In this document: one piece after another, positions 1 to 64,000 of the stretch
Position numbering within the stretch: position 1 is the first letter of the stretch
Layout of the letters: the number at the start of each line of letters is the position of its first letter
Virus record (IMG/VR): IMGVR_UViG_3300029288_004596
Span: 152,900 to 216,899 of that record
Source of the DNA: a virus
Lineage: Duplodnaviria > Caudoviricetes
Direction: 5' to 3' (one strand)
Length of the DNA stretch: 64,000 bases
The notes under the pieces: generated by a model
Database searches by the model: none
What the model was told of the DNA's origin: nothing
What the model saw: the letters and a program-made list of their open reading frames with translations, nothing else
Made by a program: the position numbers and the translations under genes

Positions 1-38
1 CATTATTATGATCCTTGTATACTTCTTAAGTAGGCGCC

Positions 39-446
39 ATGAAAACTTTGCTCGTTATTCTTTTAATGTTGAGTGTCATCCCAGCATATGGGTATGTCAT
101 AGAATTCAAGGTGGAGACCGAGTGCTATAACAATTCTATCCCTATCAGTTCTTTTAGCATGTTCTTATACACCCTGCCTTATGGAGTAGATATCTCCGAC
201 AACACAGGACTGACGCATGGGAGAATTGATGTTTTATCCATGGACTTGTTATGGAACTCAGTTCTCAGGCTTGATGTTAGCTACAGGGAGGTCATCACTA
301 AGAACATTGTAATCAATGTCAGAGGAGAATTGAATGAAGAAAACATTGCTAGTCCTGGCGCTGTTGCTGGTCCCTATGATCTGTTCAGCGCAAGTTACAG
401 CCACATGGGAGAGGGCGGGGTGGACCTTAAAGGCGTCCTACCTTAA
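39..446 (+). CDS. hypothetical exported protein
   Basis: ORF with signal-peptide-like N-terminus MKTLLVILLMLSVIPAYG; overlaps next ORF by 113 nt. Confidence 0.5.
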   Translation: MKTLLVILLMLSVIPAYGYVIEFKVETECYNNSIPISSFSMFLYTLPYGVDISDNTGLTHGRIDVLSMDLLWNSVLRLDVSYREVITKNIVINVRGELNEENIASPGAVAGPYDLFSASYSHMGEGGVDLKGVLP

Positions 447-834
447 TCCCAATCCTGTAGCTGGAAGTTCTATCAGCATTCCATTGGCTGAGACCTATGA
501 GATAGATGGGGTTCCAGCCACTACGGCTCCCATAGATATAAACGCTTCTCTCACAGTGGGCTCTTCCACTATTAATAAGCGTTGGTCCACTAAAGGAGCT
601 TTGACATCTGTGCTTACCTTGGAGGCTCCAGTCACTAACTCAAGTGGAGAAGTTAAACTTTTAACTGATGGAACTCTGAGCGTAAAAGTTATAGCCCCCA
701 ATGATGGAGTTATACATTCAGTGACATTTAGACTTGTGTATAAAAGTCCATTCATGGCGGCCTGGATGAATCTTATAGTTCAGGCTTATCCCCAGGAAGC
801 GGCTTTGACCGTGCAGTCCTTGTTCAGTGGATAG
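334..834 (+). CDS. hypothetical exported beta-rich protein
   Basis: signal peptide MKKTLLVLALLLVPMICSA; AGAGGAG SD upstream; coupled to array ORF1 via GTGGATAG. Confidence 0.7.
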   Translation: MKKTLLVLALLLVPMICSAQVTATWERAGWTLKASYLNPNPVAGSSISIPLAETYEIDGVPATTAPIDINASLTVGSSTINKRWSTKGALTSVLTLEAPVTNSSGEVKLLTDGTLSVKVIAPNDGVIHSVTFRLVYKSPFMAAWMNLIVQAYPQEAALTVQSLFSG

Positions 835-1012
835 AGCTTGTGTGCTAGAGAATGTAAAGTATGAGCCCCTAGATCCTAGGGGTTTTTCTTATTGTATAGG
901 GGGCGAGTATCATGTTTTCTTTATAATAGATGGTGGCATTAGCGTCCCAAAGATTGTAAGGGCTGTGGAGAAGCATTTGTCATCTCCTATTATGAGGTGC
1001 AGGTTTGGCTAA
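827..1012 (+). CDS. RxxxG array member 1
   Basis: MDRACVLE...MRCRFG*. Confidence 0.8.
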   Translation: MDRACVLENVKYEPLDPRGFSYCIGGEYHVFFIIDGGISVPKIVRAVEKHLSSPIMRCRFG

Positions 1013-1178
1013 GTACTACGTTTCTGCCACGGACAAGTGTGAACGCACGGAGTCTATTATTTGCTATTCCTTCAGGATGGGGATGACTCCCAGCTCCACA
1101 GCCAGTTTCCTAGCTTATGTTTACTCCTTACCTGAGCTTGTCCTCAAGGAAACTGAGGTAAGGTGTCTTCATGGGTAG
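1005..1178 (+). CDS. RxxxG array member 2
   Basis: TTG start; ...DKCERTE...VRCLHG*. Confidence 0.75.
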   Translation: MAKYYVSATDKCERTESIICYSFRMGMTPSSTASFLAYVYSLPELVLKETEVRCLHG

Positions 1179-1311
1179 CGACATCTGCAGACTTGTGGAG
1201 TGCTTCATAGACCTCTTCGGGTACAAGGAATACTCTACTCTCTATTGGGTATATTCTTTCCTTGAAAGAAGGGAGTACCTCACAGATAAGTACAAGGTGA
1301 AGTATGGGTAA
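1171..1311 (+). CDS. RxxxG array member 3
   Basis: MGSDICRLVE...YKVKYG*. Confidence 0.8.
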   Translation: MGSDICRLVECFIDLFGYKEYSTLYWVYSFLERREYLTDKYKVKYG

Positions 1312-1447
1312 CAGTGATATCTGTGCGCTTATAGAGTTCTATATATATTGCCTTGAGAAAACAGATAGTGACCTCTTCAGGTGGCTATCCCTCTACCTTG
1401 ACAGCACAGAAGATACCACAGAGTTCTACAGGTTGGACTATGGATAA
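1304..1447 (+). CDS. RxxxG array member 4
   Basis: MGNSDICALIE...YRLDYG*. Confidence 0.8.
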   Translation: MGNSDICALIEFYIYCLEKTDSDLFRWLSLYLDSTEDTTEFYRLDYG

Positions 1448-1613
1448 AGAGTCTCTCGCTCCTAGGGATAGTTGCGACATTATAGAGAACTGTATAGACC
1501 GAGTCTGGAGCTGGGATGTAGATGAGAAAACCGTTGCTGGATGGATCAAAGTTCTGGAGGTCACCAGGGACCTCGGGTATATGCCGGATGACCTAAGGGT
1601 GGAACATGGGTAA
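1440..1613 (+). CDS. RxxxG array member 5
   Basis: MDKESLAPRDSCDIIE...LRVEHG*. Confidence 0.8.
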   Translation: MDKESLAPRDSCDIIENCIDRVWSWDVDEKTVAGWIKVLEVTRDLGYMPDDLRVEHG

Positions 1614-1740
1614 GGATATTTGCGAGGTAATAGAATTTTCTATCCGTGACTCCAAGAAGAGCGTTCTCTCCTGGGTATGGTATTACTTAGAAGCCTATCT
1701 CCCTTTCATCACAGACATGTGGAGGTGCAAGCGTGGGTGA
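1606..1740 (+). CDS. RxxxG array member 6
   Basis: MGKDICEVIE...WRCKRG*. Confidence 0.8.
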   Translation: MGKDICEVIEFSIRDSKKSVLSWVWYYLEAYLPFITDMWRCKRG

Positions 1741-1867
1741 CGATATCTGCTTTCTGATAGAAGCTTCTATTTATAATTCCCAGAAGAATATTCTTTCTCT
1801 GGTGTGGTATTACCTGGAGGTTATTACCCCTTCCACTTCAGATATGTACAGGTGCAAACGTGGATAA
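1733..1867 (+). CDS. RxxxG array member 7
   Basis: GTG start; MGDDICFLIE...YRCKRG*; close paralog of member 6. Confidence 0.8.
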   Translation: MGDDICFLIEASIYNSQKNILSLVWYYLEVITPSTSDMYRCKRG

Positions 1868-2006
1868 TGATATACCAGAACTAGTAGAGTATTATATATG
1901 CACACTCTCTAAGTATGACCTCATGGAACCTTGTCTAGTATGGCTCCAGGACTACATGGAGGATGCAGATAACAGGATGGATAAGCTCAGGGCAGACTAT
2001 GGATAA
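1860..2006 (+). CDS. RxxxG array member 8
   Basis: MDNDIPELVE...LRADYG*. Confidence 0.8.
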   Translation: MDNDIPELVEYYICTLSKYDLMEPCLVWLQDYMEDADNRMDKLRADYG

Positions 2007-2139
2007 TGATATCTGCGAGTTGGTGGAATACTATATCTGCACATCCTCCAAAGGAACTCCCACTCTTTACTGGGTGAAAGTCTATTTGGAAGAGACTATC
2101 CCTCTTATCTCAGATAGGAGACGGGCTACTTGTGGATAA
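1999..2139 (+). CDS. RxxxG array member 9
   Basis: MDNDICELVE...RRATCG*. Confidence 0.8.
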   Translation: MDNDICELVEYYICTSSKGTPTLYWVKVYLEETIPLISDRRRATCG

Positions 2140-2284
2140 TGACATTTGTGAATTAACAGAGTACTATATAGACTACTGGGTTGAAGGGGAGCTCTTTTCT
2201 CCTCCGGATGTTTCCCGCTGGATCCTGGAGTACCTGGAAGACATGAGAAACTTTGATGATCTCAACAGAGCAGAAGATGGGTAA
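2132..2284 (+). CDS. RxxxG array member 10
   Basis: MDNDICELTE...NRAEDG*. Confidence 0.8.
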   Translation: MDNDICELTEYYIDYWVEGELFSPPDVSRWILEYLEDMRNFDDLNRAEDG

Positions 2285-2417
2285 TGACATATGCGAGCTA
2301 GTGGAATACTTTATCTACAACTGGCCATTCAGTGAGCGCATTCTTCCTTGGGTGCAGTATTACTTGGAAGAAAAAGCGCCTTTAGCGTCAGATAAGTATA
2401 GGGTGGAACGTGGATAA
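2277..2417 (+). CDS. RxxxG array member 11
   Basis: MGNDICELVE...YRVERG*. Confidence 0.8.
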   Translation: MGNDICELVEYFIYNWPFSERILPWVQYYLEEKAPLASDKYRVERG

Positions 2418-2562
2418 TGACATATGTGAGTTGGTAGAATGCTATGTTTTCAACTTCTTTGAGGAGTTTCCTTTCATTAGACCATCTGTGCTCTGCTGGG
2501 TAATAAGATACTTAGAGGATCTAGAAAACTTTGATGACGTTGGCAGGGTAAACTATGGATAG
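2410..2562 (+). CDS. RxxxG array member 12
   Basis: MDNDICELVE...GRVNYG*. Confidence 0.8.
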   Translation: MDNDICELVECYVFNFFEEFPFIRPSVLCWVIRYLEDLENFDDVGRVNYG

Positions 2563-2713
2563 AGACATATGTGAATTAATAGAATACTATATAACTGAGA
2601 TCCATTTCCCTAAGCGCACTTACATCACCCTTAGCTGGGCTCATGATATGCTGGAGGACGCCAGCTGCTTGATGGTCAGCAACTACCCTCCATATAGAGT
2701 AGACTATGGATAG
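2555..2713 (+). CDS. RxxxG array member 13
   Basis: MDRDICELIE...YRVDYG*. Confidence 0.8.
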   Translation: MDRDICELIEYYITEIHFPKRTYITLSWAHDMLEDASCLMVSNYPPYRVDYG

Positions 2714-2882
2714 AGACATATGTGAAATGGTAGAGCATTTTCTAATTTATGTTCATCCTCATAAGTTCCTTTATGCCTCTAGACACTACCACATGTGTCT
2801 CTTATGGGTATCTGATGCTCTGGGTGTTGTGGAGGACTTCTCAGAAAAGGGCTATCTTTTGTATAGGAACATGTATGGATAA
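2706..2882 (+). CDS. RxxxG array member 14
   Basis: MDRDICEMVE...YRNMYG*. Confidence 0.8.
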   Translation: MDRDICEMVEHFLIYVHPHKFLYASRHYHMCLLWVSDALGVVEDFSEKGYLLYRNMYG

Positions 2883-3147
2883 GTGTTTTCTCCTAGATGG
2901 GCTAGCTGCAGACCTGTGTCGAACTATGTACATGGATGACCAGCTGAGGTGGGTAACCTCCTACTTCTGGTTCTACTTTGACATGATTCTAGTTGATGAT
3001 AACGGCGCTAAGTTTACTGTCTATACTCCTGGTTATAAGCATCTTAAAACCCTGCACTTCAAGGAGTCTGGTTTGTCCCTTGATCAGTTGATGGTGCTGG
3101 CAGTAGAATACTTTGAGGCTACCAAGAACAGGTGCAGGTATGGATAG
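2875..3147 (+). CDS. RxxxG array member 15
   Basis: MDKCFLLD...NRCRYG*. Confidence 0.8.
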   Translation: MDKCFLLDGLAADLCRTMYMDDQLRWVTSYFWFYFDMILVDDNGAKFTVYTPGYKHLKTLHFKESGLSLDQLMVLAVEYFEATKNRCRYG

Positions 3148-3292
3148 CGATGTCTGTGACCTTGTCGAGTGCTATATATGTGATCGTCTCTATGGATTTG
3201 GAGCTGAGAAACGAGGAGTTCTCGTCTGGCTCCTTTGGTTCCTAGAGGACTTAGATAACTTTGATGATTATTGTAGGGTGCGCAGTGGATAG
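3140..3292 (+). CDS. RxxxG array member 16
   Basis: MDSDVCDLVE...CRVRSG*. Confidence 0.8.
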   Translation: MDSDVCDLVECYICDRLYGFGAEKRGVLVWLLWFLEDLDNFDDYCRVRSG

Positions 3293-3560
3293 ATGTTCTC
3301 TTCTGGATGAGTTGGACTTAGTATTGTCCCGCCCCTCCCTTAGGTCGAATCCTTTAGGGTGGTTAAATAGCTATATCAGGTTTCGTTTCTATATAACTTT
3401 AGTCCACGGCGATAAAGGAGTTGTGGTTGTGCCTTTAGATAGCATTGTTTACTCTGATGTCCTGGGCTTCAAGGAGGTTGGGTTGACTCTAGATGAAGTG
3501 GTGGGGTTAGTCTTGGATTATTTTCATGTATCCTCGGAGAATAGGTGCATGTATGGATAA
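3285..3560 (+). CDS. RxxxG array member 17
   Basis: MDRCSLLD...NRCMYG*; paralog of 15. Confidence 0.8.
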   Translation: MDRCSLLDELDLVLSRPSLRSNPLGWLNSYIRFRFYITLVHGDKGVVVVPLDSIVYSDVLGFKEVGLTLDEVVGLVLDYFHVSSENRCMYG

Positions 3561-3804
3561 GTGCGACCTCGTAGAGACTGTGCTAGTTAGGTGTCTGGAC
3601 GTTCCTTGGCGTGTTGTAAGCCCTATAAACTACTGGCACTCTTATCTTAGGATTGATGTGAACCTCGAGAACCTGACTATGAAGCTTAACTATTTCCCAA
3701 AGTATTCAGGTGAGCTCTCTTTCCATGAGTCTACCTCTGTGTTCAATATATTCTATGGAAGGTTTGTATTTGGGCTTGACGCATACAGGTGCGATAATGG
3801 ATAA
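3553..3804 (+). CDS. RxxxG array member 18
   Basis: MDKCDLVE...YRCDNG*. Confidence 0.8.
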   Translation: MDKCDLVETVLVRCLDVPWRVVSPINYWHSYLRIDVNLENLTMKLNYFPKYSGELSFHESTSVFNIFYGRFVFGLDAYRCDNG

Positions 3805-4048
3805 GTGTGATGTCATAGAGTGGACCTTGGCTAGATCCTTAGGATTACGCTGGGAGTCTGCGGAATCAATGGACTACTGGTATCGTTACATTAAGATGAA
3901 GGCTTTTGTCCCTTCCAAGACTATGCTCTTTAACTATAGAGGAACCCACTCGGAAACCTTCTCTTTCTATGAGTCTTCAGTATCCTTTAATAACTCCTTC
4001 CTAAAGTTTATAGGAAGATTCAAAGACTATAGGTGTAGGAATGGATAA
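3797..4048 (+). CDS. RxxxG array member 19
   Basis: MDKCDVIE...YRCRNG*; paralog of 18. Confidence 0.8.
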   Translation: MDKCDVIEWTLARSLGLRWESAESMDYWYRYIKMKAFVPSKTMLFNYRGTHSETFSFYESSVSFNNSFLKFIGRFKDYRCRNG

Positions 4049-4277
4049 ATGTGTTTACTTAGAAGAAGTGCATAAAGGCCTTGGTCTGGGCAATGCGGCT
4101 AGAGCTGTGGGAGTGGTGATCACTGTGGGAGATGACTATGGCATGATAGCTAATGATCGTCCACTTCCTAGAACATTTAAGAGTCTCTGGCCCACTGATG
4201 AAGTGTGTCTGGATGTGTTTGGTCTGCTGGAACAGCAACCAGAGCACCCAGCAAAGTACAGGGTGTACTTTGGGTGA
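4041..4277 (+). CDS. RxxxG array member 20
   Basis: MDKCVYLE...YRVYFG*. Confidence 0.8.
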   Translation: MDKCVYLEEVHKGLGLGNAARAVGVVITVGDDYGMIANDRPLPRTFKSLWPTDEVCLDVFGLLEQQPEHPAKYRVYFG

Positions 4278-4431
4278 CAACGGAGATATCTGCTCTCTCA
4301 TAGAATATTATATAGCCACCTATTTGTCTGGGGTGTTTAGAGAACATGCTTCCATCCCATATGTAAGCGTATGGGTTGGTGATTACGCTAAGGAATTAGA
4401 TAATTCTAAGTTGAGGTGTGTCTTTGGGTAG
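4270..4431 (+). CDS. RxxxG array member 21
   Basis: TTG start; MGDNGDICSLIE...LRCVFG*. Confidence 0.75.
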   Translation: MGDNGDICSLIEYYIATYLSGVFREHASIPYVSVWVGDYAKELDNSKLRCVFG

Positions 4432-4561
4432 CGATATACCAGCATGGATAGAGTGGTATATAACCACCAGTTCTAACTTTCCTGCCAATGTTCTCCACTG
4501 GTATCTGGATCACTTCCTGAACACAGACTTAGGTCCATATACTAGGAATCAAATAGGATAA
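4424..4561 (+). CDS. RxxxG array member 22
   Basis: TTG start; MGSDIPAWIE...TRNQIG*. Confidence 0.75.
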   Translation: MGSDIPAWIEWYITTSSNFPANVLHWYLDHFLNTDLGPYTRNQIG

Positions 4562-4564
4562 GCT

Positions 4565-4720
4565 ATGAACTGTGATATCTGCAGGTCAATAGAATCTTGT
4601 ATACTTTATAAATCAAAAGGTCTAAGTATATCTATGTCTACTCTCTGGTATACTCGTAGGTATGTTGACACCTACCCAGAAAACTTGGATAACTCCAGGT
4701 TGAGGTGCTACCTTGGGTAG
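4565..4720 (+). CDS. RxxxG array member 23
   Basis: MNCDICRSIE...LRCYLG*. Confidence 0.8.
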   Translation: MNCDICRSIESCILYKSKGLSISMSTLWYTRRYVDTYPENLDNSRLRCYLG

Positions 4721-4853
4721 TGACTTATCAGAACTCATAGAGTGGTTCAACTCTTCCAGTTACTTTTATCCTAAGAGAGATCACTTCCATAACTACTTAG
4801 CCTATTTCATGGCTACTGAACTAGCTAGCGAGGCGAGGTGTGTATCGGGGTGA
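4713..4853 (+). CDS. RxxxG array member 24
   Basis: TTG start; MGSDLSELIE...ARCVSG*. Confidence 0.75.
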   Translation: MGSDLSELIEWFNSSSYFYPKRDHFHNYLAYFMATELASEARCVSG

Positions 4854-4856
4854 CTT

Positions 4857-5012
4857 ATGGACTATGATATCTGCGAGATAATAGAGTTCTATGTGGAGTG
4901 CTATAGGCAGCATACCTATGGGCCTAGGACTCTTCTACAGGATGTGCGTTGCCGCATTAGCGACTATCCTGATGAACTGAATATGCCAATGTTAAGGACT
5001 ATGTATGGGTAA
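4857..5012 (+). CDS. RxxxG array member 25
   Basis: MDYDICEIIE...LRTMYG*. Confidence 0.8.
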   Translation: MDYDICEIIEFYVECYRQHTYGPRTLLQDVRCRISDYPDELNMPMLRTMYG

Positions 5013-5142
5013 TGATATATCTGAGTGCATAGAGTGGAGTCTGAGTCTGTTCTGTCCCTGCTCTAGAGAAGGTCTCCTAGTTCATCTAGGGTATCTTTTC
5101 CATACAGAGCTAAGTGACTTCACAAGGTGTATAATGGGATAA
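5005..5142 (+). CDS. RxxxG array member 26
   Basis: MGNDISECIE...TRCIMG*. Confidence 0.8.
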   Translation: MGNDISECIEWSLSLFCPCSREGLLVHLGYLFHTELSDFTRCIMG

Positions 5143-5267
5143 TGTATGATATAGCTATCTGGATAGAATACTTTCATAACTATGGTTTCCCTGAGGATAT
5201 GTTTCATAAGCTTATCCCAGATGGATGGAGTTTCTTCGACTCCTATTGTAGGTGTGTGGCAGGATGA
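5142..5267 (+). CDS. RxxxG array member 27
   Basis: MYDIAIWIE...CRCVAG*. Confidence 0.75.
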   Translation: MYDIAIWIEYFHNYGFPEDMFHKLIPDGWSFFDSYCRCVAG

Positions 5268-5398
5268 AGTATGATCTTTGTGTGATACTAGAGTACTCTA
5301 ATACATTCAGGTTCTCCGTCCAGGGACTCTCTTATGCTCTCCATGTGTTGGAGGATGAACTCCACTACAGTCCTGTCTATAGGTGTTATCAGGGGTGA
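5264..5398 (+). CDS. RxxxG array member 28
   Basis: MKYDLCVILE...YRCYQG*. Confidence 0.8.
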   Translation: MKYDLCVILEYSNTFRFSVQGLSYALHVLEDELHYSPVYRCYQG

Positions 5399-5400
5399 CT

Positions 5401-5622
5401 ATGGATAGACCAGCTATATATGAACAGTGGATAGAGCATGAGGATAATGGTTACTTAATACTTTCTAGTAGGGTTTATCTTCCTTGGGAGGGAGTTCCTA
5501 GGTTGATGACTGACCGTATTATTTTCCCATCTCTTAGAACTCCACCTGGAAGAAGAGAACTTGCTAATAAGATACTAGAGACTCTGGATGGAAATCAGGA
5601 ACTGAGGGTGCACTACGGATGA
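5401..5622 (+). CDS. RxxxG array member 29
   Basis: MDRPAIYE...LRVHYG*. Confidence 0.8.
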   Translation: MDRPAIYEQWIEHEDNGYLILSSRVYLPWEGVPRLMTDRIIFPSLRTPPGRRELANKILETLDGNQELRVHYG

Positions 5623-5753
5623 AATGGGATGTCTGTGTCATGGTGGAATTCTGTATGGATCATGTGATATTTCCTAGAACTGGCCACTATGTCCTTTGTG
5701 TTTTGGAGGATGAGTATCATTATAATCCTATGTACAGGTGCTACTGGGGGTAA
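5619..5753 (+). CDS. RxxxG array member 30
   Basis: MKWDVCVMVE...YRCYWG*; paralog of 28. Confidence 0.8.
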   Translation: MKWDVCVMVEFCMDHVIFPRTGHYVLCVLEDEYHYNPMYRCYWG

Positions 5754-5755
5754 TC

Positions 5756-5896
5756 ATGGACATCTGTTGGTTAATAGAGTACTATATATACTATGTGGTT
5801 AGAGCTAATAATTCTCGGTGTCTTAAGTCTATCTTGAGAACCCTGGAGGAGGAAGAGTACTGGTCAGATGATCAGGCTAGGGTCAGTCGTGGATAA
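5756..5896 (+). CDS. RxxxG array member 31
   Basis: MDICWLIE...ARVSRG*. Confidence 0.8.
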   Translation: MDICWLIEYYIYYVVRANNSRCLKSILRTLEEEEYWSDDQARVSRG

Positions 5897-5898
5897 CT

Positions 5899-6036
5899 AT
5901 GGACATATGTGAACTGATAAATACATACATCACTATCATATCCGACTCTAAGCACGCCCTCTGTTTGAACTTTGTCCTTAGAAACCTAGAGGATGAGAGT
6001 TACTACTATGAGGATGTGAGGTGTGAGTGGGGGTAG
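5899..6036 (+). CDS. RxxxG array member 32
   Basis: MDICELIN...VRCEWG*. Confidence 0.8.
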   Translation: MDICELINTYITIISDSKHALCLNFVLRNLEDESYYYEDVRCEWG

Positions 6037-6039
6037 GCT

Positions 6040-6192
6040 ATGGGACTGGATTTGTGTGTGGCAATAGAGTTCCTGGCTAGTCACTCCAGCTATGTTGACC
6101 CTGAGAGATCTTATTCAGAGTATGTGTTCAGTTTTATTGATCCCCGGGTCAGACAGTTTAATAATTCTAGCATGAGGAACGTGAATGGCTAA
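6040..6192 (+). CDS. RxxxG array member 33
   Basis: MGLDLCVAIE...MRNVNG*. Confidence 0.8.
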   Translation: MGLDLCVAIEFLASHSSYVDPERSYSEYVFSFIDPRVRQFNNSSMRNVNG

Positions 6193-6373
6193 TGAAGACA
6201 TCTGCGAGATAGTGGAGTACTACCTTGACAGTGCTTTTGATATTGATCCATGTGATATAATGTCATGGATAAAGAGTCTTCTAGAAGCTGAATGGACCGA
6301 GAAATCCCCCATATACATAGGGGACAATGTGTGGTCTACTGTGTTGGATGAGTACAGGAATAGAGAAGGATGA
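6185..6373 (+). CDS. RxxxG array member 34
   Basis: MANEDICEIVE...YRNREG*. Confidence 0.8.
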   Translation: MANEDICEIVEYYLDSAFDIDPCDIMSWIKSLLEAEWTEKSPIYIGDNVWSTVLDEYRNREG

Positions 6374-6504
6374 ACTTAGATGTCTGTGGGTATATAGAAT
6401 CCCTTATAATAATGTCTAATGCTCTTTGGCTACTTTTTCCTATGGACCCTGAGAACATGCTTACCAGATATGATAGTCCAAAGTACAGGTGTAACAACGG
6501 ATGA
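6370..6504 (+). CDS. RxxxG array member 35
   Basis: MNLDVCGYIE...YRCNNG*. Confidence 0.8.
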   Translation: MNLDVCGYIESLIIMSNALWLLFPMDPENMLTRYDSPKYRCNNG

Positions 6505-6635
6505 ACCTTGATATTTGCAGACATGTAGAGAGTTATATAAGACTCTGGCCTCACATAGGACTCGATGTCCCTTTTAGGTTAGGTCATATCCTTAGATGTT
6601 TAGCTAGCCCAGGGTACAGGTGCAGGCACGGATGA
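6501..6635 (+). CDS. RxxxG array member 36
   Basis: MNLDICRHVE...YRCRHG*. Confidence 0.8.
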   Translation: MNLDICRHVESYIRLWPHIGLDVPFRLGHILRCLASPGYRCRHG

Positions 6636-6775
6636 ACGTAGATGTTTGTTATTATATAGAGACTAGTATATCCATGTTGCACTGGCACCATATCAGGTCC
6701 TTGGCCTTCCCTCACGGATTCCAAATATCTGCTGAGAGGATGAATGATAGTAGGTTCAGGTGTGAGAATGGGTAA
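6632..6775 (+). CDS. RxxxG array member 37
   Basis: MNVDVCYYIE...FRCENG*. Confidence 0.8.
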   Translation: MNVDVCYYIETSISMLHWHHIRSLAFPHGFQISAERMNDSRFRCENG

Positions 6776-6929
6776 TGATATCTGTGAAATCGTAGAGCAC
6801 TTCATCTGGCTCAGGTACAGGAATGGTCCAGAGACATACCGAGCTCCGTTCCTTGTAGCTGTGTCCATAGTCTTAGGGACAGAACATCATCTTGTGGAGG
6901 ATTATGCGTTAAGAAACTTTAGGGGTTAA
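6768..6929 (+). CDS. RxxxG array member 38
   Basis: MGNDICEIVE...LRNFRG*. Confidence 0.8.
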   Translation: MGNDICEIVEHFIWLRYRNGPETYRAPFLVAVSIVLGTEHHLVEDYALRNFRG

Positions 6930-6930
6930 G

Positions 6931-7071
6931 ATGTTGCTGGATATCTGTAGGATTAGGGAGAGACATATAATCCAGGTCTCTAGATTTAAGTTCACTTGTT
7001 CAGTTAAATTCATTCTTTGGACTAACTCTGGTAGGTTTCATAACTCTAACTTCAGGGTTTGGAATGGATAG
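6931..7071 (+). CDS. RxxxG array member 39
   Basis: MLLDICRIRE...FRVWNG*. Confidence 0.8.
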   Translation: MLLDICRIRERHIIQVSRFKFTCSVKFILWTNSGRFHNSNFRVWNG

Positions 7072-7074
7072 ACT

Positions 7075-7224
7075 ATGGATATATGCAAACTTATAGAGAG
7101 TTATATAACAGCATGCAAATACGATCCTTTCAATCTTGTGCCCGTCCTTCACTGGGTGAGGAATGTCTTGTCTTCTCCCTCTGAGTGCCCAGAATATATA
7201 TGTCATAGGTGTAAGAATGGATAA
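7075..7224 (+). CDS. RxxxG array member 40
   Basis: MDICKLIE...HRCKNG*. Confidence 0.8.
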   Translation: MDICKLIESYITACKYDPFNLVPVLHWVRNVLSSPSECPEYICHRCKNG

Positions 7225-7435
7225 ACCAACTATATATGAAGAGTGGATAGTAAGCGGCATCTCATGCCTTCAGCTTTCTGAGGAAGTGCATCTGCCTTTG
7301 AATGGAATTCCTATCCTTCCTAACATCATAGTGACCTTTCCCATAGTCCCTATTGTCCATAGTAGGAAGAAGTACGCTGAGAATGTCCTTCGGACTCTTG
7401 ATTCCTGTCAGAACCTAAGGGTGTATTATGGGTAG
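7217..7435 (+). CDS. RxxxG array member 41
   Basis: MDKPTIYE...LRVYYG*; paralog of 29. Confidence 0.8.
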   Translation: MDKPTIYEEWIVSGISCLQLSEEVHLPLNGIPILPNIIVTFPIVPIVHSRKKYAENVLRTLDSCQNLRVYYG

Positions 7436-7580
7436 CAGGTGCATATGCTCTCTAGTAGAGAGCCTTATCAACGATAGGACTATATATGGTCTCTGGTTAG
7501 GAGCCCTCCTTGAGTGGGCTCTGATAATACTGGAGACTGAGAATCGCCTGGATGATCTCCGAAGGTGCTGCTGTGGATAA
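7428..7580 (+). CDS. RxxxG array member 42
   Basis: MGSRCICSLVE...RRCCCG*. Confidence 0.8.
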   Translation: MGSRCICSLVESLINDRTIYGLWLGALLEWALIILETENRLDDLRRCCCG

Positions 7581-7737
7581 CTCGGACATCTGCGAACTGA
7601 CAGAGTATATGATAGGACAGTGGATTGTGTATGGACTAGACCCTCCCTTTCCTCAGCCTACATTCTATGGATATCTTCTTGAGATACTGGAGGATGACTT
7701 CTTTGTAGAGGATGAAGTCAGGTGTAAACTTGGATAA
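7573..7737 (+). CDS. RxxxG array member 43
   Basis: MDNSDICELTE...VRCKLG*. Confidence 0.8.
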   Translation: MDNSDICELTEYMIGQWIVYGLDPPFPQPTFYGYLLEILEDDFFVEDEVRCKLG

Positions 7738-7879
7738 TGACATCTGTGAGATAATAGAGTACTCTATAGCTGATTGTGAGGTCCGAGACTATATGGAAGG
7801 AGAGTTCATGGATGAAGTCAAGGAGACCATGGAATCTAACTTTCCTTATGAGGACAGGTACAGGTGCTTCCATGGGTAA
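7730..7879 (+). CDS. RxxxG array member 44
   Basis: TTG start; MDNDICEIIE...YRCFHG*. Confidence 0.8.
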   Translation: MDNDICEIIEYSIADCEVRDYMEGEFMDEVKETMESNFPYEDRYRCFHG

Positions 7880-8024
7880 CAATGATATCTGTGAGCTTAT
7901 CGAGTATTCTATCTGGGATTACTTTGACTATGTCACTTTACATGAAGGGTTCTTAAAGGATGTGTTAGAGTGGCTAGAGGATACCACCTCTGATGGACAC
8001 TGGTATAGGTGCGTAGATGGATAG
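7872..8024 (+). CDS. RxxxG array member 45
   Basis: MGNNDICELIE...YRCVDG*. Confidence 0.8.
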   Translation: MGNNDICELIEYSIWDYFDYVTLHEGFLKDVLEWLEDTTSDGHWYRCVDG

Positions 8025-8172
8025 CTTGGACGTGTGCAATATTATTGAGGAGACTCTCCAGGCTTGGATTATATATGGCGGTTTGAGAAACTATACATTC
8101 CTAGCTGAGGTTCAAGATCTCTTGGAGTGGGAGCTACTTTATGAAGATGTCAGCAGGTGCCGCTATGGATAA
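8017..8172 (+). CDS. RxxxG array member 46
   Basis: MDSLDVCNIIE...SRCRYG*. Confidence 0.8.
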   Translation: MDSLDVCNIIEETLQAWIIYGGLRNYTFLAEVQDLLEWELLYEDVSRCRYG

Positions 8173-8326
8173 CCTCAGCACATTCGATATCCCAGTGATG
8201 GTAGAGTCCTACATAGATAAGATTAGGGAGAACATAGAGTATAACCTTCTTTCCATGGTTCTAGTGGACATGGATTGCAGAGGACTGTACTTCTTTCTCA
8301 ATGCGTACAGGGTGTACTATGGATAA
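8165..8326 (+). CDS. RxxxG array member 47
   Basis: MDNLSTFDIPVMVE...YRVYYG*. Confidence 0.8.
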   Translation: MDNLSTFDIPVMVESYIDKIRENIEYNLLSMVLVDMDCRGLYFFLNAYRVYYG

Positions 8327-8498
8327 CGTATATCAGATGTCAATGTCCAGGGTTGTTGAGTATAATATACAGGCTGAATATAATATTTCTTCTCGCCCCT
8401 TTGGATTTCGTTTCCTGAGGGTAGTTACTTGGTATCTTTATAATAGACCATCTGGAGGAGACCTCAGTAATCCAGAGTTCAGAGTATGGTACGGGTAA
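8319..8498 (+). CDS. RxxxG array member 48
   Basis: MDNVYQMSMSRVVE...FRVWYG*. Confidence 0.75.
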   Translation: MDNVYQMSMSRVVEYNIQAEYNISSRPFGFRFLRVVTWYLYNRPSGGDLSNPEFRVWYG

Positions 8499-8501
8499 CC
8501 T

Positions 8502-8666
8502 ATGTTATATGCTATAGCTAGGGATCTCTGTCACCTTATAGAGCTTTCCATTAGGGTAACTTATTCCACTGGCATTGATCTTAAAACTTCATCGAAAATT
8601 GCTTACTTCCTTGACTGTTACTATGACTATTATAATGACTCTGCCAGGAGGTGCTCTCATGGGTAG
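8502..8666 (+). CDS. RxxxG array member 49
   Basis: MLYAIARDLCHLIE...RRCSHG*. Confidence 0.75.
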   Translation: MLYAIARDLCHLIELSIRVTYSTGIDLKTSSKIAYFLDCYYDYYNDSARRCSHG

Positions 8667-8823
8667 CGATCTTTGCGCTGGGGTAGAAACTTGTATAGGA
8701 AACTATTATAGCGCTATATCTGATGTCATCTATAATTATGGGTCTACTCTCAGGTGGCTGTGCGTATACACTGACAAGGTGATGTGGACCTACTTGGAAG
8801 ACAGGAGGTGCAGGCATGGGTAG
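8659..8823 (+). CDS. RxxxG array member 50
   Basis: MGSDLCAGVE...RRCRHG*. Confidence 0.8.
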   Translation: MGSDLCAGVETCIGNYYSAISDVIYNYGSTLRWLCVYTDKVMWTYLEDRRCRHG

Positions 8824-9013
8824 TGATCTATGCGCTGGGATAGAGCGTTGCATAGGGAACTATTATGGCATTGTATCTAATGTCATTTTCTATTATGGGT
8901 CTACTCTCCGATGGGTGGGACCACATATTAATAAGATTACATGGATCTACAATGAGAGTATGTGGGATGATTCTTCAAGTCGTTTGAACTGGTACAGGTG
9001 CGTAGATGGATAA
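8816..9013 (+). CDS. RxxxG array member 51
   Basis: MGSDLCAGIE...YRCVDG*; recent duplicate of 50. Confidence 0.8.
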   Translation: MGSDLCAGIERCIGNYYGIVSNVIFYYGSTLRWVGPHINKITWIYNESMWDDSSSRLNWYRCVDG

Positions 9014-9281
9014 GTGTGCGTTCTTTGATGGCGTAGCTTATGCTCCTCTAGGAGGAGAACTCATCAAGTTTACCATGGCTATAAAGGGAGTCTTCCCATC
9101 CATGAATATGATAGTTTCCAGCCACCCTTGGTATGGAAGAGAAATCTATCTGGAGACATCACGCTGTCCATTCATAAGGGTTCCTGTTCCTGGAGTCCCT
9201 CCTTCCATAGAATCTTTATCAGAACTATATGGGAACCTCATATCTGTATGTGTCCCGGAAGCTAGGTGTATCAATGGATAA
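9006..9281 (+). CDS. RxxxG array member 52
   Basis: MDKCAFFD...ARCING*. Confidence 0.8.
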   Translation: MDKCAFFDGVAYAPLGGELIKFTMAIKGVFPSMNMIVSSHPWYGREIYLETSRCPFIRVPVPGVPPSIESLSELYGNLISVCVPEARCING

Positions 9282-9429
9282 ACCCATAGACAAATGCAAC
9301 TGGGTGGAGAAGTATATTACCTTGGCATGTGATGGGTTTCTACGTTTTGCCTATGTGAAATGGGCTGTGAGGGATCTTGATAATGTGGAACATGATGTCT
9401 CGGATCTCTTGAGGTGCCTCTATGGATGA
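9274..9429 (+). CDS. RxxxG array member 53
   Basis: MDKPIDKCNWVE...LRCLYG*. Confidence 0.8.
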   Translation: MDKPIDKCNWVEKYITLACDGFLRFAYVKWAVRDLDNVEHDVSDLLRCLYG

Positions 9430-9589
9430 AATATTGACCCCTGTAGATAAGTGCTCTTGGGTAGAGATGTATATCAAAGCTTGTGTAGTACACTTTATTA
9501 CTCTCCCCGCCACTAAGGAGGGTATAGGAGGTATTCCTAAAAGAGACTACACCTATTGCTCAGAGTATACTAGGTGCTGTGGTGGATAA
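9422..9589 (+). CDS. RxxxG array member 54
   Basis: MDEILTPVDKCSWVE...TRCCGG*. Confidence 0.8.
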   Translation: MDEILTPVDKCSWVEMYIKACVVHFITLPATKEGIGGIPKRDYTYCSEYTRCCGG

Positions 9590-9743
9590 GGTGGCTCTCT
9601 TGGAAGGACTTGTAAGTTGTTACTGGTATAACTCTAATGACCCTGACCCTTCCTGGGTGCTCAAAGAGTTGGAGGATCTCTCTGAGGAAGTAGTTCCCTT
9701 GAGTCAGTGGGATGAGGACATAACGAGGTGTGAGTTTGGATAA
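9582..9743 (+). CDS. RxxxG array member 55
   Basis: MDKVALLE...TRCEFG*. Confidence 0.75.
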   Translation: MDKVALLEGLVSCYWYNSNDPDPSWVLKELEDLSEEVVPLSQWDEDITRCEFG

Positions 9744-9891
9744 GCCTGTGTGGATAGAGCTTTGGCTTACTGGGCTGTTTCCTTGGCAGGTAGATAGCAT
9801 GAAGCTTTTTATAGAGTTGAGGGTATGGGACGACTCCTATAGGAAACATACTAGGAAGGACAGGGACCAAGAGAGATGTAAGAATGGATAA
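9736..9891 (+). CDS. RxxxG array member 56
   Basis: TTG start; MDKPVWIE...ERCKNG*. Confidence 0.75.
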   Translation: MDKPVWIELWLTGLFPWQVDSMKLFIELRVWDDSYRKHTRKDRDQERCKNG

Positions 9892-10033
9892 ATGCGTTTG
9901 GCTGGAAGGATGGCTTATATCCTTATATCCTAAGACAGAGGATGAATACAGGACGCTGGCTAACTGGATAGCTAAGGAGTTCTCAAAACCTCATAGGTCT
10001 GCTAATCCTACAGTAAGGTGTCAATTCGGGTAA
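9884..10033 (+). CDS. RxxxG array member 57
   Basis: MDKCVWLE...VRCQFG*. Confidence 0.8.
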   Translation: MDKCVWLEGWLISLYPKTEDEYRTLANWIAKEFSKPHRSANPTVRCQFG

Positions 10034-10221
10034 TGAAATACTATAGAGCTTCAACTTACCCAAGAGATTTGCCAGCTATTCTAGAAGAGATAATAACTGA
10101 TGGCATAGACTGCTATTCTTTTAATGACTTGTTCTCTTGTGAACCCCATCTCTATTGGGCGTATAGGGTTCTTTGTTGCCGTATAGAACTAGATAGTAGT
10201 GCGAGGGTTAGTGATGGCTGA
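10033..10221 (+). CDS. RxxxG array member 58
   Basis: MKYYRASTYPRDLPAILE...ARVSDG*. Confidence 0.75.
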   Translation: MKYYRASTYPRDLPAILEEIITDGIDCYSFNDLFSCEPHLYWAYRVLCCRIELDSSARVSDG

Positions 10222-10232
10222 CAGGAGGTTTC

Positions 10233-10514
10233 TTGGATAGATGCGCTTTCTTTGAAGGAGTATGTTCCTCCAAGTTTAAGGACAGATTCTATGCTGGGAC
10301 TATAGCTTTGGTAGGCGGATTATCAGTAAGAGTTTGGCTCTCCAACACTTTCCGTCTCCCCTTTGGGGTTTACAACATACACCTAGAGTCTCACTGCGAC
10401 TACTTCCATATAGTCATACAGGAAACCGCTAATCCCAGGATTGACCTTAATGAACTATTGTATGAGTTGTTCCTGGTAAATGCAGGAGACACTGTGAGGC
10501 TCTTTAATGGATAA
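10233..10514 (+). CDS. RxxxG array member 59
   Basis: AGGAGG SD, TTG start; MDRCAFFE...VRLFNG*. Confidence 0.8.
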   Translation: MDRCAFFEGVCSSKFKDRFYAGTIALVGGLSVRVWLSNTFRLPFGVYNIHLESHCDYFHIVIQETANPRIDLNELLYELFLVNAGDTVRLFNG

Positions 10515-10677
10515 GTGCGTGGCTATTGAGAAGAATATTAACCATTACCTGGATGACTATCTTCGGGTCCACTACTTTGACCTAATCGGTCAGTATGCAA
10601 ACTATTTAAAAAGGCTGGGTTCTCAAACTTGGATAGAACCCTCACAATCAGGTTCTGTAAGGGTGTATGATGGATAA
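10507..10677 (+). CDS. RxxxG array member 60
   Basis: MDKCVAIE...VRVYDG*. Confidence 0.8.
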   Translation: MDKCVAIEKNINHYLDDYLRVHYFDLIGQYANYLKRLGSQTWIEPSQSGSVRVYDG

Positions 10678-10840
10678 GTGTGAGGCTATTGAGTTTAACA
10701 TCCTTGAATATATAGAGGTATACTATAGGTATGATTACTCCACCCTCTTCGAGGTTATAAAGGAAGTCATAGAAGATGTGCTTAGGATTGACTGGGAAAA
10801 TCAGGAGATCCTCGATACAGTGAGAGTGTATGATGGATAG
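10670..10840 (+). CDS. RxxxG array member 61
   Basis: MDKCEAIE...VRVYDG*. Confidence 0.8.
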   Translation: MDKCEAIEFNILEYIEVYYRYDYSTLFEVIKEVIEDVLRIDWENQEILDTVRVYDG

Positions 10841-11009
10841 ATGTGAGACTATTGAGACATCTATTGGTTACTATGTAAAGGACTATTTTGGAAATAGAGA
10901 CTCTGAGTTTACCAAATTTTACGTGTGGTGTATTGAGAAAGCAGCCTCTCCTGATTGGATTGAGTCTCGCCACTTACTCCTAGATTCTGTAAGGGTGCAC
11001 GATGGATAG
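10833..11009 (+). CDS. RxxxG array member 62
   Basis: MDRCETIE...VRVHDG*. Confidence 0.8.
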   Translation: MDRCETIETSIGYYVKDYFGNRDSEFTKFYVWCIEKAASPDWIESRHLLLDSVRVHDG

Positions 11010-11166
11010 GTGTGATATTATTGAGGACAACATCTCTTACTATGTGAACACCTACTATGTTTACGGATACAGTATGGAAATGGTTAAGGGAATTCTTGAT
11101 GAGGTCCTAGCACCTAGCTGGGTTACTCCTGATATGCCTGACTCAGTAAGGATAGATGATGGATAA
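11002..11166 (+). CDS. RxxxG array member 63
   Basis: MDRCDIIE...VRIDDG*. Confidence 0.8.
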   Translation: MDRCDIIEDNISYYVNTYYVYGYSMEMVKGILDEVLAPSWVTPDMPDSVRIDDG

Positions 11167-11335
11167 GTGTGTGGCAATAGAGAGTAACATTCAGGAGTAC
11201 TTATATTATACCTCAGGAAAAGAGATTGATGTTTATGGTTTAGCTGGGATTGCTCTGTCTCTCATCAAGGAGGTTCAGTCCCCTGACTGGAAAGCTCTTG
11301 ATCAGCCCAATTATATGAGGGTGCGCAATGGATAA
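11159..11335 (+). CDS. RxxxG array member 64
   Basis: MDKCVAIE...MRVRNG*. Confidence 0.8.
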   Translation: MDKCVAIESNIQEYLYYTSGKEIDVYGLAGIALSLIKEVQSPDWKALDQPNYMRVRNG

Positions 11336-11609
11336 GTGTGTTATAGTAGAAGACGCTCTCTTCTATGATGACTGTTATGATGAGGTTCCAGACTTCTATG
11401 GGGACTTCCTAGAAGGTCTTATTGAGTATGGCATTCGTATTCAGACTAACCTCTGGACTCATAAGAGCAGGTTCACATACTATAATGGGAAGCCTGGTCC
11501 TTGGTTTGCCACCAAAGGTCTGGATATCTGGGGTCTAAGGGACAAGGTCATGGGGTACCTTGTTGGGGTAGCTTATCTGGATCCAAATTTCAGGTGTGAG
11601 AATGGATAA
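11328..11609 (+). CDS. RxxxG array member 65
   Basis: MDKCVIVE...FRCENG*. Confidence 0.8.
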   Translation: MDKCVIVEDALFYDDCYDEVPDFYGDFLEGLIEYGIRIQTNLWTHKSRFTYYNGKPGPWFATKGLDIWGLRDKVMGYLVGVAYLDPNFRCENG

Positions 11610-11766
11610 GTGCGCTGTCACTGAAAGATATATTATTCACTGCATGTTTCTATATCAGGATGATTGGGACTCTGCGAGTACTGTGGTCATCCTTATTAAA
11701 GAGGTACACTCCCCAGACTGGGTGGAACCCGAGTTCCCAGACGCGTCGAGGAACTACAATGGATAG
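11602..11766 (+). CDS. RxxxG array member 66
   Basis: MDKCAVTE...SRNYNG*. Confidence 0.8.
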   Translation: MDKCAVTERYIIHCMFLYQDDWDSASTVVILIKEVHSPDWVEPEFPDASRNYNG

Positions 11767-11944
11767 ATGCACTTTCTTGGAGACAACCCTTATCTACTAT
11801 GATGGGCCTTTCAGACAATACCTTCTGAGTCGTTGGAAGATGTATAGGGAAGAGGATATGATTTATGTTCCCCCTATACCTGATGTTGTCTTTGTTCCCA
11901 ATAGACTTAGCTTAGATGATGAACTCAGGTGCGTGTATGGATAA
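11759..11944 (+). CDS. RxxxG array member 67
   Basis: MDRCTFLE...LRCVYG*. Confidence 0.8.
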   Translation: MDRCTFLETTLIYYDGPFRQYLLSRWKMYREEDMIYVPPIPDVVFVPNRLSLDDELRCVYG

Positions 11945-12116
11945 GTGTCTTATTATAGAAAGTGTTATCTTTCAATCTCTGCGTCAGGTCCGAGATCTTG
12001 CCAATGTTGGAAAAGAGGCTAACCTCTCTTTTGCTGTGTCTTATATTAATAACCATGGGGGCTGGCTTAAGCCCAGGGAAAGAAGGACAAGCGAGTATAG
12101 GTGTAGAAGTGGATAA
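11937..12116 (+). CDS. RxxxG array member 68
   Basis: MDKCLIIE...YRCRSG*. Confidence 0.8.
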   Translation: MDKCLIIESVIFQSLRQVRDLANVGKEANLSFAVSYINNHGGWLKPRERRTSEYRCRSG

Positions 12117-12402
12117 ATGTTCTATTCTAGAAGATGTCTTGTATACTGGTCATATCAATGACTGTCATACTCTGTTCCAGATAAGGAAGATTCTTCCCAG
12201 AGTGCTTAGCGAATACCTTGCTACTCTGCACTTTAATGCTATGACTAGGAAGGTGTACTATACAATAAACTATCCTGGAATGCTTTATCACTCTGTTGAG
12301 TTCGTTCCTGAACTCTCTCTTATTGAGGAACTAGAAAAGCTCTGTCTCCTCTATAAGGACTGGCTTGTATACAGTCCAGTTTGGAAGTGCGAGTTTGGGT
12401 AG
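12109..12402 (+). CDS. RxxxG array member 69
   Basis: GTG start; MDKCSILE...WKCEFG*. Confidence 0.8.
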   Translation: MDKCSILEDVLYTGHINDCHTLFQIRKILPRVLSEYLATLHFNAMTRKVYYTINYPGMLYHSVEFVPELSLIEELEKLCLLYKDWLVYSPVWKCEFG

Positions 12403-12438
12403 ACAACTAGTACAGCCTGTACTGCCCTGGGGATTGCT

Positions 12439-12606
12439 ATGTTCTTAAGTTTCTGTTCAATAATAGAAGACTACATAAGCAGCGGTTTTTATATCCGAAA
12501 GGAACACAACCCTATGGCCAGGCTCCGCAAGGGACTAGAGATAGAAGCTAGGTTTCTGTTCCTGGAGGAGGGTTGTGATGCCGACGTGAGGGTAGAGTAT
12601 GGATAG
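12439..12606 (+). CDS. RxxxG array member 70
   Basis: MFLSFCSIIE...VRVEYG*. Confidence 0.7.
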   Translation: MFLSFCSIIEDYISSGFYIRKEHNPMARLRKGLEIEARFLFLEEGCDADVRVEYG

Positions 12607-12862
12607 GTGCGCAGTCTACGAGTACATCTCAGCCTATGGACGGCGTGAGGTTCGTTATGGTATAATACAGTTTGCTCTGCATAACTTTGGTCCTGTATAC
12701 TGGGACAACTACTATATTGGAGAGCTTCATACTATTGAACTGAAGAAGGATCCTCGCTCTGTTATTGCGATTGAAATTCACTGTGGGGAGGGTGTTGAGG
12801 AAGCTGTCAACTCTCTTCTATCGAATACATTACCGCCCAATGTAAGGGCGCACTCAGGATGA
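12599..12862 (+). CDS. RxxxG array member 71
   Basis: MDRCAVYE...VRAHSG*. Confidence 0.8.
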   Translation: MDRCAVYEYISAYGRREVRYGIIQFALHNFGPVYWDNYYIGELHTIELKKDPRSVIAIEIHCGEGVEEAVNSLLSNTLPPNVRAHSG

Positions 12863-12866
12863 TGCA

Positions 12867-13598
12867 ATGGAAAAAATCTACGAAGTTATTAAAGCTCATG
12901 ATCACATGGAGTTGGCTTCTATAGCTAATACTGAAAGGGATACCCTTTCCAGGTACTCTGAGATCATGGATCGCCCACTGAATATGGCAGCCAGAGAAGG
13001 CTGTATAGACTGTTGCGCTACCCTTGTGGCAGCGGGAGCTCCTGTAGGTCATGGTTCTATAGATGACATAGGAGTTTTCTCAGCTCTCTTTGTAGCGGCT
13101 GGAGCCGATAAGTTAGAGTGCTTCAAGTGGCTGGCAGAGCATGGATTTCCTATGGATCCTACTCCCTGCTCCTGCGAGTTCACTCCTTTCACTTACGCTA
13201 TCTACAAGTCTTCAAGGAGCGTCTTTGATTATCTTATAGACAGGGTGGATGTAAACTTCTCCGCTCCAAGAGGATATCCTCCTCTCACAGTGGCTCTTCT
13301 GCATGCCTCTGACGCTATCTACTATGCCAACAGGCTCCTGGAAAAGGGAGCTGATGTTCATGGCAAGGACCAGAATGGGAATATCCTTTTCAAGAACTCC
13401 AACGGAGAAATTAACTCCATAAGATGGCATGTTCCATTTACTGCGGCTGCGGCCAAAGGACATGTGGAGATAATGAAGGCTCTTGTGGAGAAGGGCGTGG
13501 ACGTGCATGTCAAAGGATTTGACAGGGATGCTATGGCTTGCGCCAAGATGACTCAGGCTCAGGCGGCTATCAACTGTCTCAAAGAATTAGGTTACTAA
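12867..13598 (+). CDS. ankyrin-repeat protein
   Basis: PLNMAAREG, TPFTYAI, LLEKGADVH, PFTAAAAKGHVEIMKALVEKGVDVH ankyrin-like repeats. Confidence 0.88.
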   Translation: MEKIYEVIKAHDHMELASIANTERDTLSRYSEIMDRPLNMAAREGCIDCCATLVAAGAPVGHGSIDDIGVFSALFVAAGADKLECFKWLAEHGFPMDPTPCSCEFTPFTYAIYKSSRSVFDYLIDRVDVNFSAPRGYPPLTVALLHASDAIYYANRLLEKGADVHGKDQNGNILFKNSNGEINSIRWHVPFTAAAAKGHVEIMKALVEKGVDVHVKGFDRDAMACAKMTQAQAAINCLKELGY

Positions 13599-13608
13599 GG
13601 AGGATACA

Positions 13609-14706
13609 TTGGGAGTTACTGTTAAAGAATGTGCCGGCATCCTAGGCAAGATGATGGATGCGGCTATAGAATCTGGGGACCCAAAGATGTTCCCAACTAC
13701 TATGCTCTGGGGACCTCCAGGCATAGGCAAGTCCAGCATTATAAGGCAGGTGGCTGAGGAAAGGAACATAGGTTTCAGAGATGTCAGGTTGTCCCTGGTT
13801 AATCCTGTGGACCTGAGAGGTTTGCCCATTCCTAACAAGGAGCACACCACAGCCAACTGGATTCCTCCAGTGTTTCTTCCTAATGAGGATGATAACCCTG
13901 TGGGAATACTGTTCCTGGATGAATATAATGCGGCTAGGGAGTTTGTGCAGGTAGCCGCTCTCCAGTTAATCCTGGATAAGGCTATTGGAGAATATGTCAT
14001 GCCTCCCATGTGGTTTATAGTGGCCGCTGGAAATAGGGTCACTGACCATGTCTATGTCCAGAAGATGAGTAGCGCTCATGGAAATAGAATGGTGCACCTG
14101 GACATAGAAGCGGATCTTCCAACCTGGAGGAACTGGGCCTATGAACATGACGTGCATCCTTTAGTCATGGGTTTTGTTCAGCTGTTCCCCCATTTCTTTA
14201 TGCAGGAACCCGGCAACGCTACTGGCGGAACCGCTATAACTGCTGACTATAAGGGATTCTGCACTCCCAGGTCCTGGGCTGTGGCTTCTAGAATGTACTC
14301 TGTATTCAGAGGAGCTGAGGACAGGATTCTTTATGAGATACTGGGTGGAACTGTGGGACCAGAAGCTGCTGGTCAGTTTGTGGCTTTCTCTAAGATAGAA
14401 GAAGCCCTTCCTGACTTTGGACAGATACTGGATGGAACTGCCCGTGGAGAGATTGCTAAGGATGACCCAGCTATATCCTGGAGTTGCATCTCTGGTATGG
14501 TGGGAACATTGCTTAGAAGGAATCCTTTGGACGCTAGATCCATGTCAAACTTTATGGGTTGGCTGACTACGTGGCTGGCCAGCGAGTTTCAGACCAGTGC
14601 TATGGTTGAGCTGGTGCACTCAGGAAGATGGAATGAACTTGTAATGTTCGCTCCTGTCTCTGAGTGGTACGAAGAGAACGGGAAATATTTAAAGGCTAAC
14701 ATATGA
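13609..14706 (+). CDS. MoxR-like AAA+ ATPase
   Basis: Walker A GPPGIGKS, DLRGLP, Walker B LFLDE, AAGN, TPRSW; AAGGAGG SD with TTG start. Confidence 0.9.
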   Translation: MGVTVKECAGILGKMMDAAIESGDPKMFPTTMLWGPPGIGKSSIIRQVAEERNIGFRDVRLSLVNPVDLRGLPIPNKEHTTANWIPPVFLPNEDDNPVGILFLDEYNAAREFVQVAALQLILDKAIGEYVMPPMWFIVAAGNRVTDHVYVQKMSSAHGNRMVHLDIEADLPTWRNWAYEHDVHPLVMGFVQLFPHFFMQEPGNATGGTAITADYKGFCTPRSWAVASRMYSVFRGAEDRILYEILGGTVGPEAAGQFVAFSKIEEALPDFGQILDGTARGEIAKDDPAISWSCISGMVGTLLRRNPLDARSMSNFMGWLTTWLASEFQTSAMVELVHSGRWNELVMFAPVSEWYEENGKYLKANI

Positions 14707-15818
14707 ACGCTGCCGAGTATGTAAAGTGGGCTATTAACCAGATGATTCAGAGGCATCCATGGTTTGGGGTTATAGCTATGTATATTCCTGTAAAGGAAGA
14801 CCCCAAGATAGAGACTGCCGCTACTGATGGAAGGATTCTTATGTACTGCCCAGAGTTTATTGAGAAGGTGGCTACAGAGTATTCTCCTCAGCATGTGGTT
14901 TCCCTCATGATGCATGAGATACTCCATATCGCCTTAAAGCATCCTTCCAGAAAGATGGGAAGGATTCATGATCTCTGGAATATAGCCTGCGATATAGCTG
15001 TAGACTACATAATAAAGTCTTCAGGAATGCCCACTATGGAGATACTGGATCCTGAGACTGGGGAGCCCGCTTATGCTGAGTTTGACAATCTCTCAGCCGA
15101 AGTTATATACGCTAAGCTTCTAAGGCACGCTAAGATAGTATTGGTGGGGGGACCTGGCAACCATGATGAGTGGGGAACCTGCGAGTTTGATGTGGGAACG
15201 CTGGACCAGGTTATAAGGACAGCCAATGCTGTAGCTAGAAGAGCTGGGAAGATGCCCGGGTCTCTGGAATCTATGGTGGATAAAGCTCTGGCTCCCAAAG
15301 TCAACTGGAGGGAAGTGCTCCATAGATTCGTGGAGCCCAAGGCCGCTGACTATGACCTTATACCTCCAGACAGGAGATACCTGAATGAGATATATGATTA
15401 CGTGTATCTCCCTGATCTCAAGGAGTATGAGGAGATAACCAATATTATAATAGCGGTGGACACCTCAGGTTCCATAACTGATGATTTGCTTTCCCAGTTT
15501 CTGGGAGAGATCTTCTCTATAAAGGCTATGAGTCCCACTATCGCTATGAAGATAATAACATGTGACTGCGAGGTTCATGATGTCTTTGACGTGGATGGAG
15601 AAATGCCTAAGATAACCTTCAAGGGTAGGGGAGGAACCTCCTTTGTCCCTGTCTTTAAGGATATAGAGACTAAGAAGAGAGACCCCAAAGCCTTGATATA
15701 TTTAACTGACGCCTATGGGAACTTTCCTGTCAAGGCTCCGGAATATCCAGTGCTGTGGGTCATCTCTAATGAAGACGAACACGTTATTCCTTTTGGAGAA
15801 GTTGTGAGGCTGGTATGA
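14703..15818 (+). CDS. metallopeptidase-like + vWA domain protein (DUF2201-like), MoxR partner
   Basis: TAATDG, HEILH (HExxH), MIDAS DTSGS, GRGGT, YLTD. Confidence 0.88.
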   Translation: MNAAEYVKWAINQMIQRHPWFGVIAMYIPVKEDPKIETAATDGRILMYCPEFIEKVATEYSPQHVVSLMMHEILHIALKHPSRKMGRIHDLWNIACDIAVDYIIKSSGMPTMEILDPETGEPAYAEFDNLSAEVIYAKLLRHAKIVLVGGPGNHDEWGTCEFDVGTLDQVIRTANAVARRAGKMPGSLESMVDKALAPKVNWREVLHRFVEPKAADYDLIPPDRRYLNEIYDYVYLPDLKEYEEITNIIIAVDTSGSITDDLLSQFLGEIFSIKAMSPTIAMKIITCDCEVHDVFDVDGEMPKITFKGRGGTSFVPVFKDIETKKRDPKALIYLTDAYGNFPVKAPEYPVLWVISNEDEHVIPFGEVVRLV

Positions 15819-16042
15819 GAATAGAAGACGCCCTTGATGAGTTAGAAGGGATGCTTCTAATAGATGGTCCTCAAGGCGTCAGCAAATACCTTGAAGGCCT
15901 CATAGAAATTCATCCCGATCCTTTTCGCCTTGTGTCCAACAGGCTGGATAGGTTAGTCCCGGGCTGGAAGAATGACAAGACTGCCATATCTACAGCCACT
16001 ATAGCCGCCAGCGTCATGTTCATGGTGATGAGCGATGGATAA
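15815..16042 (+). CDS. hypothetical protein
   Basis: coupled ORF (ATGA overlap). Confidence 0.65.
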   Translation: MRIEDALDELEGMLLIDGPQGVSKYLEGLIEIHPDPFRLVSNRLDRLVPGWKNDKTAISTATIAASVMFMVMSDG

Positions 16043-16340
16043 GTGCGCTCTTGTAGAGGAAACCCTTAGGGTTATAGATAAGTGGCCAGGGTTCTCTTGG
16101 AGTCTTGTCAAGAGATCCACTGTGGAGAAGAATAGTTTTTACTTTCTAGTCTCCCAGCTATGGTATCTGTATCCCTCTTCTCTTGGATGTTATTCCACTG
16201 GGGACTTAGGCTACTCTATGACTCTGCACATAACATACAACAATCATGTGGTTGGAGGATTAGTGATAGCCCCAACCTTCAAGGAGTTTATAGAGTCCAT
16301 GCTTGTGTCTATAAACTATTTTACTAGGAGATATGTATAG
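16035..16340 (+). CDS. orphan relative of the RxxxG array (N-terminal motif only)
   Basis: MDKCALVEE start via ATGGATAA overlap; ends FTRRYV. Confidence 0.65.
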   Translation: MDKCALVEETLRVIDKWPGFSWSLVKRSTVEKNSFYFLVSQLWYLYPSSLGCYSTGDLGYSMTLHITYNNHVVGGLVIAPTFKEFIESMLVSINYFTRRYV

Positions 16341-16757
16341 ATGGAATATCCTTTCAAGCTTGGAGACAAGATAATAGTTAATCCTCAGGCCCTGTTGGCT
16401 CCTGAGGAACTAGGTTCCCTGCATGCCATAGTCACTGGAGTACAGCTGTACTTGAGTTCTTATAGCTATGATGTGGAACTCCAAGATAACCCTTCTCAGT
16501 TTCTGCCCAACGCCACTATTCCCATGGCCAATGTGGAGTATCTGTCCATGGAAGCGAGTTCAGGCAAGGAGTTTAGGCACCTGCCATTTCCTGGGGACTC
16601 GGTTATGGTAGGGTCTCAGGTCCTTTCAGCTGTCTCAGCTCACTACTTCCTGGATGGACAAGGAGAGATAGCTGGCTCTGTGAGGTGCAATAAAGATGGG
16701 GTTTACTCCAAGCATCAGGTCAAGAATGTTACTGTAATCTCCAGTCTGGAGGAATAA
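16341..16757 (+). CDS. KOW/SH3-like LEE-tail family member 1
   Basis: YPFKLGDKI...PFPGDSV...SLEE*. Confidence 0.75.
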   Translation: MEYPFKLGDKIIVNPQALLAPEELGSLHAIVTGVQLYLSSYSYDVELQDNPSQFLPNATIPMANVEYLSMEASSGKEFRHLPFPGDSVMVGSQVLSAVSAHYFLDGQGEIAGSVRCNKDGVYSKHQVKNVTVISSLEE

Positions 16758-17218
16758 TGGCCAGTAAACCAAAAGTGTGTCCTTTTAGAGTAGGAGAGAT
16801 AGTGGAATATGCCGGGGGTTTGTGGCATATCGCTTCTATGAAGACTTTTAAGACTACCTATTCTATGTATCTAAGAGAGATGAATGAAAACCTAGGAGAC
16901 ATAGCGGCTATCAAGTCAGGTCTGTATGGACGTCTGCGGGAGGTTAAGGATACTGATGAGAAACTTATAATAAGAGCAACCCTCTTTGGACAGAGTTCTA
17001 TAAAGGACTTCTTCTCTGATCATAAGGATGACCATGCTGTGGCTGGGAGCGTTGTGCTTTACAACAATAAGATCCTGACAGTAAATAGAACTAAGGCTCA
17101 GGTCAGATACTCCATAGCGAATGATAAGTTCTTCTTTGATGGCGTAGCCACTCTCAGTGATGGAACCAGATGTTATCTCCATAATCTGTGTGTAATAGGA
17201 GAGGACTTGGAGGAGTAA
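16757..17218 (+). CDS. KOW/SH3-like LEE-tail family member 2
   Basis: CPFRVGEIV...VAGSVV...GEDLEE*. Confidence 0.8.
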   Translation: MASKPKVCPFRVGEIVEYAGGLWHIASMKTFKTTYSMYLREMNENLGDIAAIKSGLYGRLREVKDTDEKLIIRATLFGQSSIKDFFSDHKDDHAVAGSVVLYNNKILTVNRTKAQVRYSIANDKFFFDGVATLSDGTRCYLHNLCVIGEDLEE

Positions 17219-17706
17219 TGCCAAGACCTATCAAGTATCCTCTTCCATGGAAGCCTGGAGATGTATTCTACAAGGATGATCAGCTGGGATATATCTATAA
17301 GATGGAACTCTATAAGACTGTGGCTTACGCCTGGGGGAAAACTCTATTGTCCACTAACTCTGCGGAGCAGCTTTTTTCCTGGCTCAAGAACGAAAGGGGC
17401 GGAGCCCAGGTCTTCCTCGACTATGTTAAGGATCTTAAGATAAGACCAGCCCGAGTCTGCAACTGCTCCAATCTCCTGGATGTACATCCTATAGATCCTG
17501 ATCACCTAAGGGACTTGGTTCCAGAGTCTTTAATAATACATAATGGTTCTATAGAGGTGGTTAAGCATATTGTTCATCTAATTTATATTAAGAATCCTTT
17601 TGGAGTCCTTGACCTCAAGACTTCCGCACACCTTATAGGTAAGGGAGATTGTTCTATAGAGGGTTGTATTCCATGCTCAGGAGAAGGACAATGGCTGGAG
17701 GAATAG
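17218..17706 (+). CDS. KOW/SH3-like LEE-tail family member 3
   Basis: LPWKPGDVF...QWLEE*; TAATG coupling. Confidence 0.75.
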   Translation: MPRPIKYPLPWKPGDVFYKDDQLGYIYKMELYKTVAYAWGKTLLSTNSAEQLFSWLKNERGGAQVFLDYVKDLKIRPARVCNCSNLLDVHPIDPDHLRDLVPESLIIHNGSIEVVKHIVHLIYIKNPFGVLDLKTSAHLIGKGDCSIEGCIPCSGEGQWLEE

Positions 17707-18161
17707 AATATCAGATAGGAGACTTGATTAAGACTCCTGAAACTGTAGGGTACATCAGCAGAACTAAACGCTCTAGAGACGAGTACACTGTGCATATCAG
17801 GAACATGACAAACTTCTCTCCAGACAGGCTTCCCAAAGAAGAGGACTTCCAGGACCTGAGAGTCTTCAGAGCTCTTGCCTACGACTCGACAGCCTTTTAT
17901 GTTCCAGAAGCGTTAGAGCATCTTAACATAAAAGGAAGGACCTCTATCATGGATCTAGTTCCTAGAAAAGGAGAGGATAATCTTTTCGTATACCCTGGCA
18001 GTCTAGTGTTGTCCGAGGGCAGAATTTGTGTGGTTACTTCAGTAAGCCATATAATATACAGGAATGATATCGGTCCTGATTCATTGTGCACTTATATAAG
18101 ATGTGAACTTGGGGAGGTCAAAGCCAACAACTTTGTTTTGTTGGAGGACTTGGAGGAATAA
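17691..18161 (+). CDS. KOW/SH3-like LEE-tail family member 4
   Basis: YQIGDLI...VYPGSLV...LEDLEE*. Confidence 0.75.
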   Translation: MAGGIEYQIGDLIKTPETVGYISRTKRSRDEYTVHIRNMTNFSPDRLPKEEDFQDLRVFRALAYDSTAFYVPEALEHLNIKGRTSIMDLVPRKGEDNLFVYPGSLVLSEGRICVVTSVSHIIYRNDIGPDSLCTYIRCELGEVKANNFVLLEDLEE

Positions 18162-18613
18162 TGGCTTCTAAGAGAGTGTCCTGTCCTTTCAGGGTAGGAG
18201 ACGTGATAAAATATGAAGGAAGTCCCGCGCATGTAGTTGGAGTAGAGACTTGGAAGACTACCTATTCTATAAGCTACAGGAGATTTACCGCTGCCATAGA
18301 GGACGAACAGACTCTCAGGAGATGCCTCTTTGGTCTGCACTATTGTATAAGGAACGCTGAGAAGGTTAAGATAGAAAAAAGCGATATCCTAGGGCACACT
18401 TCCATAACCAGTCTCTTTGAAGGGGTCAGGCAGCATCCTGTCACAGGAAGCCTTGTGGTGTATGGAGACAAGATGTATTCAGTTTCCCATGTCAGTGTCT
18501 ACGCCCGCATTTACGCAGACGCTTATTATGTGGAAGGCACAGCTAGAATAGATGGAGGTTACAACCATTTTATCAGCAACCTCACTCTTGTGGGAGATGA
18601 TCTAGAGGAATGA
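18161..18613 (+). CDS. KOW/SH3-like LEE-tail family member 5
   Basis: CPFRVGDVI...PVTGSLV...GDDLEE*. Confidence 0.8.
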   Translation: MASKRVSCPFRVGDVIKYEGSPAHVVGVETWKTTYSISYRRFTAAIEDEQTLRRCLFGLHYCIRNAEKVKIEKSDILGHTSITSLFEGVRQHPVTGSLVVYGDKMYSVSHVSVYARIYADAYYVEGTARIDGGYNHFISNLTLVGDDLEE

Positions 18614-19050
18614 AGAATTACAAGTGTCCTTTCAGAGTAGGGGATATAGTAGTCTGCGATGGAATACATGGGATCATCCATTACATGGAGCAGTATAAGA
18701 CTGTGGCTTATTTATGGATCTGGTATGGAGATCATGATAACCTCAAAGATATTTACTGGAATGGCAACTCTTATAAGGTTAGAGTTGACAACCAGCGAAC
18801 TATAGAGAAGAAACCCATGTTTAGCCATAGTTCTTTTTCTGAACTCTATATGGATGCAGAGGACTATCACCCTATGGTTGGGGATCTGGTAATCTCTTCC
18901 TCTGGAATCCATAAGGTCGTCCATACTGACTTGGGAGTCAACATAGTGGATGACACTTTCTATATCAGAGGACATGTTAAGTTAGATAATGGGGATATGG
19001 TAAGGCTTTTTGATGTCTCTTACCTTGCGGGAGGAGACTTGGAAGAATGA
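18610..19050 (+). CDS. KOW/SH3-like LEE-tail family member 6
   Basis: CPFRVGDIV...PMVGDLV...GGDLEE*. Confidence 0.8.
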   Translation: MKNYKCPFRVGDIVVCDGIHGIIHYMEQYKTVAYLWIWYGDHDNLKDIYWNGNSYKVRVDNQRTIEKKPMFSHSSFSELYMDAEDYHPMVGDLVISSSGIHKVVHTDLGVNIVDDTFYIRGHVKLDNGDMVRLFDVSYLAGGDLEE

Positions 19051-19514
19051 GCAAGAAGAGAGTGGTCTGTCCCTTTAGAGTGGGAGATATAGTAGAGTAT
19101 AACAATCGCAAGTATTGTATCACATTCCTGGAGACTTGGAAAACCACCTACTCTATGAGTCTTTTAAAGCTCAACTCGGAGGCCAGGGATGTGGAGGAAC
19201 TTAAGAACTTCCTTGGTGGAAGAGCTATTAATCACAGGAATGCTGAAGGATTCCCTATGAAGAAGAGTTCTATACTGGGATACTCCTCTATGCTTGGACT
19301 CTTCCAGAGCAAGAACTGGGATCGTGAACAGCCAGTGACTGGGGACCTTGTCCTTTTCATGGATAAACTCTTTACAGTGACGTCTACTTATCTGTATGCC
19401 GTCACTTATTCAGGAGCCTTTGATATAGATGGAACTGTGAGAGTTGATGATGAGTATAATTCCAGGCGCTATTTGGAATCTGTTCGGGTGATGGGAGATG
19501 ACTTAGAAGAATGA
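19047..19514 (+). CDS. KOW/SH3-like LEE-tail family member 7
   Basis: CPFRVGDIV...PVTGDLV...GDDLEE*. Confidence 0.8.
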   Translation: MSKKRVVCPFRVGDIVEYNNRKYCITFLETWKTTYSMSLLKLNSEARDVEELKNFLGGRAINHRNAEGFPMKKSSILGYSSMLGLFQSKNWDREQPVTGDLVLFMDKLFTVTSTYLYAVTYSGAFDIDGTVRVDDEYNSRRYLESVRVMGDDLEE

Positions 19515-19963
19515 CAGATGAATGTTTGATAATGTTGGACTCCATGTTCGCCAAGGTTGAGATTCTCTCTTCTAGCGGAGACTACCTGAGAGCCTCCTCT
19601 ATGTGTGACTCTATAAAGAGACACATAAAGACTCTTCAGAACAGGGTCTCTTCAGTAGCTGGAGGAGCTGGAGCTATCATGGGCGGAGTGGCTGGAATAG
19701 CGGCTCCTGGCATAGGCAATGTGACTGGAGCTATTATAGGAGCTTCCCTCTTCCATTGGTTCTTTAAGTTTATCGTAGGAAGAGGATTGTATTATCCTAA
19801 CACTATAGAGGAAGTGATAGATCTGGCTTCCTCTCTTCGACTGGAATGCGTGGCTCTCAGGGTAGAGAGCGAACACATGGCAAATGGGGATATTCCAACG
19901 AGAGCTCTTCCCAAGGTGGAAGCTCTAAAGAAATGGGATGCCCTGAAGAAAAAGCTTTTTTAG
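19511..19963 (+). CDS. glycine-zipper membrane-associated protein
   Basis: VAGGAGAIMGGVAGIAAPGIGNVTGAIIGA GxxxG-rich segment. Confidence 0.65.
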   Translation: MTDECLIMLDSMFAKVEILSSSGDYLRASSMCDSIKRHIKTLQNRVSSVAGGAGAIMGGVAGIAAPGIGNVTGAIIGASLFHWFFKFIVGRGLYYPNTIEEVIDLASSLRLECVALRVESEHMANGDIPTRALPKVEALKKWDALKKKLF

Positions 19964-19971
19964 GAGACGAC

Positions 19972-20325
19972 ATGGAAATCACAGTAATGGGGTCTTTTAA
20001 CTCCCAGACAATCCCTGACACAAAAGACCCAGTAGTCCTCAGGGCTACCAATGAGGGAGTGCAAGTGATAGATACGGCTATATCTTCCAGGCTGGCCAGG
20101 ATAATTATTAAGTGGCTGGACGAGAAGAGAGAAGCTGGATCAACTGACTTATCAGAAGTTGACTCCTGTCCTGTCGGGGACTCTCTGGTCTTCAGGTTTA
20201 GGAGGGTGGCTGGTTATGTCTCTGGGTGGCTGGAGTCCCAGGATGGGGGCAATCCCAAGAGAGCCAAGTTTGATATACTGGCTATGCCTGTAGCAGGCAT
20301 ACCGGAACTGCTGAAGCATATATGA
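19972..20325 (+). CDS. hypothetical protein
   Basis: AGGAGA SD then ATG (MEITVMG...). Confidence 0.65.
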   Translation: MEITVMGSFNSQTIPDTKDPVVLRATNEGVQVIDTAISSRLARIIIKWLDEKREAGSTDLSEVDSCPVGDSLVFRFRRVAGYVSGWLESQDGGNPKRAKFDILAMPVAGIPELLKHI

Positions 20326-20332
20326 TTGGAGG

Positions 20333-20362
20333 TTGCAAGTAACCTTATAGTAATGCTATAAT
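20333..20362 (+). promoter_or_regulatory. sigma70-type promoter
   Basis: TTGCAA-18 nt-TATAAT with extended TG, intergenic before ssb. Confidence 0.7.
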
Positions 20363-20376
20363 GGGCTTGTGAGAAT

Positions 20377-20775
20377 ATGAATAGCATAGTAGTGATAGGC
20401 AGGGTTACCAAAGAACCCGAATATAAAGCCACTGACAGGAGCGCCTTCTCCTCGTTTACAGTGGCTTCTCACAGAAGAGCTGGCGGAGAGGATGTCACAG
20501 ACTTCTTTGACGTCACCGCATTTGGAAAGAGCGGAGAGTTCGTCTCCAACTATGTGTCCAAGGGAGACCTTGTGTACGTGCAGGGAGAGATGAGACAAAG
20601 GACTTACACCAATGCGGCTGGAGTTAAAGTCTACTCATGGGGCATAGGCACCAATGTGGTAGAGAAGCTCTCCTCCACCAGGAAACCAGATGAAGACGCT
20701 GAGACCCCAGATGAGGACTTGGCTGAAAGGATGAGCAACTTACTAGGTGACTCGGGAGCAGAGACTAGCCGTTGA
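20377..20775 (+). CDS. ssb: single-stranded DNA-binding protein
   Basis: MNSIVVIGRVTKEPE...TDFFDVTAFGK...KGDLVYVQG OB-fold signature. Confidence 0.9.
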   Translation: MNSIVVIGRVTKEPEYKATDRSAFSSFTVASHRRAGGEDVTDFFDVTAFGKSGEFVSNYVSKGDLVYVQGEMRQRTYTNAAGVKVYSWGIGTNVVEKLSSTRKPDEDAETPDEDLAERMSNLLGDSGAETSR

Positions 20776-21469
20776 ACGAGTTGCGACGGCCCGAGATGAC
20801 AAGGAGAAACAAGAAGCTATTGAGAAAGCCGTCAAGGTGTTTGAGCCGCTCATATATCTTACCATAGAGAAGAAAGGCTCTTCCCTGCATGGAGATGACA
20901 TGGCTGATCTTGTGCAGAATGCCAGGATAGTCATATATGATGCGTTAACTAAGTTTGACCAGTCTAAGGGAGTGGAGTTTACCACCTACCTTATCAAATC
21001 CTTGAGGTCTTCCATATCCAGATCGGAGAAGAAGGCCTCTAAGAATCCCTCTGGTCAGGGGAAGAAGTGGGACATAGAAAATGCCACAGACAAATTCATA
21101 TCGGAGAAAGGGAGGTCCCCTGACAGGGCTGAACTCGCAGAGTTTATGGGTTTGTCTCAGGAGCAGTATGACTATGCTGAAGCTATGTCTAAGACTGTGT
21201 CCCATGCTGAGTTCTGCGAGGAGACATTCGCTTCTGATAGCGAAGATATTCTCTTTGAGTCAGACTTTATGGAAGTGTATTCTTCTCTTCCAGAGAAAGT
21301 CCAGACCATAATATCCATGCGAGCTCAGCAATATACATTCTCAGAGATAGGAGAGGCGATGGGACTTTCGGATTCCCAGGTGAGGAATCTGCTGGTCCGA
21401 TATAGAGACGAGATCTCTAGACTCATGGTGGATAAAGGTTATGAAAAATGGGATTACGATAGTAAATGA
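20747..21469 (+). CDS. sigma70-family sigma factor (phage-encoded)
   Basis: DLVQNA...DALTKFDQSKGVEFTTY (region 2), GRSPDRAELAEFMG (region 3), TFSEIGEAMGLSDSQV (region 4 HTH). Confidence 0.85.
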   Translation: MTREQRLAVERVATARDDKEKQEAIEKAVKVFEPLIYLTIEKKGSSLHGDDMADLVQNARIVIYDALTKFDQSKGVEFTTYLIKSLRSSISRSEKKASKNPSGQGKKWDIENATDKFISEKGRSPDRAELAEFMGLSQEQYDYAEAMSKTVSHAEFCEETFASDSEDILFESDFMEVYSSLPEKVQTIISMRAQQYTFSEIGEAMGLSDSQVRNLLVRYRDEISRLMVDKGYEKWDYDSK

Positions 21470-21941
21470 TGGGGTGGATGTCCAGGTTCCCAATGGGGGA
21501 ATTATCTACCTAGATAGCGGTGTTATGGTTATATATCACACAGGAGTGCCTGTAAGTGGCATCTCCGATGGGTGGTCAGGCGCTTGGATTACAACCAGAG
21601 ATTCTCTGCTAGATGTTCTCTCTGATACAGATTATGTTATTAATAAGACTTTCTGTGACATAGACTCGACAACCAGCTATCAGAATATAGTATCTCTTTT
21701 TGGGACATCCCTAAAACCAGGGGATGGCGAGAAGACTCTGGATATCCTGGTGGATTCGGCTCTGGTTCCTCCTGAAGATGTGGCGCAAGAGATTGCCACT
21801 CTCCTTGGGGTCTCTCCAGATGAAGTCTTTGAAGCTATAAAGTTTACTGAGTTTCCTGAGAGAGATGATATCTTGCATGACATCTTGGAACCAGTTATAG
21901 AGCTTTTGTCAAAGGGGGACGATGGCGATGAGGTGCTATAA
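21441..21941 (+). CDS. hypothetical acidic protein
   Basis: ORF in gene run. Confidence 0.6.
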   Translation: MKNGITIVNDGVDVQVPNGGIIYLDSGVMVIYHTGVPVSGISDGWSGAWITTRDSLLDVLSDTDYVINKTFCDIDSTTSYQNIVSLFGTSLKPGDGEKTLDILVDSALVPPEDVAQEIATLLGVSPDEVFEAIKFTEFPERDDILHDILEPVIELLSKGDDGDEVL

Positions 21942-22680
21942 TAACAAGACTCATAGATATGAGACTATAGACGATCTGACTGGGGCTGTGATTGATACAA
22001 ACCCTATTCCAGTTTCTAAGAAGGATAACAGGACTCCTATTGAGCTTACCTCCATGGACGCCAGACAACTGGTGCCCCATTCAGCTACGCCCAAGTATGA
22101 GTTCTCTCTAGATCCAGGCATTATAGTTTCCAGAGAAGTTTTGCAGAGACTGAGATTTTATATAGGTCTCACAGACACTGAAGTAGGCTGGTATGGACTG
22201 GTCAAGAGGAGAGGGTGGCACTTCTATCTTTATGATGTTTTCCTGCCAGAGCAGGATGTGCACTCCACAACCACTGAACTAACCACTCAGGGTCAGGCTC
22301 AGACTATGAATGACATCATAGCCAAGTATGGGCCTGATGGACCCAATGATCTAAAGTTGTGGGGTCATTCCCATGTCAAGATGGGCACCTCTCCTTCCGG
22401 CCAAGACCAGGATCAGATGGATCAGTTTGAGAAGAATGGAGCTCCCTGGTTTATAAGGCTCATAGCCAATAAGATGGGGAGAATGGAGTTCACTATCTTT
22501 GACTACAAGCAGCACATAGTGATTTCCGACTGCCCATGGGTGATAGAGGAAACTAAGGACACTGAGTTTGAGAAGGCCATAGCTGAAGAGATGTCCGCTA
22601 AGGTGTTCTCCAAGTCCTATCAGACTTATAACTCTCAGGGTCAGGATTGGTATAAGGGTTATAAAAACTATGGACTTTAA
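21922..22680 (+). CDS. JAB/MPN (JAMM) metalloprotease
   Basis: TEVGWYG (catalytic Glu) and HSH-x7-S-x2-D (WGHSHVKMGTSPSGQD). Confidence 0.85.
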   Translation: MAMRCYNNKTHRYETIDDLTGAVIDTNPIPVSKKDNRTPIELTSMDARQLVPHSATPKYEFSLDPGIIVSREVLQRLRFYIGLTDTEVGWYGLVKRRGWHFYLYDVFLPEQDVHSTTTELTTQGQAQTMNDIIAKYGPDGPNDLKLWGHSHVKMGTSPSGQDQDQMDQFEKNGAPWFIRLIANKMGRMEFTIFDYKQHIVISDCPWVIEETKDTEFEKAIAEEMSAKVFSKSYQTYNSQGQDWYKGYKNYGL

Positions 22681-23341
22681 CAGGCAACTCTCAGTCCTTG
22701 ATCCGGGGAAAATATATTCTAAGAGAATCGACCTCATAGGAGTTGGGGCTACTGGTTCCTACATAGCCTGGCTCCTGTCTAAGATAGGAGCTGGGTGTCT
22801 CCACCTATGGGATGGGGATGAGGTCTCTGATGTGAATATCTGCAATCAGATGTTCAGGGAAGACCAGGTGGGAAGACCTAAGGTCCTGGCTGTGAGTGAG
22901 ATGATAAAGGCTGGCTCCGGCATCAAGGCCAATATGCACATGCAGATGATTGAAGGCAAGGAAGAGCTGGGGGAGATAGTGTTTCTCCTCACAGACTCCA
23001 TGTCTTCCAGACAGGCAATATGGGACTCTTGCATTAAAGGGTCTTGCTCCCTTATGATAGAGACAAGGATGGGAGCTGATGAGGGACGGGTCTATGCTGT
23101 AGATCCTAAAGACGAGAAACAGTGCGCATGGTGGGAAGCCACCCTGTGCAAGGACGAGGAGGCCCAGGTATCCGCCTGCGGAACTTCTATGTCCATAGCT
23201 CCCACTGCCGCCTTGGTAGCTTCTGTGGCAGTATGGCAGCTAATAAAGTATCTGAATGAAGACTACATAGAACATGGTCTGGTATTCACCACCAAAAATT
23301 TCAATATTTTCGAGCAGAAAGTAGGAGGACGACATGGTTAG
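22670..23341 (+). CDS. ThiF/E1-family adenylyltransferase
   Basis: IGVGATGS, DGDEVSDVNICNQ, GRPKV, TDSMSSR; candidate catalytic Cys in SACGT. Confidence 0.9.
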   Translation: MDFNRQLSVLDPGKIYSKRIDLIGVGATGSYIAWLLSKIGAGCLHLWDGDEVSDVNICNQMFREDQVGRPKVLAVSEMIKAGSGIKANMHMQMIEGKEELGEIVFLLTDSMSSRQAIWDSCIKGSCSLMIETRMGADEGRVYAVDPKDEKQCAWWEATLCKDEEAQVSACGTSMSIAPTAALVASVAVWQLIKYLNEDYIEHGLVFTTKNFNIFEQKVGGRHG

Positions 23342-23537
23342 AATTTATGTTCCTGGAGCGCCAGTGAGAGAGGTTGCTTGGCAGCCTGGCATGACAGTGG
23401 CGGAGGCTTGCTCCGCAGCTGGAATAGTCCCAACAAACTATGATGTGCAGTTGGCTGGTTTCCCAGCTCAGCTGGAAGACACCATAGAGACAGAGGACGA
23501 CGCTATCACCCTGGCCACCAGAATCAAAGGAAACTAG
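23334..23537 (+). CDS. ubiquitin-like (beta-grasp) protein
   Basis: 67 aa, GMTVAEAC...D-AITL pattern, ends TRIKG-N; directly after E1. Confidence 0.78.
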   Translation: MVRIYVPGAPVREVAWQPGMTVAEACSAAGIVPTNYDVQLAGFPAQLEDTIETEDDAITLATRIKGN

Positions 23538-23567
23538 CAGTTAACAACTGCTACGCTAGGAGAATCT

Positions 23568-23870
23568 ATGGCTTATAGAATTAGACCTCTGGGGAATTAT
23601 GTGGTTATCAAACTACATGAGGAAGCGGAGAAAACTACCGCGGGAGGGATAGTCCTTCCCGCGTCTACTATGCAGAGACCCTCTCTCGCTGAGGTTATGG
23701 AAGTGGGACCGGGTCTCGTGAACATCAATGGCAAGACAATCCCTGTCTGTGTAAGCCCTGGAGACAGCGTGCTCATAAACAGACACGCCCCTGTTGAATG
23801 GGAGCTTCCAGATGGAAGCAAGATTCACATAATACCAGAGGGAGACATAATTGCCATTATCTCAGAGTAG
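23568..23870 (+). CDS. groES: co-chaperonin GroES
   Basis: IRPLGNYVVI, TTAGGIVLP, EVGPG, VSPGDSV, EGDIIAII. Confidence 0.92.
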   Translation: MAYRIRPLGNYVVIKLHEEAEKTTAGGIVLPASTMQRPSLAEVMEVGPGLVNINGKTIPVCVSPGDSVLINRHAPVEWELPDGSKIHIIPEGDIIAIISE

Positions 23871-23878
23871 GAGATACT

Positions 23879-25300
23879 ATGGATTATTGTTTTGTGCATG
23901 AGCCTGATGAAGCTAGGCTCAAGGAACTTATGAGATTGTATGATGGCGCTCCCTACTCCCTCTCTGATGGACGGAGGGGGGCGCTCATACCTTGGGATAA
24001 GCTGGACACTTTGTTCCAGAGATTCCTGAATGTGAACTATGACAGTATAACTGAGTCCGGACACAATGGGATAGGTATGCTGGATACTCAGTTGAACTGG
24101 GGAGACAGAGACCCTGCGGCTGTGGCTAGAGTAGTTCAGAGCGAAGAGAAGTTCAGAGCCAAGTGGGGTTTTAGTCTTTCGGAGTGCCAGTCCCAAGCTT
24201 CTTCAGATTATATCAATAAGAAGATGGCCTCCAATCCTGTTATGCAGACTACCTCTAAGGTCGTATCCTGCAACGCTCCTTATGTAGCTTCCGACATGGC
24301 TTATCTTTCTGATGTCATTCAGGCTAAGGTCAACCTGCCAGTGTCAGTGTACTTTGGGAGTTCGCCTCAGAACTTCAGCGGGCTATCTGTCTACTGGAGT
24401 CCCTGCGAGCCTTTGGCTGGGAAGTTTGTGGCTGATGAGATACCAGCTCCTAACGCCAAGTATATATCAGGCACTAAGCCTATAAACGACGCGTCCGGGA
24501 ATCTGATAGCCTGCACCAACTCTTCCCTTATAAGGCTGTTCTTAGTGGCCAACAAGGGGATAGCATATAACCCTTCCATATATGACTACATAGCTGAGAA
24601 GTTTGCGGATATAGTCAAGGAAGAGTGTGGGTCTCTGGATTTGACCACCATCAAGGTTAGGGAACTGGCCAATAGAAGAGCTAAAGCCAGGCTTTCGTCT
24701 ATAGCCTCTGAACTGAAGTCTGAGAGATCCAGGATGGATACTCTTCAGAAAGACTTCATTGAGTCCTGCTCCAAGTACAATGAGAAGCTGGGAATTTACA
24801 CAGACCTCAACTCAGGCAGCACAGAGTATATAGACAACATAGTCAGGAAGGTGTCTTCCATAGCGGCTATTCCAGAAGTCGCTTCCTGGAGATTGGAAGG
24901 GGATAAGCTGGAGTTTTCCACCAAGATGCTTTACGCCTTTGACCCAAGGACTGCTCAGGTCAGGAAGATTGGGGAGATGTTTGTCTCTGTAAACACCTCT
25001 GATGGTTTCATCAAGGTGACCAATATGTCTTGGACAGTCAGGGGATGCGAGAGCGGAATGCAGGCTCCTCATGTGTTCCCAGATGGAAGACCATGTCTTG
25101 GTCAGCTGGGAACTACCACAGGACCTATGATTGCGGCCATGGACTATGGTCCGTTGGTGTCTTCTATAATAACATATCTTCAGAGTGCCAATGTAGAGGA
25201 CTCGGCTGGCAAGTATGTCCATCGGTGGCCGCTGGCTAATGAGAAAGAAACTGAGGCTTTCAAGGAGAAGTATGCTCATCTATGCTCAATGAAGCCTTAA
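23879..25300 (+). CDS. coiled-coil protein with C-terminal prokaryotic E2 (UBC-like) domain
   Basis: APHVFPDGRPCLG resembles the E2 HPN-x7-C active-site motif; central coiled coil; located in the E1/Ubl/JAB operon. Confidence 0.72.
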   Translation: MDYCFVHEPDEARLKELMRLYDGAPYSLSDGRRGALIPWDKLDTLFQRFLNVNYDSITESGHNGIGMLDTQLNWGDRDPAAVARVVQSEEKFRAKWGFSLSECQSQASSDYINKKMASNPVMQTTSKVVSCNAPYVASDMAYLSDVIQAKVNLPVSVYFGSSPQNFSGLSVYWSPCEPLAGKFVADEIPAPNAKYISGTKPINDASGNLIACTNSSLIRLFLVANKGIAYNPSIYDYIAEKFADIVKEECGSLDLTTIKVRELANRRAKARLSSIASELKSERSRMDTLQKDFIESCSKYNEKLGIYTDLNSGSTEYIDNIVRKVSSIAAIPEVASWRLEGDKLEFSTKMLYAFDPRTAQVRKIGEMFVSVNTSDGFIKVTNMSWTVRGCESGMQAPHVFPDGRPCLGQLGTTTGPMIAAMDYGPLVSSIITYLQSANVEDSAGKYVHRWPLANEKETEAFKEKYAHLCSMKP

Positions 25301-25608
25301 AGTATGTGCCTTATGAGGAGGCCCTGGAATTCTCTGAGTCCTTGGGAGCTAGAGAACAGTTCGTGGACATGATGAAGTGTCTGGGGTCCCTCATAAGGGA
25401 TAAAGTCTTGGAGAGCGTTTATTTTTACCCGGCTAAAGGGTACCTGCTTGTTGATATATTCATGGATGACTTTACCCTGCGCCCCATACAGAGCTTCAGC
25501 AGGATGAGCACAGCTGTGCTGGATTACATACTCGCTCAGGGACGCCCAGACAACTTGAAGATATGCATGAGATTTATAAGTAATGGAAGGTTTTATGACT
25601 CGAGATGA
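25282..25608 (+). CDS. hypothetical protein
   Basis: ORF in gene run. Confidence 0.55.
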   Translation: MLNEALKYVPYEEALEFSESLGAREQFVDMMKCLGSLIRDKVLESVYFYPAKGYLLVDIFMDDFTLRPIQSFSRMSTAVLDYILAQGRPDNLKICMRFISNGRFYDSR

Positions 25609-28018
25609 AGTGCTAGAACAAGCGATTGAGTATTTTAATGGGGATGAACTGGCTGCCCAGGTCTTCCTCAAGTATGCCCTGCAGGATTCGGAGACCTATT
25701 ATGAAGGGTCCCCAAGCGAAGCTCTGGATAGATATGCCAGAGAGATACACAGAATAGAATCCAGGTATCCCAATCCGTTATCCTATGACAGGATAAGACA
25801 TATGCTGGACAGGTATGAGAGATACATACTTGGAGGTTCCCCCATGGCTGGGGTAGGGAACAACTATCTTGGGATGTCCTTATCCAACTGTGTAGTCAGC
25901 CCGTCTCCTAAGGATTCCATATCGGGGATCTTTGATGTAGGCAAGAAGCTAGCTATCTGGTTCTCCAGAAGGTGCGGGGTAGGGAGTAATATCTCCACAC
26001 TGAGACCTGATGGATTCCCAGTCTCCAATGCGGCCAAGACCTCTACTGGGGCTTGGTCCTTTGTGGAACTGCTATCTAATATCTGCGGGAAGATAGGTCA
26101 GAACAATAGAAGAGGAGCCCTTTTAGTGGGCATGGAAGATTGGCATCCAGATATCCTAAAGTTTATAACCTGCAAGATAGATGTCACTAAGATAACCAAT
26201 GCCAATATATCAGTCATGTTGTCTGACGCTTTCATGAAAGCTGTGGAGATGGACGGAACATGGGATCTTGTATGGGATGGGAAAGTGGTAGAGACTATTA
26301 AGGCCAGAGACATGTGGAACCTTATAGTGACCACAGCCACCAAGACTGCTGAGCCAGGTATACTTTTCTGGGACACTTATAAGAGGAGGAATCCTCTTAA
26401 TGAATATCCTGGATTTGAAATGATATGTACAAATCCTTGTTCCGAACTTGGATTGGGAAGTGGTGGAGCTTGCATGCTATCGTCTCTGAACCTTAAGGGC
26501 TTTGTCAGAGACCCTTATACTGAAGGCGCCACTTTTAACTATTCCATGTATGAGTCCTATGTCATGGACGCTGTGAGAATCATGGATGACCTTATAGATT
26601 TGGAACTAGAAGCTCTAGATAGGATTATAAAGTCTACCTCGGAAGACTCCAGAGATATCTTTGAGCTTATGGCTGATGTATTCAGGAAAGGCAGAAGAAT
26701 AGGTCTTGGGATCACTGGTTTGGCTGATGCCTTGGTTGGGATTGGAGTCAAGTATGGTTCTGTAGAGTCTCTTGATGTGGTAGAGAATATAATAAGAACT
26801 CATAGGGATGCGGCCTATAGGTCCAGCATTCAACTAGGTAGAGAAAGAGGAGTGTTCCCAGCGTTTGACTGGGATATAGAGAAGGATAATGAGTTCCTGA
26901 AATCTCTCTCTCCGGACTTATATAATGACATCTCTTCCTGTGGAAGAAGACATGGAGCTTTGCTCACTATTCCTCCTGTAGGTTCAGGTTCTCAGTTAGG
27001 CAGGTGCTCTACTGGAATAGAACCTATATACAGAAGGTCTTATATAAGAAGGAAGAAGTCTACTCCTGGAGAAAGAATAGATAGCGTAGATTCTCAAGGG
27101 ATCAAGTGGACTAACTACATGGTCATTCACCCCTCCCTCCTTGAGTGCGCTTTAAAACATGGATACTCCAGAGAAGATGTGGAAGTTTATCTCTCTGGCA
27201 AGGGGAGTAACCCTGAACTAGAAAAACTGTTGAGCGCGTTTGTTTCCTCAGATGAGATAGACTGGATGGACAGAGTAAAAGTACAGTCTGTACTAACTCA
27301 GTATTTAGACCATGGTTGTTCCTCCACAATAAATCTTCCAGCTGGAACTTCTTCTGAAGTAGTAGGCAACATATACATGGAGTCCTACAAACAAGGACTT
27401 AAGGGAGTGACAGTGTATGTGGATGGATCCAGAGATGGGGTCCTGCTGAGCAAGGAGCCAGACAAGGATTGGTTCCACAGACCTAAGGAACTTTTCTGTG
27501 ATATTCACTGCGTGGAAGCTGTGGTGGATAAGGTAAAGAAAAGATTCGTGGTTATAGTAAGCTTCAAGTCAGGAATTCCCTTTGAGGTATTTGGAGGCGC
27601 TTATGATGACTCAGAAATCTCTGAGGAGTTTCCTCCATTTGTCAAAGGAAAGATTATCCCAGGAAAAGTAGTCAAGCATAAAAGAGAGTCTGGGAGCAGA
27701 TATGAACTGCAGATAGAAGGGGATGGAGTAGTCCACTCATTAGGCAAAGAGTTCCATAGAGGAACCACCGCTGGGTGGAACAAACTTATCTCTCTTTCCC
27801 TGAGATCTCAGCCAGATAACTTGCCTCATGTGGTAGACCAGTTATCCTCAGACTCTGATGTGGCTGGCTATTCAAAGGCAGTTTCTAGAGTTCTTAAGAA
27901 GTATGTGGAGGATGGAGCTATCTCTGGAGGAAGATGCGAGAACTGTGGGCAGAAGACTTTAGTGTACGAAGCCGGGTGTTGCATCTGCACCTCCTGTTCT
28001 TATAGCGGTTGCAGTTGA
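25583..28018 (+). CDS. nrdJ: class II (adenosylcobalamin-dependent) ribonucleotide reductase
   Basis: SLSNC, RRGA, TNPCSE, GACML, RRIGLG, TIPP-G, STINLP, KGVTVY; C-terminal CENC...CICTSC-Y-S-C zinc ribbon; no NrdB nearby. Confidence 0.9.
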   Translation: MEGFMTRDEVLEQAIEYFNGDELAAQVFLKYALQDSETYYEGSPSEALDRYAREIHRIESRYPNPLSYDRIRHMLDRYERYILGGSPMAGVGNNYLGMSLSNCVVSPSPKDSISGIFDVGKKLAIWFSRRCGVGSNISTLRPDGFPVSNAAKTSTGAWSFVELLSNICGKIGQNNRRGALLVGMEDWHPDILKFITCKIDVTKITNANISVMLSDAFMKAVEMDGTWDLVWDGKVVETIKARDMWNLIVTTATKTAEPGILFWDTYKRRNPLNEYPGFEMICTNPCSELGLGSGGACMLSSLNLKGFVRDPYTEGATFNYSMYESYVMDAVRIMDDLIDLELEALDRIIKSTSEDSRDIFELMADVFRKGRRIGLGITGLADALVGIGVKYGSVESLDVVENIIRTHRDAAYRSSIQLGRERGVFPAFDWDIEKDNEFLKSLSPDLYNDISSCGRRHGALLTIPPVGSGSQLGRCSTGIEPIYRRSYIRRKKSTPGERIDSVDSQGIKWTNYMVIHPSLLECALKHGYSREDVEVYLSGKGSNPELEKLLSAFVSSDEIDWMDRVKVQSVLTQYLDHGCSSTINLPAGTSSEVVGNIYMESYKQGLKGVTVYVDGSRDGVLLSKEPDKDWFHRPKELFCDIHCVEAVVDKVKKRFVVIVSFKSGIPFEVFGGAYDDSEISEEFPPFVKGKIIPGKVVKHKRESGSRYELQIEGDGVVHSLGKEFHRGTTAGWNKLISLSLRSQPDNLPHVVDQLSSDSDVAGYSKAVSRVLKKYVEDGAISGGRCENCGQKTLVYEAGCCICTSCSYSGCS

Positions 28019-28027
28019 ACCCACCAC

Positions 28028-28061
28028 AGGGGAGTCCCTTTATGGGGCTCCTCTTTTTTTT
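28028..28061 (+). terminator. rho-independent terminator
   Basis: AGGGGAGTCCC-TTTAT-GGGGCTCCTCT followed by T-run. Confidence 0.8.
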
Positions 28062-28071
28062 GGAGTAGATC

Positions 28072-28386
28072 ATGGTCAATATGGTAGTTGTCTATGGGGT
28101 CATAGGCGAGGAACCCACGGAAGTAATCAGCAGAAACAATGTGAGGATAGTGTCCTCCAAGCTGAGCATAGAAACCAAGGGGAAATTTCATTCCCTGGAG
28201 ATAAAGTGCTTTGGGGATACGGCCTCTTCTTTAGCTTGTCTTGTGGTAGGGACTCCTGTTATAATACAAGGGAGACTTGATGTTTCCGAGTGGGAGTACA
28301 TGGGCAAGCAGTACTCCAAGATAGCCCTTGTGACCACCGATATAACAGTGGTTGGAAGGGCCGCTGAAGATCCATGGGAGGTCTAG
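28072..28386 (+). CDS. divergent SSB-like OB-fold protein
   Basis: MVNMVVVYG...IKCFG...GTPVIIQGRL. Confidence 0.75.
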   Translation: MVNMVVVYGVIGEEPTEVISRNNVRIVSSKLSIETKGKFHSLEIKCFGDTASSLACLVVGTPVIIQGRLDVSEWEYMGKQYSKIALVTTDITVVGRAAEDPWEV

Positions 28387-28563
28387 ATGGATTCTCCATA
28401 CAGGTTTGAGACGTGCCCTTATTGCTGGGGACGCGGCAAGATTATTGGTTCCACTACTTCAGCCACATACAGTATTCACCCCAGCCTATATATTCAGTGT
28501 GGTCATTGCCAAGGCTCGGGACAAGTTTTAGTCAGAAGTTCTGAGGATGACTATGAGGAATGA
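28387..28563 (+). CDS. DnaJ-type Zn-finger mini-protein 1
   Basis: hand-translated: CPYCWGRG...CGHCQGSG...EDDYEE*. Confidence 0.8.
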   Translation: MDSPYRFETCPYCWGRGKIIGSTTSATYSIHPSLYIQCGHCQGSGQVLVRSSEDDYEE

Positions 28564-28753
28564 AGGTTTTCTTTACAGGTTTAATGAGAACTCTGTGAAG
28601 TGCTCTTACTGTGGAGGGGAAGGTTATCTTAACCCAGCATATAAAGCTGTCATTGGGAATATGAAACCTGTGGATATTCCATGCCCAATGTGCTGTGGCA
28701 GCGGGTGGATTAACTTGGAGGAGGAGACGCTCCATGGCAATTATGAAGAGTAA
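28553..28753 (+). CDS. DnaJ-type Zn-finger mini-protein 2
   Basis: CSYCGGEG...CPMCCGSG...GNYEE*. Confidence 0.8.
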   Translation: MRNEGFLYRFNENSVKCSYCGGEGYLNPAYKAVIGNMKPVDIPCPMCCGSGWINLEEETLHGNYEE

Positions 28754-28949
28754 GGTTTGTCCTAGATGCTATGGCACAGGATCTGGCTATACAAGCGTTT
28801 CTACCACTATCTCTACTACCGCTGGCACAACATGCACCTTTGGACCAACGATCTGTCCTCTATGCGAAGGGGATGGAGTTATATATGTTAAGGACGCTAA
28901 GCTAGGTAATGTAGTTACTGTAGTTGAAGAAGAGAACTATGAGGAGTGA
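28743..28949 (+). CDS. DnaJ-type Zn-finger mini-protein 3
   Basis: CPRCYGTG...CPLCEGDG...ENYEE*. Confidence 0.8.
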   Translation: MKSKVCPRCYGTGSGYTSVSTTISTTAGTTCTFGPTICPLCEGDGVIYVKDAKLGNVVTVVEEENYEE

Positions 28950-29124
28950 GCCTGTCAAGTGCCCCAACTGTCATGGGATGGGAGTAAAGATAGTGAACTT
29001 CAAGGTTCTTAAAGACTTATTAGAAGGAAAAATAAAACCTCCTCCAGGATCTGAGTTATTTAAGAAGTGTGAAGAGTGTGACGGTTCTGGGATCATGAAT
29101 ATAAACCATAGCTGGGAGGAGTAG
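28939..29124 (+). CDS. DnaJ-type Zn-finger mini-protein 4
   Basis: CPNCHGMG...CEECDGSG...HSWEE*. Confidence 0.8.
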   Translation: MRSEPVKCPNCHGMGVKIVNFKVLKDLLEGKIKPPPGSELFKKCEECDGSGIMNINHSWEE

Positions 29125-29126
29125 CC

Positions 29127-29321
29127 ATGAAGGCCAAGAAATGTCCTATCTGCCAAGGGACCAAGGTAATCTTTGGCTACGTGGCCACAAGCATTTACTC
29201 TGTGGATTTTACCGTCTCCCCTGTATCTATTGGAACTGCTTCCATTCAACGCCCTTGCTCCTTCTGCGAGGGGATTGGAGAGGTGTATGTCCTGTCTAAG
29301 GACGAGAGCTATGAAGAGTAG
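29127..29321 (+). CDS. DnaJ-type Zn-finger mini-protein 5
   Basis: CPICQGTK...CSFCEGIG...ESYEE*. Confidence 0.8.
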   Translation: MKAKKCPICQGTKVIFGYVATSIYSVDFTVSPVSIGTASIQRPCSFCEGIGEVYVLSKDESYEE

Positions 29322-29481
29322 GTGTCCAGCCTGCGATGGAACTGGCATATCTGTGGTTAATGAAGACGCCTTGGAGAATTTGTTCACTGGCAAACCTGTG
29401 TCTAGGGATGTCACTATATTTGAGAAGTGTCCGGTCTGCAATGGCTCTGGGGATGCCGAGGAATACAACTGGGAGGAATAG
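29311..29481 (+). CDS. DnaJ-type Zn-finger mini-protein 6
   Basis: CPACDGTG...CPVCNGSG...YNWEE*. Confidence 0.8.
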   Translation: MKSRCPACDGTGISVVNEDALENLFTGKPVSRDVTIFEKCPVCNGSGDAEEYNWEE

Positions 29482-29485
29482 TCCT

Positions 29486-29656
29486 ATGAGGAGTGAAAAG
29501 TGCCCCAGATGTGGAGGCAGAGGAATAATCCTAGAAAAAGGTTATGTTAACGATTATATTATCTACTCCACCACTGTATCTTATACCTCCTGGACCTGCA
29601 TGGAGTGCAAGGGAACTGGACATATTCAGGTGGAGGAAGAGGATTGGGAGGAGTAG
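29486..29656 (+). CDS. DnaJ-type Zn-finger mini-protein 7
   Basis: CPRCGGRG...CMECKGTG...EDWEE*. Confidence 0.8.
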   Translation: MRSEKCPRCGGRGIILEKGYVNDYIIYSTTVSYTSWTCMECKGTGHIQVEEEDWEE

Positions 29657-29829
29657 TTTTCAGAGCATGCCCAGCCTGCGGAGGTTCTGGAATAGCTTGC
29701 CAGTATGACTCAGATAAGCGCTTCACTAATATTATACAGTGTCCATACTGTAGTGGTTTCGGCAATATTATAATAGAAGGCATCAAGGATATGGTTGAGA
29801 TTTCTAAGGAGGAGAACTGGGAGGAATAA
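29644..29829 (+). CDS. DnaJ-type Zn-finger mini-protein 8
   Basis: probable TTG start; CPACGGSG...CPYCSGFG...ENWEE*. Confidence 0.75.
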   Translation: MGGVVFRACPACGGSGIACQYDSDKRFTNIIQCPYCSGFGNIIIEGIKDMVEISKEENWEE

Positions 29830-30200
29830 TGTTTCTAGTGATGGCGTACAGGTGGGGGATTATTAATGAACACCATTATATAGTAGGCCTCTTCTCCAAC
29901 AAGGAGATAGCCATGGATCAAGCCAAGGATCATGTAGGCTACAGAGGAGGGAAGTACTCTTGTGTAGTTTATGATATAATCCCTGATATAGATTTATCCC
30001 AGGCGGACAGGGTATATGAGCAGATTGGCTACTTTGGAATCTATAAGGAAGACACTAAACTGGACTACAGCGAGGTGGACTTGCAGGCTACAGGCATAGG
30101 GTATGAGATCCTGCGTAGCGAAGAGGATAAACCTTTGTGGTTGATTAGTATTATACAGAAGGTGAAAGAGCGTGTCAGTCTCAGACTTAGAGGTCTATGA
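29829..30200 (+). CDS. hypothetical phage protein
   Basis: coupled ORF (TAATG); YRGGKY motif. Confidence 0.7.
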   Translation: MFLVMAYRWGIINEHHYIVGLFSNKEIAMDQAKDHVGYRGGKYSCVVYDIIPDIDLSQADRVYEQIGYFGIYKEDTKLDYSEVDLQATGIGYEILRSEEDKPLWLISIIQKVKERVSLRLRGL

Positions 30201-30492
30201 TTTTCTCTCCAGGGATTCTTATTGTTGTATTCCTAATGGATGGAGAGAACTGGTAGGAGAGATGTACAGGAGACTCCTGCAGCTGGACCCGGATGTCAAT
30301 ATGCTGGAGGTCAAGGAGAAGTTTGGGATACTCAGGATTGTAGTCACAGGTTCTGAAGTAAACACTGATTATATAACAGATATGTATGAGAATATATCCA
30401 GGAGGACCTGCTCTGTCTGCGGTAAACCAGGGAAACTTACCAGTAGATCAGGCTGGTATATAACTATTTGTGAGGAGTGTGAAAGACCATGA
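30172..30492 (+). CDS. phage hypothetical protein with C-terminal Zn ribbon
   Basis: EVKEKFGILR; CSVCG...W-ITICEEC. Confidence 0.75.
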   Translation: MSVSDLEVYDFLSRDSYCCIPNGWRELVGEMYRRLLQLDPDVNMLEVKEKFGILRIVVTGSEVNTDYITDMYENISRRTCSVCGKPGKLTSRSGWYITICEECERP

Positions 30493-31088
30493 GTCATGCC
30501 ACGTGCCTTGTCATTGTGCCGGAGGATACTGAGGATGTCCAGCTTGCGGCGGAAGAGTTAATGGAGTCTTACTGGGAGGAGCTGGAAGTGGAGTCTCACC
30601 TAGATGAGTGCTGGTGTCTTGGTTCCCTGGCTAGGGATAGGATGTACAAGGAAGCTGAAGCTCTCCCCTTTAACGATAATGCCACTAAGTGGGATTGGGT
30701 GCAGGAACATCTGGCTGAAGCCGTGGATAAGGACTGGCCTGATCCAGAGTGTGACAACTGCCATGGGGTGGGACGTTACATGTCCACTAGCAACCCCGAT
30801 GGGAAGTGGGACTGGTTCACCATAGGAGGCAGATGGGCTGGAGCGCTTTATGACAAAGAGGGCGAACAGTTTGATGAAAACCTAGGGGCAAATTCCAGGA
30901 AGGTCTCTGAGATAACCACTAGGATATTTCATTCAGTGATCACCCCTGATGGAGAGTGGCACGAGAGCGCTACTCTTGGATGGTTTGGCATAACCAGGAA
31001 TGAGAATACTTCCTGGGATGAAGAACTTGAGAGTATACTAAAAGAGTACAAGGATTGCATAGGAGTCCTAGTGGACTTCCACTGCTGA
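30489..31088 (+). CDS. phage hypothetical protein
   Basis: MSHATCLV...NPDGKWDWFTIGGRW...ITPDGEWHE...VDFHC. Confidence 0.75.
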   Translation: MSHATCLVIVPEDTEDVQLAAEELMESYWEELEVESHLDECWCLGSLARDRMYKEAEALPFNDNATKWDWVQEHLAEAVDKDWPDPECDNCHGVGRYMSTSNPDGKWDWFTIGGRWAGALYDKEGEQFDENLGANSRKVSEITTRIFHSVITPDGEWHESATLGWFGITRNENTSWDEELESILKEYKDCIGVLVDFHC

Positions 31089-31097
31089 GGAGGATAT

Positions 31098-31532
31098 ATG
31101 AATATAGCTAAGGCCATGAAGGTCAAGAATAGAAACGTAGCCAGAATCAAGAAGATCCTAGGGGATGTCCAGAAGTGGAACTCCGTGAGAGTTGGAGAAG
31201 ACGTCCCTGTGGATGTGACTAGTCTCTGGAAAGATCTTAAGATAGAGATAGACAACCTCATAGAGATTAAGACCAAGATAGCCAAGGCCACTGATCCTAT
31301 AAGGGATAAGCTTATAAGGCTTGCCGAACTAAAGTCTTTCATCAGTCTCATCTCTTACCTGGATACTACTTCAGGCAAGATCTATAAGAGGAAGTCCTCT
31401 ACAGATGAGGTCCCTGAGTATGCGGCTGCTATTTCAGCCACAGAACTCAATGGGACTATAGAGGCTCTTCAGAAAGGCATTGATAGTCTTCAGGATGACA
31501 TAGATGAATTCAATGCTAAGACCAGTCTTTAA
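31098..31532 (+). CDS. coiled-coil protein, possibly DIP1984/DUF6847-like
   Basis: MNIAKAMK...IDSLQDDIDEFNAKT; GAGGAGG SD; family call tentative. Confidence 0.6.
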   Translation: MNIAKAMKVKNRNVARIKKILGDVQKWNSVRVGEDVPVDVTSLWKDLKIEIDNLIEIKTKIAKATDPIRDKLIRLAELKSFISLISYLDTTSGKIYKRKSSTDEVPEYAAAISATELNGTIEALQKGIDSLQDDIDEFNAKTSL

Positions 31533-31556
31533 GCAGAACTAAAAACTCTGCCTGAG

Positions 31557-31764
31557 CAGGGGTCAAGTTTTTCTTGACTCCTGGGGTGTGCGGTTGGGTC
31601 ATTAGGTGTTGAAACCACCTTGGATCGTCGGTTACTTTATAGTGGCTGATGCTTATCAGGATGCTTCAGGATTCCGATCCTTTAAAGTTCAAAGCTTATA
31701 TAATGGAGCTCCTATTAAAAGGCATAGGCTGATTCCTTAAACCTTGGCTGACTCAACCCACCCC
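31557..31764 (+). ncRNA. candidate multi-stem structured RNA
   Basis: hairpin 31557-31583; long-range stem GGGGTG..GGTTGGGTCA / TGACTCAACC-CACCCC enclosing several internal hairpins. Confidence 0.55.
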
Positions 31765-31781
31765 AAACTTCGGGAGATAAT

Positions 31782-32081
31782 ATGGATCCTGGAACTGTTG
31801 TGAATACTATAGATAAGATGCTAGAAGGCACTGGATTCATAGCCAGAATAGCTATGAACGATTTCAAGAATGTCAATATCAGGTACATGTTTGGGGAGGA
31901 AGTTGATAGACCCTTGGTTGGAACCATAGATACGCGGAACGTTGAGTATAGAAGCATGGATAATATTATAGCAACTGTCAAGGAGATGACCTCCTCTTAC
32001 TTGTGGAAAGAAATGAAGAAACTCTTGGATAGGCAGTCTGTTATAGACTCTAAGTTTTCTGGCGAAGATTATGAGGAATAG
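31782..32081 (+). CDS. hypothetical, YEE tail; paralog of 32084
   Basis: GFIARI...IRYMFG; ends GEDYEE*. Confidence 0.7.
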   Translation: MDPGTVVNTIDKMLEGTGFIARIAMNDFKNVNIRYMFGEEVDRPLVGTIDTRNVEYRSMDNIIATVKEMTSSYLWKEMKKLLDRQSVIDSKFSGEDYEE

Positions 32082-32083
32082 CC

Positions 32084-32401
32084 ATGGACTATAGTTTTGT
32101 GACCACAGTCCTGAATGTCGGGATGGAAGACTCCGGCTTCTACACCAGGATATTAAAAGACCACCCAGAGATTATAACTATCAGGCATAGGTTTGGACTT
32201 CCTAATGAAACCTGTCATGTAGGGTCTCTTAATGTACTGCACTTTGTGACTGGAATAGATGATATAAATATTACTGACATGGCGAACCAAGTTAAGTTGC
32301 TCATAGATAACTACCTGTCCTCTAAGATATTGGATCTCCAGCTTACCAGGGCTGGGTTTGACTATGCGCTTACTGAGGGGACTGAAAACTACGAGGAGTA
32401 G
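32084..32401 (+). CDS. hypothetical, YEE tail
   Basis: GFYTRI...IRHRFG; ends ENYEE*. Confidence 0.7.
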   Translation: MDYSFVTTVLNVGMEDSGFYTRILKDHPEIITIRHRFGLPNETCHVGSLNVLHFVTGIDDINITDMANQVKLLIDNYLSSKILDLQLTRAGFDYALTEGTENYEE

Positions 32402-32403
32402 TC

Positions 32404-32697
32404 ATGGCTTACACTATGGAGCTGGAAGAACATGCGGCTATGGCTTACAAAGTAAGCTGCAGTCTCCATGATGAGGGGTATCCTTTTTCAGTTTACTGGA
32501 TTGATAGCAAGGAGAGTTTCTGTGTGGAGGGTATCCCTATCTTCGAGACTACTAGAATATCCTTGGGAAGTGATATTCCTAACTATGATCTCATTAAGTC
32601 CATGGCTATAACTTCTGTGGAGAGATACCTTGAATCTAAGAAAGACGATATCATCAGACTCCTGTATCTCTATGGAGGGTACACTCTTGAAGAATGA
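32404..32697 (+). CDS. hypothetical, LEE tail; paralog of 32687
   Basis: FSVYW...FCVEGIPIF; ends YTLEE*. Confidence 0.7.
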   Translation: MAYTMELEEHAAMAYKVSCSLHDEGYPFSVYWIDSKESFCVEGIPIFETTRISLGSDIPNYDLIKSMAITSVERYLESKKDDIIRLLYLYGGYTLEE

Positions 32698-32989
32698 CCC
32701 TAGAGAAGTGGCTAGGCTCTGCACCTACAGTATAGCCCGGCACCATAAGCATAAGCTTTATGTGCAGTGGGATATAAGCAGACAGCAGTACTTCGTGGAT
32801 CACCTCCCTATATTTAGCAATGTAAATTTGTACATAACCACTCTAGACAGCCCAGATGTGTCTGTGGCTACTCTCACAGGAGAAGTTATGGAAGCGGTCT
32901 CTCGTTTCCTGTATAACCAGTCCAAGAAGCTCGCAGAAGTTCTCCTGGACTATCCCCATGAGGATTGGGTATCCTATTGGGAAAAGTAG
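32687..32989 (+). CDS. hypothetical protein
   Basis: GGAGG SD + TTG; LYVQW...YFVDHLPIF; ends SYWEK*. Confidence 0.65.
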   Translation: MKNDPREVARLCTYSIARHHKHKLYVQWDISRQQYFVDHLPIFSNVNLYITTLDSPDVSVATLTGEVMEAVSRFLYNQSKKLAEVLLDYPHEDWVSYWEK

Positions 32990-33000
32990 AAGGGAAATCA

Positions 33001-33375
33001 ATGGAAAAATTTAAGAGTGAACGTCGCGCTGGCGTTCCAAGAAAGGTATATCCAGTGCAGCTGATAAAGAGCAGAGTCCTCTATATGAAGGGGGATGTTC
33101 TGGAAAAGGTTGGACTGCATAAGTCCAATATGGTAGATTTGTACTATGATTCTGAGAAGTCGGAGATAGGGTTGAAGTCAATCCCAGAGTCTCAGGCTTC
33201 TAAGGGATCCAGGAAACTGGCTCTCTCAGGCAGAAGTAAACAACTGAGTCTTGGTGGGGTGCTTAAGTGCGCTAATCTCAATCCTCCTCCTGGGGAGTAC
33301 GGCATGTACTACAGGAAAGGAAAGGCTATAGTTGACTTCGGAAACTATCTGGAGACGGAAGATGACAAGAACTGA
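33001..33375 (+). CDS. basic hypothetical protein
   Basis: ORF in gene run. Confidence 0.6.
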   Translation: MEKFKSERRAGVPRKVYPVQLIKSRVLYMKGDVLEKVGLHKSNMVDLYYDSEKSEIGLKSIPESQASKGSRKLALSGRSKQLSLGGVLKCANLNPPPGEYGMYYRKGKAIVDFGNYLETEDDKN

Positions 33376-33874
33376 AGTGGGAGCCCTGCTGAGTCCAGCA
33401 GTAGACTCCCTGAAGAAGGCGAGCGATTCTATTAAGTTGCATGTGGTATCCTCTTTCCCTGAAGTCAAGGAATATGAGAGGCTCAGAGAAGCTATGGGTT
33501 GCCTTTCAGCTATGGAAGACAGCCTGAAGACTGTGTTCACTATCCTCTCTGACGAAGAGGGTCAGGTGGAGGATCCCCTGCACTACAAGAACCTGGAGAC
33601 TGTAATACTTAAGGTCTTAGAAAGTTCCGGGGGAACCATGGCTAGACCGAAGGTTCATGAGGCCATCTGGAGCAAATATAGCGACTATATTACTCCAGAG
33701 CACCATGCTCTTTTCAAGGATAGAAAGACTAAGCGCTTGGATTCCCTTATAGACTTTGCCAGGAACTCCTTGAAAGACAAAGGATTAATAGAAACTGTAA
33801 GCAACTCAGCTATTGGAGTGTGGAAGATCTCCAGCGCTGGCAGAAGGTGGTTGAGAGAAAATGAAGGTAACTGA
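33362..33874 (+). CDS. winged-helix protein (Mrr N-terminal-like domain)
   Basis: ILKVLESSGG...FARNSLKDKGLI...GVWKISSAGR. Confidence 0.7.
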   Translation: MTRTEVGALLSPAVDSLKKASDSIKLHVVSSFPEVKEYERLREAMGCLSAMEDSLKTVFTILSDEEGQVEDPLHYKNLETVILKVLESSGGTMARPKVHEAIWSKYSDYITPEHHALFKDRKTKRLDSLIDFARNSLKDKGLIETVSNSAIGVWKISSAGRRWLRENEGN

Positions 33875-34121
33875 AGATCTGGTTAATAAGTTTGGCCTGC
33901 CGCAAGCGGCTTGCGGGGGCTACTTCAGACTCCACTATGAGAGAGTCGAAGGGACCAATCTCCTGACTGGAAACGCCAAGGCGGAGCTCAAACTCCCCGA
34001 TGGCAGGGTATACCAGGCGGAGAGCAAACTGAACCCCAAGGATAAGAATAGGTTCTCTAAGGAGATAGCTAGGCATATCCTTGTGGGCAGACTCAATAAA
34101 CAGGTTGAGTCTATAATATAG
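33861..34121 (+). CDS. hypothetical phage protein
   Basis: NPKDKNRFSKEIAR...GR motif. Confidence 0.65.
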   Translation: MKVTEDLVNKFGLPQAACGGYFRLHYERVEGTNLLTGNAKAELKLPDGRVYQAESKLNPKDKNRFSKEIARHILVGRLNKQVESII

Positions 34122-34168
34122 TAGGGGCTATTAAACCCCCAGTATAACAGGGAAAGGAATAGAGACTA

Positions 34169-34648
34169 ATGCTAAAGGCATCAACCCTAGTACAGTCTGT
34201 ACTTTTGGCAGTAGCGCTTTTTGCTATGGCTAAAGACTGTGACAGGAGTAGGCCCCAACCAAGGTCAGTAAAGCCTGCTGTAGTTAGGAGCACAACCCCC
34301 AAGAAGGTTGCTCCTAAGAAACTAGTAGCTAAAAGTGGGTGGCGCCAAGGGGTTGTGACCACTTATCACGACAAGTTCAATGGCAGGCATGCTTCTGATG
34401 GCTCTGTATTCTTACAGAGTAAAAGAACTGTAGCCTGTTGGAGTGGTAAGCTAGGATCTAAGATAGAGATAGTCTACAATGGTAGACATAGATCCGTGGT
34501 TAAACTCACTGATAGGGGAGGAAATCTCCATAGACAAGATAGATGGCACTTTGATGTCTCAAGAAGAGTGGCTCTCGACCTTGGCTTATACAAAGTAGAT
34601 AAGTATGGTCACACTGTTAGAACTGTGAGATGGAGGTTCATTAAGTAG
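34169..34648 (+). CDS. RlpA-like double-psi beta-barrel lytic transglycosylase
   Basis: signal peptide; YHDKFNGRHASDG-VF, TVA, VKLTDRG, DVSRRVA-DLG. Confidence 0.8.
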   Translation: MLKASTLVQSVLLAVALFAMAKDCDRSRPQPRSVKPAVVRSTTPKKVAPKKLVAKSGWRQGVVTTYHDKFNGRHASDGSVFLQSKRTVACWSGKLGSKIEIVYNGRHRSVVKLTDRGGNLHRQDRWHFDVSRRVALDLGLYKVDKYGHTVRTVRWRFIK

Positions 34649-34667
34649 CCAAACCTTAAGTATCCAT

Positions 34668-34675
34668 GCTATAAT
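34668..34675 (+). promoter_or_regulatory. extended -10 promoter element
   Basis: ATGCTATAAT in intergenic DNA before the structured leader and endonuclease. Confidence 0.55.
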
Positions 34676-34678
34676 ATA

Positions 34679-34771
34679 AGTAGAGCTAGTAAGTTCTACT
34701 GTGTTGTGGCAGTATACTAAACAAGAGTGCCCTGGTTCTAGGTTCCCACAACAGCCTAGTTCTGGGGCACT
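34679..34771 (+). ncRNA. candidate pseudoknotted leader RNA
   Basis: hairpin 34679-34700; long hairpin 34726-34771 whose loop CCACAACA is complementary to TGTTGTGG at 34702-34709. Confidence 0.5.
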
Positions 34772-34790
34772 AATAGTTTGTAGGTAAGGT

Positions 34791-35609
34791 TTGGAGACTA
34801 ATAAAGAAGTATATCCAGTATCGCCGGAAGGATATAAGAGATGTAGTAAGTGTAAGGAGATAAAGTTATTAACAGAGTTTTATAAAGACTCTCATAAGAA
34901 GAGTGGATATGACAGTCAATGTAAGTATTGTGATTCAATATCCCATGGTTACACTCCAAAAGTGTATAGAGATGATATACCTAGTGGATATAAATTATGT
35001 TCTAGTTGTAGCACTATTAAACCTGTAACGGATTTTTATAAATGCGCCAAAGAAAAGGATGGACTTAATTATACATGTAAGGCTTGTTCATCTGAGTGGA
35101 GGAAAAAGTACTATGCTGAGAACATAGAAAAAGAAAGAGAGAGGAGCAGGGTTGGCGGTAAGAGATTAAGAGCTAAGTATAGCGCTATTCAGTTTGAGTT
35201 TGGGGACACTAAAGTGTGTACAAGATGTGGAGAGGAAAAGCCGTACTTAGAATTCAATAAGAACTCCGGGAATAAGTCTGGGCTGTCTAGTTATTGTAAG
35301 GAATGTATTAGTAAACACAATAAAAAGGCTTGGAAGTCTGGGATTATTAGTAGAGATACTAGATGGAGAAGAGCAGGTATTAATATGACAGAGGAGTTAT
35401 ATGATGCTATATTAACTCAGCAGGAGGGAGTATGTGCCATTTGTGGGGCTGTTCCAAATGGTATTGCCCTGAGCGTAGACCATGACCATGAGACTGGTAA
35501 AGTTAGAGGACTTCTTTGCCATCAGTGTAATCTTATGTTGGGCAATGCCAAGGATGATATGGAGACACTCCAGAAGGGAATTGAGTACTTGGAAAGGTGG
35601 AAAGGGTGA
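34791..35609 (+). CDS. endonuclease VII-family (homing-type) nuclease with N-terminal Zn-finger repeats
   Basis: 3x KxCxxC...F-K...CKxC; CAICG, VDHDHETGKVRGLLCHQCN; AT-richer than flanks. Confidence 0.88.
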   Translation: METNKEVYPVSPEGYKRCSKCKEIKLLTEFYKDSHKKSGYDSQCKYCDSISHGYTPKVYRDDIPSGYKLCSSCSTIKPVTDFYKCAKEKDGLNYTCKACSSEWRKKYYAENIEKERERSRVGGKRLRAKYSAIQFEFGDTKVCTRCGEEKPYLEFNKNSGNKSGLSSYCKECISKHNKKAWKSGIISRDTRWRRAGINMTEELYDAILTQQEGVCAICGAVPNGIALSVDHDHETGKVRGLLCHQCNLMLGNAKDDMETLQKGIEYLERWKG

Positions 35610-35741
35610 AGAAGAAACTGTTAGTTCTTTTGGACAGGATATACTATGGGTATATTGAGGATGCCATACCAAACACAATAGCCATTATTGTTGGTGGTAT
35701 AATACTACTTTTCATCACCAGATACTTATGACAGGTGTATT

Positions 35742-35960
35742 ATGTTCTATAAGATAATCGCTTTTGGAATAACTCTAGCTATTATGTCTAGAGCAATGAG
35801 GGACAATATGTTACGTGATAGAAGAAATGACAGGGATCTCACCTTAGAGGAAAGACTAGAGAGACTAGAAAGAGAAAATAAAGAACTAAGGGATGAGATT
35901 AGAAGAGTAGACAGGAGTATACCTAGCGAGCACCCAGAGTCTTATGGTCCTTGGGAATAG
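35742..35960 (+). CDS. small membrane-anchored coiled-coil protein
   Basis: hydrophobic N-terminus; LEERLERLERENKEL. Confidence 0.6.
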   Translation: MFYKIIAFGITLAIMSRAMRDNMLRDRRNDRDLTLEERLERLERENKELRDEIRRVDRSIPSEHPESYGPWE

Positions 35961-36045
35961 ATGTATACAGATAAACAATTTTATAAGGACATAAAGAAAC
36001 ACAGAAAGAAACTCAACAAGATGATTAGGAAGGCTGTGAAAGACC

Positions 36046-36258
36046 ATGAAGCTGGGAAAACTCGGAGGTTTCCTAAACCCTAAGGTCGTGGAGTTTGTCA
36101 AGGTCCCTGGGTTCTGCAAGGACTGCGACTGCAGGATAGTGAGATATGAGAGCGGCTCAGGGTATTGCGTAGTGACCCATAGGTATGTGGCCCCAGATAA
36201 TTTCTGCGACTCCTTTAAAGAGGTCCTCCCGCCCTGCGCATTTGACGAGGATTTATGA
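36046..36258 (+). CDS. small Cys-rich protein
   Basis: CKDC...C...FCD. Confidence 0.6.
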   Translation: MKLGKLGGFLNPKVVEFVKVPGFCKDCDCRIVRYESGSGYCVVTHRYVAPDNFCDSFKEVLPPCAFDEDL

Positions 36259-36339
36259 TATAATAGTAATGGGATTTGTGTTTCATTCTTCCGATATTGC
36301 CAGGTCAAACCTGGCTCTTTTTTTCCCAAGGAGGGTCTA

Positions 36340-37470
36340 ATGACCAAGTTAGAAGAAGCCCAGAAAGTGATGGATAAGCTTAACAGAAAAAGAAAAGCCG
36401 CTTATCCCAATGACCCTAGGCCGGCTGTATTTATAGCTGGGCAAAGAAGAGACCTGCTGGATAAGATGATCATCCCATCTAATAACGAGACTATTAATAG
36501 ACTGCTCCATGGAGGATTCAAGAAGGGTTTGTTGCATCTCTTTTATGGGAATCCAAACTGTGGCAAATCCTCCGCCGCTTATGAACTCATAGCTTCGGCT
36601 CAGCAGAGGGGACTTCAATGTCTCCTTATACATACGGAGTCTGTCTTCCCAGCGGCTCAGGCTGAAGAGCTGGGAGTGAACATGGATGAACTTATCCTTG
36701 TGCAAGGGCTAACCTCAGGTGAGGAGTGCATGAATATAGTCTTTGATCTTTTGTATGACAAGGAGAAGGGATGCCCCAGGGACGCTGTGGACCTAGTGGT
36801 GATAGATTCAGTAGCTGCTCTGGTTCCAGAGTACAGCGCCAAGAAGCAGGATAAGGATGGTTTTGAAGCTGAAGAGATGGGAACTCACGCCAAGATGGTC
36901 ACCAGGATAGTCAATAGACTGTTTGGCACAGGAGCTTCCACTAACGCTGCGGTGGTGGCTATAAATCAGGTGAGGGATAATGTAAGCTCCTATGGGGGTG
37001 GAACCACTCAGGGTGGCGGACATGCTCTTAAGCACATGGCCAAGGTCATCATGAAGTTTACCGCTCCAGCCGCTGGAAAAATCTTGGATGGCAAGAAAAG
37101 AATAGGGCATATGGTCCATGTGCTGGTGGAGAAAAACTCGGCTGGTCTAGGAGGACATCCTGGAGAAGAGGCTGAGTATGCTGTCATCTACCATGAGGGT
37201 TCAGATAATCTGCAGCCTATGATAGACGCGGCTCTCAACGATGAGCTGATAGTGGAAACCTCTTCCTCCAGATATGTGATACTGCCTACCCACCCTGAGC
37301 TCATGCAGTCTTTCAACGTGTGGGGGGATGACTCCCCTCTCAAGATTCATGGGATGGCCAACTTAAAGACTATAGTGAAAGAAAGTGAAATCATAAAGAT
37401 ATTGTATGAGGTTTACCATGAGGGTAAGCCTTTAGAGGAGGTCCTAGCGGCCTATGAGTCTGAAATCTAG
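36340..37470 (+). CDS. recA: RecA-like recombinase
   Basis: GNPNCGKS, LVVIDSVAAL, INQVR, GGHALKH. Confidence 0.88.
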   Translation: MTKLEEAQKVMDKLNRKRKAAYPNDPRPAVFIAGQRRDLLDKMIIPSNNETINRLLHGGFKKGLLHLFYGNPNCGKSSAAYELIASAQQRGLQCLLIHTESVFPAAQAEELGVNMDELILVQGLTSGEECMNIVFDLLYDKEKGCPRDAVDLVVIDSVAALVPEYSAKKQDKDGFEAEEMGTHAKMVTRIVNRLFGTGASTNAAVVAINQVRDNVSSYGGGTTQGGGHALKHMAKVIMKFTAPAAGKILDGKKRIGHMVHVLVEKNSAGLGGHPGEEAEYAVIYHEGSDNLQPMIDAALNDELIVETSSSRYVILPTHPELMQSFNVWGDDSPLKIHGMANLKTIVKESEIIKILYEVYHEGKPLEEVLAAYESEI

Positions 37471-38257
37471 ATGCGATTCTTGCACTCAGTGCAACTACTG
37501 GGTGAATATGTATGGGGGAGCAGTGTTTGCGGATGGGTCCGAGGATGCCTCTGTCCTGGTGGTGGGAGAAGCCCCAGGACAGTATGAGCAAAGGACCCTG
37601 CTCCCATTTACTCACTTCCTTGAATGGAAAGCTTCAAGGTGCGTATCCTGCGTGAGGTATGAGAAGTGCTATCCTCCCAGCGTTATAAGGCAGAGAGCTT
37701 ATTTACCTGAACTGGTCTGTTCCTACGAACCAGTTTCTGACTCGAAAGTCATGGAGGACAGGGTAGCTGACAAGTCTGTGGTCCCCTACACTGTTAGCTC
37801 CCTCCTCAATGACGCCGTAGTCAAAGCTGGGTTGTCCAGGGACTGTTGGAATAACATAAGGAGGCTTTATGGGAAGGACCCTGTAAAGTCTCCTTTCTAC
37901 ATCACCAACATTGTGAAGTGCAGGCCTGTAAGGGGAGGAGAAAACAAAGCTCCTTCAGTCTCTTGCTCCGACTCCTGTATAAGATGGCTCTCTGGTCAGA
38001 TAGAGCTTATAAAACCTAAGGCTCTTCTTATACTAGGGGCTGTAGCTGGGAAGGCCTTGCTGGGCAAGTCTTTTTCTATAACCCAGAGTTCAGGGACTAT
38101 AGTTCCAGCTTCCGACTATGACCTGCCGGACTGTGTGGAAGAGGTGGGATTCTCTTTCCACCCGTCCGCTATAGAAAGAAGCCCATCTGAGAAACCCAAG
38201 ATGGTGGAGCAACTCAACTTTGTGGTTAAGGAACTGGGAAATAGGTACAAGGGATGA
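37454..38257 (+). CDS. uracil-DNA glycosylase family 4-like
   Basis: CxxC, VGEAPG, ITNIVKCRP, FHPS. Confidence 0.85.
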   Translation: MSLKSRCDSCTQCNYWVNMYGGAVFADGSEDASVLVVGEAPGQYEQRTLLPFTHFLEWKASRCVSCVRYEKCYPPSVIRQRAYLPELVCSYEPVSDSKVMEDRVADKSVVPYTVSSLLNDAVVKAGLSRDCWNNIRRLYGKDPVKSPFYITNIVKCRPVRGGENKAPSVSCSDSCIRWLSGQIELIKPKALLILGAVAGKALLGKSFSITQSSGTIVPASDYDLPDCVEEVGFSFHPSAIERSPSEKPKMVEQLNFVVKELGNRYKG

Positions 38258-38439
38258 AGTGTCACGTCTGCGGAAATACTGAAGTTGTGGGCATAGAGTA
38301 TATGGGAGTCTATGATGGAGTCTCAGAATGGCAGTGTCCTGGCTGCGGAACTAGATGGGGAAGGTGGAGCGGGAGAATTTTGTTAGGAGATGACTATGAG
38401 GACCCGAAAGAAAGGTTCAGGACCGACAAGGACGATTAG
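38254..38439 (+). CDS. small Zn-ribbon protein
   Basis: CHVCG...YDGVSEWQCPGCG-RWGRWSG. Confidence 0.7.
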   Translation: MKCHVCGNTEVVGIEYMGVYDGVSEWQCPGCGTRWGRWSGRILLGDDYEDPKERFRTDKDD

Positions 38440-38956
38440 AACCTCGGTGACTGGAGTCACCATGGGCAACAGGCAGGAGATTATAGCCCTGCTTGGAGAG
38501 AAAGACATCAGGAGACTTTATCTTATAAGAGAACCTGATAATAAGTTTGACGAGTTTGCCATTAAAGTCTGCGCCCGCATCCCCATGGAGGGCAATATTT
38601 ATTCCTGCCCAGGGTGCGGAGCCACCTATGAAACTGATGTGGACAAGTGTTCCATCTGTGGAACAGAAGTCTTTAAAGGCAAACTGGCTCAGATAGGCTA
38701 TATAAAGAATAGGGGGATAGGATGCCATGTTTGTGGATACGTGGCTACAGTAGGACCAGGGATGAGGATTCCCCAGGATTGCCCATTCTGCAATGAGCCT
38801 ATCAACAGAGAAGGGTTAGCCACCAGGCTGGCCAAGAAAATGGATGAAGGAACCGAGTATATGTGCGAGGTCCTGGAATACACTGGAGGAGGTCTGGACG
38901 AGAACGAAATCCCTCTTTCTCATGGGGTTAATATACTGATACAGGAGAAAGCATAG
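38390..38956 (+). CDS. HIRAN domain protein with two inserted Zn ribbons
   Basis: VTGVT, L-REPDNKFDEFAIKV, IGYI; CPGC..CSIC and CHVC..CPFC. Confidence 0.75.
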   Translation: MTMRTRKKGSGPTRTIRTSVTGVTMGNRQEIIALLGEKDIRRLYLIREPDNKFDEFAIKVCARIPMEGNIYSCPGCGATYETDVDKCSICGTEVFKGKLAQIGYIKNRGIGCHVCGYVATVGPGMRIPQDCPFCNEPINREGLATRLAKKMDEGTEYMCEVLEYTGGGLDENEIPLSHGVNILIQEKA

Positions 38957-39172
38957 GGAATATGATTGAGTTGTTCAAGGCCATACTCTCTTCTCAGGTA
39001 GTCAAGAGAGTGCTCTTGTCTACTACCTGCGCTTTGTTCTCTGAGATAGCCAGGATTTCCGGCAGGGAATATATGGAACTCAGGAAGATAAAGAAGTCCT
39101 GCAAAAGGAAGACTTAGAGTCCTATTGTGAGCTATAATTAAAGTGTAAGCAAACTTTAATTAGAGGTGAGCG

Positions 39173-39919
39173 ATAGAAGATTATGTAAGTTACACACAGC
39201 TTAGCATGTGCGCCAGATGTCCCCAGCAGTGGTATTTCAGGTATGTGGAGGGGATTAAGTCTCCTCCTGGTTTCGCTTTGTTAAAAGGAAGCGCTTATCA
39301 TAAGGCTCTGGAGATAAACTTTTCTCAAAAGATTGTCTCTGGGTCTGACCTGAGGAAGAATGAGCTATGGGAAGCTTTTGATTCAGAGTTTACCCAACTG
39401 CTGGGGTCAGAAACCATCTCTCCCGAACCCTTCTTAACAGAGGGGAAGGTGAGAGACTCTGGCATAGCTATGCTTGGAGCTTACTATGACAGCGGGGTTA
39501 TGAAGTCTATCTTCCCCTCCAAGGTGGAAGAGGAACTGGTGGTTCCCATTGAAGGAACTGACAAGTCTCTAAAGGCTATAATAGACCTCCAGACAACAGA
39601 TGGCAGAGTGATAGACCATAAAACTGCCAGCAAGAAATGGAATGACAAGAAGGTTGAAAAGGACATGCAGTCCACAACCTATGCTCTGGCTCTGGGAACT
39701 GAACTGGACTTTGAGTTCCATGTAGTTTCAGGAGTACAGCCTGTACTAGATATATACAAGGTAAGAAGGACTAGGGGCCACATGGAGTGGTGGAAAAGAA
39801 ACATCCATGGGTTGCTGGCTGAGATGGAGCTGGTAGCCTCAGGGAAGTTCCTCCCAAGACCTGATAACTTCTTATGCTCTCCAGACTATTGTGGATATTA
39901 TAAAATGTGTATGCCATGA
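39173..39919 (+). CDS. PD-(D/E)XK Cas4/RecB-like exonuclease (probable ATA start)
   Basis: VSYTQL..CP, GSAYH-ALE, IID, VIDHKT, Q..Y, C-terminal C..C..C; first ATG at 39206. Confidence 0.85.
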   Translation: MEDYVSYTQLSMCARCPQQWYFRYVEGIKSPPGFALLKGSAYHKALEINFSQKIVSGSDLRKNELWEAFDSEFTQLLGSETISPEPFLTEGKVRDSGIAMLGAYYDSGVMKSIFPSKVEEELVVPIEGTDKSLKAIIDLQTTDGRVIDHKTASKKWNDKKVEKDMQSTTYALALGTELDFEFHVVSGVQPVLDIYKVRRTRGHMEWWKRNIHGLLAEMELVASGKFLPRPDNFLCSPDYCGYYKMCMP

Positions 39920-39935
39920 CAGTCGTTCTCTTTTT

Positions 39936-39964
39936 GGGCGCTGGAATAAGGCGCCCTTTTTTTT
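39936..39964 (+). terminator. rho-independent terminator
   Basis: GGGCGCT...GGCGCCC followed by T8. Confidence 0.75.
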
Positions 39965-39978
39965 ATTGGAGGTAGATT

Positions 39979-40458
39979 ATGGAACATGATTTGTTTGATG
40001 TAGAACCCGGCAATGAGGAACTGCAGGAGATAAGTGACAAAGTTGTTGGCGGGTGGATTCCTATAGAATCTGTTGAATCTTTGTATGAGTACTTGGACAG
40101 GGAAGGTACTGATGGGAAGGTGGGTATCAACATTTCTCAGAAGAAAGTAGTCAAGGGTGTATTATCTTATGACAAAGAAAGTAACTTGTTGAGCTTCGAG
40201 TTTAGTGATAAGAAAACTCCTTCTACAAAAGTTGACTCGTATAACTTGTTGGAAATCTACAATGTCTCATTGTGTGATTGCTCTAAACTTGGAAAGAGTC
40301 ATGGATTTTTTATCAAGTTTGAACCTAATGAAAATTGTAAACTTGCTCCTTTTGGGTTGCCCCCGGGTGGACATCCTAAGACTTGTAAGGTCTTCTGGAA
40401 TTATGGGACGTTCTATTGTAGGGTAGAATCTCTTGGCAATAGAAAGGAGCCTGAGTAG
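39979..40458 (+). CDS. hypothetical protein
   Basis: GGAGGT SD; 159 aa ORF. Confidence 0.65.
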   Translation: MEHDLFDVEPGNEELQEISDKVVGGWIPIESVESLYEYLDREGTDGKVGINISQKKVVKGVLSYDKESNLLSFEFSDKKTPSTKVDSYNLLEIYNVSLCDCSKLGKSHGFFIKFEPNENCKLAPFGLPPGGHPKTCKVFWNYGTFYCRVESLGNRKEPE

Positions 40459-40924
40459 GATGGAAACTTATCAGCATATCTACACTATACACACCACAAC
40501 TGATGAATACAGATGTCTAAGTGGATTCGAGATGCGGGGGGATTACATAGTAGCTGATGTGCAGTTCCCTGGGGAGGATGAACAGACCATCTGGGTTCCA
40601 GTATGCAATGTTCAGTATATCTCAGATAGGAAAGAGCCTCTCCTGGAGGGTGCTATCATTTGGGAACCACACAGATAGGAGCCTCGCAATGAGTGAACTA
40701 AGTTGGAAAGAACTTGAATCCATCGAAGGGAAATCAGTAGGTTGTAATCATGAGGGTTTGGCCCTGGCCATAACAGAGACTGAGCAAGATGGGGTCAGGG
40801 GTTTCTTTATATCAGTGGCAGCCACTTTAGCTGATCCCTATGAGACCTTTGAGGAAGCGGAAGAAAAGTGCAAGGAGATAATAGCTGAGAGGGATGAACT
40901 CAAGAGACAGCATGAGGAAAGAAA

Positions 40925-41749
40925 GTGAACAAGCTGTTTTATGGTTCGGACAGAACCCTCATAACCTACGTCTATGACAGGTCAGGAATAAAAGCTGTTC
41001 CAGGGGAAGTGGGAAGTTTATTTGATGATCTTGTCCTTATAAAGTTTCCTATAGAATCTGTGTTTCTCACTCTCTCTAAGATGGATAATGTGGTAGTGTT
41101 ATATGATGGTCCATTGAGAACCCATAAGGGCTGGGACTTTGTGAAGGTTCCGGAACCCACAGATGACAATCTTATATCTATAGTCTCTTCCAACCTAAGC
41201 GGATTTGACGATTCTGTGAGAACAGTGAAAGCCGCTGTTAAACTCGCTGGGGGAGACCCATATCTGCTAGAGAACTTGGCCTTGGTTTCTCTTCTGTCAG
41301 GCGAGCCGGTTGACAAACCTGAGCCAAGCGTGTATTCTGTGATAGGGTTGGTCATGGATAGAAGGCCTGAAGCCATAGAGGCTCTCTTCGCTCAGGAGAA
41401 TATCTTTGGTTTCTTAGCCTTGTTAAGGGCCTCTATCCTTGACTTAATGGCCTTTCTTCAGGTTTACTATACTGGTAGGTTAGCCAGTCTAGAAGCCTAC
41501 TGCAGATATGGCACGGTCCCTGAGTATAGGAAAGTGGATCTTGGCAATGATTCGGTCTATGGGAGAATCAATAGATCCTGGAAGTATGAAAAGTTTAAAA
41601 GGCACGCCTTCAAGTGGAATATGAGTGAAGTCACTCAGTTCCTGGAGGCTTCTATAGCCCTGGAGGAGAAATGGAAAAGCGGAGAGTACCCAGTTACTCA
41701 TGGCTCCCTCTCTTCTCTGATATATCCGTTCCTAAGGAGGACGAAATGA
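40925..41749 (+). CDS. DNA polymerase III delta (HolA)-like clamp-loader subunit
   Basis: LFYGSD, SLF motif, helical C-terminus ending WKSG; near dnaX/dnaN. Confidence 0.6.
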   Translation: MNKLFYGSDRTLITYVYDRSGIKAVPGEVGSLFDDLVLIKFPIESVFLTLSKMDNVVVLYDGPLRTHKGWDFVKVPEPTDDNLISIVSSNLSGFDDSVRTVKAAVKLAGGDPYLLENLALVSLLSGEPVDKPEPSVYSVIGLVMDRRPEAIEALFAQENIFGFLALLRASILDLMAFLQVYYTGRLASLEAYCRYGTVPEYRKVDLGNDSVYGRINRSWKYEKFKRHAFKWNMSEVTQFLEASIALEEKWKSGEYPVTHGSLSSLIYPFLRRTK

Positions 41750-42096
41750 ACAACGTTGCGTTAGTGGGTAGGGTATCCAATGACCCTATCATAAGAACCA
41801 CACAATCTGGAGGCAAGGTAGCCTCTTTTGGCATAGCCGTTTCCAGACAGAAGAAAGAGGAAACCGATTTCTTCAATGTGGTAGCCTGGGATAAGACTGC
41901 TGACTTTATAGACAAGTACATTGTCAAGGGAAGGCTTATCTCTGTCACAGGAAGACTTCAGCAGAAGACCTGGGAGAGCGAAGGGCAGAAGAGGCATAGC
42001 GTAGAAGTTATAGCCGATAGCGTCAATCCCCTGGATAGCAAGAAGGAGCAGGCAGCTTCAGAAGATCCCTTTGCGTTAGAGGGAGAAGTTATCTAG
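41746..42096 (+). CDS. ssb: single-stranded DNA-binding protein
   Basis: MNNVALVGR...TDFFNVVAWDKTA...KGRLISVTGRLQ...EDPF. Confidence 0.92.
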   Translation: MNNVALVGRVSNDPIIRTTQSGGKVASFGIAVSRQKKEETDFFNVVAWDKTADFIDKYIVKGRLISVTGRLQQKTWESEGQKRHSVEVIADSVNPLDSKKEQAASEDPFALEGEVI

Positions 42097-42098
42097 CC

Positions 42099-42350
42099 AT
42101 GAAGGTCATTTACTTCTGGGCCACGTTCTGCGGCCCCTGCAAGGTGGTGTCCCCAGTGGTGGATGCCATAAACGCTGGGGGTTCTTTTCATGTGGATAAG
42201 ATAAACATTGAAGAGGACCCTGAAGTAGCCAATGACTTTGGGATAAGATCTGTGCCTGCTCTTCTTATGGTAGATGACGACGGAAACGAAGTGAAAAGAC
42301 TCATAGGTCTTCAGTCTAAAGAGAAGATCTCTGAGTTTATTGGAGTTTAG
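42099..42350 (+). CDS. trxA: thioredoxin
   Basis: FWATFCGPCK, IRSVP. Confidence 0.9.
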   Translation: MKVIYFWATFCGPCKVVSPVVDAINAGGSFHVDKINIEEDPEVANDFGIRSVPALLMVDDDGNEVKRLIGLQSKEKISEFIGV

Positions 42351-43155
42351 AATGCCGATATTTCTGGTAGGGGAATCTATCCCTGAAGTCTGGGAGGGAT
42401 CTATTTTAGAACTCCTGGATAAGGGGCGCAGGATTCCAACTCAGTATGACAAGGAAGGGGATCCTCCAAGCTGGGATGACACAGCTATGTTAGTTGTGGA
42501 TAATCCCATGGGCGATGTGAGGATTCACAGATGGTTTCCTGGGGGATTGGTGGAGTTAGAATCTTACAGACAGGAAGTGGTGGATGGAATTCATGATCAC
42601 TGGATAGACCCCTCTGCTGGTTCCTGGCAGTATAGTTATCATGAGAGACTCTTTGACTACACCGTCCCAACAAAGGAATCCAATGATCAGATAGACTATA
42701 TAGTCAGGACTTTAAAAGACTGTCCCTATTCCAGGAGAGCTCAGGCTGTGCTATGGAAAGCATGGGATGACCAAGGGATCTCTGATCCTTGTTGTCTCCA
42801 GAGACTGCACTGCAGAATAGTAGATGGAAAGCTAGTCATGAATACCCATATGAGATCTAATGATGCTCTCAGGGCTGCCTTCATGAATATGTACGCCTTT
42901 ACTGATTTGCAGAGGGAGATAGCTGATAGGTTAGGAGTCCCTGTGGGCAGGTATATTCACATAGCTGACAGTTATCATATCTATGGGAGCTGTTCCAAGG
43001 ATGTGCATAACTTTAAGTCTTATCTTCTGAACAGGAAAGACTTTGAGGATAGGATATTTAGACTCTCGGATATTCAGTATATGCTGGGTGAGGCCAAGGA
43101 ACTGGTAGCCAAGAGTCTGCAAGTGGAATTAGAAACTGGGAGGAAGGGATTATGA
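42340..43155 (+). CDS. ThyA-family thymidylate synthase / dUMP-modifying enzyme
   Basis: YSYHERL, SRRAQ, DPCCL, MRSND, N, SYHIY. Confidence 0.85.
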   Translation: MEFRMPIFLVGESIPEVWEGSILELLDKGRRIPTQYDKEGDPPSWDDTAMLVVDNPMGDVRIHRWFPGGLVELESYRQEVVDGIHDHWIDPSAGSWQYSYHERLFDYTVPTKESNDQIDYIVRTLKDCPYSRRAQAVLWKAWDDQGISDPCCLQRLHCRIVDGKLVMNTHMRSNDALRAAFMNMYAFTDLQREIADRLGVPVGRYIHIADSYHIYGSCSKDVHNFKSYLLNRKDFEDRIFRLSDIQYMLGEAKELVAKSLQVELETGRKGL

Positions 43156-43610
43156 GAATTCAGATTCCCTATAAGAAACTGGACCCCAGAGGAAAGGCCC
43201 CTGAGTACGCCCATGAGGATGACTCCGGGGCGGATCTTTTTACCATAGAGGGAGTAAGGTTATTCCCAGGAGACGCCTGTATAGCCAGGACCGGCATAGC
43301 AGTTAAGATTCCCTTTGGCTATGAGTTGCAAGTGAGGCCAAGATCCGGCTTGGCCAGAGACTTCAGGGTCTCCATAGTGAATACTCCTGGAACCATAGAC
43401 TCAGGTTATACCGGAGAGATCCAGGTGCTCCTGGAAAACAGAGGGGGCAAAGCTTTAGTCCTAGAAGCTGGGGACAGGATGGCTCAGCTGGTATTAGCTC
43501 CGGTGTATGTGGCTAGTTATGTTGAGGTAGACGAGCTCCCAACTACTGAGAGGGGCGAAGGAGGATTCGGACACACAGGAGGATCTGGTGGAACTTTACA
43601 ACTCTTATAG
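43152..43610 (+). CDS. dut: trimeric dUTPase
   Basis: SGADL, RPRSG, GTIDSGYTGE, RMAQL, RGEGGFGHTG. Confidence 0.95.
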   Translation: MRIQIPYKKLDPRGKAPEYAHEDDSGADLFTIEGVRLFPGDACIARTGIAVKIPFGYELQVRPRSGLARDFRVSIVNTPGTIDSGYTGEIQVLLENRGGKALVLEAGDRMAQLVLAPVYVASYVEVDELPTTERGEGGFGHTGGSGGTLQLL

Positions 43611-44613
43611 GCCCATGAGGTTTTCAGAGGTCATAGGTCAGGACCATGTGGTGAATGTAATCCGCAAGTCCTTTGAGCTAGATATGATGCCCAACGCTTA
43701 TCTGCTTATGGGGAGCAGAGGAACTGGAAAGACTTCAGTGGCCAGGCTGATAACTAAACTTATAAACTGTCTGGATCCCCATGGTTCTGAGCCCTGCAAT
43801 AGATGCGTGAACTGCGAAGCTATAATAAATGGAGCTACTCCAGACTTTGTGGAGATGGATGCGGCATCCGCTGGAGGGGTGGGGGATGTGGGGGCTTCTC
43901 TGTCATCTATAGATTATAAGCCAGCTCTTCTCTCTTCCCGGGTCTATGTCATAGATGAGGCTCATCAGTTATCCATGAAGGCTAAGGATTCTCTGCTTAA
44001 GGTCCTGGAAGAACCTCCAAGGAAGGTAATGTTTATACTGGCTACTACTGATCCAGCTTCTTTATCAGCCACTATAAGAAGCAGGTGTCAGCCTTTGGAG
44101 TTCAGGAGACCTTCTGAGAAAGTCCTAGAGACATTCCTTAAGAATATATGTGATGAGCAGAAGTTTAGGTATGAGGATGAAGCTATAACCAAACTGGCTA
44201 GGCACGCCAATGGTTCTTTCAGGGATTCTCTGAGTCTGTTGAGTCCAGTGCTAAGCATAGGGGATGTAACCTTAGCTAATGTAGTCGTTGTGCATGGGAT
44301 GCCTTCGGATGAGCTAGTGGAAAAAACCCTGAAGATACTGCTGACTCAGAACTATGTAAAGTTCCCGGATCTCCTGGATGAGGTGAAGGAATCCTCAGTG
44401 GCTCTGCCTAAGTTCCTGGACGCTCTGGTGGATAATATATTCAGAAGAGTAGCCAAGATGCTTAGGGAAGATAATAAGGATGCGGATCTTTTGGCCTCTG
44501 TGGGATACCATATACTAGATGCCAGAAAACTATTTACTGGATACGCCTCTGAGAGCATGGCTTTTGACGCCATAATGTACAGCTCTATCAGAGAAATTAG
44601 GAAACTGTTATGA
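43588..44613 (+). CDS. dnaX: DNA polymerase III gamma/tau clamp-loader ATPase
   Basis: YRP..F.EVIGQ, GSRGTGKT, CxxCxxC, EMDAAS, IDEAH, LLKVLEEPP, TIRSRC. Confidence 0.93.
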   Translation: MELYNSYRPMRFSEVIGQDHVVNVIRKSFELDMMPNAYLLMGSRGTGKTSVARLITKLINCLDPHGSEPCNRCVNCEAIINGATPDFVEMDAASAGGVGDVGASLSSIDYKPALLSSRVYVIDEAHQLSMKAKDSLLKVLEEPPRKVMFILATTDPASLSATIRSRCQPLEFRRPSEKVLETFLKNICDEQKFRYEDEAITKLARHANGSFRDSLSLLSPVLSIGDVTLANVVVVHGMPSDELVEKTLKILLTQNYVKFPDLLDEVKESSVALPKFLDALVDNIFRRVAKMLREDNKDADLLASVGYHILDARKLFTGYASESMAFDAIMYSSIREIRKLL

Positions 44614-45680
44614 TTGAAACTTCCAGAGAGTCTTTAATGGTCGCCATAAACAACGCTATGGCTGTGGTAAACACTCAGGCCACTCAGAGAACTTTATCTT
44701 CCATAGTCATGGAGTCTGAAGGGAATGCTCTTATAGTGAAAGCTTTTGGAGGATACTCGAGTTCCAAGACTTCTGTGCCTGCTGAAGGAGAACTTCCTAT
44801 AGTGGCTATTGATGGTCCTACCTTGAAGAGCATGTTCTCTCCTCTATCAGGGGAGAAGATAAAGCTGGATGTGGACAACGATTCCTTGTTGGCGACTTGC
44901 GGTAGAACCAAGCTGGAAGTCCCTATCTATGGAGAAACCCCTGTCATCCCTGAGAATACAGAGCCAGAACTCTTTGTGGTCTCCAATGCTGTAGTGGGAA
45001 GGATAGCCCATGCCCTGGGCTTTGTCAGACCGGCTATAAAAGCTATGGCTGACCTAGTGGCTATGACTGGTTTCATGCTCCACTGCGAGGATGGAGTATT
45101 AGATGTGGTGGGAGCCTCTTATAGGATAGTGGGTTATGAGAGGATCCTCTGCGATCCCCAGGCAGTGCAGGATATAGACGCCATACTCCCTCTGGATTCT
45201 TTAAAGATACTGTCTATGGTAAATACAGCTAGAGCTTCCATAGCCATCACCGAGTCATCAATTATAATAAAAGAACCAGGAGTAGAGTTCAGGCTTCAGA
45301 GGCTGGAAGGTCAGCCAGTAAATTACACTCCTTATCTGCTGGATGATGGCATAGGAATTATAAAGGTTTCCTCCAAGGCTATAATAGAATCCTTGGCCAG
45401 CATATCCAGCGTGGCTAAGATGTCTCAGACAGTGAATATAGCCACAGGGGCTGACTTTGTGGAGATATCCTCTTCCAGCCAAGGGTCTAAGGCTATGGCG
45501 GAAGCTACTGTGGAGGTGGAGAACTTTGAGTCTATCTCAGTCCCATATACTCCATTGTATGAGTTTGTTTCCAAGATGTCAGGGGAGACCTTGACCATAC
45601 TGATAACCGCAAACAGAAGGGCCATAAAGGTCATTGACGGATACAAGGCCTGTGTTCTGTTTGCCAAGATAGGAGAATGA
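44610..45680 (+). CDS. dnaN: DNA polymerase III beta sliding clamp-like
   Basis: 356 aa following dnaX; three-domain pattern; RLEGQPVNY resembles clamp RLI-G-FP-Y. Confidence 0.75.
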   Translation: MIETSRESLMVAINNAMAVVNTQATQRTLSSIVMESEGNALIVKAFGGYSSSKTSVPAEGELPIVAIDGPTLKSMFSPLSGEKIKLDVDNDSLLATCGRTKLEVPIYGETPVIPENTEPELFVVSNAVVGRIAHALGFVRPAIKAMADLVAMTGFMLHCEDGVLDVVGASYRIVGYERILCDPQAVQDIDAILPLDSLKILSMVNTARASIAITESSIIIKEPGVEFRLQRLEGQPVNYTPYLLDDGIGIIKVSSKAIIESLASISSVAKMSQTVNIATGADFVEISSSSQGSKAMAEATVEVENFESISVPYTPLYEFVSKMSGETLTILITANRRAIKVIDGYKACVLFAKIGE

Positions 45681-46207
45681 CAATGAATGATACGCAGAAA
45701 CTTGAAGGGGCTAGGGAACTAGCCAAGCATATCAAGAACAATCTTAACTCCTTTATAGGCAAGGAGTGGTCCATCTCTGTCCTTCAGCTGAATAATGATT
45801 TTTGGTCTGTCACTATTGACGCGGGAGGGGAATCCAGAGAATTCGTGGGTATCACTTATCCTGAGGCTATCATGGGAGCTGTGGCTTTGTGGGAAGGATT
45901 CAATGAAATGCCAGCTAGGATTGTGCCAAAAAGAGAACTGCCTCAACCTGTGAGCATGGATAAAGAAGAGGAAAAGCCAGCTCCTAAGACATGGGAGAAA
46001 ATTAAGGAGGCTGTCAAAAAAGGGGATGAAGACACTCATGTGGAAAAGCCCAAAGCTGGACTGCCTCCTATACAGGATAAGCACTTGTGCGCTTTCTGTG
46101 GAACCTTGGTTCCTCCGGCAGACGCTGAGAAGACCATAGCTAAGTATGGAGTAGCTCTGCATGACAAGCACATCAAGAGTTATCAGGCTTCTATAGGAGA
46201 GGCCTAA
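45677..46207 (+). CDS. hypothetical protein with C-terminal CxxC motif
   Basis: ORF in gene run. Confidence 0.6.
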   Translation: MTMNDTQKLEGARELAKHIKNNLNSFIGKEWSISVLQLNNDFWSVTIDAGGESREFVGITYPEAIMGAVALWEGFNEMPARIVPKRELPQPVSMDKEEEKPAPKTWEKIKEAVKKGDEDTHVEKPKAGLPPIQDKHLCAFCGTLVPPADAEKTIAKYGVALHDKHIKSYQASIGEA

Positions 46208-46389
46208 TGGTATACCTCTATAAATGCAAGAACAAACAGTGCCACAGGGATACTTTTGAGGTGACTCAAAGTATAAGGGATGAGCACACCGCTAACTGTC
46301 CGGACTGTGGCAAGGAAGGGAGGAGAGTGTATTCCACCCCTAACATTTCTTTTAAGGGCAAGGGGTTTCACTCTACAGACTATAGATGA
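46207..46389 (+). CDS. FmdB-family Zn-ribbon protein
   Basis: YLYKC...C...FE...CPDCG...FKGKGFHSTDY. Confidence 0.85.
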   Translation: MVYLYKCKNKQCHRDTFEVTQSIRDEHTANCPDCGKEGRRVYSTPNISFKGKGFHSTDYR

Positions 46390-47030
46390 TAAGGTTCTGC
46401 GTTGTCACAGAGACTGGAGATCCCTCTGAGTTAAGGAAGAGCATAGAGTGCTCTCTTTCCCCAGAGGAGTATGAATTTGTGACGGTAAATGGAAAAGAAT
46501 ATGACTTGTTCACAGGGTACAACAAGGCTGCTGAAGGAGCGCAGGACGCTCTTGTCTTTGTCCATGATGACCTGGTCATTAACTCTAACAGACAGGGGAT
46601 ACTGGGATTCGCCTCTTTAACCAGAGCCCCTAAGGTTGGAGTGGTGGGCGTAGCTGGAGCTGTAAAGTTTCCTCCCAATGGAGTCTGGTGGAATGACAGG
46701 CAATCTTTGTCGGGAGCGGCTGGACACACCAAGGATGGGAATACCTGGGTTGTATCCTATGGTCCTTATGGCAGGGTATCTGTAGTGGATGGACTTATAA
46801 TGGCTATCCACTCTAAGGTTTTTAACAAGATAGGGGGGTTTCCCAAGTGCTTATCTGGCTATGACTTTTATGATCTTTCCCTCTGTTCGGAGGCTTTAAT
46901 GGCTGGATACAATAACTACACCTACCCTTTGTTTGTGACCCATAAATCTATGGGGGATGTTTCAGACAGGCCTTCATGGCATGTCAACAGGGAGAAGTTT
47001 CTAAGTATATATTCGACTCTGGCGAGGTAG
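46386..47030 (+). CDS. GT2-like glycosyltransferase
   Basis: YN, VFVHDD, GVVGVAG, VDG, YDFYD-S-C. Confidence 0.8.
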   Translation: MIRFCVVTETGDPSELRKSIECSLSPEEYEFVTVNGKEYDLFTGYNKAAEGAQDALVFVHDDLVINSNRQGILGFASLTRAPKVGVVGVAGAVKFPPNGVWWNDRQSLSGAAGHTKDGNTWVVSYGPYGRVSVVDGLIMAIHSKVFNKIGGFPKCLSGYDFYDLSLCSEALMAGYNNYTYPLFVTHKSMGDVSDRPSWHVNREKFLSIYSTLAR

Positions 47031-47032
47031 CT

Positions 47033-47305
47033 ATGCACGATATATGGGAAGTGGAAGATGCTGTGGTGTTTTATACTGATGACAGGAGACTCTTAAGCCT
47101 TGTCAAGAACAACATAAACACCAAGGGAATAGAGATAGCCGAGTACGCTAAGGATGATAGAATTGTAGGTTGGCAGATGACTTTGCCTTCCAGCGCGGTT
47201 AAGGAATTGAGGAGGACTGTTGACAGTTATGAAAGAGTGGGAAAGGCAGGAAAAAAGATTAGCCAGGGACCACAAAGGCAGACTCACTCCGGGGTCAGGC
47301 AATAA
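47033..47305 (+). CDS. hypothetical protein
   Basis: GAGGT SD then ATG (MHDIWE). Confidence 0.6.
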   Translation: MHDIWEVEDAVVFYTDDRRLLSLVKNNINTKGIEIAEYAKDDRIVGWQMTLPSSAVKELRRTVDSYERVGKAGKKISQGPQRQTHSGVRQ

Positions 47306-47759
47306 AGGCATAAAGGGAGATGTGTCTGGGCTGGTCTTTTCTGTGGAAGCTAAGTTTTCTTCAGCCTCCAAGAATGACAGGTTCTATATAGACCTGCAGA
47401 AGGAGTGGCTGGATAAACTGCACAAGCAGTCCTACAAGAAACCTCTCCTCAATATCTGTATAGGCAATAGCCAGAGTTGGTCCATTATAACTGTGGAGGA
47501 TTCCATAGACCTCTTTGGGGAAGTTCCCTGCAGTTCTCATGAAGTGGACCTCACCGACAAATCCCAGTACAGGGTGTACGCGGACATAGAGTTTGAGTAT
47601 ACTATAATAAAGACTGATAGATCTGACTGGATAGTCCTGTCGGATTTTATGGTCAATCACTTGGTCAGCAAGAAATATCAGGAAAGCGATGCGGTGTTAG
47701 AACGCAAGGAGTATAGGCGTGAGAAGTATGTCCAGTGGCGCCGTAGACGTAATAGTTGA
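47229..47759 (+). CDS. PD-(D/E)XK Holliday-junction-resolvase-like nuclease
   Basis: QEKRLA...TPGSG...KGDV...VEAK. Confidence 0.7.
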   Translation: MKEWERQEKRLARDHKGRLTPGSGNKGIKGDVSGLVFSVEAKFSSASKNDRFYIDLQKEWLDKLHKQSYKKPLLNICIGNSQSWSIITVEDSIDLFGEVPCSSHEVDLTDKSQYRVYADIEFEYTIIKTDRSDWIVLSDFMVNHLVSKKYQESDAVLERKEYRREKYVQWRRRRNS

Positions 47760-48720
47760 ATATGAAAGACTCTTGGGACCAGCTAAGAAGTGTGGGTCCC
47801 AGTATTATTTTCCATGCTTCAGGTGCGACACAGGCTACTCCAGACACCTGGCTGTCTCTCCTTCCAATGGGTTGTACTACTGCTTTAAGTGCGGTTCCAA
47901 CCCTGATGGTTTAGGCAAGGGTTCTATAACCAAACTGGCCAGGCATCTGGGGAGCAGCGTGAATGTCAGTCTCTCCTACTCTGAAGAGGACCCTGTAAGC
48001 TACTATATCCAAGATGTTGTCATAGAGTTTATCCTAAGCAACGCAGTCCTCTCAGACTACCACAAAGGTTATCTTGCGGCTAGAGGAATAGACTACAAAA
48101 GATTTAATCTGCTGTCTACAGATGGACTTTTTGAGAAGCTGGCTAATAGGTTTGCCGAGACCCAGTTGGTAAGCGCCGGACTAGCTAAACCAGGGATGAG
48201 ACCTTCCAAGTGCATGGAAGACTGCAGGATTATAATTCCTTATCCTGATCAGATGTATCTCAGGACCAGGAGCACCAGGTGGAATGAGAAGATAGTTTAC
48301 GCTGGACCCAATGGGGTATCCGCCAAGGATCACTACTGGGGAAGGGTCCATCCCAAGTATGTTATGATTACCGAAGGGGAATTTAAGGCTATGGCCGCAG
48401 TGTCGGCTGGAGTTAACACTATAGCCCTGCCTGGTATGAACACCTCTCACCTTAAGGTCTCCACCACCCTTAAGGAATCTAATACCAGGATAGTCTATCT
48501 GTGTTTTGACACTCAAGAAGATATGACGGGTGTGGATCATGCTGTAGATTCCCTTGTTAAGGCGATCAGGAGGCAGTTCCTCCCTGTTATTTACAGGGTG
48601 AGACTGCCCCTGATTCCGTCCATAGATCATGGGCAGAAAATGGATATAGATTCTTTTATAGGGAAGTTTGGAGGGGAGGCATTCAAGAAGTACATTATCT
48701 CCTCCAAGGTGGAGGTATGA
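47728..48720 (+). CDS. DNA primase (Zn finger + TOPRIM)
   Basis: CFRC...H...YYCFKCG; YLAARGI; ITEGEFKA; LCFD; MDID. Confidence 0.82.
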   Translation: MSSGAVDVIVEYERLLGPAKKCGSQYYFPCFRCDTGYSRHLAVSPSNGLYYCFKCGSNPDGLGKGSITKLARHLGSSVNVSLSYSEEDPVSYYIQDVVIEFILSNAVLSDYHKGYLAARGIDYKRFNLLSTDGLFEKLANRFAETQLVSAGLAKPGMRPSKCMEDCRIIIPYPDQMYLRTRSTRWNEKIVYAGPNGVSAKDHYWGRVHPKYVMITEGEFKAMAAVSAGVNTIALPGMNTSHLKVSTTLKESNTRIVYLCFDTQEDMTGVDHAVDSLVKAIRRQFLPVIYRVRLPLIPSIDHGQKMDIDSFIGKFGGEAFKKYIISSKVEV

Positions 48721-48947
48721 CTGAGAAACCTGTAAAGATAGAACACAGGATTATAAACTCTGATCTGGTAGCTGAGTACATAAAGGCCATAGACAAACTG
48801 GAAGATGACTTGGCGTCCCTGTCATATGCTATGATGAACGCTGACGAGGAGAGCATGGTATACCTACAGGATAACTACTCCTACACCCAGGGGATAATAG
48901 TATGGTACAGGGAACAGCTCATGAGTTTAGTGGACTTGGAGGATTGA
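48717..48947 (+). CDS. hypothetical protein
   Basis: coupled ORF. Confidence 0.6.
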   Translation: MTEKPVKIEHRIINSDLVAEYIKAIDKLEDDLASLSYAMMNADEESMVYLQDNYSYTQGIIVWYREQLMSLVDLED

Positions 48948-49276
48948 TGGATATATTTTCAGAACTCAAAGAGGTTAATGGACCTCTTTATGATCAGTTA
49001 ATTAAGATAGCTAGAGTGGCTATCCATAAAGGCAATGACTACTCCAATGGGGATCCATTCTCAGCCTTTAAGGGTTCAGCGATTCTACCAGGGATAGAAG
49101 TGGAGCAGGTGTTCCTGTGCCTTATTAATCTAAAGATGACCAGAGCCCTCAATCTAGCCTCCAAGCCAGCTAAGTATGAACAGTTGGAGGATACCCTTAT
49201 GGACCTTGCAGTCTACATACTCTTATACAGGGCTTATGTAGATGAAAGGGAGGGAGCTATAGTTGAGTCTAGATAA
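48947..49276 (+). CDS. all-alpha nucleotide-modification-associated protein (DUF1599-like)
   Basis: KGNDYS..DPF..F; K..R; EDTLMDLAVY. Confidence 0.7.
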   Translation: MDIFSELKEVNGPLYDQLIKIARVAIHKGNDYSNGDPFSAFKGSAILPGIEVEQVFLCLINLKMTRALNLASKPAKYEQLEDTLMDLAVYILLYRAYVDEREGAIVESR

Positions 49277-50894
49277 AGAGCAACTGGAAGCTGTGATGGA
49301 TATTGAAGGCCCTTCTGTCATATACGCTGGTCCAGGTTCAGGCAAGTCCAGATGTCTGGCTTACAGGGTCTGCAACCTGATAGACCAGGGAGTGGCAGAC
49401 GAGTCCATTATGGCTGTGACCTTTACCAACAAGGCTGTGGATGTGATAGACTCCAGGCTAAAGACTATACTGGGAAGAAATCATGGGTGCGTAGTTGGCA
49501 CCTTCCATTCTATAGCGGCCAGGATACTAAGAAGATATGGAGATTTAATAGGTCTTCCTCAGAACTTTACTATATATGACTCTGGGGAATCTTTTAAGCT
49601 ATTGACTGAAATCAATGGGGCTTTAGCTGGGAAGGCTTTGGAGTCCTTGCAGAAGTCCTCCAATACTATGACTCCCTTTGACCCTGAGGTCATGGAAGTG
49701 TGCGATGAGTTCAGAAGGAGGATGAAACTACATAAGGCTGTAGACTTTAATGGGTTAGTTTCCGAGGCTAACAAACTGCTTTCTAGACATGACATAACAG
49801 CCCTTCTGGGTATAGACTATATCATGGTGGACGAAGCCCACGATATGAACCCGGCTCAGATGGAGTTCCTAAGGCTTATGAGGACTGAGAATGTGTGTCT
49901 TATAGGGGATATCAACCAGAGCATCTATGCTTTTAGGGACGCTACCCCTGGGATTATGGGATCCTTTCTAGGTTCTAATCCAGGAAGAACCCATTATCTA
50001 AAGAATAACTACAGATCAGGAGAAGGGATAGTAAATATCTCCGATAAGCTCATAGCTAACAATGCCAGCAACATTCAAGTCAGTCATATCCCAGCAGATA
50101 ACTCGGAAAGCAAAATAAAAAAGATTTCCTTTGGCACCTCTGAGGAAGAGGCTGAGTATATAGGCGCCTCTATAAAGAGGCTGGGGAAAAGTACAGCTGT
50201 ACTTTTCCGAGTTCATGGGATAGAATTTGAGATCATAGAGAAGCTGGCTTCTTTGGGAATAGAATATAAAACAGCCTCTGGGACTTCTCTTATAAAGACA
50301 ACAGACTTCCTGGATACATCAGCTTATATGAGGTTATTATATAATCCCTATGACTACATGGCTTTTATCAGGGCTGTAAGTTCAGGGGCTAATGGGATAG
50401 GCAAGATCACCATACCGGAGGTGGCGAATGTCATGGCTCAGGGTTACTCTGTCTTTGAGGTGAAGCACCCAAGGATGGTCAAGTTCCAGGAATCTCTAGC
50501 CAAGATAGCTAATCTCCCATGGGTAGATCAGATACATGATGTGCTGAAACTGTTGAGGTCCAAAAACAATTTAGTATATCTTCAGACCCATTTGTTGGGG
50601 TATACCAGTCTCCATGAGTTTGTGGAATCCAACTCAGCTCCGGATTCTGATTGTGTCAGTTTAATGACCATTCATCAGTCTAAGGGAATGGAATTTGACA
50701 ATGTCTTTGTTATAGGTCTTGAGGATGGGATGCTCCCCCATTACAGGGCTATGGATATGGAGGAGGAGAGGAGACTGCTCTATGTGGCTATGACCAGAGC
50801 GGCTAAGAGTCTGCATCTCTCCTATGTGACTTCCAGAAGAGTCTATGGCAGGGAGATTATGAATAAGAGGTCGAGGTTTCTAGATGAGATATAA
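49263..50894 (+). CDS. UvrD/PcrA-family SF1 helicase
   Basis: AGPGSGKS, TFTNKA, VDEAHD, GD-NQSIY-FR, NYRS, TIHQSKGMEF, EERRLLYVAMTRA. Confidence 0.95.
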   Translation: MSLDKEQLEAVMDIEGPSVIYAGPGSGKSRCLAYRVCNLIDQGVADESIMAVTFTNKAVDVIDSRLKTILGRNHGCVVGTFHSIAARILRRYGDLIGLPQNFTIYDSGESFKLLTEINGALAGKALESLQKSSNTMTPFDPEVMEVCDEFRRRMKLHKAVDFNGLVSEANKLLSRHDITALLGIDYIMVDEAHDMNPAQMEFLRLMRTENVCLIGDINQSIYAFRDATPGIMGSFLGSNPGRTHYLKNNYRSGEGIVNISDKLIANNASNIQVSHIPADNSESKIKKISFGTSEEEAEYIGASIKRLGKSTAVLFRVHGIEFEIIEKLASLGIEYKTASGTSLIKTTDFLDTSAYMRLLYNPYDYMAFIRAVSSGANGIGKITIPEVANVMAQGYSVFEVKHPRMVKFQESLAKIANLPWVDQIHDVLKLLRSKNNLVYLQTHLLGYTSLHEFVESNSAPDSDCVSLMTIHQSKGMEFDNVFVIGLEDGMLPHYRAMDMEEERRLLYVAMTRAAKSLHLSYVTSRRVYGREIMNKRSRFLDEI

Positions 50895-51084
50895 ACTGAG
50901 AGCATACTATAAGTTCTATGATGACTTTGAGGTGGAGGCTAAGGATCCAGCGGAGGCCAGAGTCAAGGTCTTTGACCAGAAGAAAACCATGTCTATCAAG
51001 GAGATCATGAAGAGGCAGCCTTATATGGTGCTGGATCATATAATGCACCCCAGCATGTGGGAAGTGGAGGAGATCAAAGATTGA
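50884..51084 (+). CDS. hypothetical protein
   Basis: ORF in gene run. Confidence 0.6.
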   Translation: MRYKLRAYYKFYDDFEVEAKDPAEARVKVFDQKKTMSIKEIMKRQPYMVLDHIMHPSMWEVEEIKD

Positions 51085-51626
51085 TGCCATTGCCTGACAG
51101 AAAATATAAGATTATCTATGCTGATCCTCCTTGGAAGTACAATGGCAGAAGGAATCCCAGGACCAGATTTGGACTGGGAGTGCATGGACATTATGCCACT
51201 CCCACCTTGGCGGAACTCAAGGACCTAGAGGTTGAGGATATAGCTGATGATAACTGCATGTTGTTTATGTGGACTACGTTCCCAAGACTCAAGGAGGCCC
51301 TGGAACTCATGGAGGACTGGGGTTTTACGTATAAGACTCTGGGATTTTCATGGTTGAAGACTACCAAGGCTGGCTCCCCTTTTTTCGGCGTGGGTTTCTA
51401 TGCTAAGAGCAATGTAGAAGTCTGCCTGCTAGGGGTCAAGGGAAGACCTATAAAGATAAGCGATAGCGTATCCAGCGCTGTTATCTCTAAGCGAGGAAGG
51501 CATTCAGCCAAGCCCCCGGAGGTTAGAGACAGGATAGTGCAGTTGTGTGGGGATGTCCCTAGAATAGAACTCTTTGCCAGAGAAAGGGCGGAAGGATGGG
51601 ACTCCTGGGGAGATGAATTGGAATGA
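51084..51626 (+). CDS. MT-A70 family adenine methyltransferase
   Basis: IYADPPW, LFMW, WGF-Y, E-CLLG-KG, HSAKP, RIELFAR. Confidence 0.92.
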   Translation: MPLPDRKYKIIYADPPWKYNGRRNPRTRFGLGVHGHYATPTLAELKDLEVEDIADDNCMLFMWTTFPRLKEALELMEDWGFTYKTLGFSWLKTTKAGSPFFGVGFYAKSNVEVCLLGVKGRPIKISDSVSSAVISKRGRHSAKPPEVRDRIVQLCGDVPRIELFARERAEGWDSWGDELE

Positions 51627-53329
51627 GGTATGTGAATCAACAGGCTGAGCTGCCCAAGGTTATATCTGACCTGGCTATGGATGGAGTTCTATATGTGGAT
51701 ATGGAGGCCTCTGGACTGGATCCTCACACTAGCATACCATGGCTATTCACTGTAAAGTGCGCTAGGGAAATCTATATCATAGACCTGAGGAAAGTGAATA
51801 TATATCCAATGAAGGAGTTGCTGGAATCCAGAACTCTAGTGGGACACAACATAGCCTATGATCTTGGGCTTTTAAAGGCCATGAATATAGTCCCTTCCAA
51901 AGTCTATTGCACTATGATGGCTGAATCTGTCCTTACCATGGGCAAGGGTCTTAAGGTAGACTTGGCTTCCGTGTGCGAGAGAAGACTTGGCAGGGTCATA
52001 GACAAATCCTTCAGGGAATCTTTTATTATGGATCCAGCTGAGGCCAGGAAATATATAGCTGATTGGTCCAATGATCTGCTGGTATATTCAGCCAGGGATG
52101 TGGATTTTCTACAGGATATCATGGAGTCTCAGAGACAAGAAGGTCTGTATAAGGTCATAGAACTGGAAAACAACTTGGTCCCAGTGACAGTTAACATGTC
52201 TTATACAGGAGTTCAGATAGACATAGATAGGTGGCTGAGACTCTACGCTCAGAACAAGATAGCCCTCTCAGAAGCTCATGTCAAAGCTTGCATGGCCTTA
52301 AGGGCTGAACCTGAATACTCTTTGTTCAGCGATGAAGTGAGATATGATTCAGTGAATCTTTCCAGTGTGCCCACTGTGAAAAGACTCCTATCTAACTTGG
52401 GTATTGAGTTAGAAAAGACTGACAGGGAAACCCTGCAGACTGTGGATCATCCAGCTGTGGAGGCTCTATTGGAATACAGGACTTTGGCTAAGGAGCTTTC
52501 CTCCTATGGGTCCAACTGGAGGGAGTATATAAACCCTGTTACTGGAAGAATACATTCTTCTTTCAGACAGATAGGGTGTCAGACTGGCAGGTATTCTGGA
52601 ACAGCTCCCAGTCTGCAGACTATACCGGCTAACCCGGAGTATAGGGAATGTTTTGTGGCAACCCCAGGCAATGTCCTGGTGTATGCTGACTATGATTCCA
52701 TAGAGATGAGGATACTGGCGACTGTTTCCAAGTGCCAGTCCTTGTCAGAAGCTTTTGAGAAAGGAGAAGACGTCCATGCCAGGACAGCTTCCATAATGTT
52801 GGGAGTTTCCCTGGAAGAGTGCGGCAAAGGGACCAGGAACAGAGAGATAGGAAAGACCTTGAACTACTCCATTATCTATGGACAGGGAGCTGAGAAACTC
52901 TCCAAGAGTCTAAGCGTTACTGTAGATGAAGCTTCAAAGCTGATAGAGAGATACTTCTCTACCCTGCCGGAGATAAAGAAGTGGCAGTCGGATTCTCTGG
53001 AGTTTACTCAGGAGAACAAGTATGCCGAGACCATACTGGGAAGGAGGAGATACTTTATAGAAGGGGATGAAAAAGCTATGAGGGCAACTGCTATAAACAT
53101 GCCCATACAAGGAACTTCAGCTGATATAACCAAGTCAGCTATGGTTGCCATGCATAAAAGGGCTCCCTTCATTATAAATACTGTTCATGACGAGATAATA
53201 GCAGAGTGTCCGGAAGGGATAAAAGATGAGGTCCTTGAAGTCATAGAGACAAGCATGGTGGAGTCAGCCAGAGCCTTTGGGATTGAGGCCACAGTCTCTA
53301 TAAAGTCAGGGAGCCATTGGTCAAAGTAA
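51623..53329 (+). CDS. polA: family A DNA polymerase with 3'-5' exonuclease
   Basis: DMEASG, GHN-AYD, TGRYS, YADYDSIEMR, K-LNYSIIYG, NMPIQGTSAD, VHDE. Confidence 0.95.
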   Translation: MRYVNQQAELPKVISDLAMDGVLYVDMEASGLDPHTSIPWLFTVKCAREIYIIDLRKVNIYPMKELLESRTLVGHNIAYDLGLLKAMNIVPSKVYCTMMAESVLTMGKGLKVDLASVCERRLGRVIDKSFRESFIMDPAEARKYIADWSNDLLVYSARDVDFLQDIMESQRQEGLYKVIELENNLVPVTVNMSYTGVQIDIDRWLRLYAQNKIALSEAHVKACMALRAEPEYSLFSDEVRYDSVNLSSVPTVKRLLSNLGIELEKTDRETLQTVDHPAVEALLEYRTLAKELSSYGSNWREYINPVTGRIHSSFRQIGCQTGRYSGTAPSLQTIPANPEYRECFVATPGNVLVYADYDSIEMRILATVSKCQSLSEAFEKGEDVHARTASIMLGVSLEECGKGTRNREIGKTLNYSIIYGQGAEKLSKSLSVTVDEASKLIERYFSTLPEIKKWQSDSLEFTQENKYAETILGRRRYFIEGDEKAMRATAINMPIQGTSADITKSAMVAMHKRAPFIINTVHDEIIAECPEGIKDEVLEVIETSMVESARAFGIEATVSIKSGSHWSK

Positions 53330-53760
53330 TGTTCTCTCAGATAGAAGAATTAAAAAAGGACTTATCCTCCAGGGATAAGTCCTGTATGACTCAGATGTTT
53401 AATCGGCACAACGTTTTTATAACTGATTCCATAAATCAGTTCTGTGCCGACTTTGAGAGGGACGGAGACTTCAAGAGTGCCACTTACAAGGCGTTTCATC
53501 TTGGGTTTTGTCCAGGGGTGTATAGGAACCAGGAACTGTTCCTGGGGTGTCCTATAGAAGAGGAGAAGAGAGACAGCTGTCAGCTGCTTGGCGTCTTAGA
53601 CTCCTTGGATGGTATAATAGAACTACTGGCTCAGGCCGTAGAAAGGATCCTGGATGACAAAGAAACTATGGAGGATTGCCTTTTGTCTGTAGTTAGACTA
53701 GGGCTCACTATGGGTTGGCGCTGCAGCGCCAGCATGGAGGGATCGTGTCAGAATATATAG
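53329..53760 (+). CDS. hypothetical helical protein; paralog of next ORF
   Basis: AFHLGFCPG...CP...C...MGW. Confidence 0.65.
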   Translation: MFSQIEELKKDLSSRDKSCMTQMFNRHNVFITDSINQFCADFERDGDFKSATYKAFHLGFCPGVYRNQELFLGCPIEEEKRDSCQLLGVLDSLDGIIELLAQAVERILDDKETMEDCLLSVVRLGLTMGWRCSASMEGSCQNI

Positions 53761-54179
53761 ATAACCTTGTTGGAATGAAAGAAGTGCTCCCCAAACACGA
53801 GGTAGAAGAAGCTATGACCTTCATGAAGGAGAATGAGGAGAAAATAAAAGACTTCCTGGAAAACAACGATAAGGATATGACTGGGGATATAATAGCTGAT
53901 AAGTGTTTCACGGCCTTTCACTATGGGGTGTGCATAGGAGCGCACAAGTCCCTTGAGAAGTCCCGCATGAACTGTCCTGTCTTTACAGGCAAGGCTGTGG
54001 AAGACTGCAGAGTCTATCAGATCCTGACTCAGGATTCCAGCATCAAGACTTTTAGCCAGATAATGTCCAATGTCACAGGAGCTGTGCGCACTGACGATGT
54101 CAGCGTGTTGAGACTGGCTTCTATTGTCTTTGAGTTGTCTCTATTGCTGGGATGGTCCATATCCGGGGAGTTGCAATGA
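53745..54179 (+). CDS. hypothetical helical protein
   Basis: AFHYGVCIG...CP...C...LGW; GGAGG SD + GTG. Confidence 0.65.
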   Translation: MSEYIDNLVGMKEVLPKHEVEEAMTFMKENEEKIKDFLENNDKDMTGDIIADKCFTAFHYGVCIGAHKSLEKSRMNCPVFTGKAVEDCRVYQILTQDSSIKTFSQIMSNVTGAVRTDDVSVLRLASIVFELSLLLGWSISGELQ

Positions 54180-54586
54180 TCAAGGTGTGGCTGCAGTGGC
54201 AGAAGGACTTTGATTCTAAACCTGAAGTCCCTACTCTGGAAGAGTGCTATGGGGGACCTGTGGATGGCCCAGTCCCTGAAAAGTGGGAGTCTATGCTCCC
54301 TCAGGAAAAAGAGTTTATTCTGGGAAAGTATGGGTCTTTTCTAAGTTATGCTCAGGAGTTGGTTGCTTTAGCTGAGAATAGGAAAGAGACCTTTGAGAAG
54401 GAATGGAACTTTATATCCTGCAGGGCCTGCGCTTCAGTCAATGAGAAGATAGTTCAGTCCCCATGGATAGAGGGCATTCCCACCTATTCCACTGATGATC
54501 ATATGGAGATGGTAGAACAGGAAGCTACTCGATCCATTCATGAGATTTTAATCAAGGAGCATGGCGTAAGTCCCTATGACTTGTAG
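54176..54586 (+). CDS. hypothetical protein
   Basis: last + strand ORF before strand switch. Confidence 0.6.
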   Translation: MIKVWLQWQKDFDSKPEVPTLEECYGGPVDGPVPEKWESMLPQEKEFILGKYGSFLSYAQELVALAENRKETFEKEWNFISCRACASVNEKIVQSPWIEGIPTYSTDDHMEMVEQEATRSIHEILIKEHGVSPYDL

Positions 54587-54798
54587 CCTAGCTTTTCCAG
54601 CAGGTTTTCGTTCTGCAACTTAGCGGAGAGAGCTTTTTCTTCAGCTCTCTCCCTTAAGTATTCATATACGCATTTGAGGGAGCAGAACCTCTGGGACTTT
54701 TGGGTCTCCTCATAAAAGGTGATAATAGACTTGGCGGATTTCTTTTTGCAGTGGACGCAGGGTCCAGAGTCAGACCATTCAATAGTTACTCTCTTCAT
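54574..54798 (-). CDS. small Zn-finger (TRASH-like) protein
   Basis: CVHC...FCSLKC. Confidence 0.65.
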   Translation of the reverse strand: MKRVTIEWSDSGPCVHCKKKSAKSIITFYEETQKSQRFCSLKCVYEYLRERAEEKALSAKLQNENLLEKLGYKS

Positions 54799-55448
54799 CC
54801 CAATCTCCTAATCTCCTCTTTCAGGTATACTCCAAGGATCTTCTTGCTGTTAGTTATGTTAGTCTTCACAGACTTATAACTCTTCAGGTGCAGCATGGCG
54901 GCTATGACCTTGTCCGAGTACCCATCCAGGTACTTCAGCTTGATAATAGCCCTCTGCTTCGCTGTTAATTTGTTCCACCCATACCCCGCCGTCTTCCCAG
55001 ACACCCATTCAGAATCTAATTCTGGTTCCTTATCCAGGGAATAGTACTCGTCCCCCTCAATGATCTTGGTCTTGCATACTAAGGGATCCCTTATCAGTTG
55101 CTGGATCTGTTTCTTGAAAGTGTACTTGAAGTTAGGGGCTATGGCCATGTACTTCTTGGCTGTTAATAGTAATGCCAAGATAGCTTCTTGCTTTATGTCC
55201 TCAGTTTCATACGCTTTGAGAAGTCTTGCCAGTTCCGAGGCTGTAGTCTGAGTGTCTGTTCCGCCCAGCATCCTGAGGAAATGGTTTATATCCCCATCAC
55301 TAGGATCCCAGATTCCATAGACGCAGAGTCTGGAATACTTATCCAGAATAGGGGAGAAGGCTTCTATGAGTTTAGAGGCAGCTTCCACTGAACCACCCTT
55401 GTAATCAGCCACTATGGAATTGAGTTCCTCAGTGGTATGTTTGCTCAT
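54795..55448 (-). CDS. sigma-factor-like protein
   Basis: YKGGSVEAASKLIEAF-P; EDIKQE; LTAKQRAIIKLKYLDGYSDKVIA (region 4 HTH). Confidence 0.7.
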   Translation of the reverse strand: MSKHTTEELNSIVADYKGGSVEAASKLIEAFSPILDKYSRLCVYGIWDPSDGDINHFLRMLGGTDTQTTASELARLLKAYETEDIKQEAILALLLTAKKYMAIAPNFKYTFKKQIQQLIRDPLVCKTKIIEGDEYYSLDKEPELDSEWVSGKTAGYGWNKLTAKQRAIIKLKYLDGYSDKVIAAMLHLKSYKSVKTNITNSKKILGVYLKEEIRRLG

Positions 55449-55954
55449 TTTGTTTTCAGATTCATTGACGCTGGGTCAAACTTAGTAGCTGTGCTAATGG
55501 AGTTAGGCATGCAGTTAACCACCATTTCCACAGCCAGCATTATCCTGAGCATCTCGGCGCTCACAAGGGAACCTGGAATCCTCTTAGTCTGCATGTAGTT
55601 GAGGACTCCCATGGCTTTGAAGTGATCCATGAGCCACTGGTTTTCAGCCTGACTTCTGGTAACTACCTGCACCTTGTCCACCATGTCATTAGGAGCCACC
55701 TGTATCTGCTGCCTGAGCTGCTGTTCTATCTCCAGGTTCTCATGCAGCTGATAGGTGTAGAACCACTCGATAAAGGTCTCGTAGCTTCCTGGCCTTACCA
55801 ATATGTGGGCTACAGAATCCCCAGACTTCATGATATCCTGAATGTAGTTTCCTAGACCAGCTAGGTACTCATCCTTGTCTGGCATATTAGCCAGAGCGTC
55901 ATACGCTGGGCTGTTCTCGCTTACCTCTTCTGGCTTTACGTTTTCTTTTAACAT
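55445..55954 (-). CDS. hypothetical; paralog of 63465-63932
   Basis: ETFIEWFY...IQVAP...TRS...WL..HF...MLAVE. Confidence 0.7.
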   Translation of the reverse strand: MLKENVKPEEVSENSPAYDALANMPDKDEYLAGLGNYIQDIMKSGDSVAHILVRPGSYETFIEWFYTYQLHENLEIEQQLRQQIQVAPNDMVDKVQVVTRSQAENQWLMDHFKAMGVLNYMQTKRIPGSLVSAEMLRIMLAVEMVVNCMPNSISTATKFDPASMNLKTK

Positions 55955-56076
55955 TGTTGTCCTCCGTCTTCTTCTTCCATGCCTCATGGATAGTAGTTTC
56001 ATTTCCCTCTATAAGTCCCAGGATCTCGTTTGTCTCTGGGTCCCTTATCCTTATCTTTTCCATTGGCGGCCTGCTT

Positions 56077-56319
56077 CTATGAGCTCTGTGTAAAACAGGA
56101 CTCGACATTTGCTGTAGGGAGAGGCTCTCCATCGCAGCATGTGCAGCGCGGAAATGTGTCTAGGATAAATGTCACGTTTTCTACTGGTATTAGGCCAGTA
56201 GCCTCACCTCCGCCATATGCGCTAGGTATCACCACGAAACCATCTTGTATGTATGGTTTGGTATCTGAGTAGTGTTCTACTCCATGAATGGTGTGTATTT
56301 CGTATCTACTTCCTTCCAT
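56077..56319 (-). CDS. hypothetical protein
   Basis: AAGGAAG upstream; 80 aa ORF. Confidence 0.55.
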   Translation of the reverse strand: MEGSRYEIHTIHGVEHYSDTKPYIQDGFVVIPSAYGGGEATGLIPVENVTFILDTFPRCTCCDGEPLPTANVESCFTQSS

Positions 56320-56403
56320 TTTTCTTCCTTTCCTTTGGATATTTAGCTGCCTTTGGTTCTACTATTCCTAGAAGCAGTCTGTAGTATATCTTAGCTAACC
56401 AAC

Positions 56404-56790
56404 TCATAGCGTCTTGGGATCGTCTCCTGTGTAGGAAAATTCGCTATATCTGCTGATGATGTCATTCATCATGGCGTCCCACTTGTCCACGTTTGCTCCT
56501 GGTTCCACTACATTCCCATGGGGTCTAGCGTTCATCAAAGAATCGGGATCTACCATGGGTCTCCTCATCTTTTCAGTGATAAACACATAGTTTTCTTTGT
56601 TCTTGTGGGTGCAGACGCAAACCATGTGTCTGGTCTTTCTCTGTTCGCATCTTACGCAGTCTATGTGGTGGGGGTTATAATGTTCACACATGGAACAAAC
56701 CATGCACTTCTTAAATGAAGGGCACTTATTGTGCAGATGGGTTGAGTACAGCTCTCCTCTTAGAAAGTTTGGGGTATCCATTGCGTTCAA
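56404..56790 (-). CDS. Cys/His-rich hypothetical protein
   Basis: multiple CxxC motifs. Confidence 0.6.
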   Translation of the reverse strand: MNAMDTPNFLRGELYSTHLHNKCPSFKKCMVCSMCEHYNPHHIDCVRCEQRKTRHMVCVCTHKNKENYVFITEKMRRPMVDPDSLMNARPHGNVVEPGANVDKWDAMMNDIISRYSEFSYTGDDPKTL

Positions 56791-57298
56791 GAAGGCCGGG
56801 CAGGTCCCAACCTATCTCTGTTCCTCCTGTCCTCTTGGGAATCCTTATCTTATTTACTGGAATAAATTCCTTCCTTTCAAAGTAGGACTCTGGGATAGTG
56901 GCTCTCTCTTTGTAGATTTCCTTCTCTATCTTTTCCCAGTCCCCAACTCTAATGGCATAAGCCTTGGGATCCCTCGTGTATACTATCTTGCCTCTGGGGT
57001 ATTTCTTATTGGTTACTTTGTCTTTTCTTCTTCTGAAACAGATTATTATGAAACCTACAGTTCCATTCTTTTCTCCCTTGAGCATGTCTTCCTTCTGGTG
57101 TTCCTGGAGATTGTCTAGGGGAAAGCACGCAAACTTCTCAAGACTCTTGGCCTCAAGGTCATAGTGTATGCCATTGACTACTGCCCAGAAGTCACAGGGT
57201 TTGGATATGTGTCCAACCTCATGTCTGCCATAGTACCAGTTGAAATGGGTCATGGAGTGGTCGAGTTCCACCTCAAACTTGTTCAAGTTCTTTCCCAC
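56726..57298 (-). CDS. hypothetical protein
   Basis: 190 aa ORF; KPCD..YDLEAK could be PD-(D/E)xK-like (RecU-like). Confidence 0.55.
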   Translation of the reverse strand: MGKNLNKFEVELDHSMTHFNWYYGRHEVGHISKPCDFWAVVNGIHYDLEAKSLEKFACFPLDNLQEHQKEDMLKGEKNGTVGFIIICFRRRKDKVTNKKYPRGKIVYTRDPKAYAIRVGDWEKIEKEIYKERATIPESYFERKEFIPVNKIRIPKRTGGTEIGWDLPGLLERNGYPKLSKRRAVLNPSAQ

Positions 57299-57458
57299 AT
57301 CTCATGCAGAAGAATGCCCTTTTAGTGCCAGCCACTTCCACAGTCCTGCCATTAGGGGCTCTCACTAAAGTCACAGGGTTCTTGACCTCAAAGTTATAGG
57401 CGTCATTGTTTCCGCAGTATGGACATTCCACTTTGTTGGGAATCTTGCTAACAATCAT
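57273..57458 (-). CDS. Zn-ribbon protein
   Basis: GGAGGT SD; CPYCG...CMRCG. Confidence 0.65.
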   Translation of the reverse strand: MIVSKIPNKVECPYCGNNDAYNFEVKNPVTLVRAPNGRTVEVAGTKRAFFCMRCGKELEQV

Positions 57459-57485
57459 TTCTACCTCCAATAATATTATAGCGTA

Positions 57486-58646
57486 TCACAGCTTGTTTAA
57501 CATAGTTGCCAGTTCCTGTATGGGTTCCACCTCAAGTTCTGGGTAGTTGCCCAAGTACAGGCTGTACTTATGGACGAACTCTGTGTTAGGAAAGTCCTCT
57601 GGTTCTATCCCTAACTCTCTGAGATAAGGTCTCATATAGGGTTGTCTTATTTGGTTGCCTCCACCAGACATTCCTCTCCTGAACTCTATGTCATTTTCTG
57701 TGAGCAGATCTATAACTCTTCTCATTAGGTCATTGTCAGGCTCTCTCAGCATCAGAGTAAGTGCATAATTTGCACATCCTTCCTGTTTGAAGTCTGTGTA
57801 GTACTTACTAATATCTAATGTTTCCAGGAAAGCCTTGAGGTTTCTATTCCTGAGGGCTATATTAGAGTCCAGTCTTCTCAGCTGGGATCTTCCAAGGACC
57901 CCATTTATTTCAGTTGGTCTATTATTATATCCTTTGATAGCGAAGGTAAACTCTGGGTAGATATCCGGGTGTTCCTCAGCGTATATCTGTTTTACTCTTT
58001 CATTGGTGGATTCTCTCACCATTCCATGGGATCTCATGATCCTGGCAAAGTCAGCCAGGTAAGCTGTAGAGGTGGAAATCATTCCCCCCTCTATTGTAGA
58101 TCCGATATGGGCATAGAAGAATGAGGAGTTGGATATCTCCCCTAGGGCTCCTATCTGGACTCCGTCCAAAGTAGCCCCATAGCTTTCACACACATCATTG
58201 ATAAGCATAGGCCTGTCCTGATCCAGAAACCAAGGCTCTAAGGCATTGTAACCCATGATGTGTGTCAACAATACAGCTCTGGTGCTAGGATTTATAGCCT
58301 CCATAACTCTTTCCAGATCCATTCCCATGGTCCTTAAGTCTATATCCACGAACCTTGGTCTAAGACCAGCTCTAAGGATAGAGGTTATATCAGAGACCCA
58401 GTTCAATGGGGAGACTATAACTTCCCCAGACCCCTTGATCTCTTTTACTATATCCATAGTTATCTGGTTGGCTGAGGCTCCAGAGTTGACCATCACAGAG
58501 TAGTCTGTGCCTATCCACTGAGACCACTCATCCTCAAAGAGTTTGACCTGTTCTCCATTGGTCAGCCTGGGTTCCTCCTGGGATAGGTAAGCTATGAGGT
58601 TGTCCAGGTCTTCTCTGGTTATATTGTTTTTCATTAAAGGCCACAT
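57486..58646 (-). CDS. DegT/DnrJ-family PLP enzyme, ColD/E1-type nucleotide-sugar 3-dehydratase
   Basis: VNSGASAN, D-CES-GA, SFFYAH (His at the usual Lys position), EGG, R-HG. Confidence 0.85.
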   Translation of the reverse strand: MWPLMKNNITREDLDNLIAYLSQEEPRLTNGEQVKLFEDEWSQWIGTDYSVMVNSGASANQITMDIVKEIKGSGEVIVSPLNWVSDITSILRAGLRPRFVDIDLRTMGMDLERVMEAINPSTRAVLLTHIMGYNALEPWFLDQDRPMLINDVCESYGATLDGVQIGALGEISNSSFFYAHIGSTIEGGMISTSTAYLADFARIMRSHGMVRESTNERVKQIYAEEHPDIYPEFTFAIKGYNNRPTEINGVLGRSQLRRLDSNIALRNRNLKAFLETLDISKYYTDFKQEGCANYALTLMLREPDNDLMRRVIDLLTENDIEFRRGMSGGGNQIRQPYMRPYLRELGIEPEDFPNTEFVHKYSLYLGNYPELEVEPIQELATMLNKL

Positions 58647-58647
58647 A

Positions 58648-59586
58648 TTATATTCCTTTGTACCAGTCTATTGTTTTCTTTATCCCTTCTTCCAGGGATG
58701 TGCTTGACTCAAAGCCCAAGGTCTTCTTAGCTTTATCCACATTCACAAATCTTTTGGGGATCATTGTGGGTTTATCAGCGTTGTACACTATCTTTGGGTA
58801 GTAGTCTTCTATGGAGCATATTGTGTCCAGCATCTGTTTTACTGAAACTCCTACTCCAGATCCTATGTTAAAATCGTCTCCACTCTTTCCCTTGTCTATG
58901 GCTAGCATCACAGCGTCTATGAAGTCATCCACATACAAAAGATCTCTTACGTCATTTCCATCTCCCCATACTTCCAGTGGATCATCTCTTCTTACTACCT
59001 TGTTTATGAGAGAAGGCAGAACATGGGCTCCTTCCAAGTCAAATTTGTCATGAGGTCCATAGACATTGGCCGCTCTCAAGGTCACTATGTCCATCTTCTT
59101 AGGGACATGTTCCGTATACATCTTTCCCAGTATCTCAGACCATCTCTTTATCCACCCCACTATGTAGTACTTGCTGTAGGGATCTCCCTGTAATATCAAG
59201 TCTTCTGTGGCGGGTTCATCCTTTGTGTCAGGGTAGGATGTTGTGCTTCCTATCAGGATGAACTTCTTAACCCCAGCCTTGTATGCGCTATCCAGGGTGT
59301 TGACATGCATTACTACATTAGGGAGTATAAAGGACTCAGGGGAGTTCTGCATCTTGTTAGCTCCAAAGGTGTAAGCGGCAAAGTGTATCACTACATCTAT
59401 CCCGTTCATTATAGCTCTGCACTCTTCGAGGTTAGTGAGATCTGTTTTTGCGTAACTGACACCAGGAATCTTTTCTGGAATCTTATTGTGGTAGGAGCTC
59501 AGCACTTCTATTCCCTGAGACGCTAATCTTTTAGTCATATTAGTCCCTAGAAGTCCAGCTCCTCCCGTGACTAGCGCTTTATACAT
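58648..59586 (-). CDS. NAD-dependent epimerase/reductase (GDP-fucose synthase-like)
   Basis: TGGAGLLG, NVYGP-D-F, HVLPSL, VWGDG...RD; W replaces the YxxxK Tyr. Confidence 0.85.
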   Translation of the reverse strand: MYKALVTGGAGLLGTNMTKRLASQGIEVLSSYHNKIPEKIPGVSYAKTDLTNLEECRAIMNGIDVVIHFAAYTFGANKMQNSPESFILPNVVMHVNTLDSAYKAGVKKFILIGSTTSYPDTKDEPATEDLILQGDPYSKYYIVGWIKRWSEILGKMYTEHVPKKMDIVTLRAANVYGPHDKFDLEGAHVLPSLINKVVRRDDPLEVWGDGNDVRDLLYVDDFIDAVMLAIDKGKSGDDFNIGSGVGVSVKQMLDTICSIEDYYPKIVYNADKPTMIPKRFVNVDKAKKTLGFESSTSLEEGIKKTIDWYKGI

Positions 59587-60568
59587 ATTTGGGCTCCTTG
59601 AATACTTTGAATCTATCCTGGGCTATGTCTCTGTTTTCTTCATACCAGTCTATAGTTCTGGCTATTCCTTCTGACAGGGATGTGGAGTTGAACTTTCCGA
59701 GTTTGGCTTCAGCTTTTGTCATGTCCATCATCCTTACAGGTTCTCCTGTAGGTTTGGAGGTATCCCATGCCACTTGAGTGGATAATCCCAGATACTTTAT
59801 TATTTCCTCTACCACCTCTCTTATGCTGAATGTGGTTCCGCTTCCCAGATTTAATGGATCACAGTCAGCTGACTTCTCCATGGCAAGCAGCATTCCTCTA
59901 GCGCAGTCCTCGGAAAATATGAAGTCTCTTCTGATAGAGCCGTCTCCCCACACTTTTAGCGGGTTCTCTCCGCTCAGGGCCCTGTGTATAAGAGCTGGTA
60001 TCACCATAGCTGTAGAGGGATCGAAGTTATCCCAGGGTCCATAGACATTGGCTGGTCTAACTATAGCTATCTTGTCCCATCCAAACTCAGCCTTATAGGC
60101 TTCCGCCTGAAGTTCTCCTATCCTCTTGGCCCATGCTGAGTACTTGTCTGTGTAGTGAGGCTGGCCATTCCACATGTCCTCTTCCTTATAGATCTCCGCT
60201 GGGGCGTAGGTTCCTATAGTGGATGTGTACAGGTATCTCTCTACCCCTTCCTGCCTAGCCGCTTCCATCATATGGGTATTGAAGAGAAGGTGGGATACCA
60301 GGTTCGTAGCGGCTCTGGAGGCCCCTATGCTTACAGAGGCCTTTATTCCCACTAGATGAAACACCAGGTCCATATCCTTGACAGCATCTCTACAGTCATC
60401 CCAGTACACAAGATTCTTTTGCATGAACTCACAGCCCTTAGGACATCTGTCTGGCGTATCCATAGAGACTACCCTTACACTGGCTCCTTCTTTCAAGAGC
60501 GCCTCCACTAAGGGCCTTCCTATGAGTCCAGTGCCTCCAGTGACTAGAACATTCTTGTTCTTATACAT
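59579..60568 (-). CDS. NAD-dependent epimerase/reductase (GDP-fucose synthase-like)
   Basis: TGGTGLIG, AWAKR, RPANVYGP-DNF, VWGDG. Confidence 0.85.
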   Translation of the reverse strand: MYKNKNVLVTGGTGLIGRPLVEALLKEGASVRVVSMDTPDRCPKGCEFMQKNLVYWDDCRDAVKDMDLVFHLVGIKASVSIGASRAATNLVSHLLFNTHMMEAARQEGVERYLYTSTIGTYAPAEIYKEEDMWNGQPHYTDKYSAWAKRIGELQAEAYKAEFGWDKIAIVRPANVYGPWDNFDPSTAMVIPALIHRALSGENPLKVWGDGSIRRDFIFSEDCARGMLLAMEKSADCDPLNLGSGTTFSIREVVEEIIKYLGLSTQVAWDTSKPTGEPVRMMDMTKAEAKLGKFNSTSLSEGIARTIDWYEENRDIAQDRFKVFKEPKYV

Positions 60569-60576
60569 AGTGTCTC

Positions 60577-61242
60577 CTATATAAGCTCAAAATTATAATC
60601 TCTATTAAGCCTGTCAGTCAGCTCCTGAGTTTTCTGGATGTAGAATATCCTGCCAGCCTTGTCACATTCTGGGAAATACTTCTTGGCTAAGGCTATCACT
60701 CCATAGTGCACTCCTTCTATATGGTCTACATGTTTGTGTTCCTCTATGAAGTCTGGATCGCAGTCCTGCCATGCTTTGGTGTAGTCATGGCTCATGATAA
60801 TCCCGCCATTCTTTACTTTGGAGTACCAGGAGAAGATGTCTCTTTTTACTCCATCGTATCTGTGGTCCGCATCAGCGAAAAGGATATCCACGCTGTGATT
60901 GGCAAACTCTCTGACAGGACTTATGGAGTCTCCCACCACCATGATCACATGGTTTTCTCCACCCACAGCTTTAATATTTTCTCTGAAGATATTGATGACA
61001 TCATAGTTGTTGTAGATGTCATTGCAGGTGCACTCCTGGTCCAGCTCATGCCAGAGGTCTACGCAATACATCTTCCCATTGTTCTTTATCACATGTGGAA
61101 GCATTGTTATAGTGGAAGCTCCAGTAAAACTGCCCAGTTCCACAACCACCATGTTTTCCTTGCTGTTCTCTCCCAGCACAAGGTTTAATCCTTCTATGTC
61201 TTCCTGTCTCTGCTGAGGCAATACTAAATTTATGTTGCTCAT
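60577..61242 (-). CDS. class I SAM-dependent methyltransferase
   Basis: VELGSFTGAS, VD-W, DADH-Y, GG...HDY. Confidence 0.85.
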   Translation of the reverse strand: MSNINLVLPQQRQEDIEGLNLVLGENSKENMVVVELGSFTGASTITMLPHVIKNNGKMYCVDLWHELDQECTCNDIYNNYDVINIFRENIKAVGGENHVIMVVGDSISPVREFANHSVDILFADADHRYDGVKRDIFSWYSKVKNGGIIMSHDYTKAWQDCDPDFIEEHKHVDHIEGVHYGVIALAKKYFPECDKAGRIFYIQKTQELTDRLNRDYNFELI

Positions 61243-61742
61243 ATCTCCGTCCTATCTCTATATGAAAGTACAGGTGTACTAACTGGCCAGTATACGCCAA
61301 GTTCGGGGCTATCATACCTGATAGTGAACTGGCTTGACCTGTCATAGTACTCCGACTGTTTATAGCTAAACACCGCGTAGTCTGTCAGTATCAAGTGCCC
61401 ATTCCCAAACTTGGGAGGCACCAGTATCTGAAAGTAATCCTCTGTTCCTAAAGTAAAGGATGTCCACTTTCTAAACTCTGGACTCTCCTTATCATAGTTG
61501 ACTACCACAAGATATATCTTTCCGTAAGGGCAGGAGATAAGCTTGTAGGTTTTGGAGTCCCCATGTATTCCTCTTAATACATTTTTGCTAGATACAGACA
61601 CGTCATCCTGCACAAAGTCTATTCCCAGCTGTTCATAGTCCCTCTTGTTATAGGTCTCTATATATATTCCCCTATGATCCACAGCTGGTTTTTCAGGAAC
61701 TATCTTCAGTACCCCATCTAGGGGCGTATTACACACATTCAT
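61239..61742 (-). CDS. rmlC: dTDP-4-dehydrorhamnose 3,5-epimerase family
   Basis: D-RG...E, FVQD..S-S-K-VLRGIH, GNGH, YK. Confidence 0.88.
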   Translation of the reverse strand: MNVCNTPLDGVLKIVPEKPAVDHRGIYIETYNKRDYEQLGIDFVQDDVSVSSKNVLRGIHGDSKTYKLISCPYGKIYLVVVNYDKESPEFRKWTSFTLGTEDYFQILVPPKFGNGHLILTDYAVFSYKQSEYYDRSSQFTIRYDSPELGVYWPVSTPVLSYRDRTEI

Positions 61743-63465
61743 CTTTGGTCTCCCATCCAGGAACTGGTTCTATTATCATATTCTCTCTGAACTCTTCTCT
61801 GGGGAGATAAGGTTGCTGATCCTCTATAGGGTCTGCCCACCCAAGTCTGGGTTTGAAATCATAATAGCCTACAGTGTTTAACTCATAAAGATGTGGACCA
61901 TCAGGAAGTTCTTCCAGGGCTCTGTCCAGTTCCTCTAAAGTGTTTATCTTCTGTCCAGGAATCCCATAGGCTTTAGCCACTTCCACAAAGTCAGGCATTT
62001 CCAGTCCATGTTCTTTATCAGTGCCGGCGTAGTTGCATCCGCAGTTGGTATCCCTGTAAAGTTTAGTTATCCCAAACCCATTGTTGTTGCTCACAAAGAT
62101 TACTATAGGGAGATTTAGTTTTTTGAGGGTCTGCAGTTCTTGTATATTAAAGTTAAAACCTCCATCCCCAGTAACGCATATAACTTTTCGTCCTGTGGCT
62201 ATGGCAGCTCCTATAGACGCTGGGAGAGAATAACCTAGAGCCGCGTTCCCATTGTTGGAAAAGATGATCTGTCCTTCCTTGGCTTCAAAGGCTTGGCTGA
62301 CAGCTACGCATGTTCCTCCTATGTCTAGGACTACTATGTAATCCTTAGTTAGTTTTCTGGATAACTTCTTGGCGAAGGAGTAGGGATTAAGGCTATCTTC
62401 TGGAGCCGGGACTCTATACTTTTCTTTCCAGTCATGGACTCTGGCTACCCAGTTCTCTATCCCTTCTTTCTTTTCTCCTGGGACTTTCCTTATAAAGTCC
62501 CATGGGTCTGCTACTATGTCATAGTCTATCCTTACTTGGTTCTGCCTCAGCTTAGGAGGATTTATATCTAGGACTACCTTTATAGCGTTTCTAGCAAAGG
62601 TGTCTATTCTTCCTCCAACTATTCTTCCGGAGATTCTGGAACCTATGGCTATGAGCAAGTCGCAGTTCTGTATGGCAAAGTTTCTGCCATCTCCCCCATA
62701 AGTGCCCACTCTCCCTCCATACAGGGGATGGTCATCTCCTGAAAAATCCATAGCGTTCCAGGTTTCCACAAATGGGATTCCTAGTTTCTCTATGTGTCTT
62801 AGAAGACCTGTGGCTGAAGATATCTTGACTCCCCCGCCTATTAGGAACAGAGGTCTCTTGGATTCCTTAATCAGTTCAACTACTTTATCTAAGGGTTGAG
62901 TATCCTTGCGCTTTTGTATTTTATAGTGTTTTAGAGTTTCCTCTTCCACTTCCATTTTCTGTATATCCATGGGAATATCCAAAAGGACTGGTCCCGGTCT
63001 TCCATAGTTAGCCAGATGCCAAGCTTTCTCAAGTTCATAAGCTATATCCTTTGGATCAGTTATCATCTTAGAGTACTTGGTGATAGAGTTGACTATAGAA
63101 GCTATTTCTGTTTCCTGAAAACCTACCTGCCTCTGGTCAGGGTGGGTCTTCATGAATCTTGTGTTTATATTTCCAGTAATGAATATCCCTGGTATGGAAT
63201 CATAGTAGGAAGTGGCTATGCCAGTAACCAGATTGAGAGCTCCTGGTCCAGAGGTGGCTATCATAGCTGACGCCCGTCCAGAGGCTTTGAAGTATCCATC
63301 CACCATGAAGGCCCCAGCCTGCTCATGGAGGGGACAGTAGTAGTTCATCTCTTCAGATGCGCTGACTATCAGCCTTGCGGCTGCCGATCCATCCACAAAG
63401 AATATATCTTTTACTCCTTTGTCTTTCAGGAATCTAGCTATATAACTGGATACTGGTATCTTCAT
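61729..63465 (-). CDS. TPP-dependent enzyme (acetolactate-synthase/YerE-like)
   Basis: HEQAG, TSGPG, GFQE, GRPGPV, GDGG...NN TPP motif; in sugar cluster. Confidence 0.88.
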   Translation of the reverse strand: MKIPVSSYIARFLKDKGVKDIFFVDGSAAARLIVSASEEMNYYCPLHEQAGAFMVDGYFKASGRASAMIATSGPGALNLVTGIATSYYDSIPGIFITGNINTRFMKTHPDQRQVGFQETEIASIVNSITKYSKMITDPKDIAYELEKAWHLANYGRPGPVLLDIPMDIQKMEVEEETLKHYKIQKRKDTQPLDKVVELIKESKRPLFLIGGGVKISSATGLLRHIEKLGIPFVETWNAMDFSGDDHPLYGGRVGTYGGDGRNFAIQNCDLLIAIGSRISGRIVGGRIDTFARNAIKVVLDINPPKLRQNQVRIDYDIVADPWDFIRKVPGEKKEGIENWVARVHDWKEKYRVPAPEDSLNPYSFAKKLSRKLTKDYIVVLDIGGTCVAVSQAFEAKEGQIIFSNNGNAALGYSLPASIGAAIATGRKVICVTGDGGFNFNIQELQTLKKLNLPIVIFVSNNNGFGITKLYRDTNCGCNYAGTDKEHGLEMPDFVEVAKAYGIPGQKINTLEELDRALEELPDGPHLYELNTVGYYDFKPRLGWADPIEDQQPYLPREEFRENMIIEPVPGWETKDECV

Positions 63466-63932
63466 TAGAGTCCTACTCCGCCACCATATAAATTAGCTGG
63501 ACTAACTGGTCTTTTGATATCCAGCATCACTTCTACCGCCAGCAGCATCTTGAGAAACTCAGGGGTAATTGACATCCCTATCTGCATGGCCTGGAGTTTC
63601 TTAAATACTCCGTTGCTCTGGAAGTGCTGGGTTAGCCAGTTAGAGTCAATCTCAGACCTTGTAAGTATCTTTAGCGTCGGCACCTGGTTGTGAGGGGCCA
63701 GCTGTATGGACTGTCTTATTCCCAGGTCTGTCTGCACATCCTCTGAGAAGATGTAGCTGTAGTACCACTCCATAAATGTTTCTTCGCACGCTGGGTTGAA
63801 GAGTATAACCCCTATCTGTTCTCCTCTTCCAATCAAATCCAGTATGGTCTTTCCTGTGTTTTCCAGGAACTTCTGTCTTTCTTCTTCTGGCATAGCCAGG
63901 ATTGGATCTACCATTTCGTCTGTCATAGTCAC
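63465..63932 (-). CDS. hypothetical; paralog of 55445 ORF
   Basis: ETFMEWYY...IQLAP...TRS...WL..HF...LLAVE. Confidence 0.7.
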   Translation of the reverse strand: MTMTDEMVDPILAMPEEERQKFLENTGKTILDLIGRGEQIGVILFNPACEETFMEWYYSYIFSEDVQTDLGIRQSIQLAPHNQVPTLKILTRSEIDSNWLTQHFQSNGVFKKLQAMQIGMSITPEFLKMLLAVEVMLDIKRPVSPANLYGGGVGL

Positions 63933-64000
63933 CTCTTGAAGTCTATACTTAACATTTCTTTAACTGTGGCTAGCGCTCCATCTCCAAACTTCTGTACTAT

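Follow-up and report, generated by a model that had tools for sequence, protein, structure and literature searches.

The tandem microprotein genes of an uncultured phage (217-kb genome) are joined by a short junction module on which constraints probably act at two levels, i.e., on nucleotides as well as on amino acids. Within the window (the 64,000-nt stretch of this genome analyzed here), 71 such genes (array B; 41–97 aa) are located at 827..12862 of the plus strand, and 4 further members sit just upstream of the window, yielding one row of 75 genes. All of them are encoded on the plus strand with rotating frames, and the array spans 12 kb or ~6 % of the jumbo-phage genome. The members begin with a D-x-C-x-x-h-E-x-x-I helix motif (D-x-C-x-x-h-E in 65 of 71 members) and end with R/K-x-x-x-G, the C-terminal residue being Gly in 75/75 members and the residue four positions before it being Arg in 73 and Lys in 2. 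Elsewhere in the genome, terminal Gly is found in just 13 of 156 long genes, and ORFs with an [RK]xxxG end are concentrated in the array only. One 18-nt module occurring 75 times in five junction geometries of a single genome represents a natural experiment on dual coding, since the different geometries render signal and protein constraints separable.

The junctions of the 75 members comprise 55 overlaps of 8 nt, five of 4 nt (ATGA), two of 1 nt (TAATG), nine gaps of 1–3 nt and four far or terminal cases; in the former four classes same-strand stop and start codons overlap or abut, as is typical of translational coupling. A standard 8-nt junction (1989..2006, plus strand as all others) consists of Arg (AGG), three codons, Gly (GGA) and TAA, with the next ATG inside at 1999. 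Most other geometries cluster among members 22–39 (4424..7075), the stretch from which the original prediction was derived. ATGA overlaps connect members 27/28 (5250..5267, overlap from 5264; Gly GGA), 29/30 (5605..5622, from 5619) and, three in succession (6370, 6501 and 6632), 34/35, 35/36 and 36/37 (6356..6635). The genes of the latter region share just ~30–39 % mutual identity, and AGG...GGA is nevertheless kept in all of them. The TAATG overlaps are found at junctions 26/27 (5125..5144, overlap at 5142; Gly GGA) and 57/58 (10016..10035, at 10033). Gaps of 3 nt separate members 22/23 (4544..4567, gap 4561/4565; Gly GGA at −9 of the next ATG), 24/25 (4836..4859, gap 4853/4857; Gly GGG), 32/33 (6019..6042, gap 6036/6040), 39/40 (7054..7077, gap 7071/7075) and 48/49 (8481..8504, gap 8498/8502; Arg AGA), gaps of 2 nt members 28/29 (5381..5403, gap 5398/5401; start of member 29 set at ATG 5401 from resemblance to member 41), 30/31 (5736..5758, gap 5753/5756) and 31/32 (5879..5901, gap 5896/5899), and a gap of 1 nt members 38/39 (6912..6933, gap 6929/6931; Arg AGA, Gly GGT).

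At junction 58/59 (10204..10240), Gly (GGC) is followed by an 8-codon core-less ORF (10214-10240), which consists solely of two junction halves, contains AGGAGG and itself ends with R-x-x-x-G. Junction 69/70 (12385..12441) displays a Lys(AAG)-x-x-x-Gly(GGG) tail followed by a 36-nt spacer, with TTG persisting where the start of the 8-nt overlap used to be. The last member (71; 12845..12869) retains the R-x-x-x-G tail with an unrelated ankyrin gene 4 nt downstream. Three of the four far or terminal junctions resemble intact 8-nt junctions after loss of the partner, the start codon still being in its old position, and the ATGA junctions group into two duplicated clusters. The predicted positions of the ATGA (5), TAATG (2) and gap (7) junctions were all confirmed, and two gaps (5896/5899 and 7071/7075) were added. 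However, the ~18 junctions of other geometry are not independent, as they trace back to ~11 separate geometry changes at most. In a second array of the same genome, a conserved C-terminus overlies the start region of the next gene.

Selection at the nucleotide level is evident at the array junctions. AGG accounts for 65 of the 73 tail Arg codons (89 %), whereas long genes use it for 37 % and array cores for 41 % of their Arg codons (p about 1e-17 to 1e-20). In the 8-nt overlap, this AGG is positioned at −10, which is the genome-wide Shine-Dalgarno (SD) peak (AGG upstream of 156 long genes) and places an SD-like element of the upstream gene at working distance. Excess and register thus support the SD-like role originally ascribed to AGG. 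Mean anti-SD duplex energy is −5.4 kcal/mol at junctions versus −6.2 kcal/mol for long genes, and the best duplex window starts at −13, spanning AGG (−10 to −8), in 28 of 52 8-nt junctions. In six of nine gap junctions the best pairing takes in the Gly codon (−9 to −7), e.g., at junction 32/33 and, by means of a GGGGG run (−9.7 kcal/mol), at junction 30/31. As predicted, the tail Arg is encoded by AGA in members 10, 13, 38, 48, 56 and 61 and by CGG in member 9; AGA is also used in the upstream member U1, and members 3 and 69 carry Lys (AAG) at this position. The Cys at −4 probably reflects nothing more than an SD extended to AGGTG. A disulfide or metal site joining it with the N-terminal Cys was dismissed for lack of co-occurrence (Fisher p = 0.76). 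RNAalifold revealed no junction RNA structure, junction windows were not more structured than cores, Rfam provided no match, and there was no meaningful excess of internal promoters or terminators in the array. AGG is also kept in 12 of 14 cases positioned ≥14 nt from the next start or lacking a next gene, indicating either that these junctions are young or that AGG has an additional nucleotide-level role; both readings weaken inferences from altered geometry.

Selection at the amino acid level on the tail Arg and Gly is supported as well. All 10 non-AGG codons (AGA ×7, CGG ×1, AAG ×2) encode a basic residue (p about 1e-3 to 2e-5, one-step mutation model). Contrary to the original prediction, the 8-nt overlap does not force Gly, but only a last codon starting with G (G, A, V, D or E). 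Twelve non-array 8-nt overlaps of the same genome end with V (4), A (3), G (2), E (2) or D (1); the share of Gly is 55/55 in the array versus 2/12 outside of it (p = 3e-10). Furthermore, Gly is kept at 11 junctions (5 ATGA, 2 TAATG and 4 far or terminal) where its first two bases serve neither a start codon nor an SD, and these few junctions are the informative ones for the protein-level argument. Gap junctions, which had also been invoked as protein-level evidence, do not discriminate, since at gaps of 1–3 nt the Gly codon shifts into SD position and, in the six of nine cases mentioned, contributes to the best SD. At non-8-nt junctions, Gly is encoded by the predicted GGA, GGG and GGT and additionally by GGC, and the third base, where free, hardly departs from background usage (chi-square p = 0.15). 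Among 18 uncoupled cases, just 7 have D or G as residue 2 of the downstream protein; thus, the downstream protein does not account for the fixed second G. Tabulating the Arg and Gly codons against junction type and genome background therefore supports both constraints. Accordingly, both sides of the dual coding proposed originally are supported, the signal side by AGG bias and register and the protein side by basic-only substitution and Gly at 55/55 overlaps, whereas the function as a C-terminal tag is hypothetical.

It is improbable that the translation signal alone accounts for these findings, i.e., that R-x-x-x-G merely accompanies AGG (SD) and GG (overlapped start or stand-in SD) and is passed on with each duplication, the protein end being functionless. 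The strong AGG bias, the exact coincidence of its register with the SD peak, the Gly codon serving as SD in gap junctions, the core-less relay ORF (10214-10240) and the C-terminus of the second array overlying the next start region would all agree with a mere signal, but the non-AGG codons are basic in 10/10 cases despite weakening the SD, and G alone occurs where the geometry permits A, V, D and E. Moreover, ATGA and TAATG junctions retain Gly even though their GG belongs to neither SD nor start, and two tail residues located before the SD (−8 and −6) are conserved while their codons vary synonymously (GAT/GAC, TAC/TAT). Arrest and termination-stalling peptides depend on residues at and slightly before the P site, and release-factor efficiency is influenced by C-terminal residues. 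A nascent chain might act in cis: Gly-tRNA in the P site, together with the Arg located four residues earlier, would slow termination and thereby hold the ribosome over the next start for 1:1 coupling; the residues would then be selected, though not as a tag of the finished protein. Such an effect would require no partner and conforms with conservation limited to the last 5–8 residues in all geometries, but it is distinctly unlikely considering that the last member and the member preceding the 36-nt spacer keep the tail without a coupling partner.

Scarcely credible is a uniformity of the ends maintained by concerted evolution (junction recombination or gene conversion) instead of selection on each copy. 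Members 45 and 51 do share 24 of their final 27 nt while their bodies differ, and the core-less ORF joins junction to junction, but the variable positions inside the 27-nt tails average just 31 % identity and synonymous codons of the N-terminal motif differ freely. The paralogues are saturated (best pair 59 % identity, median 23 %), and this deep divergence together with the variable tail positions indicates that the invariance stems neither from recency nor from general gene conversion. The differing junction geometries likewise point to occasional rather than general homogenisation.

According to the preferred reading of a dually constrained junction, the microprotein genes would be tandem duplicates forming an anciently diverged 75-member family, expressed from a single long polycistronic transcript and linked one to the next by translational coupling. 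The final five codons with the stop (AGG, three free codons, GGR, stop) would serve as a compact unit directing translation of the next gene: with an 8-nt overlap, AGG at −10 would be the SD core, and the next start codon would take its last base from the Gly codon (first G), while with the start displaced 1–3 nt past the stop the GGR Gly codon would assume the SD position. On top of this, position −5 would accept Arg or Lys only and position −1 Gly only at the protein level. The array anatomy, codon bias, SD register, Arg/Lys-only substitutions and a Gly not forced by the geometry were observed directly; translational coupling itself and reading of the tail by a partner are inferences. Overlapping ORFs represent ~15 % of adjacent gene pairs in E. 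coli, and coupling through stop/start overlap with the SD inside the upstream gene is known, e.g., for trpB-trpA (PMC5373646). The array resembles this type of coupling in its same-strand ORFs, 1-, 4- and 8-nt overlaps, purine-rich SD in the final codons of the upstream gene and dual-coded 3′ end, but differs by repeating the module 75 times in one register, by fixing two residues per protein and by constraining these also as amino acids.

The two residues would be part of an eight-residue disordered C-terminal tail, [D/P/S]-x-[Y/V/L]-R-[C/V]-x-x-G-COOH, with bulky residues (Y, N, D, F, H) at −2. Conservation in the N-terminal motif is three-periodic. For a short member, AlphaFold predicted a pair of helices followed by a coil tail of low confidence, the helix of the N-terminal motif running on past the motif, and for a long member a helix, three strands and a helix; the latter model is of low confidence and without Foldseek match at E ≤ 0.001. 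Tail and N-terminal helix may together frame the hypervariable core as a constant handle. Use of the tail as docking tag for a shared trans-acting partner, e.g., the products of the ankyrin, MoxR and VWA-peptidase genes after the array, is possible, if tentative. Here, orphan microproteins whose ends are fixed and whose cores are hypervariable take up ~6 % of the genome; if the ends were a handle for a common machine, the array would represent a type of diversified protein library that has not been described for phages. If they were not, translation signals would strongly shape protein termini, cautioning against calling conserved terminal residues of overlapping genes functional motifs.

T4-type internal proteins are encoded at a hypervariable locus and carry an N-terminal capsid-targeting sequence that is short, constant and cleaved behind Glu. 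They share with the array small size, phage origin, a short constant terminal peptide and variable bodies, and the N-terminal motif of the array contains hydrophobic-x-Glu, though within a predicted helix; the array differs in having 75 copies versus a few, and constant pieces at both ends. T4-type and HK97-type prohead protease and gp23 capsid families (PF03420, PF04586, PF07068) had no match in the genome, but the controls for two of the three were also silent, so that this result does not indicate their absence. RiPP precursor libraries, e.g., prochlorosins, join hypervariable cores to a recognition segment that stays constant. Many paralogues, recognition-like constant ends and variable Cys-rich cores are common to both, but members of the array are predicted to fold, both of their ends are constant, and no RiPP maturation enzyme was recognized next to the array (ankyrin, AAA, DUF2201) or in the proteins scanned.

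In CBASS, cGAS and Cap2 exemplify ubiquitin-like conjugation of a protein that lacks a beta-grasp and uses just one C-terminal Gly (PMC10097602). The array agrees with this in its invariant C-terminal Gly (one Gly, not Gly-Gly), flexible tail, variable penultimate residue and absence of a beta-grasp, and the phage encodes an E1-like enzyme (ThiF family, 22670-23341). However, this gene is 10 kb away from the array, in a module where it lies between a JAB-like gene and a ubiquitin-like gene of its own (67 aa, ending with K-G-N). It is very unlikely that R-x-x-x-G-COOH directs the proteins to an E1-type adenylating enzyme, be it from the JAB-E1-Ubl module of the phage or a Cap2- or Bil-type E1 of the host; in that case, the 75 members would make up a library of mini-modifiers, either conjugatable or decoys, in which a constant handle carries hypervariable cores. 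A cognate E1 alongside the array was dismissed on account of this distance and the E1's own Ubl neighbour, and a link of array and E1 gene because the JAB-like/E1/Ubl trio recurs in other large phages without array. The beta-grasp fold of ubiquitin-like modifiers is absent from both AlphaFold models, and no Foldseek match was obtained.

Genes for an ankyrin-repeat protein, a MoxR-type AAA ATPase and a metallopeptidase-VWA (DUF2201) protein directly follow the array (12867..15818, plus strand), and the interval in between has no terminator-like site of note. A link to the MoxR/DUF2201 pair was rejected, since the pair is widespread among phages that have no array, N4-like ones included.

The array family has no homologue beyond this phage in the databases searched. 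Pfam and PHROGs yielded no match, a profile search of 5.8 billion proteins retrieved the phage's own proteins only, and a HMMER profile against 1.84 billion representatives retrieved, besides 11 own proteins, a single repeat protein that is unrelated. Junction DNA patterns gave single chance matches in IMG/VR, none fitting the family profile, a degenerate N-terminal pattern led to no confirmed relative in JGI metagenomes, and blastn against cultured phages found no match; an index of look-alike stretches likewise contained none. The phage as a whole is without close kin: its DNA polymerase is ≤31 % identical to those of cultured phages, the closest AAA homologue is 42 % identical, and the sole other contig (L002) represents the same phage at 100 % identity.

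The plus-strand region 827-12862 is tiled by 71 small genes (41-97 aa each), successive genes being read in rotating frames. Four further members of this tandem array are found immediately upstream of the window, with three unrelated genes in between. All 75 members end in glycine, preceded four residues earlier by arginine (73 members) or lysine (2 members). ORFs with such an ending form no other concentration in the genome, and a terminal Gly occurs in only 13 of its 156 long genes. Aligned members share an N-terminal helix motif, D-x-C-x-x-h-E-x-x-I, followed by a variable middle and the tail [D/P/S]-x-[Y/V/L]-R-[C/V]-x-x-G. Conservation of the N-terminal motif is three-periodic, i.e., codon positions 1 and 2 are fixed and GAT/GAC, TGT/TGC, GAG/GAA and ATA/ATC/ATT interchange freely, identifying the array genes as real proteins under amino-acid selection. 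The paralogues are old, judging from their sequence identity (best pair 59 %, median 23 %). Most are acidic (median pI 4.9) and Tyr, Trp and Cys are abundant. AlphaFold predicted two helices and a coil tail of low confidence for one short member, and a helix, three strands and a helix for one 90-aa member, the final residues of which form a short predicted strand; neither model matched a solved fold. No homologue of the family outside this phage was found in any collection searched.

The junctions between successive genes comprise 55 8-nt overlaps, 5 ATGA (4-nt) overlaps, 2 TAATG (1-nt) overlaps, 9 gaps of 1-3 nt and 4 far or terminal cases. According to the original prediction, for which all coordinates, codons and member numbers proved correct on recheck, the junction is coded twice, as Shine-Dalgarno (SD)/start/stop signal and as functional C-terminal tag. 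Upstream of the 156 long genes, AGG peaks exactly at base -10 relative to the start codon and GGA at -10 to -9; the phage uses SD sites. At 8-nt overlaps the Arg codon falls on bases -10 to -8, and the strongest anti-SD pairing starts at -13 in 28 of 52 of these overlaps, with a window that therefore includes this codon. Tabulation of codons against junction type and background, as the prediction had proposed, revealed Gly in every junction type and AGG as the Arg codon of 65 out of 73 tails, compared to 37 % of Arg codons in long genes (p ~1e-20) and 41 % within the cores of the array genes (p ~1e-17). The common Cys/Val at residue -4 is most simply explained as TG or GT lengthening AGG towards AGGTG; Cys at this residue and the N-terminal Cys do not co-occur. 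An 8-codon ORF at 10214-10240 consists of two junction halves only, includes AGGAGG, itself ends in R-x-x-x-G and has a standard 8-nt overlap at both ends. A junction module can thus exist without a protein body, and this core-less ORF is probably the product of a junction-to-junction deletion that still relays ribosomes. The array junctions displayed neither a conserved RNA fold or Rfam family nor an excess of promoters or terminators, which fits one long coupled message.

The original prediction had weighed whether the motif is an artefact of the translation signal, on the assumption that the 8-nt overlap forces a terminal Gly. This assumption does not hold, as the overlap only requires a last codon beginning with G. 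Among 12 8-nt overlaps located outside the array in this genome, the final residues are V, A, G, E or D, and Gly accounts for 2 of these 12, compared to all 55 of the array overlaps (p = 3e-10). In the overlap, codon 2 of the next protein begins with the second G of the Gly codon; however, among 18 uncoupled genes only 7 have D or G as residue 2, so that the need of the next protein does not explain why this G is fixed. At the Arg position, all ten non-AGG codons (AGA 7, CGG 1, AAG 2) weaken the SD site and yet encode a basic residue; if such codons arise from AGG by one-step mutation, the probability of this outcome ranges from 1e-3 to 2e-5 with the assumed transition bias. Residues -8 and -6, encoded upstream of the SD site, are conserved with synonymous variation, and the third base of the Gly codon, where free, follows background usage. 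Gly is moreover retained at the 5 ATGA, 2 TAATG and 4 far or terminal junctions, at none of which the first two bases of its codon belong to a start or an SD site. The genes on either side of the three consecutive ATGA junctions are well diverged (~30-39 % identity).

The original argument from retention of Gly across changed geometries is too strong: these 11 junctions are informative, the nine gap junctions are non-discriminating. There the start is shifted 10-11 nt downstream, which places the Gly codon at bases -9 to -7, i.e., at the SD position. At six of these junctions the codon contributes to the best anti-SD pairing, in two instances through a GGGGG run (-9.7 kcal/mol). Gap junctions thus shift the SD role between the two conserved G-rich codons and do not separate a protein need from a signal need. 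Nor do the ~18 junctions with other geometries count as independent cases, since parsimony on a weak tree reduces them to at most ~11 events. Among the four far or terminal cases, three keep ATG, TTG or GTG at the old overlap position and may be relics of 8-nt junctions. Of 14 junctions at which the Arg codon is too distant from any start to serve as SD site (gap or partnerless, e.g., 4544, 5736, 6019, 7054 and 12845), 12 keep AGG; these geometries may be young, or AGG may serve some further role. Spread of tails by recombination was also considered. The last 27 nt of members 45 (7998-8024) and 51 (8987-9013) are identical at 24 positions and the gene bodies are unrelated, so occasional recombination at junctions appears to be real; general junction recombination is ruled out, the variable tail positions being only 31 % identical. 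Member 51 otherwise resembles member 50.

Dual coding of the junction is hence supported in substance on the nucleotide and the amino-acid side, with codon substitutions and non-array overlaps providing a stronger argument than geometry change alone. As read from the sequence, the array junctions would represent translationally coupled overlapping genes with a dual-coded 3' end, a known kind, inside a remarkable orphan array. That the tail acts as a functional tag may be hypothesized.

A second orphan tandem array of ~27 genes (113-181 aa each) is located upstream of the window at genome 135.4-147.7 kb (5683-17855 of stretch L127). Its proteins start with M-[K/N]-[I/V]-[E/K]-D, end with G-[D/N]-[Y/W/F/L]-E-E and yielded no Pfam matches; the junctions are ATGA or GTGA overlaps, and an RNA ligase gene interrupts the array. 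The last residues are kept with synonymous GAA/GAG variation, and of these bases the next start requires just one, hinting at family-specific C-terminal tails as a theme in this phage. At L127:66-2593 (genome 129.9-132.4 kb), five of six neighbouring genes end acidic-aromatic (I-E-Y, F-D-Y, F-D-Y, Y-E-Y, R-E-Y; the exception is L127:590-1132) and may form a third neighbour group with a common C-terminal signature. An ankyrin-like gene (genome 128036-128686) stands just before them.

The first array continues without a break into genes for another ankyrin-repeat protein, a MoxR-type ATPase and a metallopeptidase-VWA protein, the latter two being a common phage pair that also occurs where there is no array. 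A three-gene module on the plus strand at 21922-23537 encodes (i) a 252-aa protein with a JAMM-like H-x-H...S-x-x-D motif and a weak Prok-JAB match, (ii) a 223-aa E1-like enzyme matching the ThiF family (22670-23341) and (iii) a 67-aa ubiquitin-like (ThiS/MoaD-like) protein ending in K-G-N. The same gene order recurs without arrays in other large uncultured phages (L123, L124, L125), where the small protein likewise ends in K-G-N. The idea that array members are E1 substrates via their terminal Gly is unsupported here; it stays conceivable, because E1 substrates can be non-beta-grasp proteins with one conserved C-terminal Gly (PMC10097602). The module is directly followed by a GroES-like co-chaperonin gene (23568-23870) and then by a 500-aa gene without family match (23798-25300).

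The virus record (216,899 bp, ~93 % complete), whose final 64 kb make up the window, has a gene content (ribonucleotide reductase, family A DNA polymerase, UvrD helicase, RecA, sigma factor, SSB and GroES) that indicates a large, uncultured tailed phage; its proteins share at most 31-42 % identity with the other sequences compared. The array is directly preceded by a pair of ORFs (39-446 and 334-834) that share 113 nt in different frames, each with a signal-peptide-like N-terminus; they stand between the array and its four upstream members. After member 69, a short ORF (12395-12448) beginning with a TTG at the former overlap position reaches into the start of member 70 and may be what is left of a lost member. 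Coding strand and GC skew change over at ~54.6 kb of the window, and the minus-strand block at 54795-63932 contains genes of a sugar-modification type unusual for a phage, encoding a DegT-type aminotransferase and a thiamine-pyrophosphate enzyme.

Follow-up and report, generated by a model that had tools for sequence, protein, structure and literature searches.

The DNA analysed is a window of 64,000 nt, positions 152,900 to 216,899 of IMGVR_UViG_3300029288_004596, the 217-kb record of an uncultured phage of the Caudoviricetes; coordinates below are positions within this window. Between 21922 and 25300, five genes on the + strand, overlapping or spaced by no more than 30 nt, code for a JAB peptidase, an E1, a ubiquitin-like protein (Ubl, the tag), GroES and an E2-like protein. 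A previous reading of the DNA, made from the sequence only, had described a contiguous JAB-E1-Ubl-GroES-E2 operon, and all five open reading frames are present as described. They lie within a block of replication and nucleotide-metabolism genes, between a sigma factor and RNR and on the same strand as these. A perfect 8-bp hairpin (23535..23553, + strand) begins at the stop codon of the Ubl gene, within the Ubl-GroES spacer; a terminator scan reports it for the minus strand only, and no T-run was found on the + strand.

The second gene (22670..23341, + strand) codes for a minimal, single-domain ThiF-type E1 of 223 residues, with a G24-x-G26-A-T-G29 loop (22739-22756) and, in the crossover loop, a candidate thioester Cys170 (SACG; 23177-23179). 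The ThiF/E1 assignment, made earlier from the GxGxxG and DxDxV..N motifs, is supported by a Pfam ThiF match of 76.3 bits (cut-off 28.1; E = 2.6e-21) and by the invariance of R5, the GxGxxG loop, D48, D50, K71, D109, R114 and C170 in 9 orthologues. In the PDB, E. coli ThiF matches best (2.4e-8, residues 13-196 aligned), and the best PADLOC matches, over the adenylation domain, are to 'E1-E2' models (E = 3.6e-13). ThiF and MoeB are the nearest sequences, and the protein falls far under every ThiF and MoeB equivalog cut-off of NCBIfam. Whereas eukaryotic E1s recruit E2 with a separate catalytic-Cys or ubiquitin-fold domain, the phage E1 has neither.

The first gene (21922..22680, + strand) codes for a JAB/JAMM (MPN+) zinc peptidase of 252 residues. 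The residues of the E...HSH-x7-S-x2-D motif recognised by the sequence-only reading, E87 (22180-22182) and H149-S-H151, S159 and D162 (22366-22407), are invariant in 6 orthologues. The orthologues lack the N-terminal ~50 residues, suggesting that the true start may be further downstream. Matches to database models are weak (Prok-JAB, E = 0.098, 13 bits against a Pfam cut-off of 25; PADLOC JAB, E = 0.022). In the PDB the profile matches CSN5 best, in an alignment that spans HSH..S..D but is not significant (E = 0.14).

The last gene (23879..25300, + strand), for which we chose the ATG at 23879 with AGGAG 7 nt upstream, codes for an E2-like carrier protein of 473 residues. A poorly conserved N-terminal region (residues 1 to ~250) is followed by a linker, read earlier as a putative coiled coil, and by a C-terminal UBC/E2-like domain (residues 325-473; 24851..25297, + strand). 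The domain contains His398 (25070-25072) and a candidate catalytic Cys406 (25094-25096; motif APHVFPDGRPCLG) in the context APHVFPDGRPC406LG, in which A-P-H replaces the HPN triad of classical E2s. Similarity among homologues is confined to the C-terminal third. The protein has no match in Pfam, PHROG, PADLOC or NCBIfam, and the domain none among sequence models of E2 families, including Prok-E2_D; the domain family, which forms some 3000 clusters at 50% identity, likewise lacks a match in Pfam, NCBIfam and PHROG models. The predicted structure of the last ~150 residues, however, has a pLDDT of 94.3, and E2 enzymes are its nearest neighbours, so that the UBC fold proposed earlier holds in the model. 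E2 enzymes make up all of the best 50 Foldseek matches in the PDB (lowest E 0.011, TM about 0.4), and the best VIA-align match is UBE2S (1zdn; Z 7.2, rmsd 3.0, 106 residues aligned). The Foldseek E is never below 0.01 and Z is below 8, a range that, as the tool warns, can reflect a common arrangement only. The nearest structures comprise UBC, RWD and UEV domains, with the CBASS E2 8hsb at Z 5.6, and, of the ESM Atlas clusters in which some Pfam family is frequent, the closest is one of Prok-E2_D (TM 0.52). In the alignment of the family profile with UBE2A, the Cys falls on the catalytic Cys88, but the match is not significant (E = 1.2). The Cys is kept in 156 of 161 domains and the His in 152; in a second set, from IMG/VR loci, the Cys is kept in 91 of 94. 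Several E2-like proteins have two domains, one of which lacks the Cys and mostly the His too, as in UEV partners. From this predicted structure, whose similarity to known E2s is middling, we read the C-terminal domain as a divergent UBC/E2 fold with a near-invariant candidate Cys.

The tag gene (23334..23537, + strand) codes for a protein of 67 residues that ends, as had been noted, in R-I-K-G66-N67 (G66-N67 at 23529-23534). Its AlphaFold model is a ThiS/MoaD-like beta-grasp, as anticipated (pLDDT 90.6; lower, mean 66, over tail residues 61-67), and the top Foldseek matches are TtuB, SAMP1, SUMO2, ubiquitin and MoaD (TM 0.6-0.74). Pfam ThiS (PF02597) is found in some homologues, and the tag does not match Pfam Prok_Ub. 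Unlike ubiquitin, the tag has no Gly-Gly end. The tail reads [K/R]-G-N in nearly all copies, and all 29 homologues that were aligned keep both G66 and N67. Among 73 unique domains from IMG/VR, the Asn is present in every recognisable tail and is more conserved than the Gly, in place of which a few copies have Ser or Ala (KSN, KAN). Conservation ends right after the Asn: the next position is occupied by about a dozen residue types or a stop codon, and the Asn is the last residue in 25 of 65 recognisable tails. Extensions past the Asn vary among relatives, from none at all up to entire additional domains or more copies of the tag. Four loci (L009, L024, L033 and L039) code for 2-3 head-to-tail tags, every unit ending in KGN (the three units of L009 end in KGNQ, KGNQ and KGNK), and in other relatives the tag is followed by more than 20 additional residues; these precursors require a cut at the K-G-N tail. 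Eukaryotic polyubiquitin genes similarly consist of head-to-tail repeats with a short C-terminal cap, but their units meet at Gly-Gly rather than Gly-Asn, and the phage studied has a single unit.

We compared 80 IMG/VR phage loci retrieved with the E1 profile; their contigs measure about 5 to 208 kb, and many exceed 100 kb. JAB is present in 77 of these loci, the E2-like gene in 67, and all four genes (JAB, E1, Ubl and E2-like) in 58, in varying order. The E2-like, JAB and E1 genes are also adjacent in all 10 independent metagenomic loci that were found via the E2-like protein and had enough flank. The recurrence of the four-gene combination in 58 of the 80 phage loci and in 10 other metagenomic loci argues against chance, and the tight linkage extends over roughly 90 phage loci. 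GroES (23568..23870, + strand; 100 residues; Cpn10, E = 3e-20; PHROG co-chaperonin GroES, 7e-18) lies beside the cassette in none of the 80 related loci, and no GroEL was found in the genome of the phage studied. Thus, the four genes are a conserved cassette, and GroES, which had been counted as an operon component, is an insertion peculiar to the phage studied; the phage-encoded Ubl-E1-E2-JAB set itself is borne out.

In T4-like phages, GroES serves as a chaperone of assembly, and here it adjoins the tag gene. A role of the cassette in virion morphogenesis, like that predicted for the tail-assembly pair TAPI (Ubl) and TAPK (JAB) of lambda and T1 (Iyer et al., 2006; PMC1779556), nevertheless seems very unlikely to us: the cassette studied is outside the structural genes, neither E1 nor E2 occurs in TAPI/TAPK systems, and GroES is unlinked to the cassette in other loci.

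We consider it likely that the four genes form a phage-encoded ubiquitin-like protein-conjugation cassette, with GroES as a bystander, and we infer the following chemical steps. The flexible tail R-I-K-G-N of the tag would be offered to a homodimeric ThiF-type E1, its C-terminal carboxylate adenylated with ATP, and the tag taken by Cys170 as a thioester. It would then be moved to Cys406 in the UBC-like domain and joined to a target amine, presumably of a lysine, the target being chosen by the variable N-terminal two-thirds of the E2-like protein with no E3. That such targets would be host or defence proteins, as the earlier reading proposed, is speculative. The JAMM peptidase would cleave at the tail, in relatives freeing tags from poly-tag or tag-fusion precursors, and would probably also reverse conjugates. 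A predicted complex of two E1 copies, the tag and the E2-like domain scored 0.32, against 0.05 for the best of three controls; of 80 solved complexes and 110 mismatched pairs, 58 and 2, respectively, reach the mark applied, but only 7 of the 80 solved complexes, along with both passing mismatches, do so with scores of 0.60 or less. The three runs disagree (contact agreement at least 0%; partner pLDDT at least 77), and the prediction lends the cassette weak support.

The end that is activated could be Gly66 after removal of Asn67 or Asn67 itself, and we put the two at about even. With the latter, for which the chances are evenly split, the cassette would be the same, E1 would activate the C-terminal Asn and JAB would cut after it, so that the tag of the phage studied would need no trimming. 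Since the Asn is the most conserved residue of the tail and conservation stops after it, an Asn that is part of the mature tag fits at least as well as an Asn that is a cap; the variable sequence past it leaves removal by JAB, as proposed earlier, and a mature Asn end in balance. The pattern hydrophobic-basic-small-Asn resembles the L-R-G-G of ubiquitin, and MccB, a ThiF-fold enzyme able to activate a C-terminal Asn, is among the PDB matches of E1 (E = 1e-5, Rossmann part only). The phage E1, however, lacks the N-terminal peptide-clamp domain of MccB, the invariant Asn could instead be an S1' determinant of the peptidase, and single-Gly ends occur in Atg8, Atg12 and UFM1. To our knowledge, all characterised Ubl-E1 pairs activate a small terminal residue, and JAB-associated ThiS-like proteins are trimmed to a bare Gly (QbsE/QbsD). 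Once activated, a C-terminal Asn tends to cyclise, as in MccB chemistry, which would complicate a plain thioester relay; possibly, an Asn-derived succinimide would be used in place of a Gly thioester.

The proximity of the tag to TtuB and MoaD and of E1 to ThiF and MoeB would also suit a sulfur carrier (a ThiS/MoaD/TtuB-like thiocarboxylate) for a phage cofactor or tRNA thiolation pathway. We regard this as extremely improbable. The sulfur-transfer genes thiG and moaE, reported earlier as absent from the window, were not found anywhere in the 217-kb record, nor was rhodanese, and none of the three was called in the related loci examined. In addition, an E2-like protein with a conserved Cys is nearly always linked to E1, relatives have poly-tag precursors, the tail is Gly-Asn and not Gly-Gly, and E1 scores well under the equivalog cut-offs. 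The archaeal SAMP/UbaA/JAMM1 and Thermus TtuB/TtuC systems, whose small ThiS/MoaD-like tags are the nearest structures of the phage tag, resemble the conjugation cassette in their JAMM peptidase and their minimal E1 of one domain, but they lack an E2 and also act as sulfur carriers.

Membership in Bil, Bub, CBASS Cap2/Cap3 or PRTRC was considered and rejected on the defining features of each. The type 6d operon (Iyer, Burroughs and Aravind, 2006; PMC1779556) has separate genes for Ubl, a conserved-Cys E2-like protein, JAB and a single-domain E1-like protein, as here. There is no membership at the sequence level (PRTRC_ThiF, Prok-E2_D, Prok_Ub and Prok-JAB; the phage E1 scores 26.8 bits against a PRTRC_ThiF cut-off of 144.75), and the phage cassette differs in lacking the helical third protein and ParB, in a His 8 residues before the Cys (6d proteins have none at the usual E2 position and one further downstream), in the Gly-Asn end and in its carriers, mostly large phages. 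Type 6d was predicted from genomes only, and we found no experimental test of it in the literature; likewise, we found no paper describing a Gly-Asn-tag phage cassette and no experimental test of any family member. BilABCD (types I and II), a bacterial ISG15-like anti-phage ubiquitination system (PMC10557695; described in PMC11601596), has a Ubl, E2, JAB and E1 but no E3, an E2 thought to pick the target and Cys thioesters that lead to lysine isopeptide bonds, all as proposed for the phage. In contrast to Bil, the phage E1 consists of a single 223-residue domain and carries its Cys in the crossover loop, the 473-residue E2-like protein starts with a large non-homologous region, the tag is a lone 67-residue beta-grasp with a Gly-Asn end, and a phage, rather than the host, encodes the cassette. 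Operons of the Bub type (6E/DUF6527; PMC11601596) likewise combine a diverged Ubl, E2 and E1 with a JAB, and their Ubls, made up of 1-3 beta-grasp domains, require cleavage. They proceed through oxyester intermediates, however, lack a catalytic Cys, fuse Ubl to E2 and JAB to E1 and employ a serine protease, DUF6527, whereas the phage has four separate proteins and both Cys conserved. CBASS type II Cap2/Cap3 shares a JAB antagonist, and its 'E1-E2' models are those best matched by the phage E1 in PADLOC. Cap2, however, is an E1-E2 fusion and the CBASS modifier is the C-terminus of the cyclase itself, whereas the phage has separate genes and a dedicated Ubl; no CD-NTase (SMODS) was found in its genome.

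Bil and CBASS Cap2/Cap3 are anti-phage systems (PMC10557695, PMC10097602), and the cassette could likewise be a phage-carried defence or superinfection-exclusion system that, like Bil, tags structural proteins of rival phages and is not a host-directed tool. The highly variable N-terminal regions and duplicated E2-like genes resemble arms-race targeting modules, and one copy (L013) lies within a cellular-looking contig. Against this, which we think unlikely, the cassette studied sits among replication genes transcribed in the same direction, the family recurs on the often large IMG/VR contigs described above, and no integrase or defence-island neighbours were seen within the 64-kb window. Rather than a defence island, the conjugation cassette looks like a phage function, in host takeover, counter-defence or the regulation of phage proteins.

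The genes at 21922-22680 (JAB), 22670-23341 (E1), 23334-23537 (the tag) and 23879-25300 (the E2-like protein) form a real, conserved phage-borne cassette for ubiquitin-like (Ubl) conjugation, the mechanism of which we infer. Its parts are a JAMM peptidase, a minimal E1, a tag with a Gly-Asn end and an E2-like protein of an unrecognised family. The window spans bases 152900-216899 of its source record (IMG/VR, 216.9 kb), which is 93% complete by CheckV. Genes for SSB and a sigma factor lie upstream of the cassette on the + strand, and those for a class II-like ribonucleotide reductase, a UvsX-like recombinase, a clamp loader, a clamp, a helicase and a DNA polymerase lie downstream, also on the + strand. 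Identity between the helicase and those of large Bacillus and Listeria phages is only about 31%, which makes the source an uncultured and deeply divergent large phage. No cultured-phage relative emerged when 21000-26000 was compared by blastn with 50,697 phage records, and ARAGORN found no tRNA genes in the whole 217-kb record.

The sequence-only reading had described five contiguous genes, with GroES (23568-23870) between the tag and the E2-like protein; all five ORFs are real and close-packed, and each motif quoted in that reading was found. The JAB gene runs 11 nt into E1 and E1 runs 8 nt into the tag gene, the gap between the tag gene and GroES is 30 nt, and the ATG of the E2-like gene, at 23879, has an upstream AGGAG and lies 8 nt past the GroES stop codon. 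A promoter-like site with an extended -10 (20333-20362) and the sole strong terminator-like hairpin, of 11 bp followed by T8 (28028-28054), both recognised by consensus match only, flank the genes, so that one long transcript, from SSB through the reductase, probably covers all five. The 30-nt spacer also holds a perfect 8-bp inverted repeat, TAGCAGTT AAC AACTGCTA (23535-23553), which starts on the tag stop codon and has no T-run after it on the + strand.

By its profile matches, E1 is a clear member of the ThiF family (Pfam ThiF, E 2.6e-21, 76.3 bits against a cut-off of 28.1). Its 223 residues make up one adenylation domain, which aligns nearly end to end with the 251-residue ThiF of E. coli. 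Across 9 orthologues the GxGxxG nucleotide loop (G24, G26, G29), the Asp, Lys and Arg residues of the ATP site (D48, D50, K71, D109 and R114) and Cys170 are invariant, and Cys170 is found in a loop at the site where ThiF likewise has a Cys. The scores against NCBIfam models fall far under the curated cut-offs, for the ThiF equivalog (61.8 bits, the best, against 275.25), UbaA (21.7 against 450) and PRTRC_ThiF (26.8 against 144.75), on which last score membership of PRTRC was rejected. The protein therefore stands outside the named ThiF, MoeB, UbaA and PRTRC_ThiF families. In one related locus (L005:3165-3834) E1 is split into two overlapping ORFs of 153 and 83 residues that jointly span the whole domain, the result of either a frameshift or an assembly error; E1 is intact in a close relative of that locus (L008).

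JAB carries a full predicted JAMM/MPN+ zinc and catalytic motif (Glu, HxH, Ser, Asp). The corresponding residues, E87, H149-S-H151, S159 and D162, are invariant across 6 orthologues that share just 29-38% identity. Matches to known JAB families are weak (Prok-JAB, E 0.098; PADLOC JAB, E 0.022) and, at 13 bits against 25 for Prok-JAB, the protein is below the Pfam gathering score. The top PDB match of the JAB profile, CSN5, is non-significant, and its alignment falls exactly on the JAMM motif.

Conservation among homologues of the 473-residue E2-like protein is confined to the last 150 residues or so. For the N-terminal 260 residues, the ESM Atlas gave no usable feature match and structure matches had a TM of 0.31 or less. 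A model of the C-terminal domain (residues 325-473), built with 68 sequences, had a pLDDT of 94.3. The top 50 PDB matches found by Foldseek were all E2 enzymes, with weak scores (best E 0.011, TM about 0.4). In an independent VIA-align comparison of all against representatives, UBE2S headed the list, with 106 residues aligned at an rmsd of 3.0 and a Z of 7.2, hence at a Z below 8, which may reflect merely a common arrangement; the rows under it were nearly all UBC, RWD and UEV domains, the CBASS E2 8hsb having a Z of 5.6. Because the match list is so uniform, and with the other evidence, we find the assignment persuasive despite the Z below 8. The UBC fold proposed earlier for this domain is thus borne out at the level of the predicted fold, with moderate scores. 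In the ESM Atlas, viral families of uncharacterised proteins ranked nearest (TM 0.80), and a Prok-E2_D cluster came next (TM 0.52).

The candidate catalytic residue is Cys406 (Cys82 of the domain), which in the model lies directly before a helix (84-95) and is invariant in the 68 aligned sequences. The top PDB match of the E2-like profile, UBE2A, is non-significant (E 1.2); the alignment sets APHVF..G..C over HPNVYADGSIC88, with Cys406 on Cys88. The HPN triad itself is absent from the domain, which has A-P-H-V-F there, with the Pro aligned and a His at the position of the HPN Asn. Of 161 domains from the highest-ranking family members, 156 retain the Cys, as do 91 of 94 from the IMG/VR loci. 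The Cys is missing, mostly together with the His, from one copy in the two-domain proteins P0007, P0008, P0021, P0028 and P0042, and from one copy of an E2-like pair at L014:2509-3732; APLVLASGRALFS is an example of a Cys-less copy. By analogy, these recurring pairs of an active and a Cys-less copy resemble an active E2 with a UEV-like partner, and are reminiscent of Ubc13 and its UEV partner.

Searched against 1.84 billion representative proteins, the profile of the domain matched 3005 clusters at E <=1e-3 and 1563 at 1e-10. By this measure, the domain family is very large, numbering about 3000 clusters at 50% identity, and curated models do not recognise it. The E2-like protein matched nothing in Pfam, PHROG, PADLOC or NCBIfam, and no Pfam model matched the 78 members tested (10 family members and the 68 aligned domains). 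The Pfam E2 families (UQ_con, Prok-E2_A to E) gave zero matches to the 68 members at E up to 5, Prok-E2_D gave none when the genome was searched in six frames (E up to 10), and tblastn of the domain against the 50,697 phage records found no match.

The structure of the tag, predicted from a 29-sequence alignment, is a beta-grasp (pLDDT 90.6; mean 66 for tail residues 61-67). The closest solved structures are TtuB, SAMP1, SUMO2, Caldiarchaeum ubiquitin, MoaD and ubiquitin, with a probability of 1.00 and a TM of 0.6-0.74 for TtuB, SAMP1, SUMO2 and ubiquitin. Model and nearest structures agree with the fold suggested earlier for the product of 23334, the C-terminal tail being predicted less confidently. 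Pfam ThiS is present in some homologues. Gly66 and Asn67 are invariant among the 29 aligned homologues; the tag ends in K-G-N and not in Gly-Gly. Among 73 unique tag domains from the IMG/VR loci, 58 have the KGN tail; the exceptions (KSN, KAN, VGN and RGN) retain the Asn and differ upstream of it. Past the Asn, of the 65 recognisable tails among the 73 domains, 25 have no residue, 13 have 1-3 variable residues and 25 have more than 20. In these long extensions lie more tag repeats, a second and divergent tag domain, or some other domain. In one such poly-tag (L009), three units end in PIKGN-Q, PIKGN-Q and PIKGN-K; three units are also found in L039, and two in L024, L033 and L056. Extended and poly-tag precursors need cutting at the tail, an obvious job for JAB. 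A second, divergent type of tag-like domain, ending in TP(L/K)xVxGA, is found next to the Gly-Asn tag, alone or in tandem, in five IMG/VR loci (L016, L023, L028, L035 and L073), several of which add a second JAB gene (E2L-JAB-E1-UBL-UBL-JAB).

The tag might instead serve as a sulfur carrier. This seems unlikely, since poly-tag precursors occur, since an E2-like protein with its Cys is nearly always linked and since the whole genome has no ThiG, MoaE or rhodanese. The lack of sulfur-transfer genes noted earlier for the window thus holds genome-wide for these three.

A search of IMG/VR with the E1 profile yielded 80 loci (137 candidates); their contigs measure roughly 5 to 208 kb, and many exceed 100 kb. 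JAB was found in 77 of the 80 loci, the tag and the E2-like gene in 67 each, and all four genes in 58. Conversely, every E2-like homologue traced to a contig with enough flank adjoins JAB and the same E1 subfamily. Gene order varies, the commonest being E2L-E2L-JAB-E1-Ubl, Ubl-E2L-JAB-E1 and E2L-JAB-E1-Ubl. Linkage that outlives rearrangement marks out a functional unit, here JAB, E1, the tag and the E2-like protein. GroES, which had been counted as a fifth component, does not belong to that unit, as it adjoins the cassette in 0 of the 80 related loci. No GroEL (Cpn60) was found anywhere in the 217-kb genome. GroES is here a neighbour of the cassette and, by analogy with T4 gp31, presumably acts together with the host chaperonin. 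Two flanking genes, coding for proteins of 166 and 108 residues, were also rejected as components, having no BLAST homologues in the related loci L002 and L005.

The E2-like/E1 family is mostly viral, as judged from ESM Atlas taxa and IMG/VR, and a domain-profile scan of GTDB species genomes, pattern-based and insensitive, returned nothing. One cassette, with a 1072-residue E2-like protein, JAB, E1 and a tag ending in KKLRGN (L013:1982-7040; Logan SRR32573209, a 21-kb contig of 58.6% GC), lies in surroundings like those of a bacterial chromosome, with ybaB-recR on one side and rplU, a glycosyl transferase family 4 gene (PF00953), ruvX, map, adk, secY and rplO on the other. This suggests that the family is not strictly viral. 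A full-text literature search, in which subscription journals were thinly covered, found no paper on such a phage-borne cassette.

Several known systems were considered and set aside. In type II CBASS (Cap2/Cap3) the protein modified is a CD-NTase and E1 is fused to E2, unlike in the phage cassette, in which E1 and the E2-like protein are separate genes; no match to SMODS (CD-NTase) was found in the genome. BilABCD was excluded on E1 architecture, its E1 having an inactive and an active adenylation domain and a mobile Cys domain (PMC11601596), against a single 223-residue adenylation domain here. Bub (6E) works through oxyester intermediates without a catalytic Cys, fuses Ubl to E2 and JAB (or E2) to E1, and employs a DUF6527 protease (PMC11601596); in the phage family Cys170 and Cys406 are conserved and the four genes are separate, which excludes it. 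The nearest described layout is operon type 6d, with standalone Ubl, E2-like, JAB and E1 genes (Iyer et al., 2006; PMC1779556), but no 6d sequence model matches the phage proteins and the 6d helical protein is missing here. The microcin C-type pair MccB/MccA was rejected because a terminal Asn is the sole shared feature. MccB carries an N-terminal peptide-clamp domain and acts on a short peptide ending in Asn, whereas the phage E1 has no N-terminal domain, aligns with MccB over residues 10-87 only and would act on a folded 67-residue beta-grasp.

Which residue forms the activated end of the tag depends on where JAB cuts. A cut between Gly and Asn, as the sequence-only reading had it, would expose a Gly end. 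Trimming of the known JAB-linked ThiS-like proteins exposes a Gly, and Atg8, Atg12 and UFM1 have single-Gly C-terminal ends, in keeping with such a cut. A cut after the Asn would leave a mature tag ending in Asn. In known Ubl families conservation runs up to the cleavage site and stops there, and in the tags it stops after the Asn; moreover, the Asn is conserved more strongly than the Gly, and more than a third of the tag genes terminate exactly at it. As far as the sequences go, they favour neither side of the Asn, and we regard the two cuts as about equally probable. Were the Asn end the activated one, the minimal ThiF-type E1 would adenylate Asn67, perhaps via a succinimide, as in the chemistry of MccB, the tag would move via the E2-like Cys onto its targets, and JAB would cleave past the Asn. 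That the tag is the first Ubl activated at an Asn and not a Gly, passed along an E1-E2-like relay after a JAB cut behind the Asn in a tagging by the phage that Gly-specific host enzymes would not undo, is as a whole a tentative proposal, to which we give somewhat less than an even chance.

Two copies of E1, the tag and the UBC-like domain were co-folded, with the UBC-like domain as the scored partner (pLDDT of at least 77). The score was 0.32, the best of 3 controls reaching 0.05, and the runs agreed in at least 0% of contacts. Among 80 solved complexes 58 attained the mark, against 2 among 110 mismatched pairs; at 0.60 or under, just 7 of the 80 attained it, as did both passing mismatches. 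The prediction thus lends weak support to an E1-tag-E2-like assembly and barely moves the odds.

An array of translationally coupled mini-proteins extends over about 12 kb of the + strand (827-12862). Counting ATG-started + strand ORFs of at least 38 residues with a start between 700 and 12900, 60 of 62 end in Gly, nearly all in R-x-x-x-G, and in many cases the last Gly codon overlaps the start of the gene that follows (TAT GGG TAA over ATG GGT AA, for instance). From their C-terminal Gly, it is pure speculation that these mini-proteins are alternative substrates of E1, and it remains so because none of the small ORFs adjoining the cassette in the related locus L002 ends in Gly.

To our knowledge, prokaryotic Ubl conjugation has so far been tested just as bacterial anti-phage defence (Bil, CBASS Cap2/Cap3), and we know of no role assigned to Bub. 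The same kind of machinery is a conserved part of many large phage genomes. Reconstitution should be easy, the four proteins being small and separate, and from the invariant Gly-Asn tail arises a clean question that is cheap to test, a strict one-residue cap or a new residue activated by E1. If the tag is activated at its Asn, the Gly-specific deconjugating enzymes of the host would be unable to undo the tags that large phages would place on host or phage proteins. The conservation of the cassette across many large phages suggests that protein tagging may also serve the virus, as a weapon or as a regulator.
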